Source: an uncultured Methylomirabilota bacterium
GTDB taxonomy: Bacteria > Methylomirabilota > Methylomirabilia > Methylomirabilales > 2-02-FULL-66-22
Assembly (NCBI GenBank): GCA_963845565.1
Contig: CAWJSJ010000003.1
Span: 1 to 64,000, forward strand
Reading direction: 5' to 3'
DNA length: 64,000 nucleotides
Shown here: one piece after another, positions 1-64,000 of the stretch
Position numbering within the stretch: the stretch's first letter is position 1
Layout: each line of letters opens with the position of its first letter
Position numbers and translations under genes: made by a program
The notes under the pieces: generated by a model
Seen by the model: only the letters and a program-made list of their open reading frames with translations
What the model was told of the DNA's origin: nothing
The model's database searches: none

Positions 1-1341
1 AGCTAACACCCGCGATCCGCGGCCCAGCAGCCTTTCGCCACGGCGTCACGACCGTGGGAATTGTGAACGACGTGCCCGCCAGCTCGATGTGCGGATTGAT
101 CGTCCTGAAATGGGGCTGCGGCGGAATGGCCTCATGCCGGAAACAGAGCACCGTCTTGATCAGCCCGGCGACACCCGCCGCCGCTTCGAGGTGACCGATG
201 TTGGCCTTCACCGCCCCGAGAACGCACGGTCGCCCGTCTGGACGGGGGCGACCCACACCGCCGTCAGCGCTTCGACCTCGATCGGGTCGCCGAGCGTGGT
301 GCCGGTTCCGTGCGTCTCGACGTAGCCCACGGCCTCGGGATCCACTCCGCCCGATGCGAGGGCCCGGCGCACGACCGCCTGCTGCGCGAGCCCGTTCGGC
401 GCCGTCAGCCCGTTCGTCGCGCCGTCCTGGTTGACCGCCGTGCCGCGGATCACTGCCAGGATGGGATCCCCGTCCCGGAGGGCGTCCGCGAGCCGCCTAA
501 GGACCACCAGCCCGCAGCCTTCGCCGCGCACGAACCCGTCGGCCGACGCATCGAACGTCTTGCAGCGACCGTCGGGGGCCAACATCCGCATCTTGGCGAG
601 GTGAGCCCGGTCTCCGGCGACAGGATCAGGTTCACGCCGCCGGCCAGGGCCAGGTCGCATTCGCCCGTCCGCAGGCTCTGGCAGGCCAGGTGCAGGGCGA
701 CCAGCGAGGAGGAGCAGGCGGTGTCTATGGCAACGCTCGGTCCGCGCAGGTCCAGCAGGTAGGACAGGCGGTTCGCCATGATGCTGTGCGCGCCACCGCT
801 GGCGGTGTACGTGTCGATGGTCGAGCGATCGCCGACCTGCAGCCAGTAGTAGTCGCTACTCTGGCTGTGAATCCCCACGAACACGCCCGTGGCACTGCCC
901 GCCAGCCCTTCCCCTGTCTGTCCCGCCTCCTCCAGCGCTTCCCACGCCACTTCCAGGAGCAACCGCTGCTGAGGGTCCATCTGGGAGGCTTCGCGCGGCG
1001 CGATGCCGAAGAAGCCGGCGTCGAACTCGTCTACACGATCGAGGAAACCGCCCCGAACGCGTGCCCGCCTCCGGTCCGGACGTCACCGAGGGATCTACAA
1101 CCGCGTCCGCGTCCCATCGGTCTGCCGGAACCCGACGAATCGCGTCTCGGCCCTCCGTCAACAACCGCCAGAAAGCCTCCGGCGAGTTCGCTCCGCCCGG
1201 AAACCGGCACCCCATCCCGATGATCGCGACGGGTTCCGCCCTCAACGGATGGCCGCTCTTCGGCGAACGGCCCAGACGCTGCTCCAGGAGCGCGCGCTTC
1301 TCGGGCGAGAGTCCCTCGAGTCGCCGACTGAGGTCAGCCAT
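1..1341 (-). CDS. Type I polyketide synthase, N-terminal docking region + ketosynthase domain (runs off window; frameshifted)
   Basis: Pieces in ORFs 856..1341, 450..980 and 208..660: [31 protein letters not shown], active-site [15 protein letters not shown], and KANIGH near 200-215. At least 3 frameshifts. Confidence 0.93.
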
Positions 1342-2975
1342 TTCGAGCGCCTCCTTGTCCCTCGTCCTCGGTCAAGAGACGCCGGGCCTCCGCGTCGGAC
1401 AATCCCTCCACCTCTCCTAGCAACCGCTCGAGGTCTCGCTCCTCGTCAGGGGAACGGTCCGGAAGCGACGCGGGTTCGGCGTGCGCCTCGAGGCGCTCGG
1501 CAAGATACCGGGTGATCGCCTCGATCGTCGGGTAGTTCCACACCAGGGTGGCCGGCACGGGAATCCCCAGGTCGCGCTCCAGTCCCTTGCTCAACGCCAC
1601 CGACATGACCGACGTGAGCCCGAGGGAGCGCAGCGGCCGCCGAAAGTCCGACGCCCCCAACGGGGTGCCCAACAGGTTCACGACGCGATCACGGAGCAGC
1701 GCGTCCACGCGGACGACCTGGTCGCCGGTCGAAGCCGGCCGAGGCGCATCCGCCGGTTCCCCCGCAACCGAACGACCTGCCGGCTCACAACTCAGATCCG
1801 CGCGCGCAGGGCCGCTGGCCGCGGCGAGTTGATCCACCGCGCGGGTGACGGCCTCCAGAAACTGCGCGGCCTCGACCCCGTTGATGCAGCCGGTGATCAA
1901 ACGTCAGACACAGCGCCGCAGTCCGCCCCATCCCGCTCGTACCCGGCTCGGCGGGCGCCCCGACGAAGAGCGTCGCAATCGCCGGCGCGACCAGAGTCGG
2001 CACGGCATGCGTGACTTGACTCGCGCCCAAATAGGTCAAGACCACCTGCGTCGTTTCATCTGACTGGTCCCGCCCCTCCATGGCCAAGGCGATCTTGTTT
2101 TGGACCGCACAGGCGAGCTCGGGGAATGTCATGGTGTCCGCCTGAGGAACGATGGCCGTCACGAGGTCGCCCTCGGCCCGGTGGACGGCGATCCCCAGGG
2201 TAAGGTGGGGATATACGCGGACCCGATCATCGCTGACGAGGACAGAGCGGAAGTTCGGATGCGCGCCTGCGCCTCGGGCAACGGCGTATGCGATCACCTC
2301 CAAGGGGCCGACCGGCACATCGGGATGATCGGCGCGCACGACCTGGAGGGCGCGCTCCACGCTGGTCCAGGCCAGGGGGCAGGTGATCGTGGCCGGGATG
2401 ACCAGTTGTGCGCTGCGGCGAAATCGAAACGTCAGCGCGCGCTGCTGCGCCGACAACCGGCGCTCACGATACGCGGCTCCCGTATCCTCCTCAGTCCGGG
2501 CGTGGTCGGCCAGGTACCGGTCCACATCCGCCGGCAAGAGCTTCCCCGAAGGCGCCGGGATGCGGCGCAATTGCTCATCCGAGAGTCCGAGTGTCCGCCC
2601 GTGTGCCCGGGTCCGCGGCGGGATCCGCACGACCGACGATGGAGGCGCGACCCCGGCACCGTCCGCCCCCGCCACCAGGGAGACCGCCCGAGCCGTACGG
2701 TCGGGCGCGTCGGGCACGACCGAACCTTGCGCCTCCTCGGATTCGATCCGGCCGATGACCGCCCCGATGGGCACCACGTCCCCTGCCGCTACCAACCATT
2801 CGCCCAGCCGGCCTGGCAACGCCGCCTCCACCACCACGCGCGCCTTGTCCGTCTCCATTTCGAAGATCGGCTCGTCCTTCTCCACGCGCTCCCCCGCCGC
2901 TTTCAACAGGACCACGACCAGCGCTTCTTGCAGGCCCTCTCCGAGTTGCGGCACACGGATGTCAACCAGCGCCAT
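1334..2975 (-). CDS. 2-oxoacid dehydrogenase E2 (dihydrolipoamide acyltransferase) fused to a C-terminal acyl carrier protein
   Basis: Lipoyl motif ETDKA, E3/E1-binding-like segment, catalytic TFDHRL. Removing one base near 1886 gives [14 protein letters not shown], which continues into the ACP (LGLTSVMS...[19 protein letters not shown]) of ORF 1334..1900. Confidence 0.8.
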
Positions 2976-2979
2976 CGGC

Positions 2980-5052
2980 CTACTCCAGGGTGACGCGGAT
3001 CGCGCTCAACACCCGGTCCAGGTCCGGGAGGAGAGCATATTCGAGATCCGGACAGAACGGAATATGGACGTCGGGTCGCGCCACAAGTTGCGGCGGGGAG
3101 AGCAGCAGGTCGAAGCGGTCCGGCTGCGACACCATCTCCGCGATCACCGCTTGCCCGAAACCGCACGTACGGTTGTCCTCATGGACCACCACCAGCCGAC
3201 CGGTCTTCTGGAGCGATCGCTCGATGGACGCCCAGTCGCACGGAACCAGCGTCCGGAGATCAATCACCTCGACCGACACGCCCTCCGCCGCCATCCGCTG
3301 GGCGGCCTTCTCGGCCAGTTCCATGCCGTTGCCCCAGGACACCAGCGTCACATCGTCTCCCGCCCGCCTGACCGCCGCACGCCCGAAAGGGATCGCGTCA
3401 AAGCGCTGCATGGGCATACGCACACGGCAGAGATGCTTGGGGACCAGGATGAGCGTCGGATCCTCGTCCTGGAACGACGCCCAGAACAGGCCCGCTGCGT
3501 CTTCCGGACAGCTTGGAATCGCCACCCGCAATCCGGGCGCGTGCGCCCACCAGCCATCGTTGCTCTGGCTGTGCCACATGCCGCCGGCCGGAAGATACGC
3601 CCCATACGGGGCGTAGAGCACCAGGGGACAGGTCCATTCCCCCTTCGATCGCCATCGCAAGGTCGTTGCCTGAGTGATCAACTGGTTGAAGCCGGGCCCG
3701 ATGAAATCAATGAATTGAATCTCGAAAACGGGCCGGTATCCGGCAGCGGCCAGCCCGGCCCCGACGCCGACGATCGTGCCCTCGGCGAGGGGGGAGTTGA
3801 CCACCCGTCCGGGGAACCGACTGCTCAGGCCGGCCGTGAACCCGAAGACCCCTCCCTTGGGGTCCTCGATGTCCTCGCCAAACATCAGCAGGGAGGGAAA
3901 GCGTTCGAGCGCGGCGCCGAACGTGTGATTGACGGCCGCGATCATCGTGACACCGCGCGGCGCCGAACCGACTTTCGGCGCGTCCTCTGGCGGAGACGGC
4001 AGCGATACGTGTTCGACCGTGGGACCGAAGAGGTGGTCGCCCAGACTCGCCGCGTCTGGCTTGGGTTCCGATTCGACACGTTGGTACGCCACATCCACCG
4101 CACGCCGGACATCCGCTTGCATCGCTGCCCAATCGTTGGGAGCCAATTCCCCGGACTTCACGAGTCGCTGAACGAGGCGCGGAATCGGATCCGCCACGCC
4201 GAGGGATTCGATCTCCTCCGCGGTCCGGTAGACGCGATGATCATCGGACGACGTGTGAGACGAGAGCCGGTCCAACTCGCACCACAGAATACTCGGTCCC
4301 CCGCCGATGCGCGCCTTGGCGATCGCCCGACCGCCGCACTCCAGCACTTCCGCAATATCGCGTCCGTTGATCCGCGAGACGCGATCTTCCGCGAAGATCC
4401 CCAGCCGAAAGGGCAAAAGGCGCTGCGTGGATGTGCTGATTCCGTAACCGTTGTCCTCGATGACGAAGACGATCGGAAGCTGCTCCTGCACAGCAAAGCA
4501 CACCGCTTCGTAAAACTCGCCCTGCCGCGTTGCGGCGTCGCCAAGGCAGCAGACAACGACCGGCGAGGGACCTCCCTCTCGTTGGTCATTGCGCTCCGGG
4601 TGCTGCAGCGTACCTTTCGCCGACAGGGTGATTCCCCAAGCGCAGCCTGCGGCCGGAAGACATTGAGAACCGGTGGGCGACGCGACGGAAACGACGTTGA
4701 GTTGCCTGGAGGAAAAATGAGATGGGAGGTTACGCCCCGCGGAACTCGACCCCGCGCGGGCGAAAAAGTCACGGGCAAGCAACTCGGTACTCATTCCGCG
4801 CGCCAGCATCAAGGCGCGATCCCGATAGTGGGGAAGGATCACGTCCCCTGGCACCAAGTGATACGCCAAACCGCCCAGCGCCTCGTGCCCCGCGCCGACT
4901 CAGATGAAACCACCCCTTGCCCTGTCGCAGGAGTATGCCTTCGCGCTCGTCACCGAAACGCGCCGCTAACATCCAGCGAAGCGCGTCCCGAGGCCGATTG
5001 GGCGTCGTATCGCCTGGGACTTGCACCTGGTCGGTAATTGCCCGGGGTTCAT
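2980..5052 (-). CDS. Fused 2-oxoacid dehydrogenase E1 alpha/beta (ThDP-dependent, BCKDH/PDH-like)
   Basis: GDAATRQGEFYE...NGYGIS ThDP motif, SHTSSDD, beta part GEDI..GGVF, NSPLAE, EIQFIDF, VEVIDLRTL. The N-terminus (RQGKGWFH) lies in another frame upstream of ~4890, and the probable ATG overlaps the PPTase stop. Confidence 0.9.
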
Positions 5053-5885
5053 GCAATGTATTGCTTCTCCCTCGAATCGTCAGATGCCTCGGCTCTGACC
5101 AACCCACCGAAGTCACCGTACAGGCCACCGCCTGTACTGAAGATCGAATGTGTCCCCTTCCACAACGAGCGCCGCGGCGAAGGCGGGTTCCGGTGCAAGC
5201 GCCCGTAGCGTCCAGGTCGGCTTCCCTCCGCCACCACCAAAGGACCCAGGTGTCGCGAAGACTGCCCCAAAGGCAACGACGCTTCTATCTCTTGCACAGG
5301 AAACGACAAACCTTCTCCGGTCGCCTTAATGAACGCCTCTTTACGCGTCCAGAACTCATAGAAAAGGCGCAATTTCTCGCTTGGCGTTGCCCATCCGAGT
5401 GTGACTTGTTCATGCTCCGACAAGACCCGACGCGCCATCTCGTCGAGATCATCCAAGGGACGGACGAATTCAAGATCCACCCCAACGCGTCGATCCCGCG
5501 CAAGAGCATAAAGAGCGCCGTCGCGGGAGTGAGAGACGTTGAACTCGAGCGCGCCCGCCCAGAATCCGGACAGGGCAGGTTTCCCCTTGGCATCATACCG
5601 GAACACCAAGGATGCCGGAGGCGCCCCCAGATACTCGCCGAGAATCGTGCGGAGAAGCGACCGCGCAGCGATGAACCGTCGGCGATCGCAGTCGAAGCGG
5701 AATTGCTCCGCTCGAACGCGCTCGTCGGAGGACAGTGGGCTCGCCGGGTCCTGCACCGCCTGGGGAGGTTGCCCAAGCATTGCGAACCACACGTGGACCT
5801 CGCCACTTGGCAGCAACCGCTTGGCTGAGGCGAGGTCAGAACCTGGGGCAAGCGGTGAGAGGTACGGAGAACGGTTCATTGCCAA
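5049..5885 (-). CDS. Sfp-type 4'-phosphopantetheinyl transferase
   Basis: GKP, FNVSHS, VGVDLE and FWTRKEAFIKATGEG motifs. The C-terminus is probably frameshifted near 5200. Confidence 0.92.
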   Translation of the reverse strand: MAMNRSPYLSPLAPGSDLASAKRLLPSGEVHVWFAMLGQPPQAVQDPASPLSSDERVRAEQFRFDCDRRRFIAARSLLRTILGEYLGAPPASLVFRYDAKGKPALSGFWAGALEFNVSHSRDGALYALARDRRVGVDLEFVRPLDDLDEMARRVLSEHEQVTLGWATPSEKLRLFYEFWTRKEAFIKATGEGLSFPVQEIEASLPLGQSSRHLGPLVVAEGSRPGRYGRLHRNPPSPRRSLWKGTHSIFSTGGGLYGDFGGLVRAEASDDSREKQYIA

Positions 5886-6398
5886 TCGCGCCCCAGCCTC
5901 CTTCGAGTTGGCACGACTCGACCCGGCGTGTCTTTGACCACGCTACGCGTCCCCAGGATCGCAAAACAGATTATGGACCCCGAACCAGGAAAAGGTGTTT
6001 CGTTCAACCGTACATCAACCCTAATTGGTGGGCGATTCCATAAGTTTGCGATTGGAAATCTCTCTCTTCTACAATCGAGAAAATCACCAAGGAGCGATTC
6101 CGTGCTATTGAAGATCGATTACGCACAACCGATCCGCGCCCACAGAGGGAACCCCAATTCAGACAGCGATGCGCAAGTCTTGCGGTTCCACGGAAGGCTT
6201 TGAACCGATCCACACACGTTCCTGAAGATTCTCGTCCTTCAAGCCAAGGACAGGACAGTTGATATAAGCGTAATACGAAAACCGCTATCTATCAGTTAAG
6301 ATGCATATTTCTGCTTGGCACACCTAACCGCCTGTCGCATTCGTAGCCTAACCGGTCGTGCCAGAGACAAACTACACGATTTAAGAGTCCTTTGATAA

Positions 6399-6414
6399 TG
6401 CAATCAGAAGGCCA
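6399..6414 (-). promoter_or_regulatory. Putative sigma-54 (-24/-12) promoter facing the PPTase-E1-E2-PKS operon
   Basis: Minus strand reads TGGCCTTCTGATTGCA (GG-N10-GC). An inverted repeat TGTCTT-GGG-AAGACA lies just upstream at 6423-6437, in AT-rich context. Confidence 0.45.
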
Positions 6415-7848
6415 TTCCACCATGTCTTGGGAAGACAGCGGGAGAACGTCATTCAATTGTTTCCCACATGTTGACTCACGAAGATCTACCCGTCACGGCG
6501 CAGGACAGGTTTGTTATTTGATAGTCAATCCTCTATTGTCATATTAATATGAAGCTATCGCTTAATTGTCATTGAATACGATGAATACCTCATGTGAATT
6601 CAACCATACTTCCCTCCTTGGGAAATCTGCGTAATGCATCCTCGCATGACGTATTCCCAAAACAGCTGGCTGATTGTTCAAGCACGGCGGAGAAGCCCCT
6701 GATTTGGAACTGATCGGTTTCACAAAGAACGCCGCCCCTGCACGTCCGACAGGGACGGTACCCATGAACGACCAACAACGAATCCCCGAACGCAAGTCTC
6801 GCATGGGCGGCTCCGGGTAAGTGACTCGCCGCGCGTCACTCATGTTCGTTATTCAACTCCCCGTCTCATGGTGCTCCTCGTTTCAACCCCTGAAAACGGA
6901 CTCGGACGCTGCGATGGCCATGAGCGTGACGCTGGCCTCACCAGAATCGCTCCCACTGCGAAAGTTGCGCCCGCAGGAAATCCTGCTTGGGTTGGTGACC
7001 ATTATGTCGGTCCCGTGTTGGGATGATCGATCCTCCAGGGTGCCGTCCCAACAAATCGCAATCAGGGCCACGTCGGCTGGGTTGGTCCAGAATATGGATG
7101 AGACTGGGGGCACGAGGTCCCGCGACACCCACGAGGGTAAAGACGGGAGACCGTCATTCAAAATGCCACGGTGGGTTGTTCAAGATCCCTTTTTGATCAC
7201 ATGCGACCTCTCTTCCTCGGGCAATTTTCTTGGGCCAGGAAGCAGGATGTAATCTGGAGAGAGTGCGTCTGACTTCTGAACTCTGATAAATTGATTTGCC
7301 AGTGCGCAACTATTGCAGTTGCGCCGAAATTTATCTCGATGTCATTAGTGACAATCCCTTACGCTGAGTACAACGTTCTTTGGGGGTGAGGGAAAGGCGA
7401 TCAGCGTGACACGCAGAAGCGGTTCCCCGCAGCGCATACCTGGAAGGCTACAACCAAGATAAACGGTCCCCTGTCCGCCGCCACGACATAACCGCCGGGC
7501 CCTGCAAGCGGCAACCCGACTATGGTTTTTGCGGCGCGTTTACAACTGGTCCATGTACCCGAGATGCGGCTCCACGGGAGATTGGAGCCACAACAGGCAG
7601 ACGGGCGCAGCCCGAGACTACTGTTTCGGGTTCTGTTCGAGGAAGCGCGGAGTACTTGCGCAACCTTCCCCGATCCGAGAACGGAATTGCGCGGAGAGTT
7701 TATCAGCAGGCATGGGTCGGTTCAAATTACTCCCCGAGTCCGTTCGGTGGATTGAAGCCTGGTCTGCGTTTCTTCAAGTGAAACGACGGTTCTCGGCAGA
7801 AGTATTCGATACTCGCTCTTCTGCGCTCCAGACTTATCAAGGGCCTAT

Positions 7849-8655
7849 TTAGGATGAGTTTAACGTCCTCACAATCAGCCTTAATATAATCATGAATATC
7901 GGTTCGAGAAAGAAGATCGGGGCAAGAATCGAGACTGTCGCGAGATCCAGTGCCTTATCCAACACCCAGAGTAGAATAAATCCCAACAGCCCGACCAACG
8001 ACATCATCAACCCGGCTTCCAGGGTAAGAGGTTTCCAAAAACCAGGGAGTACAAGGCTCAGGGGAATAAAGACCCCAAGGGCAGTGTAAAACACATTGGT
8101 CGGTGTGGATTCTCCGTGCAGCATCCGAGTCATTACCGGATAAAGGCTGAAGCTTAGACCCATTGCAAGCGAAAGGAGAATCCCGATTATCGTCAGGTTA
8201 CGGTTGGGATTCGTCAGGACGGCTATGATGAGGAATCCTGAAATGGAAATGATCCAAGAAGCCCATGAGATGCGTTCGCGCAAGAGGACCATGGCCAGTG
8301 CCGTGATCATCATTGGGGCGAGCCAAAAGATCGTGATGATATTTCGCACGGACATGTAATCGGTGGCGATGATGAAGGAAGCAGGCATGATCAACATCAT
8401 CACCGCTCGCAAGATTTGCAGCCCCAACCGGTTGGTGTGGATAAGCTTCATCCCTTGGAGCGGACCAAACACAAGAACCATCAGCAATAAATGTGTGCCG
8501 TATCGAACCCACACAACTTCATACAGGGAATATTCACCCGGGATATGTAGGATAACCATTTCCATCGTCGCCCATATCAGGCTTGCAAGTGCGATCAACA
8601 ATATGCCCGCCCAGGTGTGGTTCGTCGTTACTATTTTCCAAACGACCTTTGTCAT
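7849..8655 (-). CDS. DMT/EamA family inner-membrane transporter
   Basis: 268-aa highly hydrophobic ORF with EamA-like EVVWVRY, LQILRA, LLRER and RMLHGES patterns. Visibly lower GC than its flanks. Confidence 0.8.
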   Translation of the reverse strand: MTKVVWKIVTTNHTWAGILLIALASLIWATMEMVILHIPGEYSLYEVVWVRYGTHLLLMVLVFGPLQGMKLIHTNRLGLQILRAVMMLIMPASFIIATDYMSVRNIITIFWLAPMMITALAMVLLRERISWASWIISISGFLIIAVLTNPNRNLTIIGILLSLAMGLSFSLYPVMTRMLHGESTPTNVFYTALGVFIPLSLVLPGFWKPLTLEAGLMMSLVGLLGFILLWVLDKALDLATVSILAPIFFLEPIFMIILRLIVRTLNSS

Positions 8656-8799
8656 TGCTGGCCTGTCCCCAATGATCGGTTCATGTCGAGGTCAGTTCTG
8701 AGCATATCTTAGTTCCAGCTCCGATCGGAACGGCAATGCAAGCCTGGGCCAGGATCGCGCTTCGGGAGCCGGGGGCCGAAAGCCTAAGATAACGTGCGG

Positions 8800-9254
8800 T
8801 CGCACGGTGGTGCAGTGCTTCCGCCACTACTCGACGAGCACCTCGGCCCTCTTCAAGGTGTAGAGGATCTCCCGATCCGGCAGTTCATCCCACAGCGTCC
8901 GTTGAAGGAACCGTTGTTACCGTTCTCCCAGGCGCTCCTGAACTCGATGAACAGCGTCCGCACGTCGAGCCAGGCGGGCCACTACCGAACGCTCTTCGCG
9001 CAGAACGCGGGGCCGTTGTCGGAGCGCAGGTGGCCCGGGCAGCCCCGGGGTGAGGAACAAATCAGTCAAGGCCGCCAGCACATCATCCGCCGTCAGCTTC
9101 GGAGCCACCACGATCGCCAGCGCCTCCCGTGTGCACTCATCCAGGATCGTGCGCAATCGAAACGCCTTCCCGTAGTAGGGGCGATCGGTCATGACGTCAT
9201 AGGCCCACACGTGGTTCTACTCTATCCCTGGACCAATTTCCGGGGGCATGGTCA
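8800..9254 (-). mobile_element. IS3-family transposase remnant (integrase core) with a left-end-like terminus
   Basis: HVWAYD, LDECTREALAI, (H)LRSDNGP and WENG motifs broken by frameshift/stop. Terminal sequence TGACCATGCCCCCGGAAATTGGTCCAGGG at 9254-9226 is joined directly to the core (internal deletion). Confidence 0.8.
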
Positions 9255-9560
9255 GTCGCAGCCCCAGAGGGCCACCGGCCCCACGAGAACCGCTTTGCGG
9301 GACCTTCGGGATCCAGGCTAGTGGGACCTCGAGGTCATATTTGGTGTGCGGCCCACTCCGGTCGCGTGGCACGCGACCCTATTAGCACAACGAGGGACTC
9401 GTCGGAAGGCGAGGGTTCTTCACCATCCCTGACGTGGAGACGAATTGACACTCTTGGCGGTCATTGCCTCGGCTCCTGTAAGCGGCGATGCTTTGCCACC
9501 CAAAGCCTGACGAAACCTGCCCCCCTTCACCGTCGCCCTGTCGCCTGGTGTGCTCGTCGC

Positions 9561-12918
<3,358 letters not shown>

Positions 12919-12926
<8 letters not shown>

Positions 12927-14948
12927 AGAATTCCTCATTCATCCCAGGCATCGCCAGCCGCAGCAAACGATCCGCTTCGGCGTCCGAAAGGTCTTCAAGC
13001 TCACCCAGGATCCGCGTCTGCTCCTCCTGCTCCGGCATTCGCGCGACCTGGTCGGCGATCGCTGCCGCGACCTCGACCACGGTGGGGGCTTCGAAAAGGG
13101 TCCGCAAAGGCAGGTCAACCCAGAAGATCGTACGGATGCGGGAAAGAACCTGGCCTGCCAGTAAGGAATTGCCCCCAAGTTCGAAGAAGTTGCCGTGTAT
13201 TCCGACCTTATCCACGCCCAGGAGTTTGGCCCAGATAACCGCCAGGAATCTTTCCAGCGGCGTGCGCGGAGCCTCGTCGGCTACCTCGGTAGGTGTTCCT
13301 AGCGTTGCATGGTCCGCGTTCATTGAGCGGAACTGCGCAGCCAACTTGGAGCGTTCCAGTTTGCCGGTCGGGCCCTTGGGAATGCATCCACGATCAGGAT
13401 CCTGGTAGGCACCTTGAAATCGGACAGACGGGTCGCTGCGAAGGCACGGAGATCCTCGCCCGTCACGATAGCAGCTTCCTGCAAGACCACGGCTGCAGCG
13501 ATGTCCTCTCCCAGGGTGGGATGAGATACGGGAAATGCGGCGGCCTGAGCGACGGCTGGGTGGGCCAACAGAATGTCATCAACTTCACGGGGTGAAACCT
13601 TCTCGCCTCCTCGGTTGATGATCTCCTTAATGCGTCCCACAAGGAAGAGATACCCATCCGGGTCGAGGCGTCCGAGGTCGCCCGTCCGGAGCCACCCTCC
13701 CCTCACCGCACTTGAAATAGCATCCAACTCGTTTGCGTACTCGTGCATGACGCTCGGACCTCGGATCACGACTTCGCCGATGTCGCCCGCTGGAAGCGGG
13801 TTACCCGCCGCATCGACGATATCGACTTCTACCCCAGAGGCGAGACCGACCGATCCGGGCTTACGCTCCTTTGGCGGCAAGGGATTGCAGGTGATCTGAT
13901 GGGCGGCTTCAGTCATTCCGTACGCCTCGATGACAGGGGCGTCAAACACCCGTTCAAGGTCTGCCGCCACTCGGAGGGGAAGGGGGGCCGAGCACGACCG
14001 AATGAAGCGGAAGGGGCGGCGGGCGATCGTGGCTCTATGAGATTCCGCCTGCGTCAGGATGGCGTGGTGGATTGTGGGAACCGCGGAGTACCAGGTTGGG
14101 CACAACTCGTCCAGCCATGAGAAGAAGGCCGTTGTGTCGAATTTCGGTACGGAGGCCACCCCGGCACCGGTCAGAAGCGACGCCAGCATCACCATGATGC
14201 CGTGAATGTGAAACAATGGCATCACATTCAAACAGCGGTCGTCGTCATCGAGATTCAGTGCAGCGCGGAGATTTCGCGCCGATGCGCACAGGTTGACATT
14301 TGTGAGAGGTACGAGCTTCGGTTCCGAGGTTGTTCCGGAGGTATGCAGCATCAGCGCCACATCCTCGGGCTGCGCATACGTCCATGGTACCGGCGTCCCT
14401 CCTGCTTCTCCCGTGAGTGTAAAAGAGCCAGCCGCTGCGCCTAGATCAGGGACCAACTCGATGATCGGAACATTGTGGGTCTTCGCCACCGATCGTGCCG
14501 GGACATCTATTCCAACCTGGACCACAAGCGACCGTGGTTTGACGTGGGACAGATAGAAATCGCACTCGGCAGCGTGGGAGGCAGGATTGATGGGGACGCA
14601 CGTACTGCCTGCGATCGTTGCCATGAGAGCCACGGCCATTTCCGGGCCTTGGGGCAACACCAGGCCGACCCGGTCATTCCGACCGACCCCCATCTGATTG
14701 AGTGCGCGGATTGTGGCGTCGACTTGCACATGGAGATGCCCATATGTAAGTGGGATACGGCCCGGAGCAGCAATCGCGACACCCGTGGGCGCATGTTCCA
14801 CCTGCTCAATGAGGCGACGATAGACAGACAGCATAGACGAGTTCTGGTCAACGCCAGAGGAGGAGTGGAGCGTCGAGAGCATTCCCCTCGTCGTGTGTAT
14901 CGTTGAATGGCGGCCAGATGGTGCCATCTCGTTGAGAAACCCTCTCAA
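12919..14948 (-). CDS. Acyl-AMP ligase (oxalate-CoA ligase/AAE3-like) fused to a carrier (T) domain
   Basis: HTSGTT, MPLFHIHG, YSAVPTIH, RFIRSCSAPL, EAYGMTEAAHQ, INRGGEKV. A frameshift near 13380 joins the T domain FFELGGNSL (ORF 12919..13344). Start codon uncertain. Confidence 0.85.
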
Positions 14949-15003
14949 TTCGACAGACTACGTTTTGCGCCGCGGGTTATCCGGCTGGACACGCGAAGCT
15001 GGA

Positions 15004-17000
15004 TTACTCGCGAGCATGCTCGCGCGTTTCCGGTTTCGGAAACGTCAGGAGTCGGTCCGTTTCGGCATCCGAAAGCTCCTCGAGTTCCGTCAGGAGTCGT
15101 TCCCGTGCCTCGCGCTCTGGACTCCTCGCGAGACTTACGGCGATCGCCGCCGCGACCCCTTCAACGGTAGGGGTGTCGAAAAGGGTCGACAAGGGGAGGT
15201 CGACGTGAAATGCCTCGGCGACCCGGGCGATGACCTGGCTGGCTGCCAAGGAGTGTCCCCCCAATGCGAGGAAGTCGTCATGAATGCCGACCTCATCCAG
15301 GTCCAGCACCGCCGCCCAGATAGCGCATACAACGTCCTCAACCGGCGTCCGCGGAGGCACCATCGGGTCATCCAACTCGGGTCGTGCCCGCCCCGGGGCC
15401 GGAAGGGCCCCTACGCTCACTTTGCCATTCGGGGCCTTCGGCAACGAATCAAGGGGCACGAAAACAGATGGGATCATATGGTCAGGAAGCCTCATGGCCA
15501 GCGCTCGCCGGAGTGCAGTGACAGTCGGAGCGGTTTCGCCTTCGGGAACAACATACGCCACCAGACGTTGGTCGCCGGATCGACTCTTGGCCGCGACGAC
15601 GGCGGCCTCTTTGACGGTGGGAAGAACGGCGAGGGCCATCTCGACCTCTCCGGCTTCGATCCGGTGGCCTTTGATTTTCACTTGGAAGTCCGTTCGGCCT
15701 AGGTGAACAAGGCAGCCGTCTGAGAGCATCCGCCCCAGGTCGCCCGTCCGATAGATGCGCTCATCTCCACCTTGCGGGTCGGGCAGAAAAGCAGCCTGTG
15801 TGAGATCGGGCCTTCGCCAATAGCCAGGGGAGAGATAGCGGCTCTTGACGGCAATTTCACCGACTCGGCTCGCCCCATCTTCTTCCGTAGTCTCGCCGAT
15901 CAAGAGGATCTCGTTGTCCTCGACCGGGTAACCAACCGGAACGCTGTTTCCGGTTATGCGCGTTTCTTTGTCAATGAAATACCACCGGATTGTTCCAGTT
16001 TCCGTGCTTCCTAGCCTGTTCACAAGAGTGCAGTCTTCGGAAAAATACTTCTTGTAGTACGCCACGTCTTGCTTGTAAACCAATTCGCCTACCAACTTGA
16101 TCACACGAACATGGGGAAACACCGCGTTTCCGGTCAGGCTCTTACAAAAGTGCCGGAACACCGTCGGGACCGCAGAGAAAATAGTGATTTCCTGCTGCAC
16201 CAACCAATCAGGTAGGCGAGCCACGCCCTCTTCTTTGATGTTCAGCGGGAAAAGGGATGCCCCATTCAGTAAGGCGGTATAGATCTCGTGTGCCGCGGCA
16301 TTGGTGCAAAAAGAGTAGACAAGGGATAGTCTGTCGTCCGCGCAGATCTGCAGGCTGTTGGTGTAGATCCGGATGAAATGCAGCACGTTCCGATGAGTCT
16401 GGACGACCCCTTTGGGCTGCCCGGTGGAGCCCGACGTGTACAAAATCCAGGCACGAGTGTCTGGAGAAAGCGACAGGCGAGGGTTTTCGGTAGAGTGCCG
16501 AGCATCAAGGTTATCCACGTCGATCACTGCGCACCCGCCGAGCGCCATCTCACGGGCGGAGGTAAGATTTTTGTGGTCAGTGATGATGAGTGTGGCTTCG
16601 GAATCCCTCAAGATATGCTGGCACCGTGCGGTGGGATGCGAGCGATCAAGCGGCACACAGATCTTGCCGGCCTTCAAGGCACCGACCATAGCGGAAAGCA
16701 TGGGGGCGTCATGTTCCAGCAGGAGGGCAATCGGCTCCTCTGCGGTTCCGCGTTGAGCAAGGATCGCGTGCGCCAAGCGGTTGGCTGCCTCGTTGAGCCT
16801 ACCGTAGGTCAGTCCATAGTTCCTGGACCTGACGGCGAGGCGATCAGGGTGTGCAGCGACTTCCTGTTCAAACCGATACGGAATCGATCGTTCGATCTCT
16901 CCCTTTTTGAATTCACGAAAACCAGCGGTCGGACCGACGCTGTGGTGGATTCGTCGTTGCCCGGAAAAGAACGCGGTCCACTTCCCGTTTGCTCACTCAT
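15004..17000 (-). CDS. Stand-alone adenylation-thiolation (A-T) didomain
   Basis: YTSGSTGQPKG, YRTGDLG, PNGK, T domain FLALGGHSL. The N-terminus (FREFKKGEIERSIPYRFEQ) extends upstream of the ORF call to an ATG at 17000 across a frameshift near 16965. Confidence 0.88.
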
Positions 17001-17040
17001 ATCCAATTCCCGCCCTCTACAACTCTCACTCGTCGCCCTG

Positions 17041-18984
17041 TCATGTCGCGCTGTTCCCCGCGCCGTCCAGCCCTTCCAGCACCCGGGCGAGCTCGCCTTC
17101 ACCTACGCTCATCGCCAGACCCTGAACCACAACCCGAGCCAGGCCGCCGACGGTCGGCACCTCAAATACAGTGCGCGGAGGCAGCTCCACGTGAAAGGTA
17201 CTGCGAATCCGGGAAACAACCTGGATCGCGAGCAACGACTGGCCACCTAGGTCGAAAAAGTCGTCGTGAATACCGACACGCTCCAACCCGAGGACCTCGC
17301 GCCAGATGTCGGCGAGCGCGCACTCGATGGGAGTGCGAGGGGGCACGAAAGCTTCGTCCAGCACTGCCTGTGTCAGGTCAGGCGGAGGAAGCGCACGACG
17401 ATCAATCTTCCCGTAAGCGTTCAGGGGAATTGCGTCGAGGATTATGAAAGCAGAGGGAATCATGTGGAGCGGCAGGCGCCTTGCGAGGTGTCGCCGGATT
17501 TCGTCTATTGCGGGCGGAGGGCTCGCTGCCGGGACCAAGTATGCGACGAGTCTGGGCTCTGAGGATTTGCCCGGCATCGCGACTACGACAACTTCCTTGA
17601 AGACACCCAACCCGTTGAGAACCTTCTCAATCTCAGGGATCTCCACCCACTGGCCCCGAATTCGTAGCTGGAAATTGTTCCGACCCAGGTATTCTAGGCA
17701 GCCGTCCGCGTGCATACGCCCCAGGTCTCCCGTCCGATACGTTCGCTCAAGTCCGCCTTGAGGATCCGCCACGAACGCTGCTTCCGTCAAATCGGGCCTT
17801 CGCCAGTAACCAGGAGCCAGATAGCGACTTCGGACGGCAACTTCTCCAACGCAGTCGAAGGCGACCGGTTGACTGGATTCATCCAACAATAAGATCTCCA
17901 TATCCTCAACCGCATAACCAATGGGCACGATACTCTCGGGGACGGGAGTATCCTTATTGACGAAAAATTGCCGCACGATTCCGCACTCCGTTGCCCCCAG
18001 CCCGTTAACCAGGACACAAGTGTCAGGGAAATACGTCTTGTAGAGCTCTATGTCCTTGGGGCTTGCCTGATCCCCTTCCAAGCGAATAACGCGCACCGCT
18101 GGGTAGCTGTGCTTTCCGGTTGCCAAGAGTCGGAAGATCGACGGCACGGAGTGATAGATGGTTATACACTCCTGACTGACCCAGGAAGCCAACCGGTCGG
18201 GCCCTTCATGCTGCAAGCTGAAGGGAAAGGAAGTGGCCCCGTTGAGGAGCGCACAGAACAGGCTCGAAACAGAGCCGCTGAAACTCGCTGACTGCAGAAG
18301 CGTTAACCGGTCAGTAGCACAGATGCGGAGGCTGTTGGTGTAACGCATGATATTGTGGAGTACGTTGCGGTGGGTATCCGCGACCCCCTTGGGTTTCCCG
18401 GTAGAACCTGAGGTATAGAAAATGTACGCCAGCCGTTCCGGAGGGAAGGCCAAACCAGGACTCTCGGGCGAGTTGACGGCCTCCATTGTATCGACGTTGA
18501 CCACCGACACGTCTGATGGCGCGAATTCACGGGCCTGGGCGAGGTGGGTGGCATCCGTGAGGATGATGGCAGCAGTCGAATCCGCCAAAATATCGGCGTT
18601 ACGCAATGTCGGTCCTAGAGGATCCAGGGGAACGTAGATCTTGCCCGCCTTCAGGCTCCCGATAATCGAGGCAACCAGCAGCACGTTCTGCCCAAACAGC
18701 AATGCCACGGGCTCATTGCCGCCGCCACGTCTTGCCAAGATCAGGTGCGCAATTCGATTTGCCCGCGCGTCCAATTGAGCATACGTCAATGCGTCGCACG
18801 TCGTCTTGACCGCAACCCTATCCGCGAAGCGGCGGGCAAGTTGCCCGAAACGATCTGAGATTGATTGTTCGGTGTCGCCTCTTTCAAAGCGAACGAAGGC
18901 GTTCGTGGGGTGGGCCGAAGTTGCAGATCGAGAAACTGCGAGGGGCCGTGAGGAACTCCTGCCTGCCTCGCTAGTCCCAGCCAT
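17041..18984 (-). CDS. Stand-alone A-T didomain
   Basis: Intact 647-aa ORF: YTSGSTGKPKG, GLGATEC, YRTGDLG, YGKIDR, T domain FFDLGGQSL. Confidence 0.92.
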   Translation of the reverse strand: MAGTSEAGRSSSRPLAVSRSATSAHPTNAFVRFERGDTEQSISDRFGQLARRFADRVAVKTTCDALTYAQLDARANRIAHLILARRGGGNEPVALLFGQNVLLVASIIGSLKAGKIYVPLDPLGPTLRNADILADSTAAIILTDATHLAQAREFAPSDVSVVNVDTMEAVNSPESPGLAFPPERLAYIFYTSGSTGKPKGVADTHRNVLHNIMRYTNSLRICATDRLTLLQSASFSGSVSSLFCALLNGATSFPFSLQHEGPDRLASWVSQECITIYHSVPSIFRLLATGKHSYPAVRVIRLEGDQASPKDIELYKTYFPDTCVLVNGLGATECGIVRQFFVNKDTPVPESIVPIGYAVEDMEILLLDESSQPVAFDCVGEVAVRSRYLAPGYWRRPDLTEAAFVADPQGGLERTYRTGDLGRMHADGCLEYLGRNNFQLRIRGQWVEIPEIEKVLNGLGVFKEVVVVAMPGKSSEPRLVAYLVPAASPPPAIDEIRRHLARRLPLHMIPSAFIILDAIPLNAYGKIDRRALPPPDLTQAVLDEAFVPPRTPIECALADIWREVLGLERVGIHDDFFDLGGQSLLAIQVVSRIRSTFHVELPPRTVFEVPTVGGLARVVVQGLAMSVGEGELARVLEGLDGAGNSAT

Positions 18985-19356
18985 TTATTTCGTCTCCGGG
19001 TCGCTCACGGACACACCGGCTTCCGGTGACCTCTTGGACGCCGGCCGAGGGGTCCCGGGGCATGCCGCCGGTCCAGCACAGTCGCCAAGTTGTACGAGCA
19101 GAAGACACTTGAAAGACTACGCACAAAGTCTCGGCATGTCAAGCGGAGCCCTTCCGCCAAAATCTCCGTTAAACAGGGCGCGCCTGGCGCGCTTCATCCG
19201 CACCCAGACCAGCACGGTGTGTTGGAGGGCGCCCGAGGGCTCGTCACGGATGGGGCATCGCATTCCTCCGTGCGGTTCTGCACCCGTTGGGTGAACGCCC
19301 GCAAACACGAGCCACCGGCGGCCGCATGGACGGCGGGTTCACGCATGATCTACTCC

Positions 19357-19918
19357 GCCTATCGGGGCCCGCGACTGAGCGGCGGGCCACAGGCCCGCCT
19401 GTTCGAGCCGCGTGTTCGGCCGCCGCAGGCGGACGAACAGGTGGCGCTCAGCCGCGGGCCCGTTCGGACGACCGTCCGCGGTCGGCCGAACCAGCCGTTA
19501 GGCGGCGAACGGGGTAAATCGGTGGCGCTTGACCCCACGAGGCGGCAGGAGTAGGCTTCCGCCAGGTTGCCCCTCGTTCCCGTTCTCGGGCGCACGTCAC
19601 CCCCTCCGAGGTCCGAACAGTGACGGGATTGTCGTTCGCTGTGCCCAGCCCATTCACGCCGTTTTGCTTTTTGTCGGCTGCAATACCACGACACAGCACA
19701 ACGTTGCCGCAATCAACCTCTGTGTGGCCAGCATCGCGGCGGATGTGGCGGTTTCTATCGCCAGCAGTACTCCGCCCGTCGGGGGGACCTTGGGGGGCGC
19801 CGGGTGCGAGGTGGCAGAAGCCCTGTTCGGGCAGTGTCCGGCGCCGGTCGCGCCCAACCCTCCCCGGTGGAACCGAGAGGCAGAGCGCGTTGCGCGCGCC
19901 GAATCGGCGCTATTAGGC
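19357..19918 (+). repeat. Cluster of degenerate attC-like imperfect palindromes
   Basis: GCCTATC..GTTCGGC (19357-19420), GACGAAC..GTTAGGC (~19432-19503), GCACAAC..GTTCGGG (~19696-19831), GCCCAAC..ATTAGGC (19852-19918), with internal inverted stems. Confidence 0.35.
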
Positions 19919-20050
19919 AAATCACCAAAAGCTGGAGGAAAACGGTCGCGGCAGGAGAGGGCGACGGGTCCGCCATCCAACGGTGCTTGAGAATCGACGA
20001 TTACTCTTAGCGCGACAGACCTCCAGAGAGCTGTCGCCCGGGAGACTACC

Positions 20051-22000
20051 GTGACAGATTCTTCCTCGCCAGACACGCCCTTGCCGGCGCGGCAGCGCGC
20101 CATATGGGCCGGCTGCGTTCATCCCAACGGCGGCTTCGTGGAGTTCAGCCGAGACCAGATCGAGCAATCGATCCCGGCCCGCTTCGAGCAACAGGTGGAC
20201 CGATACCCTGCCCGCCTCGCGGTCAAGACCAGACAGCACGAGTGGACCTATGCTGCCTTGAACCGGAACGCCAACCGCCTGGCCCACGCCCTCCTGGAGC
20301 AACGCGGCAGTGGTGAGGAACCGGTCGCGCTGCTTCTGAGAAGCGATGCCCACTTCCTGGCCGGTGTGCTCGCTGTGTTGAAGGCCGGCAAGATCTACGC
20401 GTCCCTGCCGCCCGCCGACCCGCGCGCCCGGCTCACCGCCATGCTGGAAAATCTGCGGCCCAGCGTGATCATCACCGACAGCCATCATCGGGTGCTGGCT
20501 CAGGAACTGGCGCCTGGCGAGTGCGCCATTCTCAACATCGACGAGACGGACCCTGCCCTCCCCGACACAAACCTGGGAGTGACCATTTCACCCGATAACC
20601 GCAGTTGGATCCTTTACACTTCTGGCTCGACGGGGCAGCCCAAGGGCGTCTCCCAGAACCATCGCAACGTGCTGCACCTCATGATGAACTACACCAACGC
20701 CCTACACATTTGCCGGCACGACCGGATGACTCTCCTGCACTCTGGGTTGACGCTGGATATCTTTGGCGCCCTGCTCAATGGCGCCGCCCTTTACCCGCTG
20801 GAGATCAAGCAAGAAGGTCTGTCCGCGTTGGCGGACTGGCTGGTCCGCAATGAGATCACCATCTACCGTTCGTTCCCGACCACCTTTCGCCAGTTCACGG
20901 ACACCTTGGCAGAGAATGAGACCTTTCCCCATGTACGCGTGGTCCACCTGGGGGGTGAGACGGTCACCCGGCGAGACGTGGAGCGGTACCGCAAGCACTT
21001 CCCGCCGCACTGCATTCTGGTCAACCATCTGGGCAGCAATGAAGCAGGGGGCATGGCGACTTACTACATCGACAACAACACCGAGATCGAGGAACCGAAC
21101 GTGCCGGTGGGCTACCCGGTGCCGGACAACCAGGTCCTCCTGCTGGATCAGCACGACAGCGCAGTGGGACTCGGCGACGCTGGAGAGATTGCAGTACGGA
21201 GCCGCTTCCTTGCTTTGGGCTACTGGGGCCGGCCGGACCTGACAAAAGAGCGGTTCCTTGAAGATCCAACGGGAGGCGATGAACGCCTCTTCCTGACCGG
21301 CGACCTGGGCCGACGCCTGCCCGATGGTTGCCTGCTCCACCTGGGGCGCAAAGACTTCCAGGTGAAAGTGCGCGGCTACCGCGTGGAACTCGCTGAGATC
21401 GAAGCGGCCCTGCAAGCCATCGAGGGGATCAGCGAGGCAGCGGTGGTTGCCCGTGAGGAGGGAGAAGCTGGCATGCGCCTCGTAGCCTACGTGGCGCCGG
21501 CCAAGCCGCCCGGTCTTACCATCACCACCCTGCGGGCCGCGCTGGCAGGCACTCTGCCCGACCACATGATCCCCTCCGCGTTCGTGTTCCTGGACGCTCT
21601 ACCGGTCACCCCCAACGGGAAGGTGGACCGCCGCAGCCTGCCTGCTCCTGAGCGCCTTCGCCCCAATCTGAATGTGCCTTTCGCCGTTGCCACTACACCG
21701 GTTGAGGAGAGGCTGGCGAGGATCTGGGCCGAGGTCCTCGACCTGGAACAGGTCGGTGTCCACGACCCCTTCCTGGACCTGGGCGGCAATTCTCTGCTGG
21801 CCACCAGCGTCATCTCCCGGGTGCTGACCGCTTTTCAGGTCGAGCTTCCCCTGCGCACGCTCTTCGAATCCCCCACGGTGACGGACATGGCGCTGGCCAT
21901 TACCCAGGCATTGGTAGACAGGCTCGATCCCGGCGAAATTGAGCAGTTGCAGACAGAGTTGAAACGGCTTACGAATCCAGAGGAGGCGGCTCGGGATTAG
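20051..22000 (+). CDS. Stand-alone A-T didomain (paralogue of 15004 and 17041 genes, opposite strand)
   Basis: Intact 649-aa ORF: EQSIPARFEQQV, YTSGSTGQPKG, TGDLG, PNGKVDR, T domain FLDLGGNSL. Confidence 0.92.
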   Translation: MTDSSSPDTPLPARQRAIWAGCVHPNGGFVEFSRDQIEQSIPARFEQQVDRYPARLAVKTRQHEWTYAALNRNANRLAHALLEQRGSGEEPVALLLRSDAHFLAGVLAVLKAGKIYASLPPADPRARLTAMLENLRPSVIITDSHHRVLAQELAPGECAILNIDETDPALPDTNLGVTISPDNRSWILYTSGSTGQPKGVSQNHRNVLHLMMNYTNALHICRHDRMTLLHSGLTLDIFGALLNGAALYPLEIKQEGLSALADWLVRNEITIYRSFPTTFRQFTDTLAENETFPHVRVVHLGGETVTRRDVERYRKHFPPHCILVNHLGSNEAGGMATYYIDNNTEIEEPNVPVGYPVPDNQVLLLDQHDSAVGLGDAGEIAVRSRFLALGYWGRPDLTKERFLEDPTGGDERLFLTGDLGRRLPDGCLLHLGRKDFQVKVRGYRVELAEIEAALQAIEGISEAAVVAREEGEAGMRLVAYVAPAKPPGLTITTLRAALAGTLPDHMIPSAFVFLDALPVTPNGKVDRRSLPAPERLRPNLNVPFAVATTPVEERLARIWAEVLDLEQVGVHDPFLDLGGNSLLATSVISRVLTAFQVELPLRTLFESPTVTDMALAITQALVDRLDPGEIEQLQTELKRLTNPEEAARD

Positions 22001-22039
22001 CTTGAATTCTTCGCGATGACTGTGCGTCGCTCACCGAGC

Positions 22040-22320
22040 AGCCGTACCACGTGTGGGCCCGCGACTTCCTGACGGACCGGATGCATGACGGACACGCCCT
22101 CCGACTCCTGACGATCGTGGACGAGTGCACGCGGGAGGCATTGGCGATCGTGGTGGCCTGAAAGGTTTCGGCGGATGACGTGCTGGCGACCTTGACCGAC
22201 TTGTGCATGACGCGGGGCTGCCAGGCCCACCTGCGGTCCGACAACGGCTCCGAGTTCTGCGCCAAGATCGTCCGCAAGTGGCTCGCCTGGTTCGAGGTGC
22301 GTACCCTCTTTATCGAAATC
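22040..22320 (+). mobile_element. IS3-family transposase remnant
   Basis: HVWA, IVDECTREALAIVVA*, HLRSDNGSEF. Nucleotide similarity to the 8800-9254 remnant is visible, in opposite orientation. Confidence 0.8.
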
Positions 22321-22627
22321 AGTAAAGGGTGTTGAAGGGCTCCTGTCAGCCGCAAAACGATTCGCCGCAAGTGGGCCACGACCATCCCCGCCGTATTGAA
22401 CAGCAGGAAACGCAGCCGCTTCGGCCGGGCGGTCCGGAGGTCTCCGGGTAACGCCAGCCGCTCGAGCGAGGGGACGAGGGGAGCAGTCGTAGATGCGTGC
22501 GTTCACGGAGAACTAGGCGGGGTTCGTCTCGAAACTCCAGCTCAGGAGGGCGGCGGTCGCCAGTTCGTTCTTTTTGACACGGCGGCAAGGGATCTCCCCC
22601 TTGCCGCCGTGGTCTTTGAGGGAGGAT

Positions 22628-25600
22628 CTATCGAACCGGCGACTGCATGTCCTGCTGGATCTCGGTGGAGCCAAGGGGTCGGTTGTAGATCCGCACTTCG
22701 TCGATCCGCCCCCTGAAGTATTGTCCCCACACGCTGTTTCCGCCGATACGGAGCACACCGGCCGACGTCACGATCGTACCGGACATCGCACGGCTTCCTA
22801 CCTGTACGCCGTTTACGAAGAGCCTGACGCTGGTTCCATCATAGGTCGTCGCAAGGTGGCTCCATGTATTCAGAGGAAGGCTGGTACTGCCAGCCGCACC
22901 TGTATCGGCTCCTCCCGTATTCACGCTACCCGCTGGACGCGAACTGCTGTCGTTGGCATAGAGGCCGTACGCCAGCCCACCGCTCCGCTCCTTTAAGACA
23001 ACCGTCCGAGTTCCAAAAAAGGTGGTCGGATACACCCACGCGGAGATCGTCAGACCGCTCGTAAGATCCAGAAGGTTTGAATCGTTGATTGTCACCACGT
23101 CGTTTCGTCCATCAAATCTCAAAGCCGATCCGAATTTCCCCGCCGACGTCCAAATCGCTCCGGTTATCGTCCCCGTGTGTCCCTTTCCTGACGCGTCGGC
23201 GACCGTCTTCCCGGTTCCCTCGCTGAAGCTATAGGCCGCGACGAGACCGGTCCCCGTCGTTGTTGTGGCAGTGAACGTCGCCGCCACATCCCGCACCTGG
23301 CTCATGGTGAGTGTGCACGGTCCCGTCCCCGCACACGCCCCGCCCCATCCTGTGAAGGTCGCGCCGGTGGTGGGTGTGGCCGTCAGGGTGACGCTGGTCC
23401 CACTCGTATAACTCGCGCTGCAAGTGTCGCCGCAGTAAATCACCGGCCGGGCTCGAGGTGACCGCCCCGGTGCCGGTGCCATTCTTGGTGACGGTGAGGG
23501 CGTAGGTGGTCGGGGTGCTCAGGGCGAAGGTGGCCGTGACGGTCTTGGCGGCGAGTCATGGCCACCACGCAGATCCCCGTCCCGCTGCAGGCTCCGCTCC
23601 AGCCGGAGAAGGTGGAACCAGAGGCCGCCGTCGCCGTCAGGGTCACGCTGGTGCCGGACTTGTATAGCTCGCACTGCAGGTGCTGCCGCAGGTGATTCCG
23701 CTCGGGCTGGAAGTGACCGTGCCGCTCCCCGTGCCTGCCTTGGTGACGGTGAGGGCGTAGGTCGTCGGGGTGCTCAGGGCGAAGGTGGCCGTCACGCTCT
23801 TGGCCGCAGTCATGCTCACCACACAGCTCCCCGTCCCGCTACACGCCCCGCTCCAGCCGGTAGAAGGTGGAGCCGGAGGCCGGGCGTGGCCGTCAGGGTC
23901 ACGCTGGTGCCACTCGTATAGGTCGCGCTGCAGGTGCTGCCGCAGGTGATCGCCGGTCGGGTTCGGAGGTGACGGTCCCGGTGCCGGTCCCTGCCTTGGT
24001 CACCGTCAGGGCGTAGGTGGTCGGCGCCGGGGTGCCCCCCACCGCCGTCGCCAGATCCGTCTGGATCTCGGCTTGGGTGAGGGCCCGGTTGTAGATCCGG
24101 ACGTCGTCGAGCCGGCCCTGGAAGTACTCTCCCCAGACACTGTTCCCGCCGAGCCGGAGGGGCGGTGCTGGAAGTCACAGACGTCCCGGCGGCGGCCCGA
24201 CTGGCGACCGGTTGCGTCCCGTTGACGAAGAGCCGGAGCGTGGCCCCGTCGTAGGTCATGGCGAGGTGGCTCCAGGTATTGACGGAGGGCGTCGCGCCGG
24301 GTACCGCGACGTCCTGGTCCCCGAGGTTCACGTACGCCGCCGGGGCGGTGCCGGCGATCTGGCATACAGGGCAGTAGGCCAGCCCCCGCCCGTCTCCTTC
24401 GATCAGGACCGTCCGCCAGTCGGTGCGTCGCCGTCGGGTACACCCAGGCCTCCAGCGTCATGCCCGTGGTGAGGTCGAGATCGGCGGCATCCGCCACGGT
24501 GACCCAGCTGCTGGTCCCGTTGAAAGTGAGGGCAGCGTTCCATTCTTCCCGCTCGTCGTCCAGGTGGCCCCGCTGAGCGTTCCGGTGTGGCCGTTCCCGG
24601 AGGCATCCGCCACCGTGGTCCCGGTGCCCTCGTTGAAGCTGTAGGCCGCCACCAGGCCGGTCCCGGTCGGGGGCGGGGTGCTCAGGGCGAAGGTGGCCGT
24701 CACGCTCGTGGCCGCGCCCATCGTCACGGCACAGCTCCCGGTCCCGCTACAGGCCCCGCTCCAGCCGGTGAAGGTGGAGCCGGTGGCCGGGCGTGGCCGT
24801 CAGGGTGACGCTGGTGCCACCCGCATAGCTCGCGCTGCAGGTGCTGCCGCAGCTAATCCCGGCTGGGCTGGAGGTCACCGTCCCGGTGCCGGTTCCCGCC
24901 TTGGTGACGGTAAGGGGTAGGTGGTCCGGGTGTGGCCGTGAACGTGGCCGTGACGCTCTGGGCCGCGGTCATGCTCACGGTGCAGGTCGCCGGTGCCCGT
25001 GCAGGCCCCGCTCCAGCCGGTGAAGGTGGAGCCGGTCGCGGCGGCCGCGGTCAGGGTGACGCTGGTGCCGTAGGTGTAGCTCGCGCTGCAGGTCGCTGCC
25101 GCAGCTGATCCCGGTGGGGCTGGAGGTCACGGTGCCACGTGCCGGTGCCCGCTCTTGGTGACGGTGAGGGCGTAGGTCGGAGCAGGGTGAACGTCGCCGT
25201 GACGCTCCGGGCGGCGGTCATGGTGACGGCACAGGTTCCCGGTGCCCGCTGCAGGCCCCGCTCCAGCCGGTGAAGGTGGAGCCGGTGGCGGCGGCCGCGG
25301 TCAGGGTGACGCTGGTGCCCGGTGGTATAGCTCGCGCTGCAGGTGCTGCCGCAGTTGATGCCGCCGGGCTGGAGGTGACGGTCCCGGTGCCGGTCCCCGC
25401 CTTGGTGACCGTGAGGGCATAGGTCGTCGGGGTGCTCAGGGCAAAGGTGGCGGTGGCGCTCTTGTCGGCATCCAGGACCACGGTGCAGCCGCCGGTCCCG
25501 GTGCAGGCCCCGCTCCAGCCGGTGAAGGTGGAGCCGGTGGCGGGGGCGGCGCTCAGGGCGACGGTGGTGCCGGAGGGATAGGTCGCACTGCAGGTGCTCC

Positions 25601-26111
25601 CGCAGGTGATGCCGCTCGGGCTGGAGTCCACGGTGCCGGTCCCGGTGCCGCTTTTGGCCACGGTCAGGGTCCGGACCACGGGGGTCGGGGCGACCGCACA
25701 GGCCTCCGGAGTGTATGGGGAATCCCCCACGGTGTTGTAGGCCCGGACCCGGTAGCAGTACGTCGTTCCCGCGGTCAGGGTGGTATCGATATAGGACATG
25801 ACCGTGGCGCCCGTGCTGGCCACCTGCGCGAAGGCCCCGGTGGTCCCCGTCTTCCGCTCCACCTTGAACCCGGTATGATCGTCCGGCGTGGCGTCGCTCC
25901 AGCTGGCGGTGAGCTGGGCCGCGTGGGCGGGGGTACTGCCGAGCACAAGGACGAGACCCAGGGCGGCGAACGCCGCGACCGCCAGGACGCGAGATCGTCG
26001 GAAACACGGGCTGGTGAACTGCCAAGAACTCGCTTTCAAGTGCATGCGACTTCTCCTCATCGTGCTGTATTTCTGGAAAAGAAATCCAGAGAGAATGTAG
26101 AGTGAATGCAT
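22628..26111 (-). CDS. Large secreted/surface protein: signal peptide, FN3-like domain, ~7 InlB-B-repeat-like (bacterial repeat) domains and 2 LamG/ConA-like domains (many frameshifts)
   Basis: Repeats LTVTKAGTGTGTVTSSP.GI.CGSTCSA.Y..GTSVTLTA....GSTFTGWSGAC.GTG.C. LamG motifs LVAAYSF.EG.G, AWVYPT, WSHLA.TYDG, F.GRIDEVRIYNR. Start codon uncertain (26111-26045). Confidence 0.82.
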
Positions 26112-26149
26112 CGAAATTCAGACCTCAAAGAAAAACCGTTTATGGTGTA

Positions 26150-26166
26150 CGCAATTTTTGCGCCCA
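26150..26166 (-). promoter_or_regulatory. Putative sigma-54 promoter for the surface-protein gene
   Basis: Minus strand reads TGGGCGCAAAAATTGCG (GG-N10-GC with TTGC). Confidence 0.55.
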
Positions 26167-26633
26167 ACTTCGAATACATGACGATGTCTTTATTTAATGG
26201 ATGTTACGAGTACTACGAGGATTCGGATGGGGAAGACTTGTCGAATCTACCGATCGAAATGACAGGGGCTTCCTGACAGAGTGCAACACGAAAAGTCGAA
26301 GTGTAATGTGAGTGGTCAACTTGGGCGCGAACCCCCTGAGTCGATGGTTGTCGTACGGTCAAGGATGAGCGCTGAAACGGGAGCCATATGGGAAGGTTGG
26401 GTAGCAGATACGGACGGAAGGAATGCGAGCCAGCTTTGGCCACTCATTGCTCATCGAGAGAATGGGCCTGAAGACCAGTGGAATGTCCGATAAGTTTACA
26501 CCCATGGACACTTCAAAGAGGTCAGAAAATCGCCTCTTGAATTTATGAACTGATTTTTCTATGTTAATACACATATATAATTCAAATAGTTACATTACAT
26601 ATCTGTTCAAATGATGCTCTCGAATGTCTAGAA

Positions 26634-26649
26634 TGGAATAATTAATGCA
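26634..26649 (+). promoter_or_regulatory. Putative sigma-54 promoter for the PEP-CTERM gene
   Basis: TGGAATAATTAATGCA (GG-N10-GC) about 65 bp before the ATG. A TGT-N11-ACA motif (TGTCCGATAAGTTTACA) lies at 26484-26500. Confidence 0.5.
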
Positions 26650-26715
26650 ATTTTTTCATCAGGTAATTGGATTCTCAGAGTAGACTTTTCTGGGAACCGT
26701 GAAGGAGGAAGGAAA

Positions 26716-27381
26716 ATGAGTAAGGCGCTGTGGGGAATTGCTGCGGTGGTTCTTTCGATAGGTTTCCTGGTGATTCCTGCTAATGCATTGTATTCGCAAA
26801 CAATAACGATATCCGGTTGCGAGAGTTGCTTTGGGTCGATCTATACCCTGACCGTTTCTGAGGTTGGTAGATGGCTTATACGAAGCGCTCCTCAGTATTG
26901 ACACGAAAGACTATATAGCACCCAAGACGGGTGCGGATTTCATCAGCGCCGTAGACTTCAAGGTGTCTTCTGACGTCGAGAATATCAGTTCCAGGGTCAA
27001 CACCAGTTCCACGAACGCCCTTAGAGGTTCCCCGGATTCTGACGGCTGGATACGCTTCCCAAACACGGAATTTCCAATGCCGGCTGTGCGACCGGCGGGT
27101 CGGGGTTCGTGTGCGCCCAAGATTCAAGCCCAAGCGTATCCGCTATTGCTGATAAGACCTATAAATGGTCGTGGACGTTTGAATTGGCAGGCTCCACGCT
27201 CTTTCCGGATCTTGCGGGCGCCCATATCGGGGCTAAATACAACAACGCGTTGGGCACGCTGAACGGCGTGATCACTTCCGCGGAAGCAGCCCCCGTCCCC
27301 GAGCCCGGCACACTGCTCCTTCTCGGCTCTGGTCTCGTGGGGTTGGCGGGAATCGCTTGGAAGCGGAATCGGCGCGAGTAG
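26716..27381 (+). CDS. PEP-CTERM sorting-domain surface protein (frameshifted)
   Basis: RBS AAGGAGG, signal peptide MSKALWGIAAVVLSIGFLVIPANA, C-terminal VPEPGTLLLLGSGLVGLAGIAWKRNRRE. Split over three ORFs. Confidence 0.88.
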
Positions 27382-27413
27382 TCAACGGGTCGGCATCAAC
27401 CAAGTCTATGTCC

Positions 27414-27452
27414 ACGAGCGCTGAAGCACGCTTCAGCGCTCGTAGTGTTTTT
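27414..27452 (+). terminator. Rho-independent terminator-like hairpin
   Basis: ACGAGCGCTGAAGC-AC-GCTTCAGCGCTCGT followed by AGTGTTTTT after the PEP-CTERM stop. Confidence 0.6.
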
Positions 27453-27564
27453 GGCCAACCGAGAAGACCTTCCGAGGAAACTTTCCAGAAGCAACCCGAG
27501 GCGCATCCTTTCCCACCGGCACCTTTCCGCCGCCGGGCATTCTTGCTGACTCACTGAAAGCTGC

Positions 27565-27772
27565 GTCCGTTGAGCCTGTTGAGTCTCTGCCCGCTGCCAC
27601 CTGCCTGCTGACGGTTACCCGCTGCGACCAGCGCTGGCTTCCGTCCATAGAGTCTCTTGAGCCCTTTGAGTCTGTTGAGTGGGGCCCGGCGACTCTATGG
27701 ACTCAATGACTCAACAAACTGTTTAGGTCAACCCTCGCTGCCAACTGCCAGCTGCCCGCTGCCTGCTGTCCT
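27565..27772. repeat. Intergenic array of 9-mer (GAGTCTGTT/GACTCAA) inverted repeats and 7-mer (CTGCCnn) tandem repeats
   Basis: Read directly from the sequence. Confidence 0.7.
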
Positions 27773-27774
27773 TC

Positions 27775-28878
27775 TCAGAACACCACAAACCGCCGACCGA
27801 GGAAATTGAAGACCACGCCCATGAAGGATGCGGCGGACTTCGCCAGCCATGGGGCGAGGCCCAGATCGTACAGAAATTGCGTGACCCCGAGATCGAGAAC
27901 CCCCGCGATGGTCACTACGGCCAGGTACGCCATCACCTCCCCGGCCGAGTTCCAGCGCGCCTTATGGCGGAAGAGGAGCGCGATGCACAGGAAGTAGTTC
28001 GCGGCGGCGGCCACCGCGAAGGACACGACCGCCGACAGCGCCAGCGACGTGCCCGCGGCATAGATCATCAGGAAGCTGACCAGGTTCACCACGGCGGCCG
28101 TGCCGCCGATCAGGACGTAGATGAGGAACTGCATCGGCAGCGGCAGGAAGGGGGAATTGTACCGGAAGATGCAGTAGAGCGCGCGGACGCCGTCCTTCCA
28201 GGTGATCTTCTTGCCGTCCTCGTAGGTCCGCCCCTCGTACGCGATCGCCATCTCGTAGATCCGGAGATTCCGGTGGGCGACCTTGGCGACGATCTCCGGC
28301 TCGAACCCGAACCGGTCCTCCCGCAGGTCGATCTGTTGCACGATCTCGCGGCGGAACACCTTGTAGCAGGTCTCCATGTCGGTGAGGTTCAAGTCGGTGA
28401 ACATGTTGGAGAGCAGCGTGAGGAACATGTTCCCCAAGTAGTGCCAGAAGTACAGCACCCGGTGCGGCCCTTGCCCCTTGAACCGCGACCCGAGCACGAC
28501 ATCGGCGCGCCCATCACGGAGCGGCCCGATCAGGCTGCGCAGATCGGCCGGGTTGTATTCCAGGTCGGCATCCTGCACCGCCACGAAGTCGCCGGACGCC
28601 TTCTGAATGCCGGTCCGCAGGGCGGCACCCTTCCCGAGGTTCCGGTCGTGATGGAGCACCAGAATACCGGGGTCCCGGGACGCGTACGCGCGAGCGACCT
28701 CGAGACTCCGATCGCTGGAGCAGTCGTCCACGATGATGACCTCCAGCGCCAGGTCCGCCCCTCGGAGCGCCAGGACCCGCTCGAGGCACGGCCCCAGCGT
28801 CCGCTCCTCGTTGAAGCACGGGATGACCACGGACAGCGTCACCGGCGATACCGTGCGCCCGTCGGATGGAGCGTTCAC
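27775..28878 (-). CDS. Glycosyltransferase family 2 (DPM1-like) with C-terminal GtrA-like membrane domain
   Basis: SVVIPCFNEE, IIVDDCSSD, GKGAA, QDADLEY, DMETCYK, FGFEPE. Four hydrophobic C-terminal segments ending NFLGRRFVVF. Confidence 0.9.
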   Translation of the reverse strand: MNAPSDGRTVSPVTLSVVIPCFNEERTLGPCLERVLALRGADLALEVIIVDDCSSDRSLEVARAYASRDPGILVLHHDRNLGKGAALRTGIQKASGDFVAVQDADLEYNPADLRSLIGPLRDGRADVVLGSRFKGQGPHRVLYFWHYLGNMFLTLLSNMFTDLNLTDMETCYKVFRREIVQQIDLREDRFGFEPEIVAKVAHRNLRIYEMAIAYEGRTYEDGKKITWKDGVRALYCIFRYNSPFLPLPMQFLIYVLIGGTAAVVNLVSFLMIYAAGTSLALSAVVSFAVAAAANYFLCIALLFRHKARWNSAGEVMAYLAVVTIAGVLDLGVTQFLYDLGLAPWLAKSAASFMGVVFNFLGRRFVVF

Positions 28879-28914
28879 ATCTCCTCCTGTTGACCAACTA
28901 TTTCCTGGCGTGTT

Positions 28915-29275
28915 TCAGTGCTGCTTCGCCAGCAATCGAACGCGTGCCCGATCGTGTTTCTTGCTGATCGGCTCCTCGTGCCATGTCGTCACCGTCCATG
29001 CTCGCCGTGGCACTGCCCGAGCGGCAGCCAGCAGTCTGGCATTCGGCTCAGGCGGATTCTCCAGCAGGGCCAGGACCCGCAGACTGTCCCTCTCGGAGAG
29101 CTGCACCCGATCGGCTTCCTCGATCACGGCCTTGGCTGCACGCACGGCGTGCTGAATCACGAACTCCGTCAGGTCGGTGTGCTTCAGCGCCACCGCCCGC
29201 AACAAGAGTCGCCTTCTCCTCGGCCCGAATCCGCAAGGACATCCGGCTATTGTCTTCGACCGCTACCCTTGGCAT
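28915..29275 (-). pseudogene. DUF1778 (TacA-like) antitoxin with a frameshift, followed by only the first residues of a GNAT toxin
   Basis: RMSLRIRAEEK..LRAVALKHTDLTEFV..QLSERD..LENPPEPNARL, then WHEEPISKKHDRA, then the toxin sequence stops. Confidence 0.7.
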
Positions 29276-29386
29276 GGCAGGAATCCTCCATTTCTGTACA
29301 TATTCAACGAGTACACTAAAAAAATCGAATGAGTCAATCGGCCAGTGTATGTCATGATAACCAGAAAGTGTAAAAGGAGGTGTGTC

Positions 29387-29614
29387 GTGTCCCAGCGCCG
29401 CAAGAAATTCGCCACCCAGGTCAATTCCGAAATCCTGTCGGCCGTTCGCACGCTCGCGGAGACGGAAGGCCGGCAGCTTCAGACGCTTGTGGACGAGGCC
29501 TTCGCCGACCTGATCGAGAAGCGCAAGAACGCCAAGCCGCGCCCGCATGTCATGAGCGCGTACCTCGCCAGCCTCGAAAAATATGACGCGCTGTACACGA
29601 AGCTCGCGGAATGA
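29387..29614 (+). CDS. Small RHH-like antitoxin; overlapping downstream toxin start is truncated
   Basis: RBS AGGAGG, KFATQVNSEILSAVRTLAETEGRQLQTLVDEA. The stop overlaps ATGACCGAC (MTD), but no toxin ORF follows. Confidence 0.6.
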   Translation: MSQRRKKFATQVNSEILSAVRTLAETEGRQLQTLVDEAFADLIEKRKNAKPRPHVMSAYLASLEKYDALYTKLAE

Positions 29615-29647
29615 CCGACTGCAGGCGAATCCGCGCACACCGCGCCC

Positions 29648-29751
29648 TAAGCCGTTGTCAAAGAATAAGTTGAGCGGAGGCATTCCGAAACGGCATAAGG
29701 AGCCGTAACGAAATAGAAAGGGATGTATAGGTTATTTCGTAACGGCTCCTA
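29648..29751 (+). repeat. ~105-bp dispersed two-hairpin element, copy 1
   Basis: TAAGCCGTTGTCAAAGAATAAG...ACGGCATAAGGAGCCGTAACGAAATA...TATTTCGTAACGGCTCCTA, near-identical to the copies at 33125, 41129 and 50599. Confidence 0.9.
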
Positions 29752-31854
29752 TCGGTCGCTGCCAACCCTGGGAGGCGGGACGGGAAATTGGAAGGATGGT
29801 CCGGGCGGCATGGGGATCGGCTCGGTGACACGGAACGGAGGTCCGCTGCCCAGCGCACGCCAATCCGCCCGCTCCACGTCCCCCCGGATGAAGAATTCCG
29901 TGATCCCGTCGGGATCGCCGGCGTTGGTCGGGAGGCCGGTCCGGTAGTTCACGCGCGCCGGCAGGATGCCTTCCGGAATGGGCAGGGTCTCGTTGGGCAC
30001 GTTGCGCAAGGCCCGCCGCATGAAGTCCGCCCACACCGGCGCCGCCAACCGGCCGGCGGTCTCGTGCGAGCCCACCGATCGCGGCTGATCGTACCCGACC
30101 CAGAGACCCGTGGCGAGCCGGTGCGTGTATCCCACGAACCACATGTCCACCGCGTCCTGGCTGGTGCCCGTCTTCGCCGCCACGCTCCACCCCGGGACGC
30201 GCCCCCGCTTGGCCGTTCCCCGCTCCACCGCCCCCTGCAGGACGCTGGTCGTGACGAACGCCACCTCCTCCCGCAGGACGCGCTCCGGCGCAGCCGCCGC
30301 CGCCGCCAGGACCTCCCCGCTCGGCCCGACGATCCGCCGGATACCCGTCGGGGGGATCCGAAGTCCCTGGTTGCCGAGCACGGCATAGGCGCCGGTCAAC
30401 TCCAGCAGATTCACCTCCGAGACGCCGAGCGCCAGCCCGTACTCGCGGCGCAGCTCCGACTTGATGCCCATGCGGTGTGCCAGCGCGATCACCGGATCCA
30501 TGCCCACCGTCTCGAGGAGGCGCACGGTGGGCACGTTGATGGACTCCTCCAGGGCCTGCCGCAGCGTGACCTGCCCGCGAAACTGGTGGTCGAAGTTCTC
30601 GGGCCGCCAGTCCACCGTCCGGCCGTTCTGCGGAATCGAGTAGCTGATCGGAAAATCGTCCATGAGATTCGCCGGCGTGAACCCCCGCTCGAACGCCGCC
30701 GCATACACGAACGGTTTGAACGTGGAACCGGGCTGCCGTCGCGCCTGGACGGCGCGGTTGAACTGGCTCTTCGCGTAGTCCAGCCCCCCGACCATGGCCC
30801 GGATCTCCCCGGTTGCCGGGTCGAGCGCCACCAGGGCCCCCTCCAGGCCGACCGGGTCGGCTGGCGCCACTTTCTTCCGGCCGGCCAGCGTCTTCTCGAT
30901 GCCCTTCACGCCGTTCCGGAGCACCTCGCCGGCGACCTGTTGCATCTCCAGGTCCAGCGAGGTGTAGATCCGCAACCCGCCCCGCGTCAAGGACACCCGG
31001 CCGTAGCGCGGTTCCAGATCCTTCCGCAAGAAATCCACGAAATAACTGGCCAGCCCGCGCGCCTTGAAGAAGGGGTTCAAGGTCACCGGCGCACTCCGCG
31101 CGGCCTGCACCTGCGCCGCCGTGGCGTGCCCCAGTTCCAGCATCCGGCCCAGCACGATGTCCCGCCGCGCCTTGGCGCGCTTCACGTCGGAAAACGGGGA
31201 ATACAGGCTGGGCGCCTTCACGAGGCCCGCCACCAGCGCGGCCTCGCCCAGGGTGAGCTGCGAGACGGACTTGCTGAAGTAGGTCCGAGCGGCGGCCTCG
31301 ATGCCGTACGCCCCGCCCCCGAAGTAGATGGTGTTGAGGTACATCTCCAGGATCTTGTCCTTGCTGTACCGGTGCTCGATCTCGGTCGCCAGCTGGAACT
31401 CCTTCACCTTCCGCGCCAGCGTGCGTTCCGGGGTCAGGAAGAGCCCCTTGGCGAGCTGCTGCGTGATGGTGCTGCCGCCCTCCTTCACCTTGGCGGCGGT
31501 GAGGTTCCGCAACGCGGCGCGCGCCATCCCCTTCAGGCTGATCGCCCCGTGCTCGTAGAACTGGGCGTCCTCGACGTCCAGCACGGCACGCCGGACGAGC
31601 AGGGGAACCCGCGAGAGAGGCACAAAGATCCGGAATTCCTGCGCGAGCGAGGCGAACGGCTCGCCCCCGCTCGCGTACAGGATACTGGGCTCGCCGGGCT
31701 GGAAGATCTCGAGCCGGTCCAGCGCCGGGAGATCCTTCTCCGGGTCCGCGGTGAAGGCCCAACTGGAGGACAGGATCCCGAAACACAGCGCGAGGGCGAG
31801 CAGCGCCGCCGCACCGCGGCCTCCCCTCGTCATGCCACGGATGTGAGTATTCAT
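29749..31854 (-). CDS. Class A penicillin-binding protein (PBP1A family, transglycosylase-transpeptidase)
   Basis: EDAQFYEH, GGSTITQQLAK, RKVKE, KILEMYLN, QPGSTFKP (SxxK), SIN (SxN), KTGT. Start at 31854 or 31833. Confidence 0.93.
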   Translation of the reverse strand: MNTHIRGMTRGGRGAAALLALALCFGILSSSWAFTADPEKDLPALDRLEIFQPGEPSILYASGGEPFASLAQEFRIFVPLSRVPLLVRRAVLDVEDAQFYEHGAISLKGMARAALRNLTAAKVKEGGSTITQQLAKGLFLTPERTLARKVKEFQLATEIEHRYSKDKILEMYLNTIYFGGGAYGIEAAARTYFSKSVSQLTLGEAALVAGLVKAPSLYSPFSDVKRAKARRDIVLGRMLELGHATAAQVQAARSAPVTLNPFFKARGLASYFVDFLRKDLEPRYGRVSLTRGGLRIYTSLDLEMQQVAGEVLRNGVKGIEKTLAGRKKVAPADPVGLEGALVALDPATGEIRAMVGGLDYAKSQFNRAVQARRQPGSTFKPFVYAAAFERGFTPANLMDDFPISYSIPQNGRTVDWRPENFDHQFRGQVTLRQALEESINVPTVRLLETVGMDPVIALAHRMGIKSELRREYGLALGVSEVNLLELTGAYAVLGNQGLRIPPTGIRRIVGPSGEVLAAAAAAPERVLREEVAFVTTSVLQGAVERGTAKRGRVPGWSVAAKTGTSQDAVDMWFVGYTHRLATGLWVGYDQPRSVGSHETAGRLAAPVWADFMRRALRNVPNETLPIPEGILPARVNYRTGLPTNAGDPDGITEFFIRGDVERADWRALGSGPPFRVTEPIPMPPGPSFQFPVPPPRVGSDR

Positions 31855-32079
31855 GGGGTGAATGGTACCACAGAGAAGCGCATCTGATGACCGCAAATCG
31901 CACGCGGCTCCCAGGGCAAACGTGGCGTGCTGCGATACGCCGAGTGACGCGCGCGCTCCTGCCAACCGGACCGCGTCGGTCGACCGCGCACGTTTTTGTT
32001 CCGACCGATCTGCCCCCTGTGATAGGATTCCGTTGCAGTCGTCAGGCGGCCCTCCCGCGGACCTCTGACGTCTGTCCTG

Positions 32080-32210
32080 TGTTCGCGGTTCGCGGTTTTT
32101 GGTTCCCGGTTTCCGGTTCGCTGTTCCCGGTTCGCTGTTCTCTGACCGCTGATCTCGGTTCGCGGTTCCAGGTTCGTGTCCTCTGAGTTCTGACCTCTGA
32201 TTCTGTCTTC
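32080..32210. repeat. Tandem degenerate heptamer repeats (GGTTCGC/GGTTCCC, TCTGACC type) upstream of purC
   Basis: Read directly from the sequence. Confidence 0.7.
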
Positions 32211-32226
32211 CGCAGTGGAGGATCCC

Positions 32227-33127
32227 ATGGGCACAGCATTGTTCGAGACCAATCTCCCCGGCCTCACCCTCAAGGCGCGTGGCAAGGTGCGGGACATCTA
32301 CGACCTGGGCGATGCCCTCTTGATCGTCGCCTCGGACCGGATCTCCGCCTTCGACGTCATCATGAACGACCCCATCCCCGACAAGGGGAAGATCCTGACG
32401 CAAATCTCCAACTTTTGGTTCGCGAAGGTCGGCGACCTGGCCCCGACGCACCTTCTGGCCACCGATGTCGCCAAGTTCCCGGCCGCCTGCCGGCCGTATG
32501 CGGAAACGCTTCGCGATCGCGCCATGTACGTCACCAAGGCACGCGTCCTCCCGTTCGAGTGCGTCGTCCGCGGCTACCTGAGCGGCTCCGGCTGGAAAGA
32601 GTACCGCGAACAGGGCAGCGTCTGCGGACTCCGGTTACCTGCGGGCCTGGTGGAATCGGACCGGCTGGCCGAGCCGATCTTCACGCCGGCCACCAAGGAA
32701 GAGGTCGGCACCCACGACCAGAACGTGTCGTTCGACCGTATGGTGCGGGACTTGGGCGGGGACCTGGCGGAGCGGCTGCGCAGCCCTGAGCCTGGCCGTC
32801 TATCGCCGGGCGCGGGACATCGCCGAGGCGCGCGGCATCATCCTGGCAGACACCAAGTTCGAGTTCGGCCTGGTCGGGGAAACCGTCATCCTGGTGGACG
32901 AGGTCCTCACCCCGGATTCGTCACGGTTCTGGCCCAAGGCGGCGTACAAACCGGGCGGCCCCCAGCCGTCCTTCGACAAGCAGTTCCTTCGGGACTATCT
33001 CCTCTCGATCAAGTGGCCGCAGCAGCCGCCACCGCCACCCCTGCCCGCCGACATCATCGCCAAGACGCGCGCCAAGTACCTGGAGGCCTACGAGATCCTC
33101 CTCGGCCATCCGGCGCCGTTCGCGTAA
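32227..33127 (+). CDS. purC: SAICAR synthetase (frameshift near 32785)
   Basis: RGKVRDIY, ASDRISAFD, ECVVRGYLSGSGW, IFTPATK, ADTKFEFG, DEVLTPDSSRFW, FDKQFLRD. Confidence 0.95.
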
Positions 33128-33228
33128 GCCGTTGTCAAAGAATAGTTGAGCGGAGACATTCCGAAACGGCATAAGGAGCCGTAACGAAATAGAAAGAGAC
33201 GTATAGGTTATTTCGTAACGGCTCCTAA
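33125..33228 (+). repeat. ~105-bp element, copy 2
   Basis: Begins at the purC TAA stop and ends with TAA. Confidence 0.9.
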
Positions 33229-33327
33229 GCCGACCGGACCGAGGGAAGATCAGATTTCACCACGTCGGCGGATCACGCCACGGGGTGCCCAGGTGACCGT
33301 TGTAAGAGGCGGGGAAGGGATCCTCGA

Positions 33328-33500
33328 TTACGCGAGGCGCTTTCGCGCCGAGCGATGTGCCGTCGCCTCAATCGTGGTTATCGCGGTGACGTCAAAGAAA
33401 CGTTCACCGCAGGACGCACAGCGGACATGCGGTAACCGCTGGACCAAGCGGCCGGCTGAGAGCGCACAGTCTTCCACGACGTGCGCAAGCGCCTTGATTC
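33328..33500 (-). pseudogene. YgiT-type zinc-finger (MqsA-like) protein remnant
   Basis: LPHVRCASCGERFFD C-terminal half. The N-terminal CxxC is not found. Confidence 0.5.
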
Positions 33501-33598
33501 CTGGACCCGCGCCTGCGTAGGGACCACCGCGAGGAGCTCCGCAGCCCCGGGCGACCGTCGACCGAGGCCGCGGGCTCATCCCCGGGACCGTGGTTCGT

Positions 33599-33898
33599 TT
33601 ACGGCATCCGCATGAGTCGCTCGCTCCGCCACACTCGCACGATGCGCACGCGGTCCTTGTCCACACGATAGACGATGCGGAATGGCGGATGGATGACCTC
33701 CCTGAGCTGCGCGACACCGAACTCGGGAACGACACGCCCGCTCTCCGGGAAGTCTGCGAGTCGCTCGACCGCCGCGATGACCTCGTGGAGGAGTCGCTCG
33801 CCGACCTCGGGCACCTCACGCTCGCGGTACCACGCACGCATCCCCTCAAGGTCATCGACGGCTGAGGCGGCGAAGCGGATCCGGCGCTTGCGAGGCAT
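33599..33898 (-). CDS. RelE/ParE family toxin
   Basis: IRFAASAVDDLEGM..RLADFPESGRVVPE..LREVIHPPFRIVYRV..IVRVWRS. Confidence 0.88.
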   Translation of the reverse strand: MPRKRRIRFAASAVDDLEGMRAWYREREVPEVGERLLHEVIAAVERLADFPESGRVVPEFGVAQLREVIHPPFRIVYRVDKDRVRIVRVWRSERLMRMP

Positions 33899-33899
33899 G

Positions 33900-34175
33900 T
33901 CAGGTGAGGCCTAGCCGGATCTTGACGGCCGAGAGGTCCGTCTCGCGACCCTCTTCCAGGTCCATCAGTCCCTGGACGACGCCGCGCAGAAAGGCGCGCT
34001 CCTCCGACTCCGCCTCATACTCTGCGAGCGCCTGAACCACTGCGACGCCGCGCCCGCGGTTGGTCAGCAGCACCGGCCGGCGGGTCTCTTCGACCTGATG
34101 AACGATTCGACCGGGATTCACCTTCAGGTCGCTCAGGGGGACGATGTCCTGCGAGAACTTCGTCGGTGCGCGCAT
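33900..34175 (-). CDS. Phd/YefM family antitoxin
   Basis: DIVPLSDLK..PVLLTNRGRGVAVV..AEYE, directly upstream of the ParE toxin. Confidence 0.9.
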   Translation of the reverse strand: MRAPTKFSQDIVPLSDLKVNPGRIVHQVEETRRPVLLTNRGRGVAVVQALAEYEAESEERAFLRGVVQGLMDLEEGRETDLSAVKIRLGLT

Positions 34176-34324
34176 GATTCCTCGGATTCAGGTGCGATTA
34201 CTCCCCCTGATAACCGCACCTGTTGGTTGGACCGTCAAGCGATATTGGGAGCGTTGCTTCCACAAGTGGTCGTTTGGGAATTCTAGGCCAAGGGCGATCC
34301 GATTCCGGATCCGGGCAGGTTTTG

Positions 34325-34601
34325 CTACAACCGTCGCATCAGGTACTCCCCCGGCGAGAGTATCAGGACCTGTTCCACCGTCTTCCCGAAAAGAAAGCCG
34401 AAGTGCTTTTTGTCCACGGTGAGGAGGTGCGTCGCGCGACCAGCTAACGCGGCGAGGAGGACGGGACGATCCTTCCTCTTCGATCACGAGCGCGGACGCC
34501 AGCAGCCGTGCATCCCTCAACGCCCACAGCCTCCGGAGGGGCGACGACGGAGTGTACGCGGCCGAGAAGACGACACAGGCATCGAGGAACAGACGGTCCA
34601 C
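34325..34601 (-). pseudogene. PIN-domain toxin with internal deletion/frameshift
   Basis: MDRLFLDACVVFSAA..IEEE is joined out of frame to KDRPVLLAALAGRATHLLTVDKKHFG..ILSPGEYL. Confidence 0.75.
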
Positions 34602-34650
34602 TTAGGAGCCGTTACGAAATAACTTGGCCATTTATTCTTTGCACCGGCTT
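34602..34650 (-). repeat. Internally deleted copy of the ~105-bp element
   Basis: TTAGGAGCCGTTACGAAATAACTTGGCCATT joined to TATTCTTTGCACCGGCTT, i.e. both ends of the 50599 copy. Confidence 0.7.
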
Positions 34651-34948
34651 TGCGCCTCCGCGGCTTGACGTGGTCGATCTTGGTTGGATCGAGCCCCATC
34701 CGGCGGACCGTGGCGACGGCCTTGGCGTAGGACGGCTTATCCACGGCGCTGCCGAGGAGGAACTCTGCCACCCGCTCCGGGGTGTACATCTCGACGGGGG
34801 TCACCGCGGCGGGACGGATGAGAATGCCTTCGTCCCGCTCCTCAGCAATGATGTAGGCCCCCTCCTCGATCCCGAATCGCTTCCGGAGCTTGGCAGGCAG
34901 GACCACCATTCCCCGCTTTCCCACTTTGCTCGCTTCTGTGGTCGGCAT
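34605..34948 (-). CDS. AbrB/MazE/SpoVT-domain antitoxin (3' end reads through the inserted repeat)
   Basis: SKVGKRGMVVLPAKLRKRFGIEEG..EERDEGILIRP. The frame continues to 34517. Confidence 0.85.
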
Positions 34949-35117
34949 GGGCGTTCTCCGTTGAAAGACTGAATGCCCGATAATCGGGCAAACGAAAGTA
35001 TGCCCTGTTTTCCGGGAGGGGTCAAGGGAGAATCGCCGAGCCGATTCACGCGGAGGCGAGGCCCCTGTGCACCCGCCGTCTGTCCGGTGGCTGTGTGCAG
35101 CCGGATCGGGTCCACGG

Positions 35118-35483
35118 TCAGGCAGGATCCGGGGGTGTGAGATACGCGATCGTGTAGGCGGGGAGCGTGGCTTCGGGGAAACGTGCACTATGCGCGGCGA
35201 GTGCGTTGGCGATTACGCCGTGCCGGCTGTACCGCCATTGAGGGACGACGATCAAGACGCCGCAGTGGGGCGCCTGCTTGTCATACGCCATCCGGGTGAC
35301 CACTTGGAAGTCATTCCGATTGAAGGTGACGAGACAGCGTCGCTCGGAGGCCGCCCGCGCACGCTGGGCCTCATCCGTCAGCGCCAAGGCACCACATTCG
35401 TGGGCACTGACGATGTCAACACCGAGGGCCCGGGCCGCCACGGCGATGGCCGGGTCCAAGTCTTCGTCCAGATAGTATCTCAT
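35118..35483 (-). CDS. DUF5615 PIN-like toxin
   Basis: MRYYLDEDLD..LTDEAQ..RCLVTFNRNDF..HCGVL, overlapping the DUF433 stop. Confidence 0.82.
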   Translation of the reverse strand: MRYYLDEDLDPAIAVAARALGVDIVSAHECGALALTDEAQRARAASERRCLVTFNRNDFQVVTRMAYDKQAPHCGVLIVVPQWRYSRHGVIANALAAHSARFPEATLPAYTIAYLTPPDPA

Positions 35484-35899
35484 GCGCTGGGGGGGACGAA
35501 GATCGGCAACTCCCGGGCGAGTCGCTCCGGAGTCCATGCGTCGTTGGCCATGATGCGGCGGCGGATGTCCTCCGGATACCGAACGGCATAGCTTAACGCG
35601 GCTCGGAGTTGGGGCTCTGTCAGATGGCTGAACGCGTGGCGCAGCGCGTCAAAGCTCCGATCCAGGTGCTCGTACGCGTAGACGACCTCCCAGACATCCA
35701 GGCCGGTGCCGGCCAGGATCGCCCGCCGCCCGGTGGCGCCATCCATAAAGGCGATCCCTGGACACTGCCGGATGGCGATTGCCTCCGACAGGAGTTCAGT
35801 GACCACGGCTGTAAAATCTCTCCCGGTGGCCTCGGCGGCGTCGGTGATGGCTTGCGCCAGGGTATCCGACATGCGTAGGCTCTTTTGCACGGTTGGCAT
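35480..35899 (-). CDS. DUF433-domain antitoxin with N-terminal RHH
   Basis: KSLRMS.., PGIAFMDGATGRRAILAGTGLDVWEVV..LTEPQLRAALSY. Confidence 0.82.
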   Translation of the reverse strand: MPTVQKSLRMSDTLAQAITDAAEATGRDFTAVVTELLSEAIAIRQCPGIAFMDGATGRRAILAGTGLDVWEVVYAYEHLDRSFDALRHAFSHLTEPQLRAALSYAVRYPEDIRRRIMANDAWTPERLARELPIFVPPSA

Positions 35900-36123
35900 T
35901 ACTTCCTCCGTCGGTTAATGAATGGCATATGCATACATTGACCGACATCGAAATTCAAGACACGAGTGAGGCTTTCCGATATGGTGCCAGGATCCGGCGG
36001 GGAGTAATGTCTTCGCGTGTTGGGCGCCAGCCCAGGGGAGAGGCCCGCGCGGGTCACCACCAGCGCCAAGCGCACCCGCGATGGAGCGAAACCTGCACAG
36101 CCCGCATCGATTGCGGCATCTGG

Positions 36124-36558
36124 TTACCCCAACGTCAGAAACGCGCGGACGTTCGATGGAATCTCGACCGCCTTGTTGGCCGCGTAATCCAGCCAAACGA
36201 GGACGGTGCTTCCGTCCCCGATGAGCTCGTCAGTCCCCTTTCGAAACACCCCATACGACAAGACAAAACTGCGCTGCCGAACCTCGGTGCAGGCGACCCC
36301 AATTTCCACCTCGGCCGGATAATGGAGTTGCCGCCGGTAGTTGAATGTCTGCGAGACGACGACCGGGCCCTGGCCCGCGGCCCCGATGTCCACGCTGTTC
36401 CACCCCTTGGCTTCGAAAAATCCGATCCGCGCCGATTCCAAGTACTGAAGGTAGGCGACGTTATTGACGTGCCGGAGCGCGTCCATGTCGCCCCAGCGGA
36501 CGGTCTCGGACCACCAGAACTGGAACGCGGACCGCGTGGGCCTTTCCGGGTGACTCAC
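36124..36558 (-). CDS. Acyl-CoA thioesterase (4HBT/YbgC family), copy 1
   Basis: VRWGDMDALRHVNNVAYLQYLESAR. GTG start after the GGAGG RBS. Confidence 0.88.
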   Translation of the reverse strand: MSHPERPTRSAFQFWWSETVRWGDMDALRHVNNVAYLQYLESARIGFFEAKGWNSVDIGAAGQGPVVVSQTFNYRRQLHYPAEVEIGVACTEVRQRSFVLSYGVFRKGTDELIGDGSTVLVWLDYAANKAVEIPSNVRAFLTLG

Positions 36559-36624
36559 GATTTCCTCCCCAATGCGGAATGCCGGGTGTTTGTCCCAGGT
36601 CACGACCCGGAAAACGCCCACCCG

Positions 36625-37140
36625 TTATCTCCCAGACAGCGCCTTCTCGGCATCCGCCACGGTCATCATCAAGGTCATCGGATCGACCGGTGACTCGCCG
36701 AACCCGTATCGCTGATAGAACCGTTTGGCCTCCTCGGAGATCGCGTGGACCAGAATAGCCCGTATCCCGCCGATCGTGGCGGCCTGCAGTATCCGCAGGA
36801 CCGCGTCGCGCAGCAGGCTGCGCCCCAGGTTCCGGCCCTGCCAGGTCCGGTCCACGGCCAGCCGGCCGAGGATCATCACCGGCACGGGGTCCGGCATATT
36901 CCGTCGGACGCGGCCCGGTGCCTGGGCCTGAGCCACGCCGCCGCTTGCCAACGCGTAATACCCCACCACCCGCCCCCCGGCGCAGACCACGTAGGTCCGC
37001 GACGCCCCGGTGTCCTCATTCGCCAGGGCGCGCTTTCGTAACCAGTCATCCAGATCCGGCACGCCAGAATCAAACGCCGACACGTCATGCGCCGCCGTCA
37101 GGTGTTCCGGTGCGCGGATCTCCTGTGCGCCGCCGGTCAT
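36625..37140 (-). CDS. GNAT family acetyltransferase toxin (TacT/AtaT-like)
   Basis: FDSGVPDLDDWL, GYYAL, MPDPVPVMILGRLAVD..QGRNLG..LVHAISEEAKRFY. Confidence 0.9.
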   Translation of the reverse strand: MTGGAQEIRAPEHLTAAHDVSAFDSGVPDLDDWLRKRALANEDTGASRTYVVCAGGRVVGYYALASGGVAQAQAPGRVRRNMPDPVPVMILGRLAVDRTWQGRNLGRSLLRDAVLRILQAATIGGIRAILVHAISEEAKRFYQRYGFGESPVDPMTLMMTVADAEKALSGR

Positions 37141-37430
37141 GACTCCCAGGCCGCCTTCGTCCGCAACAGCCGCCGCAGACGACTATTCTCTGCCGGGGAC
37201 TTGTCCAGCGCAGCCGTAAACCGCTTGTAGGCCTTGTCATCGAGCAGAAACAACCGCTGGTCCAGCAGGACGGCCGTGGCTGCCCGGCACGCCGCCTCCA
37301 GCATGAACTCCGACCGGTTCTTCCCGAGCCGGTCTGCCGCGCGATCGATCAGCGCCCGCTTGACCTGGTCTGCCCGAAGATTAATCGTGACGCTTTGTTT
37401 CGCGCGTTCCTTGGTACTGGTGTTCCGCAT
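37137..37430 (-). CDS. DUF1778 (TacA-like) antitoxin
   Basis: INLRADQVKRALIDRAA..RSEFMLEAA..F.AALD..P. TTGACA promoter element near 37481-37486. Confidence 0.88.
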   Translation of the reverse strand: MRNTSTKERAKQSVTINLRADQVKRALIDRAADRLGKNRSEFMLEAACRAATAVLLDQRLFLLDDKAYKRFTAALDKSPAENSRLRRLLRTKAAWES

Positions 37431-37677
37431 CGCCTTCCTCCTGTGTAGGCATCCTATATTCAGATATGCGTACACATTGTCAATACACACCGTCCGGCCA
37501 ATCGCCCGCCCGCGCACCGCTCCCCGGTGCGGACGGTCGGCCCACACCCCTGCGCGCGAGGGCACCCGCTTCCCTTCCGTCTGGCGCCTCCGGCCACCCC
37601 CAGAGACGAGAAGGCCATCGGACCCGGCGGAAAGACGCCACGGGGTGCCTGATTCCGCCAAATACCGGGAAGGCCCG

Positions 37678-38010
37678 TTAGTCGAGGAGATCGAGTGCGA
37701 CCTTGAGGGCGATGTGGAGTGCCGCCAGCTTCTGCGGACCAAGGCTGCCTACGTAGTCTGTCAGGGCACTCTTCGGTAAGCTGACCAGGCCGTCGCAATG
37801 GATGGCGCTTGCATGTCTCAGGCCTTCCGCTTCCCCGACGGGCACCTGGGTCCCCAAACCGGCCCGGCTGGAGGAGACGGGCGCGCAAATCACGGTGCTA
37901 TACTCGACTGTGTTGCAGAGAACTTGCCGACTGACAACGACGAATACCCGGAAACGTTTGGGGTCGGTGCGGGAGGGGTGGGCAACGCGGTACAGGTCTC
38001 CGCGCCTCAC
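37678..38010 (-). CDS. MazF/PemK family endoribonuclease toxin
   Basis: [33 protein letters not shown]. Confidence 0.88.
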
Positions 38011-38240
38011 GACAGGACCTGATATTCGAGCACGTCCGCCATCTCGGCGCTCAGCGCGGCGGCATGTTTTCGGAGCAGCGCGGCCTCGCGGGCCTGAAGT
38101 GCCGCCCGATCGGCGCCGGCGAGAAAGGCCCGCACGGCCTCTTCGATGAAATCCGACCGGCTGCGCCGCTGCGCTTCGACCCGCGCATCGACCTCCTGGA
38201 GGAGTTCTTCGGAGAGTGTGATTGAAGTCTTGATTTTCAT
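38007..38240 (-). CDS. RHH antitoxin
   Basis: [21 protein letters not shown]. Upstream TTGACG-N18-TATATT lies just before the ATG (likely leaderless). Confidence 0.85.
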
Positions 38241-38345
38241 ACTACCAATATACTACTCGACACATAGGTGCGTCAAGCAGACCCTAGTCTCCTGGGTGGG
38301 CGGGTCCGCACGGCCAAGATGCACCCGGAGGTGGCGGGCGCGGGG

Positions 38346-38780
38346 TCACCCGGCGGTCAGGTGCTCCCGGACCGCGGGCGGGATCTCCACGGCCTTGCCC
38401 AGCCCGTAGTCCAGCCAGGCCAGGACGCTGCTGCCGTCGCCGATGAGGTCGTCGGTGCCGTGCCGGAAGATTGCGTACGTCAGGACGAAGCTGCGGTTTC
38501 GGATCTCGGGGCAGGCGACGCCGATGTCCAACGCACTCGGGTAGTGGAGCTGGCGGCGGTAGTTGAAGGTCTGGGACACCACCACCGGCCCCTGCGCCGT
38601 CGGCCCGATGTCCCGGGTGTTCCAGCCCCGGGTCTCGAAATACCCGACCCGGGCGGATTCCAGGTACTGCAGGTAGACGATATTGTTGACATGATTCATG
38701 GCGTCCATGTCGCCCCAGCGGACGGTCTCGGACCACCAGAACCGGAAGTCGGCGCGTCCAGGTTTGCCGGTGTCGCTCAC
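38346..38780 (-). CDS. Acyl-CoA thioesterase (4HBT/YbgC family), copy 2
   Basis: VRWGDMDAMNHVNNIVYLQYLESAR; close paralogue of 36124..36558. Confidence 0.88.
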   Translation of the reverse strand: MSDTGKPGRADFRFWWSETVRWGDMDAMNHVNNIVYLQYLESARVGYFETRGWNTRDIGPTAQGPVVVSQTFNYRRQLHYPSALDIGVACPEIRNRSFVLTYAIFRHGTDDLIGDGSSVLAWLDYGLGKAVEIPPAVREHLTAG

Positions 38781-38860
38781 GGGTTCCCTCGTTCCTTGTG
38801 CTGACGGGTTCATTGCGGCTGGCAGGCGGCTGCGACGTGCCCTTCTGCGCCGGCGCGTGA

Positions 38861-38983
38861 TCAACCCCCCTTCGCCGGCTTGATCTTCCGCAGCTTCGGC
38901 ACCAGTTTCAGGATCGCGCGGCGATCCTGCACGTAGGAGCTGCGGGGCACCTTGCGCCCCACGGTCGGCGTCCGTCGGCTCAT
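38861..38983 (-). CDS. 40-aa basic small protein (hypothetical)
   Basis: GGAGG RBS, then MSRRTPTVGRKVPRSSYVQDRRAILKLVPKLRKIKPAKGG*, with high-GC3 codons. Confidence 0.5.
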   Translation of the reverse strand: MSRRTPTVGRKVPRSSYVQDRRAILKLVPKLRKIKPAKGG

Positions 38984-39117
38984 CGTGTTCGCCTCCTGCC
39001 CTCCACGGTGCCGCGCCGGGTCGGCGTGTTCAATCCGAAGTTCCGCGTCGGGCGCCCTGCTGCACTTCTGGGATCATTCGCTTGGCAAGAGCCCTCCGCT
39101 CGGGGTATAACTCTGGC

Positions 39118-39570
39118 ATGGGCTACGAGATCTCCGCCGGAGTCATTCTCTTCCGCAGCGTCCCGCAGCGGGAGTACCTCATTCTCGATTACGGGTCCCA
39201 CTGGGACTTCTCCAAGGGCCACATCGAGCCGGGGGAAGACCCCGCGACCACCGCCCGGCGGGAACTCGCAGAAGAAACCGGCATTCAGGATCCCCGGTTC
39301 ATCCCGGGGTACGAGGAGCGCATGAGCTACGCCTACCGGCGGGCGGGCGAGCTGATGCGGAAAGTCGTCGTGTATTTCCTGGCCGAGACGGCCGGGGCAG
39401 AGGTCGTCCTCTCGCACGAGCACTGCGGATACGTCTGGGCCTCGTTCGACGCGGCGCTCGCCCGGCTCACCTTCCCCACCGCCAAGGAGTTGCTCGGCAA
39501 GGCACAGCAGGTCCTCGAGGGCACACCCCTGGCGTCCAACGCTGGTCCGTCCCCCGACCCGCCGGCATAA
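39118..39570 (+). CDS. NUDIX hydrolase (Ap4A hydrolase-like)
   Basis: SAGVIL, HWDFSKGHIEPGEDPATTARRELAEETG, LSHEH. Confidence 0.88.
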   Translation: MGYEISAGVILFRSVPQREYLILDYGSHWDFSKGHIEPGEDPATTARRELAEETGIQDPRFIPGYEERMSYAYRRAGELMRKVVVYFLAETAGAEVVLSHEHCGYVWASFDAALARLTFPTAKELLGKAQQVLEGTPLASNAGPSPDPPA

Positions 39571-39607
39571 CCCTGGCACCCATCGCGTGCCATATCCCGG
39601 CCGCGCG

Positions 39608-40990
39608 TCACTGCGCGGCGCCATTCGGAGGGGTGTCGCCGGTCAATCGGGCGGCAATGGCCCGAGCCGCCAGAACGCCCGATGCCGATGCCTGCACCAG
39701 GCCCCGGCTCACCCCGGCGCCGTCCCCCACGGCATACAGCCCGGACACCTCTGTCTCCAGCGCCCGGCTCAGGCGCAACTGCAGCGAATAGAACTTCACC
39801 TCGACCCCGTACAGCAGCGTGTGGACCGAGTTCACTCCCGGCGCCAGCCGGTCGAGGGCTTCCAGCATCTCCAGGATGTCGGCCAGGTAGCGATACGGCA
39901 GGACCAGGCTGAGGTCCCCGGGCGTCGCCCCCTTGAGTGTCGGCTCCACCAATCCCCGGGCCAGCCGCCCCGGGGTGGAGCGGCGGCCCTGGCGTAGGTC
40001 CCCGACCCGCTGGACGAGGACCTCGCCCCCCAGCATGTTGGCGAGCTGCGCGATGTACCGGCCGTAGGCGATCGGCTCGTGGAACGGCTCGGTGAACGTC
40101 TTGCTGACCAGGAGGGCAAAATTGGTGTTGCCCGTCGCGCCATGCGCATAGCTGTGCCCGTTCACGGTGTACAGCCCTCCGAGATCTTCCCGGATGACCT
40201 CGCCGTGCGGGCACATGCAGAACGTCCGGACCATGTCCTCGAACCGGCGCGTGTAATAGACGATCTTGGCCTCGTAGGTGGCCTGCGTGATCTCCTCCAT
40301 GACCGACGCCGGCACCTCGACCCGCACGCCGATGTCCACCGGGTTGATGGTGGTGTGCAGCGCCAGCCGGGCCGCTTCCCGCGCCAGCCACGCGGACCCC
40401 TCCCGGCCCGGCGCCAGGATGACGCGCGGGGCGCCGATCTCGCTGCCGTCCTCCAGGCGCACCCCGCGCACGGCCCCGTCCCGCGTCAGCACCTCGGCCA
40501 CGGGCGCCGCACACCGGATCGCCACGCGGCCCCCCAGGAATTCCCGGAGCTTGCCGACCAGCGCCTCGCAGCCGTCGGTGCCGAGATGCCGGTACCGGCT
40601 CGGGATCAGCTTCATGTCGAGGCGCGCCGCGTCACGCTGCAGCCGGGCGACGGCCTCCACGTCCGACCCGTGGAGCTCCACCGGCGCGCCGAACGCCCGG
40701 TACGTCGCATCGACGTCCTCCACCAAGGCCGTCAGCTGGGCCGCGGTGCAGTACTGCCCCAGGAACCCGCCGATCTCCGTCGACAGCGCCAGCTTGCCGT
40801 CACTGTAGGCGCCGGCGCCTCCCCAGCCGCTCAGCGTGGAGGCCGCCCGGCCCAGGCACTTCCGCTCCGGCAGATCCGGGCCCTTCTCCAGCACCAGAAT
40901 GCCGTCCACGCCCAAGCGTGCAAGCTCCAGCGCGGAAAAGATGCCGGCGGGACCCGCCCCCACGATGATGACCTGGAATGTCGTAGTCAT
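39608..40990 (-). CDS. NAD(P)/FAD-dependent oxidoreductase (uncharacterised FAD dehydrogenase family)
   Basis: IVGAGPAG, GWGGAGAYSDGKL, RTFCMCPHG, VEVKFYS, AVGDGAGVSRG. Confidence 0.85.
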   Translation of the reverse strand: MTTTFQVIIVGAGPAGIFSALELARLGVDGILVLEKGPDLPERKCLGRAASTLSGWGGAGAYSDGKLALSTEIGGFLGQYCTAAQLTALVEDVDATYRAFGAPVELHGSDVEAVARLQRDAARLDMKLIPSRYRHLGTDGCEALVGKLREFLGGRVAIRCAAPVAEVLTRDGAVRGVRLEDGSEIGAPRVILAPGREGSAWLAREAARLALHTTINPVDIGVRVEVPASVMEEITQATYEAKIVYYTRRFEDMVRTFCMCPHGEVIREDLGGLYTVNGHSYAHGATGNTNFALLVSKTFTEPFHEPIAYGRYIAQLANMLGGEVLVQRVGDLRQGRRSTPGRLARGLVEPTLKGATPGDLSLVLPYRYLADILEMLEALDRLAPGVNSVHTLLYGVEVKFYSLQLRLSRALETEVSGLYAVGDGAGVSRGLVQASASGVLAARAIAARLTGDTPPNGAAQ

Positions 40991-41128
40991 GGTCGGTCGT
41001 CTCCAGTGACGGAATCGGTCCCCGGATGACGGTCACCCTGCCGCCGGCTGCCGCCCTGTGCCTCTCGCGCGGCCCGACAGGCATCGGAACGCGCCGCGCG
41101 GAGCGACCGCGTGAGGCATGACACTTGG

Positions 41129-41233
41129 TAAGCCGTTGTCAAAGAATAAGTTGAGCCGAGACATTCCGAAACGGCATAAGGAGCCGTAACGAAATAGAAA
41201 GGGATGTATAGGTTATTTCGTAACGGCTCCTAA
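41129..41233 (+). repeat. ~105-bp element, copy 3
   Basis: TAA...TAA flanked, intergenic. Confidence 0.9.
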
Positions 41234-41356
41234 CACGAGAAAGAGATCCGGGGCAGGGCGTGATCCGGGCGGCTCACAACACGACACCCCATGGTCCATC
41301 GCCACCAGCGGCGACCGCCAGTCGCGCGTAGGACAACGCCCATGGGGTGAGATCCG

Positions 41357-41635
41357 TTATCGGCGACGCGTGTCCGGCGTCTTGCGGTCCTTGGCCTCAT
41401 CCTCGGTGCGGACCCGCTGGTAGCCTTCGCAGTCGCCGTATTTCAGAATACAGACGTCTTCCACCGTCTTCCCCGCCATGACCTTGACCTTCTCATGGCA
41501 GCCGGCGGTGCAGTACCCGCCGGACGGATACATCGACGCGAAATCCCCGGCCATCTGATGCCAGTATGGACACATGTCCACCGCGTCCTCGGGGGACCCG
41601 GTCGGCTTCGCCTGGTTCTCCTTGTCAGTCGTCAC
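41357..41635 (-). CDS. Small cysteine-rich hypothetical protein
   Basis: AGGAG RBS; CPYW..GYCTAGC..DVC..DCEGY. Confidence 0.6.
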   Translation of the reverse strand: MTTDKENQAKPTGSPEDAVDMCPYWHQMAGDFASMYPSGGYCTAGCHEKVKVMAGKTVEDVCILKYGDCEGYQRVRTEDEAKDRKTPDTRRR

Positions 41636-41753
41636 GGCGGCTCCTTTTCACGCCAAGACACGGCGTTGGGATGAAGTATACGCCGCTTCGCCTGGACGGT
41701 CAAATGCCGGCCGCCGGGCGGGTGGCGCTGAACGTCGCGGCGGACGATCCGAA

Positions 41754-42200
41754 CTATCCGTCCTCGATGTCGAGCACGAGAACCGGACGCGGCACGCCGC
41801 CGCCCCACCGTGGACGCGGCCGGGTGCGGAACGCGGTGAGGTGCGAGGCGCACCGGCAGTCCGAGGATCCGAAGCCCGGCCAGGGGATGGCCGCCCCGGT
41901 GCGTGCCTGGAGCCAGGCATTCGTCCGACACTCCGCCCCGGCAGCCCACCGCCAGATCCACACCTGCCGGATGCGGGCCGCAGCACGCAGGGAATCCACA
42001 TGCCAGTGGGGCGCCTTTTTCCGTCGCAGGTGTCGGGCCAGTCGCGCACCCAGAGTCCGCTTACCCGAACCTGCGTACACGTACCAGCCGGCCGCCAGAC
42101 GACGGGTGCCGAGCGCCCCGCACACGATCAGCTGGGGTCGTGCGAGGTGCAGGACCAGGCAGTAGACCCCGCCATCCCCTCCGGGACGCTGCGGACCGCA
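41754..42200 (-). CDS. GIY-YIG/Uri superfamily (DUF123) endonuclease
   Basis: GVYCL, GWYVYAGS, RLARH..HWHVD, FGSSDCRCASHL. Start uncertain. Confidence 0.78.
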   Translation of the reverse strand, partial: CGPQRPGGDGGVYCLVLHLARPQLIVCGALGTRRLAAGWYVYAGSGKRTLGARLARHLRRKKAPHWHVDSLRAAARIRQVWIWRWAAGAECRTNAWLQARTGAAIPWPGFGSSDCRCASHLTAFRTRPRPRWGGGVPRPVLVLDIEDG

Positions 42201-42201
42201 C

Positions 42202-43188
42202 CTAGATGTGGAACTCGAAGATGTCGCCGTCTTGGACAATGTAGTCGCGCTGGACCCGCTGGCCATCGAATTTGCCGGATCCCCAGATCCGGGCGAACTT
42301 CAGCTGGTGGGCGAAGTCCTTGTGGATGCTCTCCGCCATCTCGACCACGGTGCTCCCGCACGGGAGCACCACGGGCGACTTCATGGAGGGGTCCTCGCCC
42401 GGGGGTTTGCAGTACACCCGCACGATCCGGAGGCCGTCGTAGATTCCGCGGCGCAGGGCCTCCAGCCCTTGGCCCGTGTCTGCCGACACGGCGCACACCG
42501 GGAATCGAGTCGCGTATTCCGACCGCAGAATCTCCAGCGCGTCCTCGGCGTCCGGTGCATCCAGCTTGTTCGCCGCCAGGACCGCCGGTTTTCGGGCCCA
42601 CCCGATGGCCGGGGCCTCGCTGTCCCCCGGCGCGACCAGCGTCACCTTGCTCCGCTCCAGGATCGTCAGCGTCTGCGCCAGATCCTCGAGCAGCGAACCG
42701 CTCGCCAGATCGGCCACGATCAGACACAGATCCGCCGGGCGGACCAAGGACGGCACCCAGGGTTCCATGTACGTGTCCGAGACGGCCGGCAGGTCGACAA
42801 GCTGGATCTGGATGTTGACGAAGGGCATCATCCCGGCGATCGGCTTCCGGGTGGTGAAGGGATACTCGCCGACCTCGGTCGGGGATTTGGTGAGGACCGC
42901 CACCAGGGCGGATTTTCCGGCGTTCGGCGGGCCGACCAGCACCACCTGCCCCGCCCCCTCGCGGTCCACCGCGACCGAGAAGCCACCCCGGCGCTTCCGG
43001 GCGACCTCGGCATCCGCCTTCAGCTTGGCGTAACGGCGCTTCAGATCCCCCCGCAGATGCTCCGTCCCTTTGTGCTTCGGGATGACGGCCAGCATCTCGT
43101 CCAGCGCCGCCAGCTTTTCCTCTGGGGTTTTCGCCTCCCGGAAACGCCGGTCGGCTTCCAGGTACTGCGGGGTCAGATTCGCCGGCAT
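42202..43188 (-). CDS. Obg/DRG-like GTPase with C-terminal TGS domain
   Basis: MPANLTPQY, PKHKGTE, GPPNAGKS, YPFTT, DLP, NKLD, SA, ARIWG..GQRV..DGDIFEFH. Confidence 0.9.
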   Translation of the reverse strand: MPANLTPQYLEADRRFREAKTPEEKLAALDEMLAVIPKHKGTEHLRGDLKRRYAKLKADAEVARKRRGGFSVAVDREGAGQVVLVGPPNAGKSALVAVLTKSPTEVGEYPFTTRKPIAGMMPFVNIQIQLVDLPAVSDTYMEPWVPSLVRPADLCLIVADLASGSLLEDLAQTLTILERSKVTLVAPGDSEAPAIGWARKPAVLAANKLDAPDAEDALEILRSEYATRFPVCAVSADTGQGLEALRRGIYDGLRIVRVYCKPPGEDPSMKSPVVLPCGSTVVEMAESIHKDFAHQLKFARIWGSGKFDGQRVQRDYIVQDGDIFEFHI

Positions 43189-43208
43189 GCCACGCTCCGC
43201 CGCGTTCC

Positions 43209-43268
43209 AACGGCTCCTTATGCCGTTCCCGGAATGTCTCCGGTCAATGTGCTCTTTGACAACGGCTT
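43209..43268 (-). repeat. Partial copy of the ~105-bp element (first hairpin only)
   Basis: AACGGCTCCTTATGCCGTTCCCGGAATGTCTCCGGTCAA..CTTTGACAACGGCTT. Confidence 0.75.
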
Positions 43269-43323
43269 TCCGGCCGCCTGGGCTGCCACCCCGGCGGTGC
43301 GATCCGCACACGAGTCCCGTCGG

Positions 43324-44265
43324 TCAGGGGGTGTGCCTCTCCCTGGCAGCCACCGCGCGCCGGTGGTGCGGGAGGAGACACGCGTAGATGACGGCGTTGA
43401 GCGGCGTCGGGACACCGACCTCCGCCCCGTACCGGATCACCGCGCCCATGAGCGGTTCGATCTCCAGCCGGTTCCCCCGGTCCAGGTCGTGGGCCAGCGA
43501 GGAGCGCATCTCGGGCTGCAGCTTCCCGGCAAAGGCGAGGGCGCGATCCACCGCGTCGGCGGGCAAGGCGACGCCCTTGGCCCGGCCGACCGCGGCGATC
43601 TCCTCCATCACGGCGCGGTAGAACCGGGCGGTCTCGGGGCAGCCCAGGATCTCCCCGATCCCCAGCCGCCCAAGTGCCGTCACCCCTCCGTGGGCGCAGA
43701 TGAACAGGTACTTCTCCCACAGGTCCACCAGGATCTTGGCGGACGCCTCGGCGCCGACCCCGGCGCGCACAAACGCCTCGACGATGCGGGTCACGCGGGG
43801 CGAGACGCGGCCGTCCGTCTCGCCGCACTTGAGCGACCGCGGCCCCGCGGTCTGCGAGATGACGCCGGGCGCACTGATGGTGGACAGGACGTGCACGACG
43901 CCGGCCAGGATGTGGGATTTCCCCAAGATGCGTTCCAGCTTCTCTTCGTTGTCCACGCCGTTCTGCACGCAGAGTACCGTCGTCTCCGGTCCCACCACGG
44001 GCCGCACGCGCTCCGCGGCGATCTCGGTGTCGTACCCCTTCACCGCGAAGAGCACCAGGTCCACGACGCCGATCGTGCCCGGATCGTCGGTGGCCTTGGG
44101 CCGAACGTGAAAGTCCCCCGCCACGCTCTTCACGTGCAGACCGTCCCGCTGAATCGCAGCCAGATGCGCGCCCCGGGCGATGAACGTGACGTCCTCGCCC
44201 GCCGCCGCCAACCGCCCGCCGTAATACCCGCCAACCCCCCCGCTCCCCATCACGGCAACTCGCAT
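43324..44265 (-). CDS. panE: 2-dehydropantoate 2-reductase (ApbA/PanE family)
   Basis: GSGGVGGYYG, FAVKGYD, VQNG, WEKY, SSLAHD..RLEIE. Confidence 0.85.
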   Translation of the reverse strand: MRVAVMGSGGVGGYYGGRLAAAGEDVTFIARGAHLAAIQRDGLHVKSVAGDFHVRPKATDDPGTIGVVDLVLFAVKGYDTEIAAERVRPVVGPETTVLCVQNGVDNEEKLERILGKSHILAGVVHVLSTISAPGVISQTAGPRSLKCGETDGRVSPRVTRIVEAFVRAGVGAEASAKILVDLWEKYLFICAHGGVTALGRLGIGEILGCPETARFYRAVMEEIAAVGRAKGVALPADAVDRALAFAGKLQPEMRSSLAHDLDRGNRLEIEPLMGAVIRYGAEVGVPTPLNAVIYACLLPHHRRAVAARERHTP

Positions 44266-44289
44266 GCGAGACTCCTCTCTGGCCTAATC

Positions 44290-44500
44290 CGTCTATTGAG
44301 TTGTTGAGTCCGTTGCGTTATTGAGTTTCTGCGGTCGGACCAGCGGCGGCATCTGTCGCCTCCCTGGTTTCCGACTCAATAACTCAATAACTGGGCAGGC
44401 TCAATAGACGCGGTTGCGCTCTGCCATGCTGCCCGCTGCCAGCTACTCCACTCTCCTGACTCACCAGACGCAATAACTGGGTGGACTCACTCGACTCCCG
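44290..44500. repeat. Inverted 8/9-mer repeat array (TTGAGT.../ACTCAA...) with CTGCC heptamers
   Basis: Read directly; same style as 27565-27772. Confidence 0.7.
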
Positions 44501-44511
44501 TTCTCCGCGGC

Positions 44512-45534
44512 TCACTCCCCCTCAAATCGCAGGTCCCGCGCCATCAGCCGCTCCACGGCATCGCGAGGGTCCTGCCCCTCGAAAAGCACGCGGTGCACGG
44601 CCAGGCAGATCGGCATCTCGACGCGATGCTGCTCCGCCAGATGCACCACGGAGCGGCAGGCGTTGACACCTTCGGCCACGGTCCGGGACGCCGCCAGCAA
44701 TGCTTCGGGTCGCGCCCCTTCCGCCAGTTGCCGGCCGAAGCTCCGGTTGCGGGAGAGGTCGCCCGTGCAGGTGAGGATCAGGTCGCCCATCCCGGCCAAG
44801 CCGGAAAAGGTCCCTGCCTGGGCACCCATCGCCACACCCAGCCGGGTCATCTCCGCCAGCCCCCGGGTCACCAGCGCTGCCCGGGCATTCGTACCCAGTG
44901 CCAACCCATCCACGATCCCGGCGGCGATCGCGATCACGTTCTTGACCGCGCCCCCCAGCTCCACCCCGCGCCGATCCGTCCCCGCATACACCCGGAGCGG
45001 GCCGCCGCTCACGGCGCGCTGCACCGTCTCTGCGACGGCCGGGTCGTCCGCCGCCGCCACCACCGCGGTCGGGCGCCGCGCCGCGACTTCCCGGGCGAAG
45101 CTCGGCCCAGAGAGCACGGCCAGGTTGCAATGATACGCAGGGGCGAGAACCTGTTGCATGATCTGGGACATGGTGCAGAGGCTCTCCACCTCGAGCCCCT
45201 TCGTGGCGCTGACCAGCACGACGCCTGGCCGCAGGAAGGGTTGCGCCCGCTCCACGATTCCCCGGAACACATGCGACGGAACCACGAAGACGACCAGGGG
45301 CTTCCCGCTGAGCGCCTCCTCGAGAGACGACGTCGGCCGGACCGCCTCCGGCAGCCGGACACCGGGCAGATACGGGCGATTCTCCCGAACCTCGGCCATC
45401 GCCGCAGCCAGGTCGGTCTCGTACACCCAGAGCGCAACCTCGCGATACCGGTCGGCGAGGACCGAGGCCAGGCTGGTCCCCCACGCTCCCGCCCCGATGA
45501 TTGCGACTGACTGCGGGACCTGCGTCGGCGACAT
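44512..45534 (-). CDS. gpsA: NAD(P)H-dependent glycerol-3-phosphate dehydrogenase
   Basis: IGAGAWGT, ATKGLE, SGPSFA, GGAVKNVIAIAAG, GDLILTC..SRN, AEGV. Confidence 0.95.
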   Translation of the reverse strand: MSPTQVPQSVAIIGAGAWGTSLASVLADRYREVALWVYETDLAAAMAEVRENRPYLPGVRLPEAVRPTSSLEEALSGKPLVVFVVPSHVFRGIVERAQPFLRPGVVLVSATKGLEVESLCTMSQIMQQVLAPAYHCNLAVLSGPSFAREVAARRPTAVVAAADDPAVAETVQRAVSGGPLRVYAGTDRRGVELGGAVKNVIAIAAGIVDGLALGTNARAALVTRGLAEMTRLGVAMGAQAGTFSGLAGMGDLILTCTGDLSRNRSFGRQLAEGARPEALLAASRTVAEGVNACRSVVHLAEQHRVEMPICLAVHRVLFEGQDPRDAVERLMARDLRFEGE

Positions 45535-45950
45535 CAATTCTGGGATGCTCCTCGGTCCCCCGGCGTTCGGTCGATTTCGTACTCTTCCAGGTTGATCCCC
45601 ACGCCAAAGAAGTCGGGGTTGTCCGTGGCCAAGCCATACCGTTCGAGCACGGTCATAATCAAGGCCTTGCCCAGCGCGCCGACATCCTTGCTGCGCAAAA
45701 GCGTTTCGAGCGGTTTGACCGGAAACGGCGCCGCCCAACCCTTTAAGGCGACGGTCGTGACCGCCAGCAAGGCCGGGTCCTCCGCGGGATCCGTGAACTG
45801 CGCCAGCAAGATGGGCAGCGCGCGCTCCGGGTCCGCCAGGAGGCGCTTCGCCGCGGCCTCGACCTCCGCGTCGGTCAGGTCGAGACCGCGCAGGGTGGCC
45901 AGCCACTCCCACATCTCCCCGGTCGGGCCCTCCTCGTGGTCATCGTGCAT
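45534..45950 (-). CDS. Hypothetical protein
   Basis: 138-aa ORF with GAGG RBS, abutting gpsA. Confidence 0.65.
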   Translation of the reverse strand: MHDDHEEGPTGEMWEWLATLRGLDLTDAEVEAAAKRLLADPERALPILLAQFTDPAEDPALLAVTTVALKGWAAPFPVKPLETLLRSKDVGALGKALIMTVLERYGLATDNPDFFGVGINLEEYEIDRTPGDRGASQN

Positions 45951-46089
45951 GCATCACCTCGTTAAACAGATCAAGTCGACGCGTCAACGCGTCGACGAGT
46001 CAATTGGGAAGCTCTTAGCCGGGTCCCCAACTCCACCAATCGACCAATTGACTCCTTGACCACCGTTGGTCCGCCGCCGGCGGACACAC

Positions 46090-46317
46090 TCAGACGGATC
46101 ACCCGGCTCCGTTGTACCCGATCGTGACCGCGCTCCCGTCCACGATCACCGGGACCGTCCGGTCCCCCTTGGAGTGCTGCAGCATCTGCTTCATGCCTGC
46201 CGGGTCCTTGGTCACGTTCACGTACTTGACGGTCACCTTGCGCTTGCCGTACTCCTCACGGGCGGCTGTAGTATGGGGTCAGGTGTCCTTCCCGAAGATC
46301 CACACGATGTCTGCCAT
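46090..46317 (-). CDS. Uxx-star-type glutaredoxin-like selenoprotein with two in-frame UGA codons
   Basis: GGAGG RBS; MADIVWIFGKDT-U-PHTTAARE..RTVPVIV..IGYNGAG-U-SV*. UGA at 46281-46279 and 46101-46099, each followed by a stem-loop. Confidence 0.85.
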
Positions 46318-46440
46318 CTCTTAACCTCCGCGATGAAGTCGACTCGTCAATTCGTCGATGCGTCAATTGGAAAAGATCCAACCGTGGTTCCAACTCACTT
46401 GTCCGACCAGTTGACCAGTTGCCCAGTTGACTCCGCCGCC

Positions 46441-46869
46441 TCACACATCCACCACGATCAGGGCCTCCCAGCCGTCCCCCGCGGGGCGGACCTGGAGCTG
46501 GTGATAGGTGGCCGCCTTGACATGGCCGGCGATCGTGTGTCGTGTGCGATCGACCGCCTCACCCCAGATCTCGGCAGAAAGGTGCGTGTCGCCCATCGCG
46601 CGGAACGCGCAGTCCGCGCCGATGAGCCGCTGCGTCTCGTACAGGTAGAGCAACTCGTTCAGCCAGGCGACCAAGAGCGCCTCCCGGTCTCCCGCCTCCA
46701 GCGACACGGCGACCGTCTGTCGCGGTTCCACGGACGCAGGCTCCACCAGGAGACTCCAAAGGGCGCGGGCGGCGTGCCGAAAGACCGCCGGCACATCCGG
46801 GCCCCACGACCGGATCCCCATGTCTGCCGGAACCGCGAAGAACTCGAACCCACCTTCGCGCTGGTCCAT
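46441..46869 (-). CDS. Archease
   Basis: ADMGIRSWG, LLVAWLNELLY, VKAATYH, IVVDV C-terminus. Confidence 0.9.
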   Translation of the reverse strand: MDQREGGFEFFAVPADMGIRSWGPDVPAVFRHAARALWSLLVEPASVEPRQTVAVSLEAGDREALLVAWLNELLYLYETQRLIGADCAFRAMGDTHLSAEIWGEAVDRTRHTIAGHVKAATYHQLQVRPAGDGWEALIVVDV

Positions 46870-46935
46870 CAGACCGGCACTATAGCATGTCCTGGGATCG
46901 CTCGAAAGCCCCCGCAACAACGATGGGGCGGCGCG

Positions 46936-48168
46936 TCACTCGTAGCGCAGCGCCTCGATGGGGTCAAGGTAGGCGGCTTTCCTGGCAGGAAAATAGCCGA
47001 AGAAGATGCCGATGAATGCCGACGAGCCGAAGGCCACGGCGATGGAAGTGGGCGTGATGAGGGTGGACCATTTGGCCAACATGGCGATGAGGGCGGACCC
47101 GCCGACCCCCAGGAGGATCCCCAGGATGCCCCCCACCAGGGCGAGGGTGACCGCCTCCACCAGAAACTGCCCGAGGATGTCGCGGCTCCGTGCTCCGACC
47201 GCCATGCGCAGGCCGATCTCCCGGGTCCGTTCCGTCACCGACACCAGCATGATGTTCATGATGCCGATGCCCCCGACGAGCAAGGAGACCGAGGCGATCG
47301 CCCCCAGGAGCAGCGTCATGGTGCGGCTGCTCTCCGCCTGGACCGCGAACGTCTCGGCCAGGTTGCGGACGTCGAAATCATTGTCCTGGAACGGCTGCAG
47401 CCGGTGCCGCTGTCGAAGGAGGTCGGTCGCCTGCTGCTGGACGTCCTGCAGGAGGTCGGGCGACGCCACCTTGATCTGGATCACCCCCACGAACCGGGCG
47501 TTGGCCTGGCTCACGCCCAGGACGCGCTTCTTGGCGGTGCTGAGCGGGATGACCACCGTGTCGTCCTGGTCCTGCCCCCAGGTGGACTGCCCCTTCCGCG
47601 TCAGGATGCCGATGACGGTGAAGGGCACCTTCTTGATCCGGATGATCTGGCCAATGGCGTCGCCATCGCCGAAGAGACTCTCCTTCACCGTCTGCCCCAG
47701 GACCGCCACCTTGGTCGCGCCATCGGCGTCTTCCTGGGTGAAGAACCGTCCCGAATCCAGCTCCCAATCGCGGATCTCGAGGTAATCCGGCATGGTCCCC
47801 TGGATCGCGGTGGACCAGTTCTGATTCCCGAAGACGATCTGGGCGACGCCGCGCATGGAGCCGCTGGCCGTCACCACGCCGGGCACCTCGGTGGCGATGG
47901 CCCGCGCGTCCTCCTCGGTCAGCGTCATCGTCGAGCCGTGGCCCATCCGCATCCCGCCGCTCGTCGCGCTGCCCGGCAGGACGATCAATAGGTTGGATCC
48001 GATGCTCGAGATCTGCTCCGAGATGCGCTGCGAGGCCCCGCTGCCGATGGCCACCATGGCGATGACCGCCCCGACGCCGATCACGATGCCGAGCATGGTG
48101 AGGGCGGAGCGGAGCTTGTTCACGCGCAGCGCCCGCAGCGCGATCCGGATGCTGGCCAGGACAAACAT
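46936..48168 (-). CDS. MacB-like ABC transporter permease
   Basis: RSALTMLGIVIGV, VGGIGIMNIMLVSVTERTREIGLRMAVGA, PARKAA.LDPIEALRYE. Confidence 0.93.
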   Translation of the reverse strand: MFVLASIRIALRALRVNKLRSALTMLGIVIGVGAVIAMVAIGSGASQRISEQISSIGSNLLIVLPGSATSGGMRMGHGSTMTLTEEDARAIATEVPGVVTASGSMRGVAQIVFGNQNWSTAIQGTMPDYLEIRDWELDSGRFFTQEDADGATKVAVLGQTVKESLFGDGDAIGQIIRIKKVPFTVIGILTRKGQSTWGQDQDDTVVIPLSTAKKRVLGVSQANARFVGVIQIKVASPDLLQDVQQQATDLLRQRHRLQPFQDNDFDVRNLAETFAVQAESSRTMTLLLGAIASVSLLVGGIGIMNIMLVSVTERTREIGLRMAVGARSRDILGQFLVEAVTLALVGGILGILLGVGGSALIAMLAKWSTLITPTSIAVAFGSSAFIGIFFGYFPARKAAYLDPIEALRYE

Positions 48169-48216
48169 CGTCGAGACTCCTTCGCGGGGACCTCGAGCCC
48201 CCGCCCGGCACGCGCG

Positions 48217-48942
48217 TCAGACCAGGGCGGCCATTTCCGCCACCGCATCCCGCGGAGACGCCACCCGCTCGTCCTTCACGATCCGACCGTCGCGGAAGTG
48301 GATCACCCGCGACGCATAGGCGGCCACGTCCGGCTCGTGCGTCACCAGGATCACCGTGATCCCCTGCTCCCGGTTGAGCCGCTGGAAAATCGCCATGATC
48401 TCCACGCTGGTGCGGGAGTCCAGATTGCCCGTCGGCTCGTCCGCCAGCAGCACGGGCGGGTCGTTGATCAGGGCCCGGGCGATGGCCACCCGCTGCTGCT
48501 GTCCGCCGGACAGCTGGTTGGGGTGATGCAGTTCGCGGCCCTGGAGGCCGACCTGGTGCAGGCGCTGGCGCGCCCGCGCGTGCCGCTCGTGCCGCGAGCC
48601 GCCGTTATACAGGAGGGGCAGCTCGACATTCTCCAGCGCACTGGTGCGGGGCAGCAGGTTGAAGGTCTGGAACACGAACCCGAGCTGCTTGTTTCGGGTG
48701 TGCGCCAGTTGGTCCCGGTTCATGGCGCCGACGTCGTGGCCGTCCAATCGGTAACGCCCAATGCTGGGTTTGTCCAGGCACCCCAGGATGTGCATGAAGG
48801 TGGACTTCCCCGACCCGGACGGCCCCATGATGGCGACGAACTCTCCCGCCGCGATGGACACGTCCACGCCGCGCAGGGCCTCGACCGCGACCTCGCCCGT
48901 CTGGTACGTCTTCCCGAGCCCCTCAACTTCGATCAGCGCCAT
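48217..48942 (-). CDS. ABC transporter ATP-binding protein (MacB/LolD type)
   Basis: [36 protein letters not shown]. Confidence 0.95.
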
Positions 48943-49000
48943 ACAGATTTCCAAATATGGATTGCAGACTGCGGTTCATGGAAAAACGCCGCCACGAGAT

Positions 49001-49172
49001 CGGCAGGCTGAAAAACCCGTTTTGTCCGGACCGCTCAAAAAGGTCCAGATGCAAGGCGGCGGGCGAAGGGCGGGGCACCCACCGAAGGTGGGTCAAGGCG
49101 TACTCCAGGTACGCCGCAGCGAGCCCCTGAGCACTCCAACGCCGCAGATGGGCCTTTTCAACGGCCCGCTAG
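49001..49172. mobile_element. MITE-like palindromic element inside the exporter operon
   Basis: Ends CGGACCGCTCAAAAAGGTCCA and TGGGCCTTTTCAACGGCCCG are imperfect inverted repeats, with internal hairpins (CCCACCGAAGGTGGG; GGCGTAC..GTACGCC). It terminates at the CTAG containing the macA-like stop. Confidence 0.6.
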
Positions 49173-50579
49173 AGCCGGAGCCGCGGGTTCCCTGTCCCGC
49201 CGGTCCCGCCCCGCGTTGCGGAACCCAGCCCCACGATCACCGCGTCGCCTTCCGACAGCCCTTCCAGGATCTCGGTCTTCTGGCCGTCGCTCAATCCGGT
49301 CTGAACCTGCCGCTCCACCGGCTTGCCGTCCTGGAGGATCCACACCCGCTGCCGGCTGTTCGGCATGACCTGGCGGCCGCCGCCGTCGGCGCCGCGACCC
49401 CCGGCCATCATGGGCGGCATCATGGGCGCCATCATGCCGGGCTGACTCGTCCTGGCGGCCGGCCGCTGCCCGGTGGCGCCACCGGAGGCGGTCCCATCCA
49501 CCCGCACGCGGAAGGCGGCGTTCGCGATCAGGACCGCGTTCTCGCGGCGCGCAACCAGGATCTTCACGTTGGCCGTCATGCCCGGCTTCAGCTTCAATTC
49601 AGGGTTCGCCACCGCCACCACGGTGTTGTAGGTCACGACGTTCTGGACGACCTGCGGCGCCTGGCGGATCTGGACGACCCGGCCCCGGAAGGTCAAGCTG
49701 GGATACGAATCGACCGTGAAGCGTGGCCTCCTGATCCAGGCTCACCCGGCTGATGTCCGCCTCGTCCACGTTGGTATCCACCTGCATCTTGGTCAGGTCC
49801 TGGGCGATCAGAAACAGCGTGGGCGCCTGGAGCGAGGCTGCCACCGTCTGCCCGACGTCCACGTTCCGGGAGACCACGATCCCGTCCACGGGCGCCCGGA
49901 TGTAGGTGTTGCGCAGGTCCACCTGCGCCTGCTCAACCGCAGCCTGCTTCTGCCGGACCTGCGCCTCGGCGGACGTCACCTGGGCCTGCGTTACCTCGAG
50001 CGCGGCTTGGGCCGCCCCTACGCCGGCGTGGGCGGCGTCCAGCTGGGCCACCGCGGAATCGTAGGCCGCTTGCGAGGAGTCGCGCTCCTCCTGCGAGATC
50101 CCGCCTTCCCGGAACAGGCGTGTCCGGGAGTCCAGTTTGATCTTGGCATCCCGGAGGGCGACCTCTTGGCGCACCACGTTCGCGCGCGCGTTGGCGAGAT
50201 CGGCTTGCGCCCGCGCCATGGTCGCCCGCTGGTTCAGGACCGACGCCCGGCTGCTCTCGAGGTCGGCCTGGGCCTGGTTCGCCTTGGCGTCGAAGATCGA
50301 GGGGTCGATCCGGGCGATCAGCATGCCTTTCTTGACCGGGGAGTTGAAGTCCACCAAGAGCTGCTGGATCGTGCCGGACACCTGCGTCCCGACCTGGACC
50401 GTGACCACCGCGTTCAAGGTCCCGGTCGACGAAATGGTCGAGATCAACTCACCCCGTTCGACGGACGCGGTACGATAGGATGGTGTCCGTCCGTTGGCGC
50501 TATACCAGTAGAATCCGCCAGCCCCTAGCAGGATCAGCACCACCAGAATCGAAATGAGACCGACTTTCCGCCGCGTCAT
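49169..50579 (-). CDS. MacA-like periplasmic adaptor (membrane fusion protein); frameshift near 49720
   Basis: VQVGTQVSG, IRAPVDG, GQTVAASLQAP, VDEADI, LKPGMTA, GLSEGD. Confidence 0.9.
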
Positions 50580-50598
50580 TCGCCATACCCTCTGTAGG

Positions 50599-50704
50599 TT
50601 AGGAGCCGTTACGAAATAACTTGTCCATTTCTTGGAATTTCGTTACGGCTCCTTATGCCGTTTCCGGAATTTCTCCGGTCAAGTTATTCTTTGGCAACGG
50701 CTTA
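50599..50704 (-). repeat. ~105-bp element, copy 4 (reverse, more diverged)
   Basis: TTA...TTA flanked, 20 bp upstream of the macA-like start. Confidence 0.88.
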
Positions 50705-50839
50705 CGCTACACCCCGCCCATGATGCGATCAGTGTAGTCATGCTGCGAGGGGCTGTCAAAGCCTATTCCGCCACCCGGATCGGCCGGAACGCTCTGCCAG
50801 CCCCACTCCCGGATCGCTGATCCGCCCGCTCGGTCGGCC

Positions 50840-51361
50840 TCACGACACCGGGCCGCGCCGATGGAATCGGCCCCGCATCTCCGACCGCAGCGCGCGCCAC
50901 TTCTCCCACTGCTCCGGCGTCAGCTTGGACCGAAGGACGAGATACGTGTCCACGCGCCGATCCAACATGCCGCCCTGCAAGACCTTCACGCGCTCGGTGA
51001 CCGCTTTGACGGCCGCGGGGTCCGCGTCCTGCCGGCCGAGGAGTTGCCGCAATTCCTCCCGCGCCTCACAGAGGTTCTGCATCTCCCCACGCGCCTGATC
51101 CCGCTGCGATCGAAGCACGCCACGGATCTCGGTCGCCTGCTCCTGGGTCAGGCCCAACCGGTCCTGCATCCGCTGCATCATGCGATCCCCGATGAGTTGG
51201 CGGTCTTCCGGCGAGAGGAGCCCCTCCGGCCGATCGCACGGACCCCGGCCGCCCGCCATCGGTTGTGCCGTTGCGATGCCGATCGGCGCCACCATTAGTA
51301 CCCACAGAACGCCGGCGATCACGAGCCGCCTGGTGGTCCTGAACCCCGTATGCGTCTTCAT
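50840..51361 (-). CDS. Spy/CpxP/heavy-metal-sensor-like periplasmic protein
   Basis: Signal-like segment and two LTxxQ motifs (LGLTQEQ, KLTPEQ). Confidence 0.75.
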   Translation of the reverse strand: MKTHTGFRTTRRLVIAGVLWVLMVAPIGIATAQPMAGGRGPCDRPEGLLSPEDRQLIGDRMMQRMQDRLGLTQEQATEIRGVLRSQRDQARGEMQNLCEAREELRQLLGRQDADPAAVKAVTERVKVLQGGMLDRRVDTYLVLRSKLTPEQWEKWRALRSEMRGRFHRRGPVS

Positions 51362-51410
51362 GGAATCCTCCTTTTCCCGCTCGATCGCGACCATGTGCCG
51401 GCGTGCGCGG

Positions 51411-51836
51411 TTACGGCCCCTTGCGCGCCGGACCGTCATCCGGTCCCCGACCCCGCCATCGCTCCATCCGCCGCTCCCACTCCTGCGCCACCGTGTCGAA
51501 TTTCGTCTGCTGCGCCGCATCCAGGACGGCGCGGATCCGCGCCTTCGACCGGTCCCGGATCTCTCGGAACCGAGGGCCGATCTCATCCCGGAGGCGGGTG
51601 AACTCCTGCCCCGCCTCCCGGAGGACCGCCTCCACCTGTTGCCGCTGCTCCGAGCGAAGGTCCAGTTCCTTGGTGAGCCGCAACACGATCCGGTCCTGGA
51701 ACCGCGCCGCGCCCTCGGGCGACCGCCAGTCGCCAACGCGCGCGTGGTACACGCCAAAGCCGACCGCGCCGCCTACGATCCCGAGGCCGAATGCCAACAG
51801 CAGCAGTAACGTGCCCTTCATCCGCGCTTTCATCAC
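51411..51836 (-). CDS. Membrane-anchored periplasmic protein, CpxP/Spy-like
   Basis: N-terminal TM, LDLRSEQ and VLDAAQQ motifs. Confidence 0.6.
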   Translation of the reverse strand: MMKARMKGTLLLLLAFGLGIVGGAVGFGVYHARVGDWRSPEGAARFQDRIVLRLTKELDLRSEQRQQVEAVLREAGQEFTRLRDEIGPRFREIRDRSKARIRAVLDAAQQTKFDTVAQEWERRMERWRGRGPDDGPARKGP

Positions 51837-52286
51837 CCGTTCCCCTCCAGGACGGCGGCCAACACGGCATCCGTTTCCGGCGCATCCGAACCCAGGACGA
51901 TGTGCTCGCCTGCCGACAGGCTATCCGTGGCAAAGAATCCCGTCGGTCCCGGGGCGGAACTGGCCTGGTACAGGACGAGCAGCGTGATCACCGCCGCCGT
52001 GAACGCCGGAACCAGCCCCCACGCGGGTCTCCACAAATCTCCATTGGGAGCCGCGTAGTGGCGGGCGCCGCGTGAGCGCGTTGGTCACTCGCTCGGCGAA
52101 ACTTCCGGAGGGCGGCACGTTACCAACGCTTGCGGCGATCATCCCGCGCGCCAGCCGCGCCGCCGCCAACCGGCGCTGACAGGTCCGGCACGTCGTCAGG
52201 TGATCCCGCACCCATCCGGGCAGCTCCCGCGGCGGGACGGCCGCCAGCTCATTTCGATCGTGTTCGATCGCGCTGCACGTCTTCAT
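51833..52286 (-). CDS. Zinc-finger anti-sigma factor (frameshift near 52040)
   Basis: HLTTCRTC (HxxxCxxC) followed by a TM segment in the other frame; downstream of the ECF sigma gene. Confidence 0.72.
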
Positions 52287-52917
52287 CGCCCGCCTCTTCT
52301 GTCGTGGATTCCATCCCATCCACCAACCGCTCCGCCACCCGCCGCATGGCCCGCCGCGCCCGGTGCAGGCGAAGGCGCACGGCCAGCGCCGTACACCCCA
52401 TCATCTGACCCACCTCGGCCGCCGTGTGCCCCAGAGCGTCCGCCAAAATCAGCGCCTGCCGGTCCTTGGGCGGAAGGGGCGCCAGGGCGCGTTCCACCAG
52501 ATCGCGACGTGCCGCCGCGTCCTCCGTGCCCATCCCGCCCCCCGCAAGCCCCCGCGCCGCCGCCTGCTCGGACCAGGACAGATCCTCCCAGGCGACCTCT
52601 TGGCGTCGCCGACGCCCCCGTAGCCGGTCATAGCACAACCGGGTCGCGATTTGCGCGATCCATGGACCGAAGGGCGCGTCCGCGCGGAATCGCGATAGCG
52701 CCTCGTGTGCCTTCAGAAAGGCTTCCTGGGCCACGTCCTCCACCTCGCCCCGATCCCGCAAGAACCCCCCTGCAACATGGAACACCAGCCGCTCGTACCG
52801 GCGGACCAGGAGGCCGAAGGCCGCCGCGTCTCCCTGGAGGCTCCGCTGGACCAACTCTCCGTCCTCACCCTCATGCGTGTCGCCCTGCCTGACGCTCGGC
52901 GTGTTCATGGGTGTCAT
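52249..52917 (-). CDS. ECF RNA polymerase sigma factor
   Basis: GDAAAFGLLVRRY, EDVAQEAFL, WIAQIA, LRLHRAR. Confidence 0.9.
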   Translation of the reverse strand: MTPMNTPSVRQGDTHEGEDGELVQRSLQGDAAAFGLLVRRYERLVFHVAGGFLRDRGEVEDVAQEAFLKAHEALSRFRADAPFGPWIAQIATRLCYDRLRGRRRRQEVAWEDLSWSEQAAARGLAGGGMGTEDAAARRDLVERALAPLPPKDRQALILADALGHTAAEVGQMMGCTALAVRLRLHRARRAMRRVAERLVDGMESTTEEAGDEDVQRDRTRSK

Positions 52918-52924
52918 TGTACAG

Positions 52925-52951
52925 TACGGCACAACCCTCGGCCATGTTTCA
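52925..52951 (-). promoter_or_regulatory. ECF-type promoter (TGAAAC-N17-CGTA), likely autoregulatory
   Basis: Minus strand reads TGAAACATGGCCGAGGGTTGTGCCGTACTGTACAATG. Confidence 0.55.
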
Positions 52952-53104
52952 GGGCGGCAATGGTGAGAAACGGACGTGCCCACCGAATTCGGAGATTCCC
53001 GCACATCCATCTCGACTCAATGGAAAGCAGCTACCTCGGATTGCATATGAATGGATCAAGCGACAACTGCGACCTGGCGGTGTGGTGCCGTTCGTTGCGG
53101 GGGG

Positions 53105-53284
53105 TTATCCGACCGGGAACCCTATCAGGCGGGCGAGAGAAACGAACGCCGCCGCCAGAGCCAACCCGGCGCCGAGCCAGAGCGCCGCACGAAGGCGACG
53201 CTCACGCTTGAGCCGTCGGTGGGCGCGGGCGCGGCGGCGCTCCTCGTCGTCCATTCGCCGCAGTTCGGCAGGTGGGCGGGGCAT
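53105..53284 (-). CDS. 59-aa small membrane protein (hypothetical)
   Basis: AGGAGGAGG RBS; Arg-rich N-terminus and one TM helix (LWLGAGLALAAAFVSLARLIG). Confidence 0.55.
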   Translation of the reverse strand: MPRPPAELRRMDDEERRRARAHRRLKRERRLRAALWLGAGLALAAAFVSLARLIGFPVG

Positions 53285-53450
53285 CGCTCAGGGCCTCCTC
53301 CTATTCATCATGCCAAGGGAAGTGGAGAAATTCAACAACCCTCGCCACGCCCTCCCAACACCACGAAACGCACCAAAACCCCAATAGCACGCACGCCGCA
53401 CCCCGACCCCGTAACGCCCATCCCCTTGCACACCCTATCTGGTATTTTCA

Positions 53451-54553
53451 TGGGGGACGTCCATAAAAGAATAAAAGACTCCTAACTACCCCTGAGTTGT
53501 ACACCTCGTTGTTGCGCGATACGCTCTCCGCGGCGGACCGCGATGCTCACGGCGGGTTGCGTCATTCCCAGAATCTTAGCGAGCGCCGTCGCCGTGTCAC
53601 CGAGCTCCCGGACCGCCCAGTAGCAGAACAGACTGCGGGCGGCGACCACTGCGCGGAGCTGCCCGGGGTGAAAAAGAGTATCCGGCTCCACCCCGAACGC
53701 ATCCGCGGCCTGCCGGGCGAGTCCGTCGCGATTGAGACCCCGCCGCCGAACCTGCTCGCTCCGTTTCAGCTCCTCCTCCGCCATGGCAAGGATGTGCAAC
53801 ACAAACTCAGACGTTCCAAGTATCCGCTCGTCGCCCTTCACTCGAAGCGGCTGTTCCTGCTGTAACGCCTGGGCCGCCGTCCATCCCCCAAGACTGCGGA
53901 TCAGCCCCCCGCCGACCAGTTCCGGTCGGCGCCCCTTGGCGACGCCCTCGCTCAAAAAAGCCCGGTATTTTCTGCGCGCCGTCACCTCCCGCCGCGCGAA
54001 CTGTCCGAGCACGGCGTCCACCGCCTGCCACTCGTTGATCCGCTTGCCCATCAGCGTGCTGTGTCCGGAATAGGGATAGCGATCCAGTTCCTCAAGATCG
54101 CGGACCTGCTGACCCCGAAGAGGGTTCAGATGGATATACCGGACCAATTCCAACAGGTACGGCTCCTGCTCACAGAGGATGGACTTGTAGCGGTTCTGAA
54201 AAAGCGGCCCATGCCGTCGGTGGCGGCGATTGAACGTCACGGCATACCCAGTGAGCACGCGCCGCATCACCGTCGCAAGTGGCACCCGCCCGGTTTCGAG
54301 CAGAAGATGTGCATGGTTCGGCATGAGCGCCCAGGCATAGCACGGGGTCGCCGATTCTGTGAGGACCCGCTCCAGCCGCCGCAGAAACGCGGCCCGGTCG
54401 TCATCATCTCGGAAGATCTTTTGACGTTCGATCCCACGAATGATGAGGTGCTGCAGGGCCCCTGGGGCATCCAAGCGCGCATGTCGTGGCATAGTGGAAG
54501 AGTACCACGGGGAAGCCGTAAAGTCACTTTTATGGTTTTATGGACGTCCCCCA
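53451..54553 (-). mobile_element. Y1 HUH-transposase element bounded by 27-bp inverted repeats
   Basis: TGGGGGACGTCCATAAAAGAATAAAAG (53451-53477) and its reverse complement at 54527-54553 (25/27 match). Confidence 0.75.
53482..54492 (-). CDS. RAYT/IS200-like Y1 tyrosine transposase with C-terminal HTH extension
   Basis: MPRHAR, HLIIRG, MPNHAHLL (HUH), FQNRYKS, YIHLNP (catalytic Tyr), C-terminal LAKILGMTQPAVS. Confidence 0.88.
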   Translation of the reverse strand: MPRHARLDAPGALQHLIIRGIERQKIFRDDDDRAAFLRRLERVLTESATPCYAWALMPNHAHLLLETGRVPLATVMRRVLTGYAVTFNRRHRRHGPLFQNRYKSILCEQEPYLLELVRYIHLNPLRGQQVRDLEELDRYPYSGHSTLMGKRINEWQAVDAVLGQFARREVTARRKYRAFLSEGVAKGRRPELVGGGLIRSLGGWTAAQALQQEQPLRVKGDERILGTSEFVLHILAMAEEELKRSEQVRRRGLNRDGLARQAADAFGVEPDTLFHPGQLRAVVAARSLFCYWAVRELGDTATALAKILGMTQPAVSIAVRRGERIAQQRGVQLRGS

Positions 54554-54554
54554 A

Positions 54555-54808
54555 GAGTTCGCTGGTTCGTCGCCCACGGCTGGGAGCGACTCCGGGAAGG
54601 CCGTGGGCGGTGGCGGTGGAACGCGCGCTGGCTCCCCTCGCGATCGGCCTCATGGCGGCGGGAGTGTACACGGTCGCCCGATCGGCGGTGCGGACTGGCC
54701 CACGGCAGCTTTCGCGGCCGGGGTGGGGATCCTCCTGGCCAAGCGCTGGCTGCCCGCCGCGGCCGTTGTCCTGGCGGCCGGCGCGTGGGTTGGCTCCTCG
54801 GCGTGTAA
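54555..54808 (+). pseudogene. 3' fragment of a chromate transporter (ChrA-like)
   Basis: ..WERLRE..VERALAPLAIGLMAAGVY..LPAAAVVLAAGAWVG across frameshifts, beginning at the right inverted repeat. Confidence 0.5.
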
Positions 54809-54984
54809 CGGAAGCGTGGCCGATTGGGTCGGGCGCGGCGGGGGATTTTTCTGACGAATCTTCGATTGCTCCATCCGGAAAACTGCGATAATTTACCTTG
54901 CTTTCCATCCGAGGCAACCGCAATCAGGCGGAACCGGGCGGACCATGACCCGCCCGCCGTGACTCTCAGAACGAGGAACGCATC

Positions 54985-55605
54985 ATGTGGGGCCCAAAGA
55001 CATCCGATCGGGATTTCTTCACCGCCTTTTCCCGACACGCCGAGGTGACGGCGCACGCGGCCGGACTGTTGGTCGAACTGTTTGAACACCCGGATCGAGA
55101 TCATCTCGCCGTGGAGATCGAGCGCGACGAGCACCAAGGGGATAAGATCCTGCACGACGTGGTCCTTGCCTTGCGCGCCACCTGGATCACGCCATTCGAC
55201 CGGCACGATATCCAGACGCTGATCTCGCGGCAGGACGACGTGCTGGATTTGATTCACGCCAGCTCAAAGCGGATTGCCCTGTTCGAGATCGAGACGACGC
55301 CGAACGACGCTCTGGCCCTGACCCGGTACATCCTGAAGGCCGCCGAGACCATTCAGACCGCCGTTCACCTGCTCAACAATCTCAAGCAGACTGAAGAGAT
55401 TTTGAAGCGCTGCGAGATCCTGAACGAGATCGAGAACGACGGCGACGAGCTATACCGGCGGGCGCTGGCGCGGCTGTACAAAAAGGGAAACGACCCTCTC
55501 GAGGTCATGAAATGGCGGGAGATCTTCGATCATCTCGAGACCGCCCTCGACCGAGGTGAAGACGTGGCAAATCAGATCGAGAGTTTGGTCCTGGAGTACT
55601 CATGA
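54985..55605 (+). CDS. DUF47/PhoU-like phosphate transport regulator
   Basis: EHQGD..TWITPFDRHDI..DDVLD; ENDGD..KWREIF..LETALD. Confidence 0.88.
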   Translation: MWGPKTSDRDFFTAFSRHAEVTAHAAGLLVELFEHPDRDHLAVEIERDEHQGDKILHDVVLALRATWITPFDRHDIQTLISRQDDVLDLIHASSKRIALFEIETTPNDALALTRYILKAAETIQTAVHLLNNLKQTEEILKRCEILNEIENDGDELYRRALARLYKKGNDPLEVMKWREIFDHLETALDRGEDVANQIESLVLEYS

Positions 55606-56612
55606 CCCTCGAACTGCTTGCCATCATCGGCCTGGCTCTGGCTTTCGATTATATCAACGGATTCCACGACGCGGCCAATTCGATCGCCACCGTCGTGTCC
55701 ACCCGCGTGCTGTCCCCCAGGGTAGCGGTGCTCTGGGCGGCCTTCTTCAACTTCATCGCGTTCATGGTCTTCGAGACCCGCGTCGCGTCCAACATCTCCA
55801 AGGGGATCGATCCGGCCGTCGCCACTTTGACCATCGTCGGCGCCGGGCTCGTGGGGGCAATCGTGTGGGATCTTCTCACCTGGTGGTGGGGGCTTCCCAC
55901 CTCCTCGTCGCATGCCCTCCTGGGCGGGTTGGCGGGGGCTGCGATCGTCAAGGCGGGGTTCGGCGCGTTGGACGCGCCGTTCTTCCTGAAAACCGCGGCC
56001 TTCATCATCGTCTCCCCCGCCCTCGGCATGCTGCTGGCCATGATCGTGATGCGCGCGCTCATGTTGTTCTTGGGCCATCGGGCACCGGGACCGCTGGATC
56101 GCCTCTTCCGGAAGCTCCAGCTCGTGTCGGCTGCCCTCTACTCGCTCGGCCACGGCGGCAACGACGCCCAGAAGACCATGGGAATCATCGTGGCCGCCCT
56201 CGCCGCCGCGGGACTCTTTCAGCATGCCCCCGCCGGCGGCCACAGTGAGATCCCGCTCTGGGTCGTGCTCTCATGCCACGCGGCGATGGCGCTTGGCACC
56301 ATGAGCGGCGGCTGGCGGATCGTGCGCACCATGGGGATGCGGATCACGAAGCTGGCGCCGACCGGCGGTTTCTGCGCCGAGACGAGCGGCGCGGCCTCGC
56401 TGTTCCTGGCGACGGCCCTGGGCGTACCCGTCTCCACCACCCATACCATCACGGGCGCCATCGTTGGGACCGGCTCGGTGCGGAAGTTCTCGGCCGTGCG
56501 CTGGGGGGTGGCCGGACGGATCGTCTGGGCGTGGATTCTGACGATCCCCGGTTCGGCCGCCATCGGCGGTGCGGCCTATCTGCTGGCGCGGGCGGTCGGC
56601 ATCCCCGGTTGA
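55602..56612 (+). CDS. pit: PiT family inorganic phosphate transporter
   Basis: NGFHDAANSIAT, GLPTSSSH, HGGNDAQK, PVSTTH. Confidence 0.93.
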   Translation: MTLELLAIIGLALAFDYINGFHDAANSIATVVSTRVLSPRVAVLWAAFFNFIAFMVFETRVASNISKGIDPAVATLTIVGAGLVGAIVWDLLTWWWGLPTSSSHALLGGLAGAAIVKAGFGALDAPFFLKTAAFIIVSPALGMLLAMIVMRALMLFLGHRAPGPLDRLFRKLQLVSAALYSLGHGGNDAQKTMGIIVAALAAAGLFQHAPAGGHSEIPLWVVLSCHAAMALGTMSGGWRIVRTMGMRITKLAPTGGFCAETSGAASLFLATALGVPVSTTHTITGAIVGTGSVRKFSAVRWGVAGRIVWAWILTIPGSAAIGGAAYLLARAVGIPG

Positions 56613-56667
56613 CCCGTCAAAACGGCTCTTCGACCCCAGATCACCTCGATGGGGGACCCTTCAGAAG

Positions 56668-56699
56668 ACGAAGGCCTCGGCATTAGCCGAGGCCTTCGT
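56668..56699. terminator. Strong hairpin between convergent genes
   Basis: ACGAAGGCCTCGGC-ATTA-GCCGAGGCCTTCGT. Confidence 0.6.
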
Positions 56700-56863
56700 A
56701 CGTTCGAGACAATCTGTGCAACCTGTGGTTGGGGTCGTTTCGTCGCGAATGACGTTTCCACGATCCGGGCGCGGAGGCGAGAAATGGCGAAGTTCACGCC
56801 CCTGACTCCCCTGGCCGGCTTCTCTTGGGCTCCCCGACCGTCGTGCGTCCGTCACAGGCCCTG

Positions 56864-58246
<1,383 letters not shown>

Positions 58247-58297
58247 GTTCACCTCACGCGCAATGAGCCAGATCGCCCGACCAGACGAACCGGAAGA

Positions 58298-58576
58298 TCA
58301 CCCGCGGCGAAACCGCCTGCGGAGAAGCTGCCAGTTCAGAATGCGCCGCAACTCTCGTTCCGAGGTGCGGAACCGGACCACCAGGCGGCCGTCAACGAAC
58401 AGGATCGGCACCTCCCGCGCGAAACGGGCGTGCAACGTAGGATCCTCCTCCACGTTCACCTCGGTGAACTCGAAGGTGATCTCCCCCGCCAGGCGCTCAC
58501 AGACAGCGCGCAGGTCGTTCCCCAGATGGCATCCTGGCCGGGTGTACAATTCGAGGCGCAGTGGCTGGAGCGGCAT
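58298..58576 (-). CDS. Glutaredoxin-like protein (DUF836 type)
   Basis: LELYTRPGCHLG..EVNV..EVPIL. Confidence 0.75.
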   Translation of the reverse strand: MPLQPLRLELYTRPGCHLGNDLRAVCERLAGEITFEFTEVNVEEDPTLHARFAREVPILFVDGRLVVRFRTSERELRRILNWQLLRRRFRRG

Positions 58577-58818
58577 CGCGGCACCGAGGGGACCTTACCA
58601 CGGCCCCCCAGAGGTGTCAACGCGTCCACGAACGCGTCGACGAAAGCAATCAGTCATCAGCTTTCAGCTCTCCGCTTCGCCACTTCGGGTCGCTCCACGC
58701 GTCACGGCTGACCGCTGAACGCTGAACGCTTTCTTTCCCCTTGACTTGGGGCCCCCGCTGGACTATCTAGCGCCAGAGTGGCGTCCGGGCGTCGGGGCCT
58801 CTTGAGAGGAGCGCATAC

Positions 58819-59841
58819 GTGCTACATACCCTGATCCGGCATGGGGACGGGCGCATCGAGACACCGACAGATTTGGCCTACCTCGCCGGTTTCCTGGCGG
58901 ACCCTGCCTGCCTGGTGTGGGTAGCCGTGGAGGCCGAGCCGCGAGAGACGCTCGAATCCCTGGCGGCCCTGTTCCAGCTGCACCCTATCACGCTCGACGA
59001 CCTCATCAATCGAAATCAACGGCCCAAGATCGAGGAGTTCGACGAGTACGTCTTCCTGGTCATCCACGCCCTGTGCACGGTACGCGACGACGAACTGGAC
59101 ACCGAAGAAATCGACATCGCCCTCAGGAAGAACGCTGTCCTGACGGTTCATGCGCGCCCGCTGGAGCATCTCCAGCGGGTGTTCGATCGCGCCGTCAAGG
59201 ACCCCCGCATCCTCCAGAACGGTCCGAGCTTTCTGGTGTATCTCCTGAGCGATGCCGTGGTGGACGGCTATTTTCCGGTCCTGGAGGCCCTGGAGGACGA
59301 GATAGACGCCCTGGAGGATGCAGTGGTGGAGGCGCCGGCCCGCGCTCGGATGCGCCGGGTCTTCGAGGTGAAGCGGGTCCTGGTGCAACTCCGGAAGGTT
59401 GTCAGTCCCCAGCGCGAGGTGTACAACGCGCTCAGCCGGCGCGATTACTCGTACATCGAGGCGCGGACCGCCGTCTATTTCCGGGACATCCACGATCACC
59501 TGGTGCGCGCCTTCGAGATGATCGACTCCTATCGCGACCTGGTGGCCAACACGCTCGACGCCTACCTGGCGGCCACCTCCAACCGCCTCGGCCAGGTGAT
59601 GAAGCAACTCACCGTCATCGCCACCATCTTCATGCCGCTCTCGTTTTTGACCGGCTTCTTCGGCACCAATTTCACCCGCATCCCCTACCAGAGCCCCTGG
59701 CTTCTCGCACTGATGCTGGCCGCAATGGTCACCCTGCCGATCCTGATGCTCATCGTTTTCCTGCGCCGAGGTTGGCTCACCGACAACCGGCGCATCACCT
59801 CCTGGACCCGCCTCCGCGCATGGCTATTCCGCCACCATTAG
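58819..59841 (+). CDS. corA: CorA family magnesium/cobalt transporter
   Basis: QRPKIEEF, YFRDIHDH, MKQLT..FMPLSFLTGFFGTNF. TTGACT-N17-TATCTA promoter at 58741. Confidence 0.92.
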   Translation: MLHTLIRHGDGRIETPTDLAYLAGFLADPACLVWVAVEAEPRETLESLAALFQLHPITLDDLINRNQRPKIEEFDEYVFLVIHALCTVRDDELDTEEIDIALRKNAVLTVHARPLEHLQRVFDRAVKDPRILQNGPSFLVYLLSDAVVDGYFPVLEALEDEIDALEDAVVEAPARARMRRVFEVKRVLVQLRKVVSPQREVYNALSRRDYSYIEARTAVYFRDIHDHLVRAFEMIDSYRDLVANTLDAYLAATSNRLGQVMKQLTVIATIFMPLSFLTGFFGTNFTRIPYQSPWLLALMLAAMVTLPILMLIVFLRRGWLTDNRRITSWTRLRAWLFRHH

Positions 59842-59889
59842 GAGCCGTGTCGACTTGTCAACAAGTCGACTCGTCGACTCGGCGGACGG

Positions 59890-61035
59890 TCACCCGGCGA
59901 ATCGCCGCACGAAATCCAGATCGAGCGTGACCCCGAGGCCCGGCCGATCGGGAATCTCCAGATACCCGTCCCGCATGGCGAATCGCTCACGCGTGACGCC
60001 GTCCCGGAACGGATGGGGCGACCGGTCGTATTCGAAGAGCGGCTCCGCCGGAAACCGGCGCTCCGGAAAGTGCGGGAGCGCCGCAAAGAGTTGCAGCGCG
60101 GCCGACAACCCAACGCTGGTCCCCCACACATGGGGGATGACCGGCAGATTGGCAGCGCCTGCCATGGCGATGATCTTCTGCATCTCGCTGAAACCGCCAC
60201 AGGCGCAGAGATCCGGCTGGAGAACGTCCACCGCTCGGCGGTTGATCAACTCTCGGAAGCCGTACCGGGTGTACTCGCACTCGCCCCCCGCAATGAGCAT
60301 CGCTGCGTGTCGCTTTACCTCCAGGTACCCGTCCAGATCCTCGGGCGGGACCGGCTCCTCGAACCAGTACACGTCGTAGGGCTCCATGGCTCGGGCCAGG
60401 CGGATCGCCTCCGACGCGTTGTAGGCGTGGTTGGCATCCACCATCAGAAACAGGTCGGGGCCGATCGCCTCCCGGATGGCCCGGATGTACGACAGGTCGG
60501 TTCGGAGGTCGTAGCCCACCTTGAGCTTCATGCCGCAGAAGCCCGCCTGCTTGTAGCCCAGCGCCTCCTCCACCAGCGCAGCCGGAATGCTTGGCACCCC
60601 TTGTGGCTCGTAGAGGCCGGTGGCGTACACCCGCGCCTTGTGCCGATACGCTCCGCCGAGCAAGGTGTACACCGGAACGCCCAGCGCCTGTCCCTTGATG
60701 TCCCACAGCGCGATGTCGATGGCGCTCAGCGCAGAGATCGTGAGGCCTTTCTGCCCCTGGTCACGCGTCCAGTTGTAGAGCCGATCCCAGATCACCGACG
60801 TATCCATGGGGTCGCAACCCAGGAGGAGCGGCCCGAGGCCGTCCCGCATCAGCGTGGACACCACCGTGGCCGGGCCGCCGAAGTAGAACGCCTCGCCCAG
60901 CCCCTGGATCCCGGCATCCGTGGAGATGACGCAGAGCGCCGCCTGCCGCGTCCCTGTGACCCGCTGCGACCAGCCGAAGGACTTCCCTTCCAGGTTTCCA
61001 ACCAGCACGTGCGTCTCGATTCCCGTGATCCTCAT
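59890..61035 (-). CDS. Mandelate racemase/muconate lactonizing enzyme family protein
   Basis: ALSAIDIALWDIKG, KLKVG, MVDAN, WFEEP, AGGE, QPD, PHVW, PGLG. Confidence 0.9.
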   Translation of the reverse strand: MRITGIETHVLVGNLEGKSFGWSQRVTGTRQAALCVISTDAGIQGLGEAFYFGGPATVVSTLMRDGLGPLLLGCDPMDTSVIWDRLYNWTRDQGQKGLTISALSAIDIALWDIKGQALGVPVYTLLGGAYRHKARVYATGLYEPQGVPSIPAALVEEALGYKQAGFCGMKLKVGYDLRTDLSYIRAIREAIGPDLFLMVDANHAYNASEAIRLARAMEPYDVYWFEEPVPPEDLDGYLEVKRHAAMLIAGGECEYTRYGFRELINRRAVDVLQPDLCACGGFSEMQKIIAMAGAANLPVIPHVWGTSVGLSAALQLFAALPHFPERRFPAEPLFEYDRSPHPFRDGVTRERFAMRDGYLEIPDRPGLGVTLDLDFVRRFAG

Positions 61036-61235
61036 CGCACTCTCCTCGCGAGGGCGTCGGACCCGACATGGGCCGCCCGATCCAAGCTCACGCTACTATA
61101 CCGCCACGGAACCGCGCCGGGAATCCCAACGAAGAGCATGGTCCGGTTGAGGGAAACACTTCGACCCAAAAACACTGCGGGGCTGGCAGCTCGTCGCGCT
61201 GTCAGCCCCGCATGAGACCCGTTTCGCCGTTTCGG

Positions 61236-61832
61236 TCAGGCCCGCCGGCCTCGGAGAAACTGCAGCGCGATCTCCGCCACGCGCTTGCCGTAGGCCTCCG
61301 CTGTCTCCAGGTCGCCCTTGCCGGGCGCGTCGGTGGGCGCCACCTGAAAGCTGGCGGCCATCGGACCGACGAAGGAACCGACCCGGTTGGTGGCATCCGG
61401 GCCGGGCCCCTGGATGTTGCTCATGTGCTCGGGGTGATTCGCCGCCGGCATCATGCCGGTGCCGACATAGATCATGCCGTGCTGCATCGCGTTGATGACC
61501 AGTCCCTGGAGCGTGTTCAGCTTGTCGCCCGAGAACGAGCTGGAGTTGGTAAAGGCGCCCGCGATCTTGTCCTTCCACGCCAGCGTGAACCACTTCTTCG
61601 CCGCCGCCTCCAGAAACTCCTTCATCTTCGCCGACATGCTCCCCATGTAGGTCGGGCAGCCGAAGACGATGCCGTCGGCCGCATCCAGGTCATCCAGGCG
61701 CTGCATCGCCTCTTCACTGGTGAAGAGCAACGCCTCGACCCCCTTGACGCCCGCCGCGCCGCGGTGAACCGCCTCTGCTTGCCGCTTGGTATGCCCGTAG
61801 CCGCTATGGTACACGATCGCGATCTTGGCCAT
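61236..61832 (-). CDS. WrbA-family flavodoxin / NAD(P)H oxidoreductase
   Basis: YHSGYGHT, FGCPTYMG, WKDKIAGAFT, GDK. Confidence 0.9.
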   Translation of the reverse strand: MAKIAIVYHSGYGHTKRQAEAVHRGAAGVKGVEALLFTSEEAMQRLDDLDAADGIVFGCPTYMGSMSAKMKEFLEAAAKKWFTLAWKDKIAGAFTNSSSFSGDKLNTLQGLVINAMQHGMIYVGTGMMPAANHPEHMSNIQGPGPDATNRVGSFVGPMAASFQVAPTDAPGKGDLETAEAYGKRVAEIALQFLRGRRA

Positions 61833-62117
61833 GTCCTCTCCTCGTCGTGTGTGTATCGGTCCGAAAAACAGAATGGTTCCTGCGAGACCCGGAAGTTACA
61901 CGCCAGGTCTGTACTCCCAAGCGGAAGCCGTCCGGCAACGCAGAAAGTGTACCGCCCTAAGCATCCTCCATCAAACCAGAATGCCCGACCTGGTTTCGTC
62001 ACGCGCCCCGCCCAGGCCTTCCCGTCGAAAGCCCCCCCCGAAAACGCCGAGGGGCATCGGACCGTTTCCTCCAGCCGATGCCCCTCCAGTGAACCTCTGA
62101 TTCTGGCGTCTTGCCGA

Positions 62118-62459
62118 TCAGTGATCCCACCCATGGCGATGCTTCCAGTGGCCGTGTCCCCGGTGCTTCCAGTATCCTGGAGGCCCCCAGGAGTTGTACA
62201 CCACCACCGGTGCAGGCGCATAGAAAACCGGCGGGGGCGCGTAATAGGCGACCCGGGGTGGGGGCGGGGGAACCGCCGCCACCACGGGAACAGGACCGAA
62301 CGCCCCGAGCAGCATCCCGCCGACCGTCACCACACCGGCCCCGATGGCCACACCCGCCCACCGATTTCGCACGGCATGCGGGTCGCCAGCAAGTGCCGTC
62401 ACGGGAATCGCCGCGATCATCAGGCAACCCATCAACGTAATTACCACTATCTTGCGCAT
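62118..62459 (-). CDS. Small secreted Pro/His-rich hypothetical protein
   Basis: AGGAGG RBS, signal peptide, PPPPRVAYYAPPP, GPPGYWKHRGHGHW. Confidence 0.65.
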   Translation of the reverse strand: MRKIVVITLMGCLMIAAIPVTALAGDPHAVRNRWAGVAIGAGVVTVGGMLLGAFGPVPVVAAVPPPPPRVAYYAPPPVFYAPAPVVVYNSWGPPGYWKHRGHGHWKHRHGWDH

Positions 62460-63131
62460 CGAAGCACCTCCTTGGCTTTCTCGTACCCTCTCAGACGCAG
62501 AGTGGCTTGCCATTATTCATGCGGGATGACTACCGGACCACACGACGCATCTTCACCCGCGCCGACAAGAGAGAGCAAAGCGCGTGCCGGGCGACCACAC
62601 GGAACCTGCGCAGCCTGGCGGACGATGCCCCATCGTACGTGTAGGATTTTCGTAGCCCGGCCACGCGCACCGCCACGCACAACGCGAAGTGACGTCTGGA
62701 CAGGACGTTATCGGTAGGTCGGTCGCACCACAAAGAAGGAACTTCTTACACGGAATGCGGGAGTGGCTCACCGGGGGCCGAATCGACACGCGAGGCTGCG
62801 GCGGTACCCCGCGATCCCCCCTCCCGATGCCGGACGGCGCCGTTGAACCCCAAAACGTCTATAGCCGACCCCAAACCGTCGGCGAGCGTTTCCTTGCGGG
62901 GCCGACCCCGATCCGATCGCCACCTACGGCGCCGTCGCCGTCCGTGCCGCCTTCACCCGCTGGTGGTGCACAAAACAGTACGAGGCGATCGTCGCATGGG
63001 GCGATCGCCTCGACTCGTCGGCTCTGGACTCCGAACCGCTCTTGCGCCTCTATCTCGAATGCGCCCGGCACGCCGCGGGTGGCGCCGGTTCACCGGCGAA
63101 CGGCTGATCCCCTACGCCCGCGCGGCTCGGT

Positions 63132-64000
63132 TCAGCTCTTCGGCTTCCACCGGAGGATCGGCTGCCGGGCCGCGCGCGTCTCGTCCATCCGGCTCACCCG
63201 GGGCTTGTGCGGCGCCCCGCGGACCACCTCGGGCTCTTCTCGTGCCTCCCGGGCGATCTCCCGCATCGCGGCGATAAACTGATCCAGCGTCTCCTTGCTC
63301 TCGGTTTCGGTCGGCTCGATCATCAACGCACCGGACACGATGAGTGGGAAGTAGATCGTGGGCGGATGGAAGCCGTAGTCCATCAACCGCTTGGCGACGT
63401 CGAGCGTCTTGACGTCGTTCTGGATCTGGATCGCGTCCGAGAACACGCACTCGTGCTTGCACAGCCGGTCGTACGGCAAATGATACGCGCCCTTGAGCTG
63501 ATGCATGATGTAGTTGGCGTTCAGGACCGCCGTTTCCGCCGCCTGCGTCAGACCCGCCGCCCCGAGGCTTCGGATGTAGGCGTAGGCCCGCACCATCACG
63601 CCGAAGCTGGCGGCGAAGGAGCGCACCTTGCCGATGGATTGCGGCCGGTCGAAGTCCAGGACGAACGCGTCGCTCCGCTTCTCGACGGTCGGGACCGGCA
63701 GGAAAGGCGCCAGGTGCTTCCGGACACCCACCGGCCCTGCGCCCGGGCCGCCCCCGCCATGGGGCTGAGAAAAGGTCTTGTGCAGGTTGATCTGGATCAG
63801 ATCCACGCCCCAATCGCCGGGCCGCGTGACTCCCATGACGGCGTTCAGGTTGGCGCCGTCGCAGTACACCTGGCCGCCCTTGGCATGAACGATCGCGGCG
63901 ATCTCGGCGATGTGCTCCTCGAAGAGTCCCAGCGTGTTGGGGTTGGTGATCATGATGGCCGCCACCTGGTCGTCCATGGCCTCGGCCACCGCCTGCGGCT
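63132..64000 (-). CDS. gcvPB: Glycine dehydrogenase (decarboxylating) subunit 2, 3' part
   Basis: [42 protein letters not shown]. Confidence 0.95.

Follow-up and report, generated by a model that had tools for sequence, protein, structure and literature searches.

A stand-alone lipoyl-E2-ACP protein as a probable acyltransferase-free starter-loading module of a modular polyketide synthase in an uncultured Methylomirabilota bacterium

Decarboxylation of a 2-oxoacid by E1/E2 enzymes, with acylation of a lipoyl group, is established chemistry; an ordinary E2 passes the acyl group to CoA and assembles into a 24- or 60-mer core. For the antibiotic ripostatin, Fu et al. (2017; doi 10.1002/anie.201609950) reportedly described a loading complex resembling pyruvate dehydrogenase. 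Loading a synthase in this way is not categorically new, with precedent in the BCDH-ACP start of virginiamycin and pristinamycin, in ripostatin, and in QncN/QncL/QncM. The figure key for virginiamycin in Fig. 1 of PMC10006238 lists ‘BCDH, ACP, KS’. The ripostatin complex, as described in PMC5490192, decarboxylates a 2-oxoacid, phenylpyruvate, and retains the resulting acyl unit bound to a carrier protein, as we propose here. Similarly, in the glycolyl-ACP systems QncN/QncL/QncM and SclQ1-4, according to PMC6335953, a ThDP enzyme, a lipoyl domain, and an E2 core supply the ACP of an assembly line with its unit, as proposed for our locus, although the donor is a ketose, the ACP is free-standing, the acceptor is an NRPS, and the fusion pattern is different. 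The variant at the locus analyzed below is a stand-alone E2-ACP protein with a docking-like tail, whose relatives serve cis-AT PKSs.

The window, i.e., the whole stretch of 64,000 nucleotides that was analyzed, encodes on the minus strand, between positions 5885 and 1, a PPTase, E1, E2, an ACP piece, and a KS, in this order. The PPTase is a putative Sfp/HetI-type 4'-phosphopantetheinyl transferase (5113..5885; Pfam ACPS and AASDHPPT_N), whose 3' end at ~5113 is read in a shifted frame. It is followed by a fused E1 alpha/beta of the predicted branched-chain 2-oxoacid dehydrogenase type (2980..5055, start approximate; Pfam E1_dh, Transket_pyr, and Transketolase_C) and by two open reading frames as assembled, one for lipoyl-E2 (2975-1887) and one for the ACP (1885-1334; PP-binding). 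The first PKS subunit (1..1341), recognized by Pfam and motifs, has a docking-like N-terminal helix, LSPEKRALL, and an elongating KS. Because all genes share a strand, with 4 nt between the E1 stop and the E2 start and a KS start overlapped by the ACP stop, the single tight operon proposed in a sequence-only reading of this DNA is confirmed. The contig starts where the window does, which leaves the PKS truncated, and a search of this assembly for more type I PKS domains gave none. Neither this truncation nor the frameshifts in PPTase, E1, and KS described below appear in that reading. A low-GC stretch with an integrase remnant lies upstream of the operon.

On plasmids of Streptomyces virginiae and S. 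xanthii, E1 alpha/beta immediately precedes a megasynthase whose first domains are lipoyl-PSBD-E2-ACP-KS; the records name no product, and the organism, gene content, and module order suggest that both clusters make streptogramin A. As in the window, the streptogramin A start (VirA/SnaE1) is immediately preceded by a gene for a fused E1 alpha/beta (52% identical) and consists of a lipoyl-PSBD-E2-ACP unit (33-37% over E2), followed by a KS with its Cys, with no loading AT. However, a covalent fusion joins this unit to a trans-AT PKS/NRPS, whereas the window encodes a free 546-aa protein that ends in a docking-like tail at a stop at 1334, the KS having its own start. The streptogramin A E2 cores also form a separate clade (100/99 in a 46-row tree) and read DHT where the window reads DHR. 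The Qnc pattern of E1beta-lipoyl-E2 with a free ACP is not found either: in the window, alpha and beta are fused, and the ACP is on E2. Branched-chain 2-oxoacid dehydrogenases (Thermus 1UM9 and the unfused E1/E2 sisters) share with the window the E1 fold and motifs and the lipoyl, subunit-binding, and core domains of E2, but the window E2 carries a fused acyl acceptor, and its operon lacks E3. The absence of an E3 gene from the window had been pointed out before and holds, with no E3-family domain detected there and the four PF02852 matches of the genome all lying on other contigs. E3 and LipA are encoded elsewhere in the genome, at C1:535472-538339, which supports the suggestion that E3 is borrowed from primary metabolism.

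The sequence-only reading also held that one extra base near 1886 splits the E2 catalytic motif from the ACP of what is a single protein. An intact homologue, P0137 (549 aa), places this base exactly: residues 1-366 correspond to 2975-1887 (93%) and residues 367-549 to 1885-1337 (90%), and the motif DHRLING is divided after DHRL by precisely one extra base at 1886, inside the E2 acyltransferase core (1820..2468; Pfam 2-oxoacid_dh and fold match). With P0137 intact across the break, all 11 closest relatives having lipoyl-E2-ACP architecture, and the E2-ACP junction read through in frame in nine of nine related loci, the lipoyl-E2-ACP fusion is, judged by its homologues, real. When public contigs were aligned, all of them from relatives and none representing reads of this genome, one (record 18) covered 1763-1949 with one gap, and 1886 was absent from the 12 indel rows listed (nine further rows being unlisted); contigs from RNA libraries do not show transcription. 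The operon contains at least six indels within 5.9 kb: besides the break, the PPTase is frameshifted near 5241-5270, with an indel at 5241 seen against a relative's contigs, the E1 N-terminus is shifted near 4896-4904, leaving an N-terminal piece in another frame, and the KS carries three frameshifts, near 255, 598, and 1055. Unrelated genes elsewhere in the assembly contain indel hot spots, which reach 42 calls per 10 kb according to a codon-model frameshift caller that is crude, missing some known indels and making false calls. Since the PPTase, E1, KS, and unrelated genes are all affected, sequencing error is likelier than decay, and for the break at 1886 an assembly error is the likeliest cause.

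The architecture is widespread. E2-ACP fusions represent 29 of the 119 non-self matches listed, including all 11 best, and proteins combining lipoyl, 2-oxoacid_dh, and PP-binding domains, whose existence the earlier reading had left to a search, were found in number: among the best 150 representatives, 63 are carrier-fused. There are 41 E2-ACP, 18 E2-ACP-KS, two E2-ACP-C, one E1-E2-ACP, and one E2-KS protein (ACP by Pfam only), along with 73 E2-alone representatives, some of which are fragments, four E1-E2, and ten without E2. Such proteins are often annotated just as ‘PDH E2’. The 20 long relatives scanned start with lipoyl-E2-ACP-KS (17), lipoyl-E2-PCP-C (two), or E1-lipoyl-E2-ACP (one); a PKS or NRPS polypeptide is opened by a lipoyl-E2-carrier unit in 19 of them, and the active Cys is kept in 20/20 KS domains after E2-ACP. 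These features agree with the role first proposed for the window, loading in place of an AT module, and make a starter-loading role of E2-ACP well supported by comparative sequence evidence. Close relatives of the stand-alone form feed cis-AT PKSs. Ten fused loci include six with a KS directly downstream, one with a PPTase, and one ending in the ACP; the six reduce to four distinct loci, L017 and L018 being the same locus and L066 resembling it at 91%. Some fusions are not active loaders, since L019 and L020 have no PKS nearby and carry Asn at the Ser/Thr site. A scan of genome contigs with a single protein retrieved three unfused loci only, and RpfF adjoins 11 of 73 loci of the unfused sister family. 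Trees were built from 190 rows dereplicated at 75% and, separately, from 46 hand-picked rows; in the latter, a single origin of the fusion is neither established nor rejected (p-AU 0.07). As far as homologous sequences tell, the putative E2-ACP loading module is widespread.

The E1 of the operon is, by motifs and phylogeny, of the branched-chain type. It contains GDAA..EFYEA..DN (the ThDP motif), SHTSSDD, and HSQS, and its intact homologue finds its best match among solved structures in Thermus 1UM9, a branched-chain E1. At the pocket positions F66, Y95, M128, and H131, the homologue has F, Y, M, and H, and the window F, Y, L, and H. Scores against the NCBIfam pyruvate dehydrogenase E1 equivalogs fall below cut-off (201 bits at best versus 454, and 152 versus 411), the window E1 being scored without its first ~45 residues and the intact L016 E1 also remaining below. 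The genome has separate housekeeping E1/E2 clusters, whose E1 is just 32-36% identical to that of the operon, and support of 100/100 unites the window E1 with its counterpart from the streptogramin clusters, to the exclusion of the housekeeping E1s.

The E2 begins with a lipoyl domain (2745..2963; Pfam Biotin_lipoyl, E 7e-13) bearing Lys44 in ETDKA (codon at 2846); D-K-A is invariant in the alignment of relatives. A divergent peripheral subunit-binding domain, for E1/E3 docking, is predicted at 2490..2639. Weak profile matches to 2pdd, 1ebd, and 1w85 (E ~0.016) were obtained, the 25 families (of 31) listed for 62 proteins did not include the Pfam E3-binding family, and a local profile missed the genome's own E2s, so the assignment was settled by folding: the nine best matches of the model among 48,161 chains are without exception subunit-binding domains, at Z 4.6-6.2, which is modest given a helical domain of 50 residues. 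TAL-repeat matches in the profile search were rejected as summed weak repeats. The core of P0137 has a fold match with Z 25 and rmsd 2.4 over 195 residues, and the core residues are Thr314 (2036), His361 (1895), and Asn instead of the usual Asp, a replacement that has precedent in Azotobacter E2p, going by the title of PDB 1dpb. Carrier-fused cores have His in 102/102, Ser/Thr in 93/102, and Asn in 95/102.

The type I PKS-like ACP (1502..1696; Pfam PP-binding, E 2e-11) has its Ser in LGLTS (codon at 1612), invariant in the alignment of relatives. The C-terminal tail (1334..1468), with L-S-x-x-E-A-x-x-L, forms two helices in the P0137 model and is conserved in fused relatives; it may be a docking element. 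A complex prediction of the tail with the KS N-terminus scored 0.23 against a mark of 0.32, with 2+2 copies, unlike the calibration, and counts neither for nor against docking; the best solved profile match of the KS N-terminus is CurL (E 1.8e-4). The KS retains its Cys (DTACSSSL) and both His; a KSQ-type loading module is excluded by Cys in place of Gln.

We consider it probable that the operon encodes a loading module that serves a modular PKS without an acyltransferase, and in which E1/E2 acylate a tethered ACP that primes the KS. The PPTase would prime the ACP Ser. The ThDP-dependent E1, which has the residues needed, would decarboxylate a hydrophobic 2-oxoacid and acylate lipoyl-Lys44. 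The E2 core would then take the acyl group off dihydrolipoamide and place it directly on the phosphopantetheine that the tethered ACP carries, a mimic of the CoA arm; the acceptor site may belong to a neighboring subunit within the E2 trimer. The ACP would dock on the first KS, a position indicated by the fused relatives, and pass the starter on. Housekeeping E3 would re-oxidize the lipoyl arm via the subunit-binding domain, both being present. On contextual hints, the substrate is rather likely a branched-chain 2-oxoacid, the source of an isobutyryl, isovaleryl, or 2-methylbutyryl unit; a phenylpyruvate-type substrate is possible at low probability, while pyruvate or 2-oxobutyrate, and equally any other substrate, would be surprising.

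The acyl group could instead leave E1/E2 as free acyl-CoA, the ACP being loaded later by self-acylation, by an acyltransferase in trans, or by E2 reversal. Fused and free E2 cores are indeed without a separating sequence signature, and with only five weakly diagnostic columns (68 versus 104 rows), no feature indicates loss of CoA use. A review has SnaE1 of pristinamycin II loading ‘isobutyryl-CoA’, and PglB/C are proposed to supply phenylacetyl-CoA in a BGC. However, none of the 17 E2-ACP-KS proteins has a loading AT between ACP and KS, little would be gained by tethering if the acyl group were released, and the ripostatin complex is reported, in PMC5490192, to keep its product as phenylacetyl-S-carrier protein; we regard a CoA route as unlikely. 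A transketolase-like route, with a ketose phosphate donor and a glycolyl unit, would fit the Qnc/Scl clusters, where the same enzyme classes provide an ACP with its unit, but the different fusion pattern of Qnc, described in PMC6335953, and the kinship of the window E1 with branched-chain and streptogramin-cluster E1s leave it very little credence.

Two further explanations were weighed. The copy in this genome might be a pseudogene cluster, the module being real in relatives: the indel density of the operon and the integrase remnant in low-GC DNA upstream fit decay, as does a search of the phylum that met the module in none of 250 other genomes, a good number of which are incomplete. None of our claims depends on the unpublished genome G026. 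Against decay, all lesions seen are small indels, the aligned pieces contain no in-frame stop and are 90-93% identical to intact P0137, and indel hot spots strike unrelated genes, so that decay seems marginally less plausible still than a CoA route. That E2 and ACP are truly separate, or joined by programmed frameshifting, follows the two open reading frames of the assembly, yet the break lies inside the catalytic motif and would cost the core its last helix, P0137 and the nine in-frame loci contradict it, and homologues with separate E2 and ACP, which would have spoken for it, did not appear, an ACP being present in none of the 73 unfused loci in the DNA examined; we give it almost no weight.

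An acyltransferase-free loading module therefore remains our preferred reading. The E2 core is trimer-forming and the KS dimeric, and a trimer-forming core that feeds, or is joined to, a dimeric KS poses a structural puzzle. E2-ACP offers a portable AT-free loading part, and its small stand-alone form an easy assay of direct lipoyl-to-ACP transfer, which bears on virginiamycin and pristinamycin II priming. For genome mining, lipoyl, 2-oxoacid_dh, and PP-binding before a KS or C domain would denote a 2-oxoacid-derived starter. A literature search with few subscription journals in its coverage turned up no description of a stand-alone E2-ACP or of the class, and the word ‘lipoyl’ is absent from PMC11350588, PMC9177418, and PMC7930024. 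It is an even question whether lipoyl-PSBD-E2-ACP constitutes a general CoA-free loading class, as such not yet described, that is reused as a free docking subunit, at the N-terminus of cis-AT PKSs, trans-AT PKSs, and NRPSs, and in an E1-E2-ACP fusion. If it does, the streptogramin A starter would move from 2-oxoisovalerate to the ACP and never exist as isobutyryl-CoA.

On the minus strand of the window, Pfam domains and reading frames place a PPTase, a fused E1 alpha/beta, a lipoyl-E2, an ACP piece, and a KS in tight succession, with the E2 motif DHRL|ING interrupted at 1886. An intact 549-residue homologue (P0137) matches the window at 93% over 2975–1887 and at 90% over 1885–1337; because it matches both pieces with zero residues lost, the break amounts to one extra base. 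The junction is read through in nine of nine related loci, bearing out the sequence-only reading, which took E2 and ACP as one protein split by an extra base near 1886. Proteins combining lipoyl, 2-oxoacid_dh, and PP-binding domains, for which a search had been suggested, do exist: PP-binding occurs in 29 of the 119 non-self matches listed, including the best 11. Homologues encoding E2 and ACP separately would argue against a single protein, and none of 73 loci with an E2 lacking a carrier domain has an ACP, KS, or PPTase beside it within the DNA fetched (1.2–21 kb).

Frameshifts also affect the window PPTase, E1 start, and KS. Contigs of relatives, as opposed to reads of the window's own genome, differ from the window by one-base indels at 255, 598, 1055, 4896–4904, and 5241, and one such contig covers 1886 with one gap. 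Across 539 bins of 10 kb, a crude codon model placed 1,254 frameshift calls; hot spots in unrelated genes reach as many as 42 (by eye, a CO dehydrogenase/acetyl-CoA synthase-like region, an ABC transporter, and an efflux pump). Assembly error is thus very probably a better explanation of the operon indels than decay. The window begins where the contig begins, and the assembly yielded no other type I PKS domains.

Beyond the operon lies a low-GC stretch (5900–9500; 54% versus 66%) with an EamA transporter (7849–8655) and an integrase remnant (8920–9216). It leads to a second, NRPS-like assembly-line region (9564–22000): a heavily frameshifted C-A-PCP gene (9564–12922), A + PCP (12922–14957), and A-PCP didomains at 15007–16992 (−), 17044–18984 (−), and 19991–21997 (+). 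Positions 22600–36000 hold a frameshifted LamG/InlB-repeat/fn3 surface protein, a PEP-CTERM protein, a GT2 glycosyltransferase, a penicillin-binding protein, and several toxin–antitoxin genes.

The window E2-ACP retains its key residues: lipoyl Lys44, Thr314, His361, and the ACP Ser. The predicted structure of P0137 (mean pLDDT 85) matches E2 cores at Z 25, and a conserved 50-residue segment is predicted to fold like a peripheral subunit-binding domain (PSBD), the top nine of 48,161 chains all being of that kind at modest Z. Carrier-fused E2 cores keep the His in 102/102 (catalytic His of E2: PMC5986005, in excerpt), Ser/Thr in 93/102, and Asn in 95/102; Asn at the usual E2 Asp site has a precedent in Azotobacter E2p, going by a PDB title. 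A conserved two-helix tail closes the ACP, and the KS opens with a helix best matched among solved structures by the CurL N-terminus; we infer that the two may form a docking pair. In close clusters (window 700–900; loci L012, L016, L018, L066), the unusual motif G(I/L)HSQS(S/A)DY is common to the first KS domains but was not observed in the second KS; it may reflect the starter. The E3 expected from elsewhere in the genome was located: a gene with the CxxxxC motif adjoins LipA (contig C1:535472–538339), and the gene at C5:992742 is, by its motifs, presumably LipB-like.

The strongest evidence for a loading role is a profile search in which a carrier domain lies behind E2 in 63 of the best 150 representatives. 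Among 20 long relatives, 17 start lipoyl-E2-ACP-KS, two lipoyl-E2-PCP-C, and one E1-lipoyl-E2-ACP. All 20 first KS domains compared behind E2-ACP retain the Cys and so require an acyl starter, and no loading AT precedes them. Carriers include Streptomyces, Kitasatospora, Nocardia, Halomonas, Xenorhabdus, Photorhabdus, a Terriglobia, and an Anaerolineales genome. The NRPS proteins P0150 and P0162, which start lipoyl-E2-PCP-C, are candidates for N-acylation of peptides directly from a 2-oxoacid. Ten of 80 metagenome loci encode fused E2-ACP, followed directly 3' by a KS in six (four distinct) and a PPTase in one, with one locus cut. L016 and L017 have type II thioesterase genes upstream, and the PKSs that follow in L016 and L018 are of the cis-AT type. 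Two fused loci have no PKS nearby and carry Asn in place of Ser/Thr, consistent with a branch that has degenerated or been diverted: L019:7158–12316, with a convergent class I/II aminotransferase gene, and L020:4598–6268, with no E1 and a transposase-like remnant upstream. All 70 fused rows fall in one 81-row subtree (SH 86); in a 46-row tree, the fused state needs two changes, yet a single origin is not rejected (p-AU 0.07).

Six Streptomyces plasmids in 72,556 records match P0137 over ~90%. In two of these, S. virginiae NZ_CP107872.1 and S. xanthii NZ_CP061282.1, whose clusters we read as streptogramin A clusters, an 'alpha-ketoacid dehydrogenase subunit alpha/beta' gene lies directly 5' of a 5,000-residue megasynthase opening lipoyl-PSBD-E2-ACP-KS; farther along the S. 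virginiae cluster come an HMG-CoA synthase cassette, a discrete AT, a PPTase, and ABC-F genes. P0213, P0231, and P0248 (Halomonas piscis, Xenorhabdus bovienii, Streptomyces) have the order E2-ACP-KS-KR-(MT)-ACP-KS-DH-KR-ACP-C-A, resembling the first subunit of streptogramin A synthesis; two of these proteins come from outside the actinomycetes. The Fig. 1 legend of PMC10006238 gives the domain key 'BCDH, ACP, KS', and the five supplementary files searched hold no match to BCDH. In excerpt, PMC6963833 has SnaE1 loading isobutyryl-CoA followed by two malonyl units and glycine, PMC5490192 summarises the ripostatin complex, and PMC6335953 and PMC7089894 describe the QncN/L/M system and PglB/C. The window module would work like the dehydrogenase-type loading of streptogramin A and ripostatin, but differs from streptogramin A loading members in fusion state and E2 clade.

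The intact L016 E1, 68% identical to the window E1, is closest to Thermus 1UM9 and falls below PDH equivalog cut-offs; the streptogramin-cluster E1 is 52% identical to that of the window, in the same 100/100 clade. A branched-chain 2-oxoacid is the most likely substrate, somewhat more probable than not. Neighbours of the 73 unfused sister loci, many of them near-copies, include RpfF (11), FabZ (13), FadE (7), and PrpD (5). RpfF signals are in many cases iso-branched fatty acids. The RpfF-adjoining sisters (L062, L063, L064, L069, L070, L072, L073, L076, L077, L079, L086), frequently accompanied by genes for sensor kinases, FabZ, and ETF, are possibly a dedicated branched-primer supply for diffusible signal factor. 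Since sequence comparison found no clear specificity signature separating fused from free E2 cores, passage to the ACP through an acyl-CoA intermediate keeps a small share of probability; we consider it unlikely. No description of the stand-alone E2-ACP form or its class was found in the literature searched. The value of the module lies in how broad its family is and in the small size of the protein, on which direct transfer could be tested.
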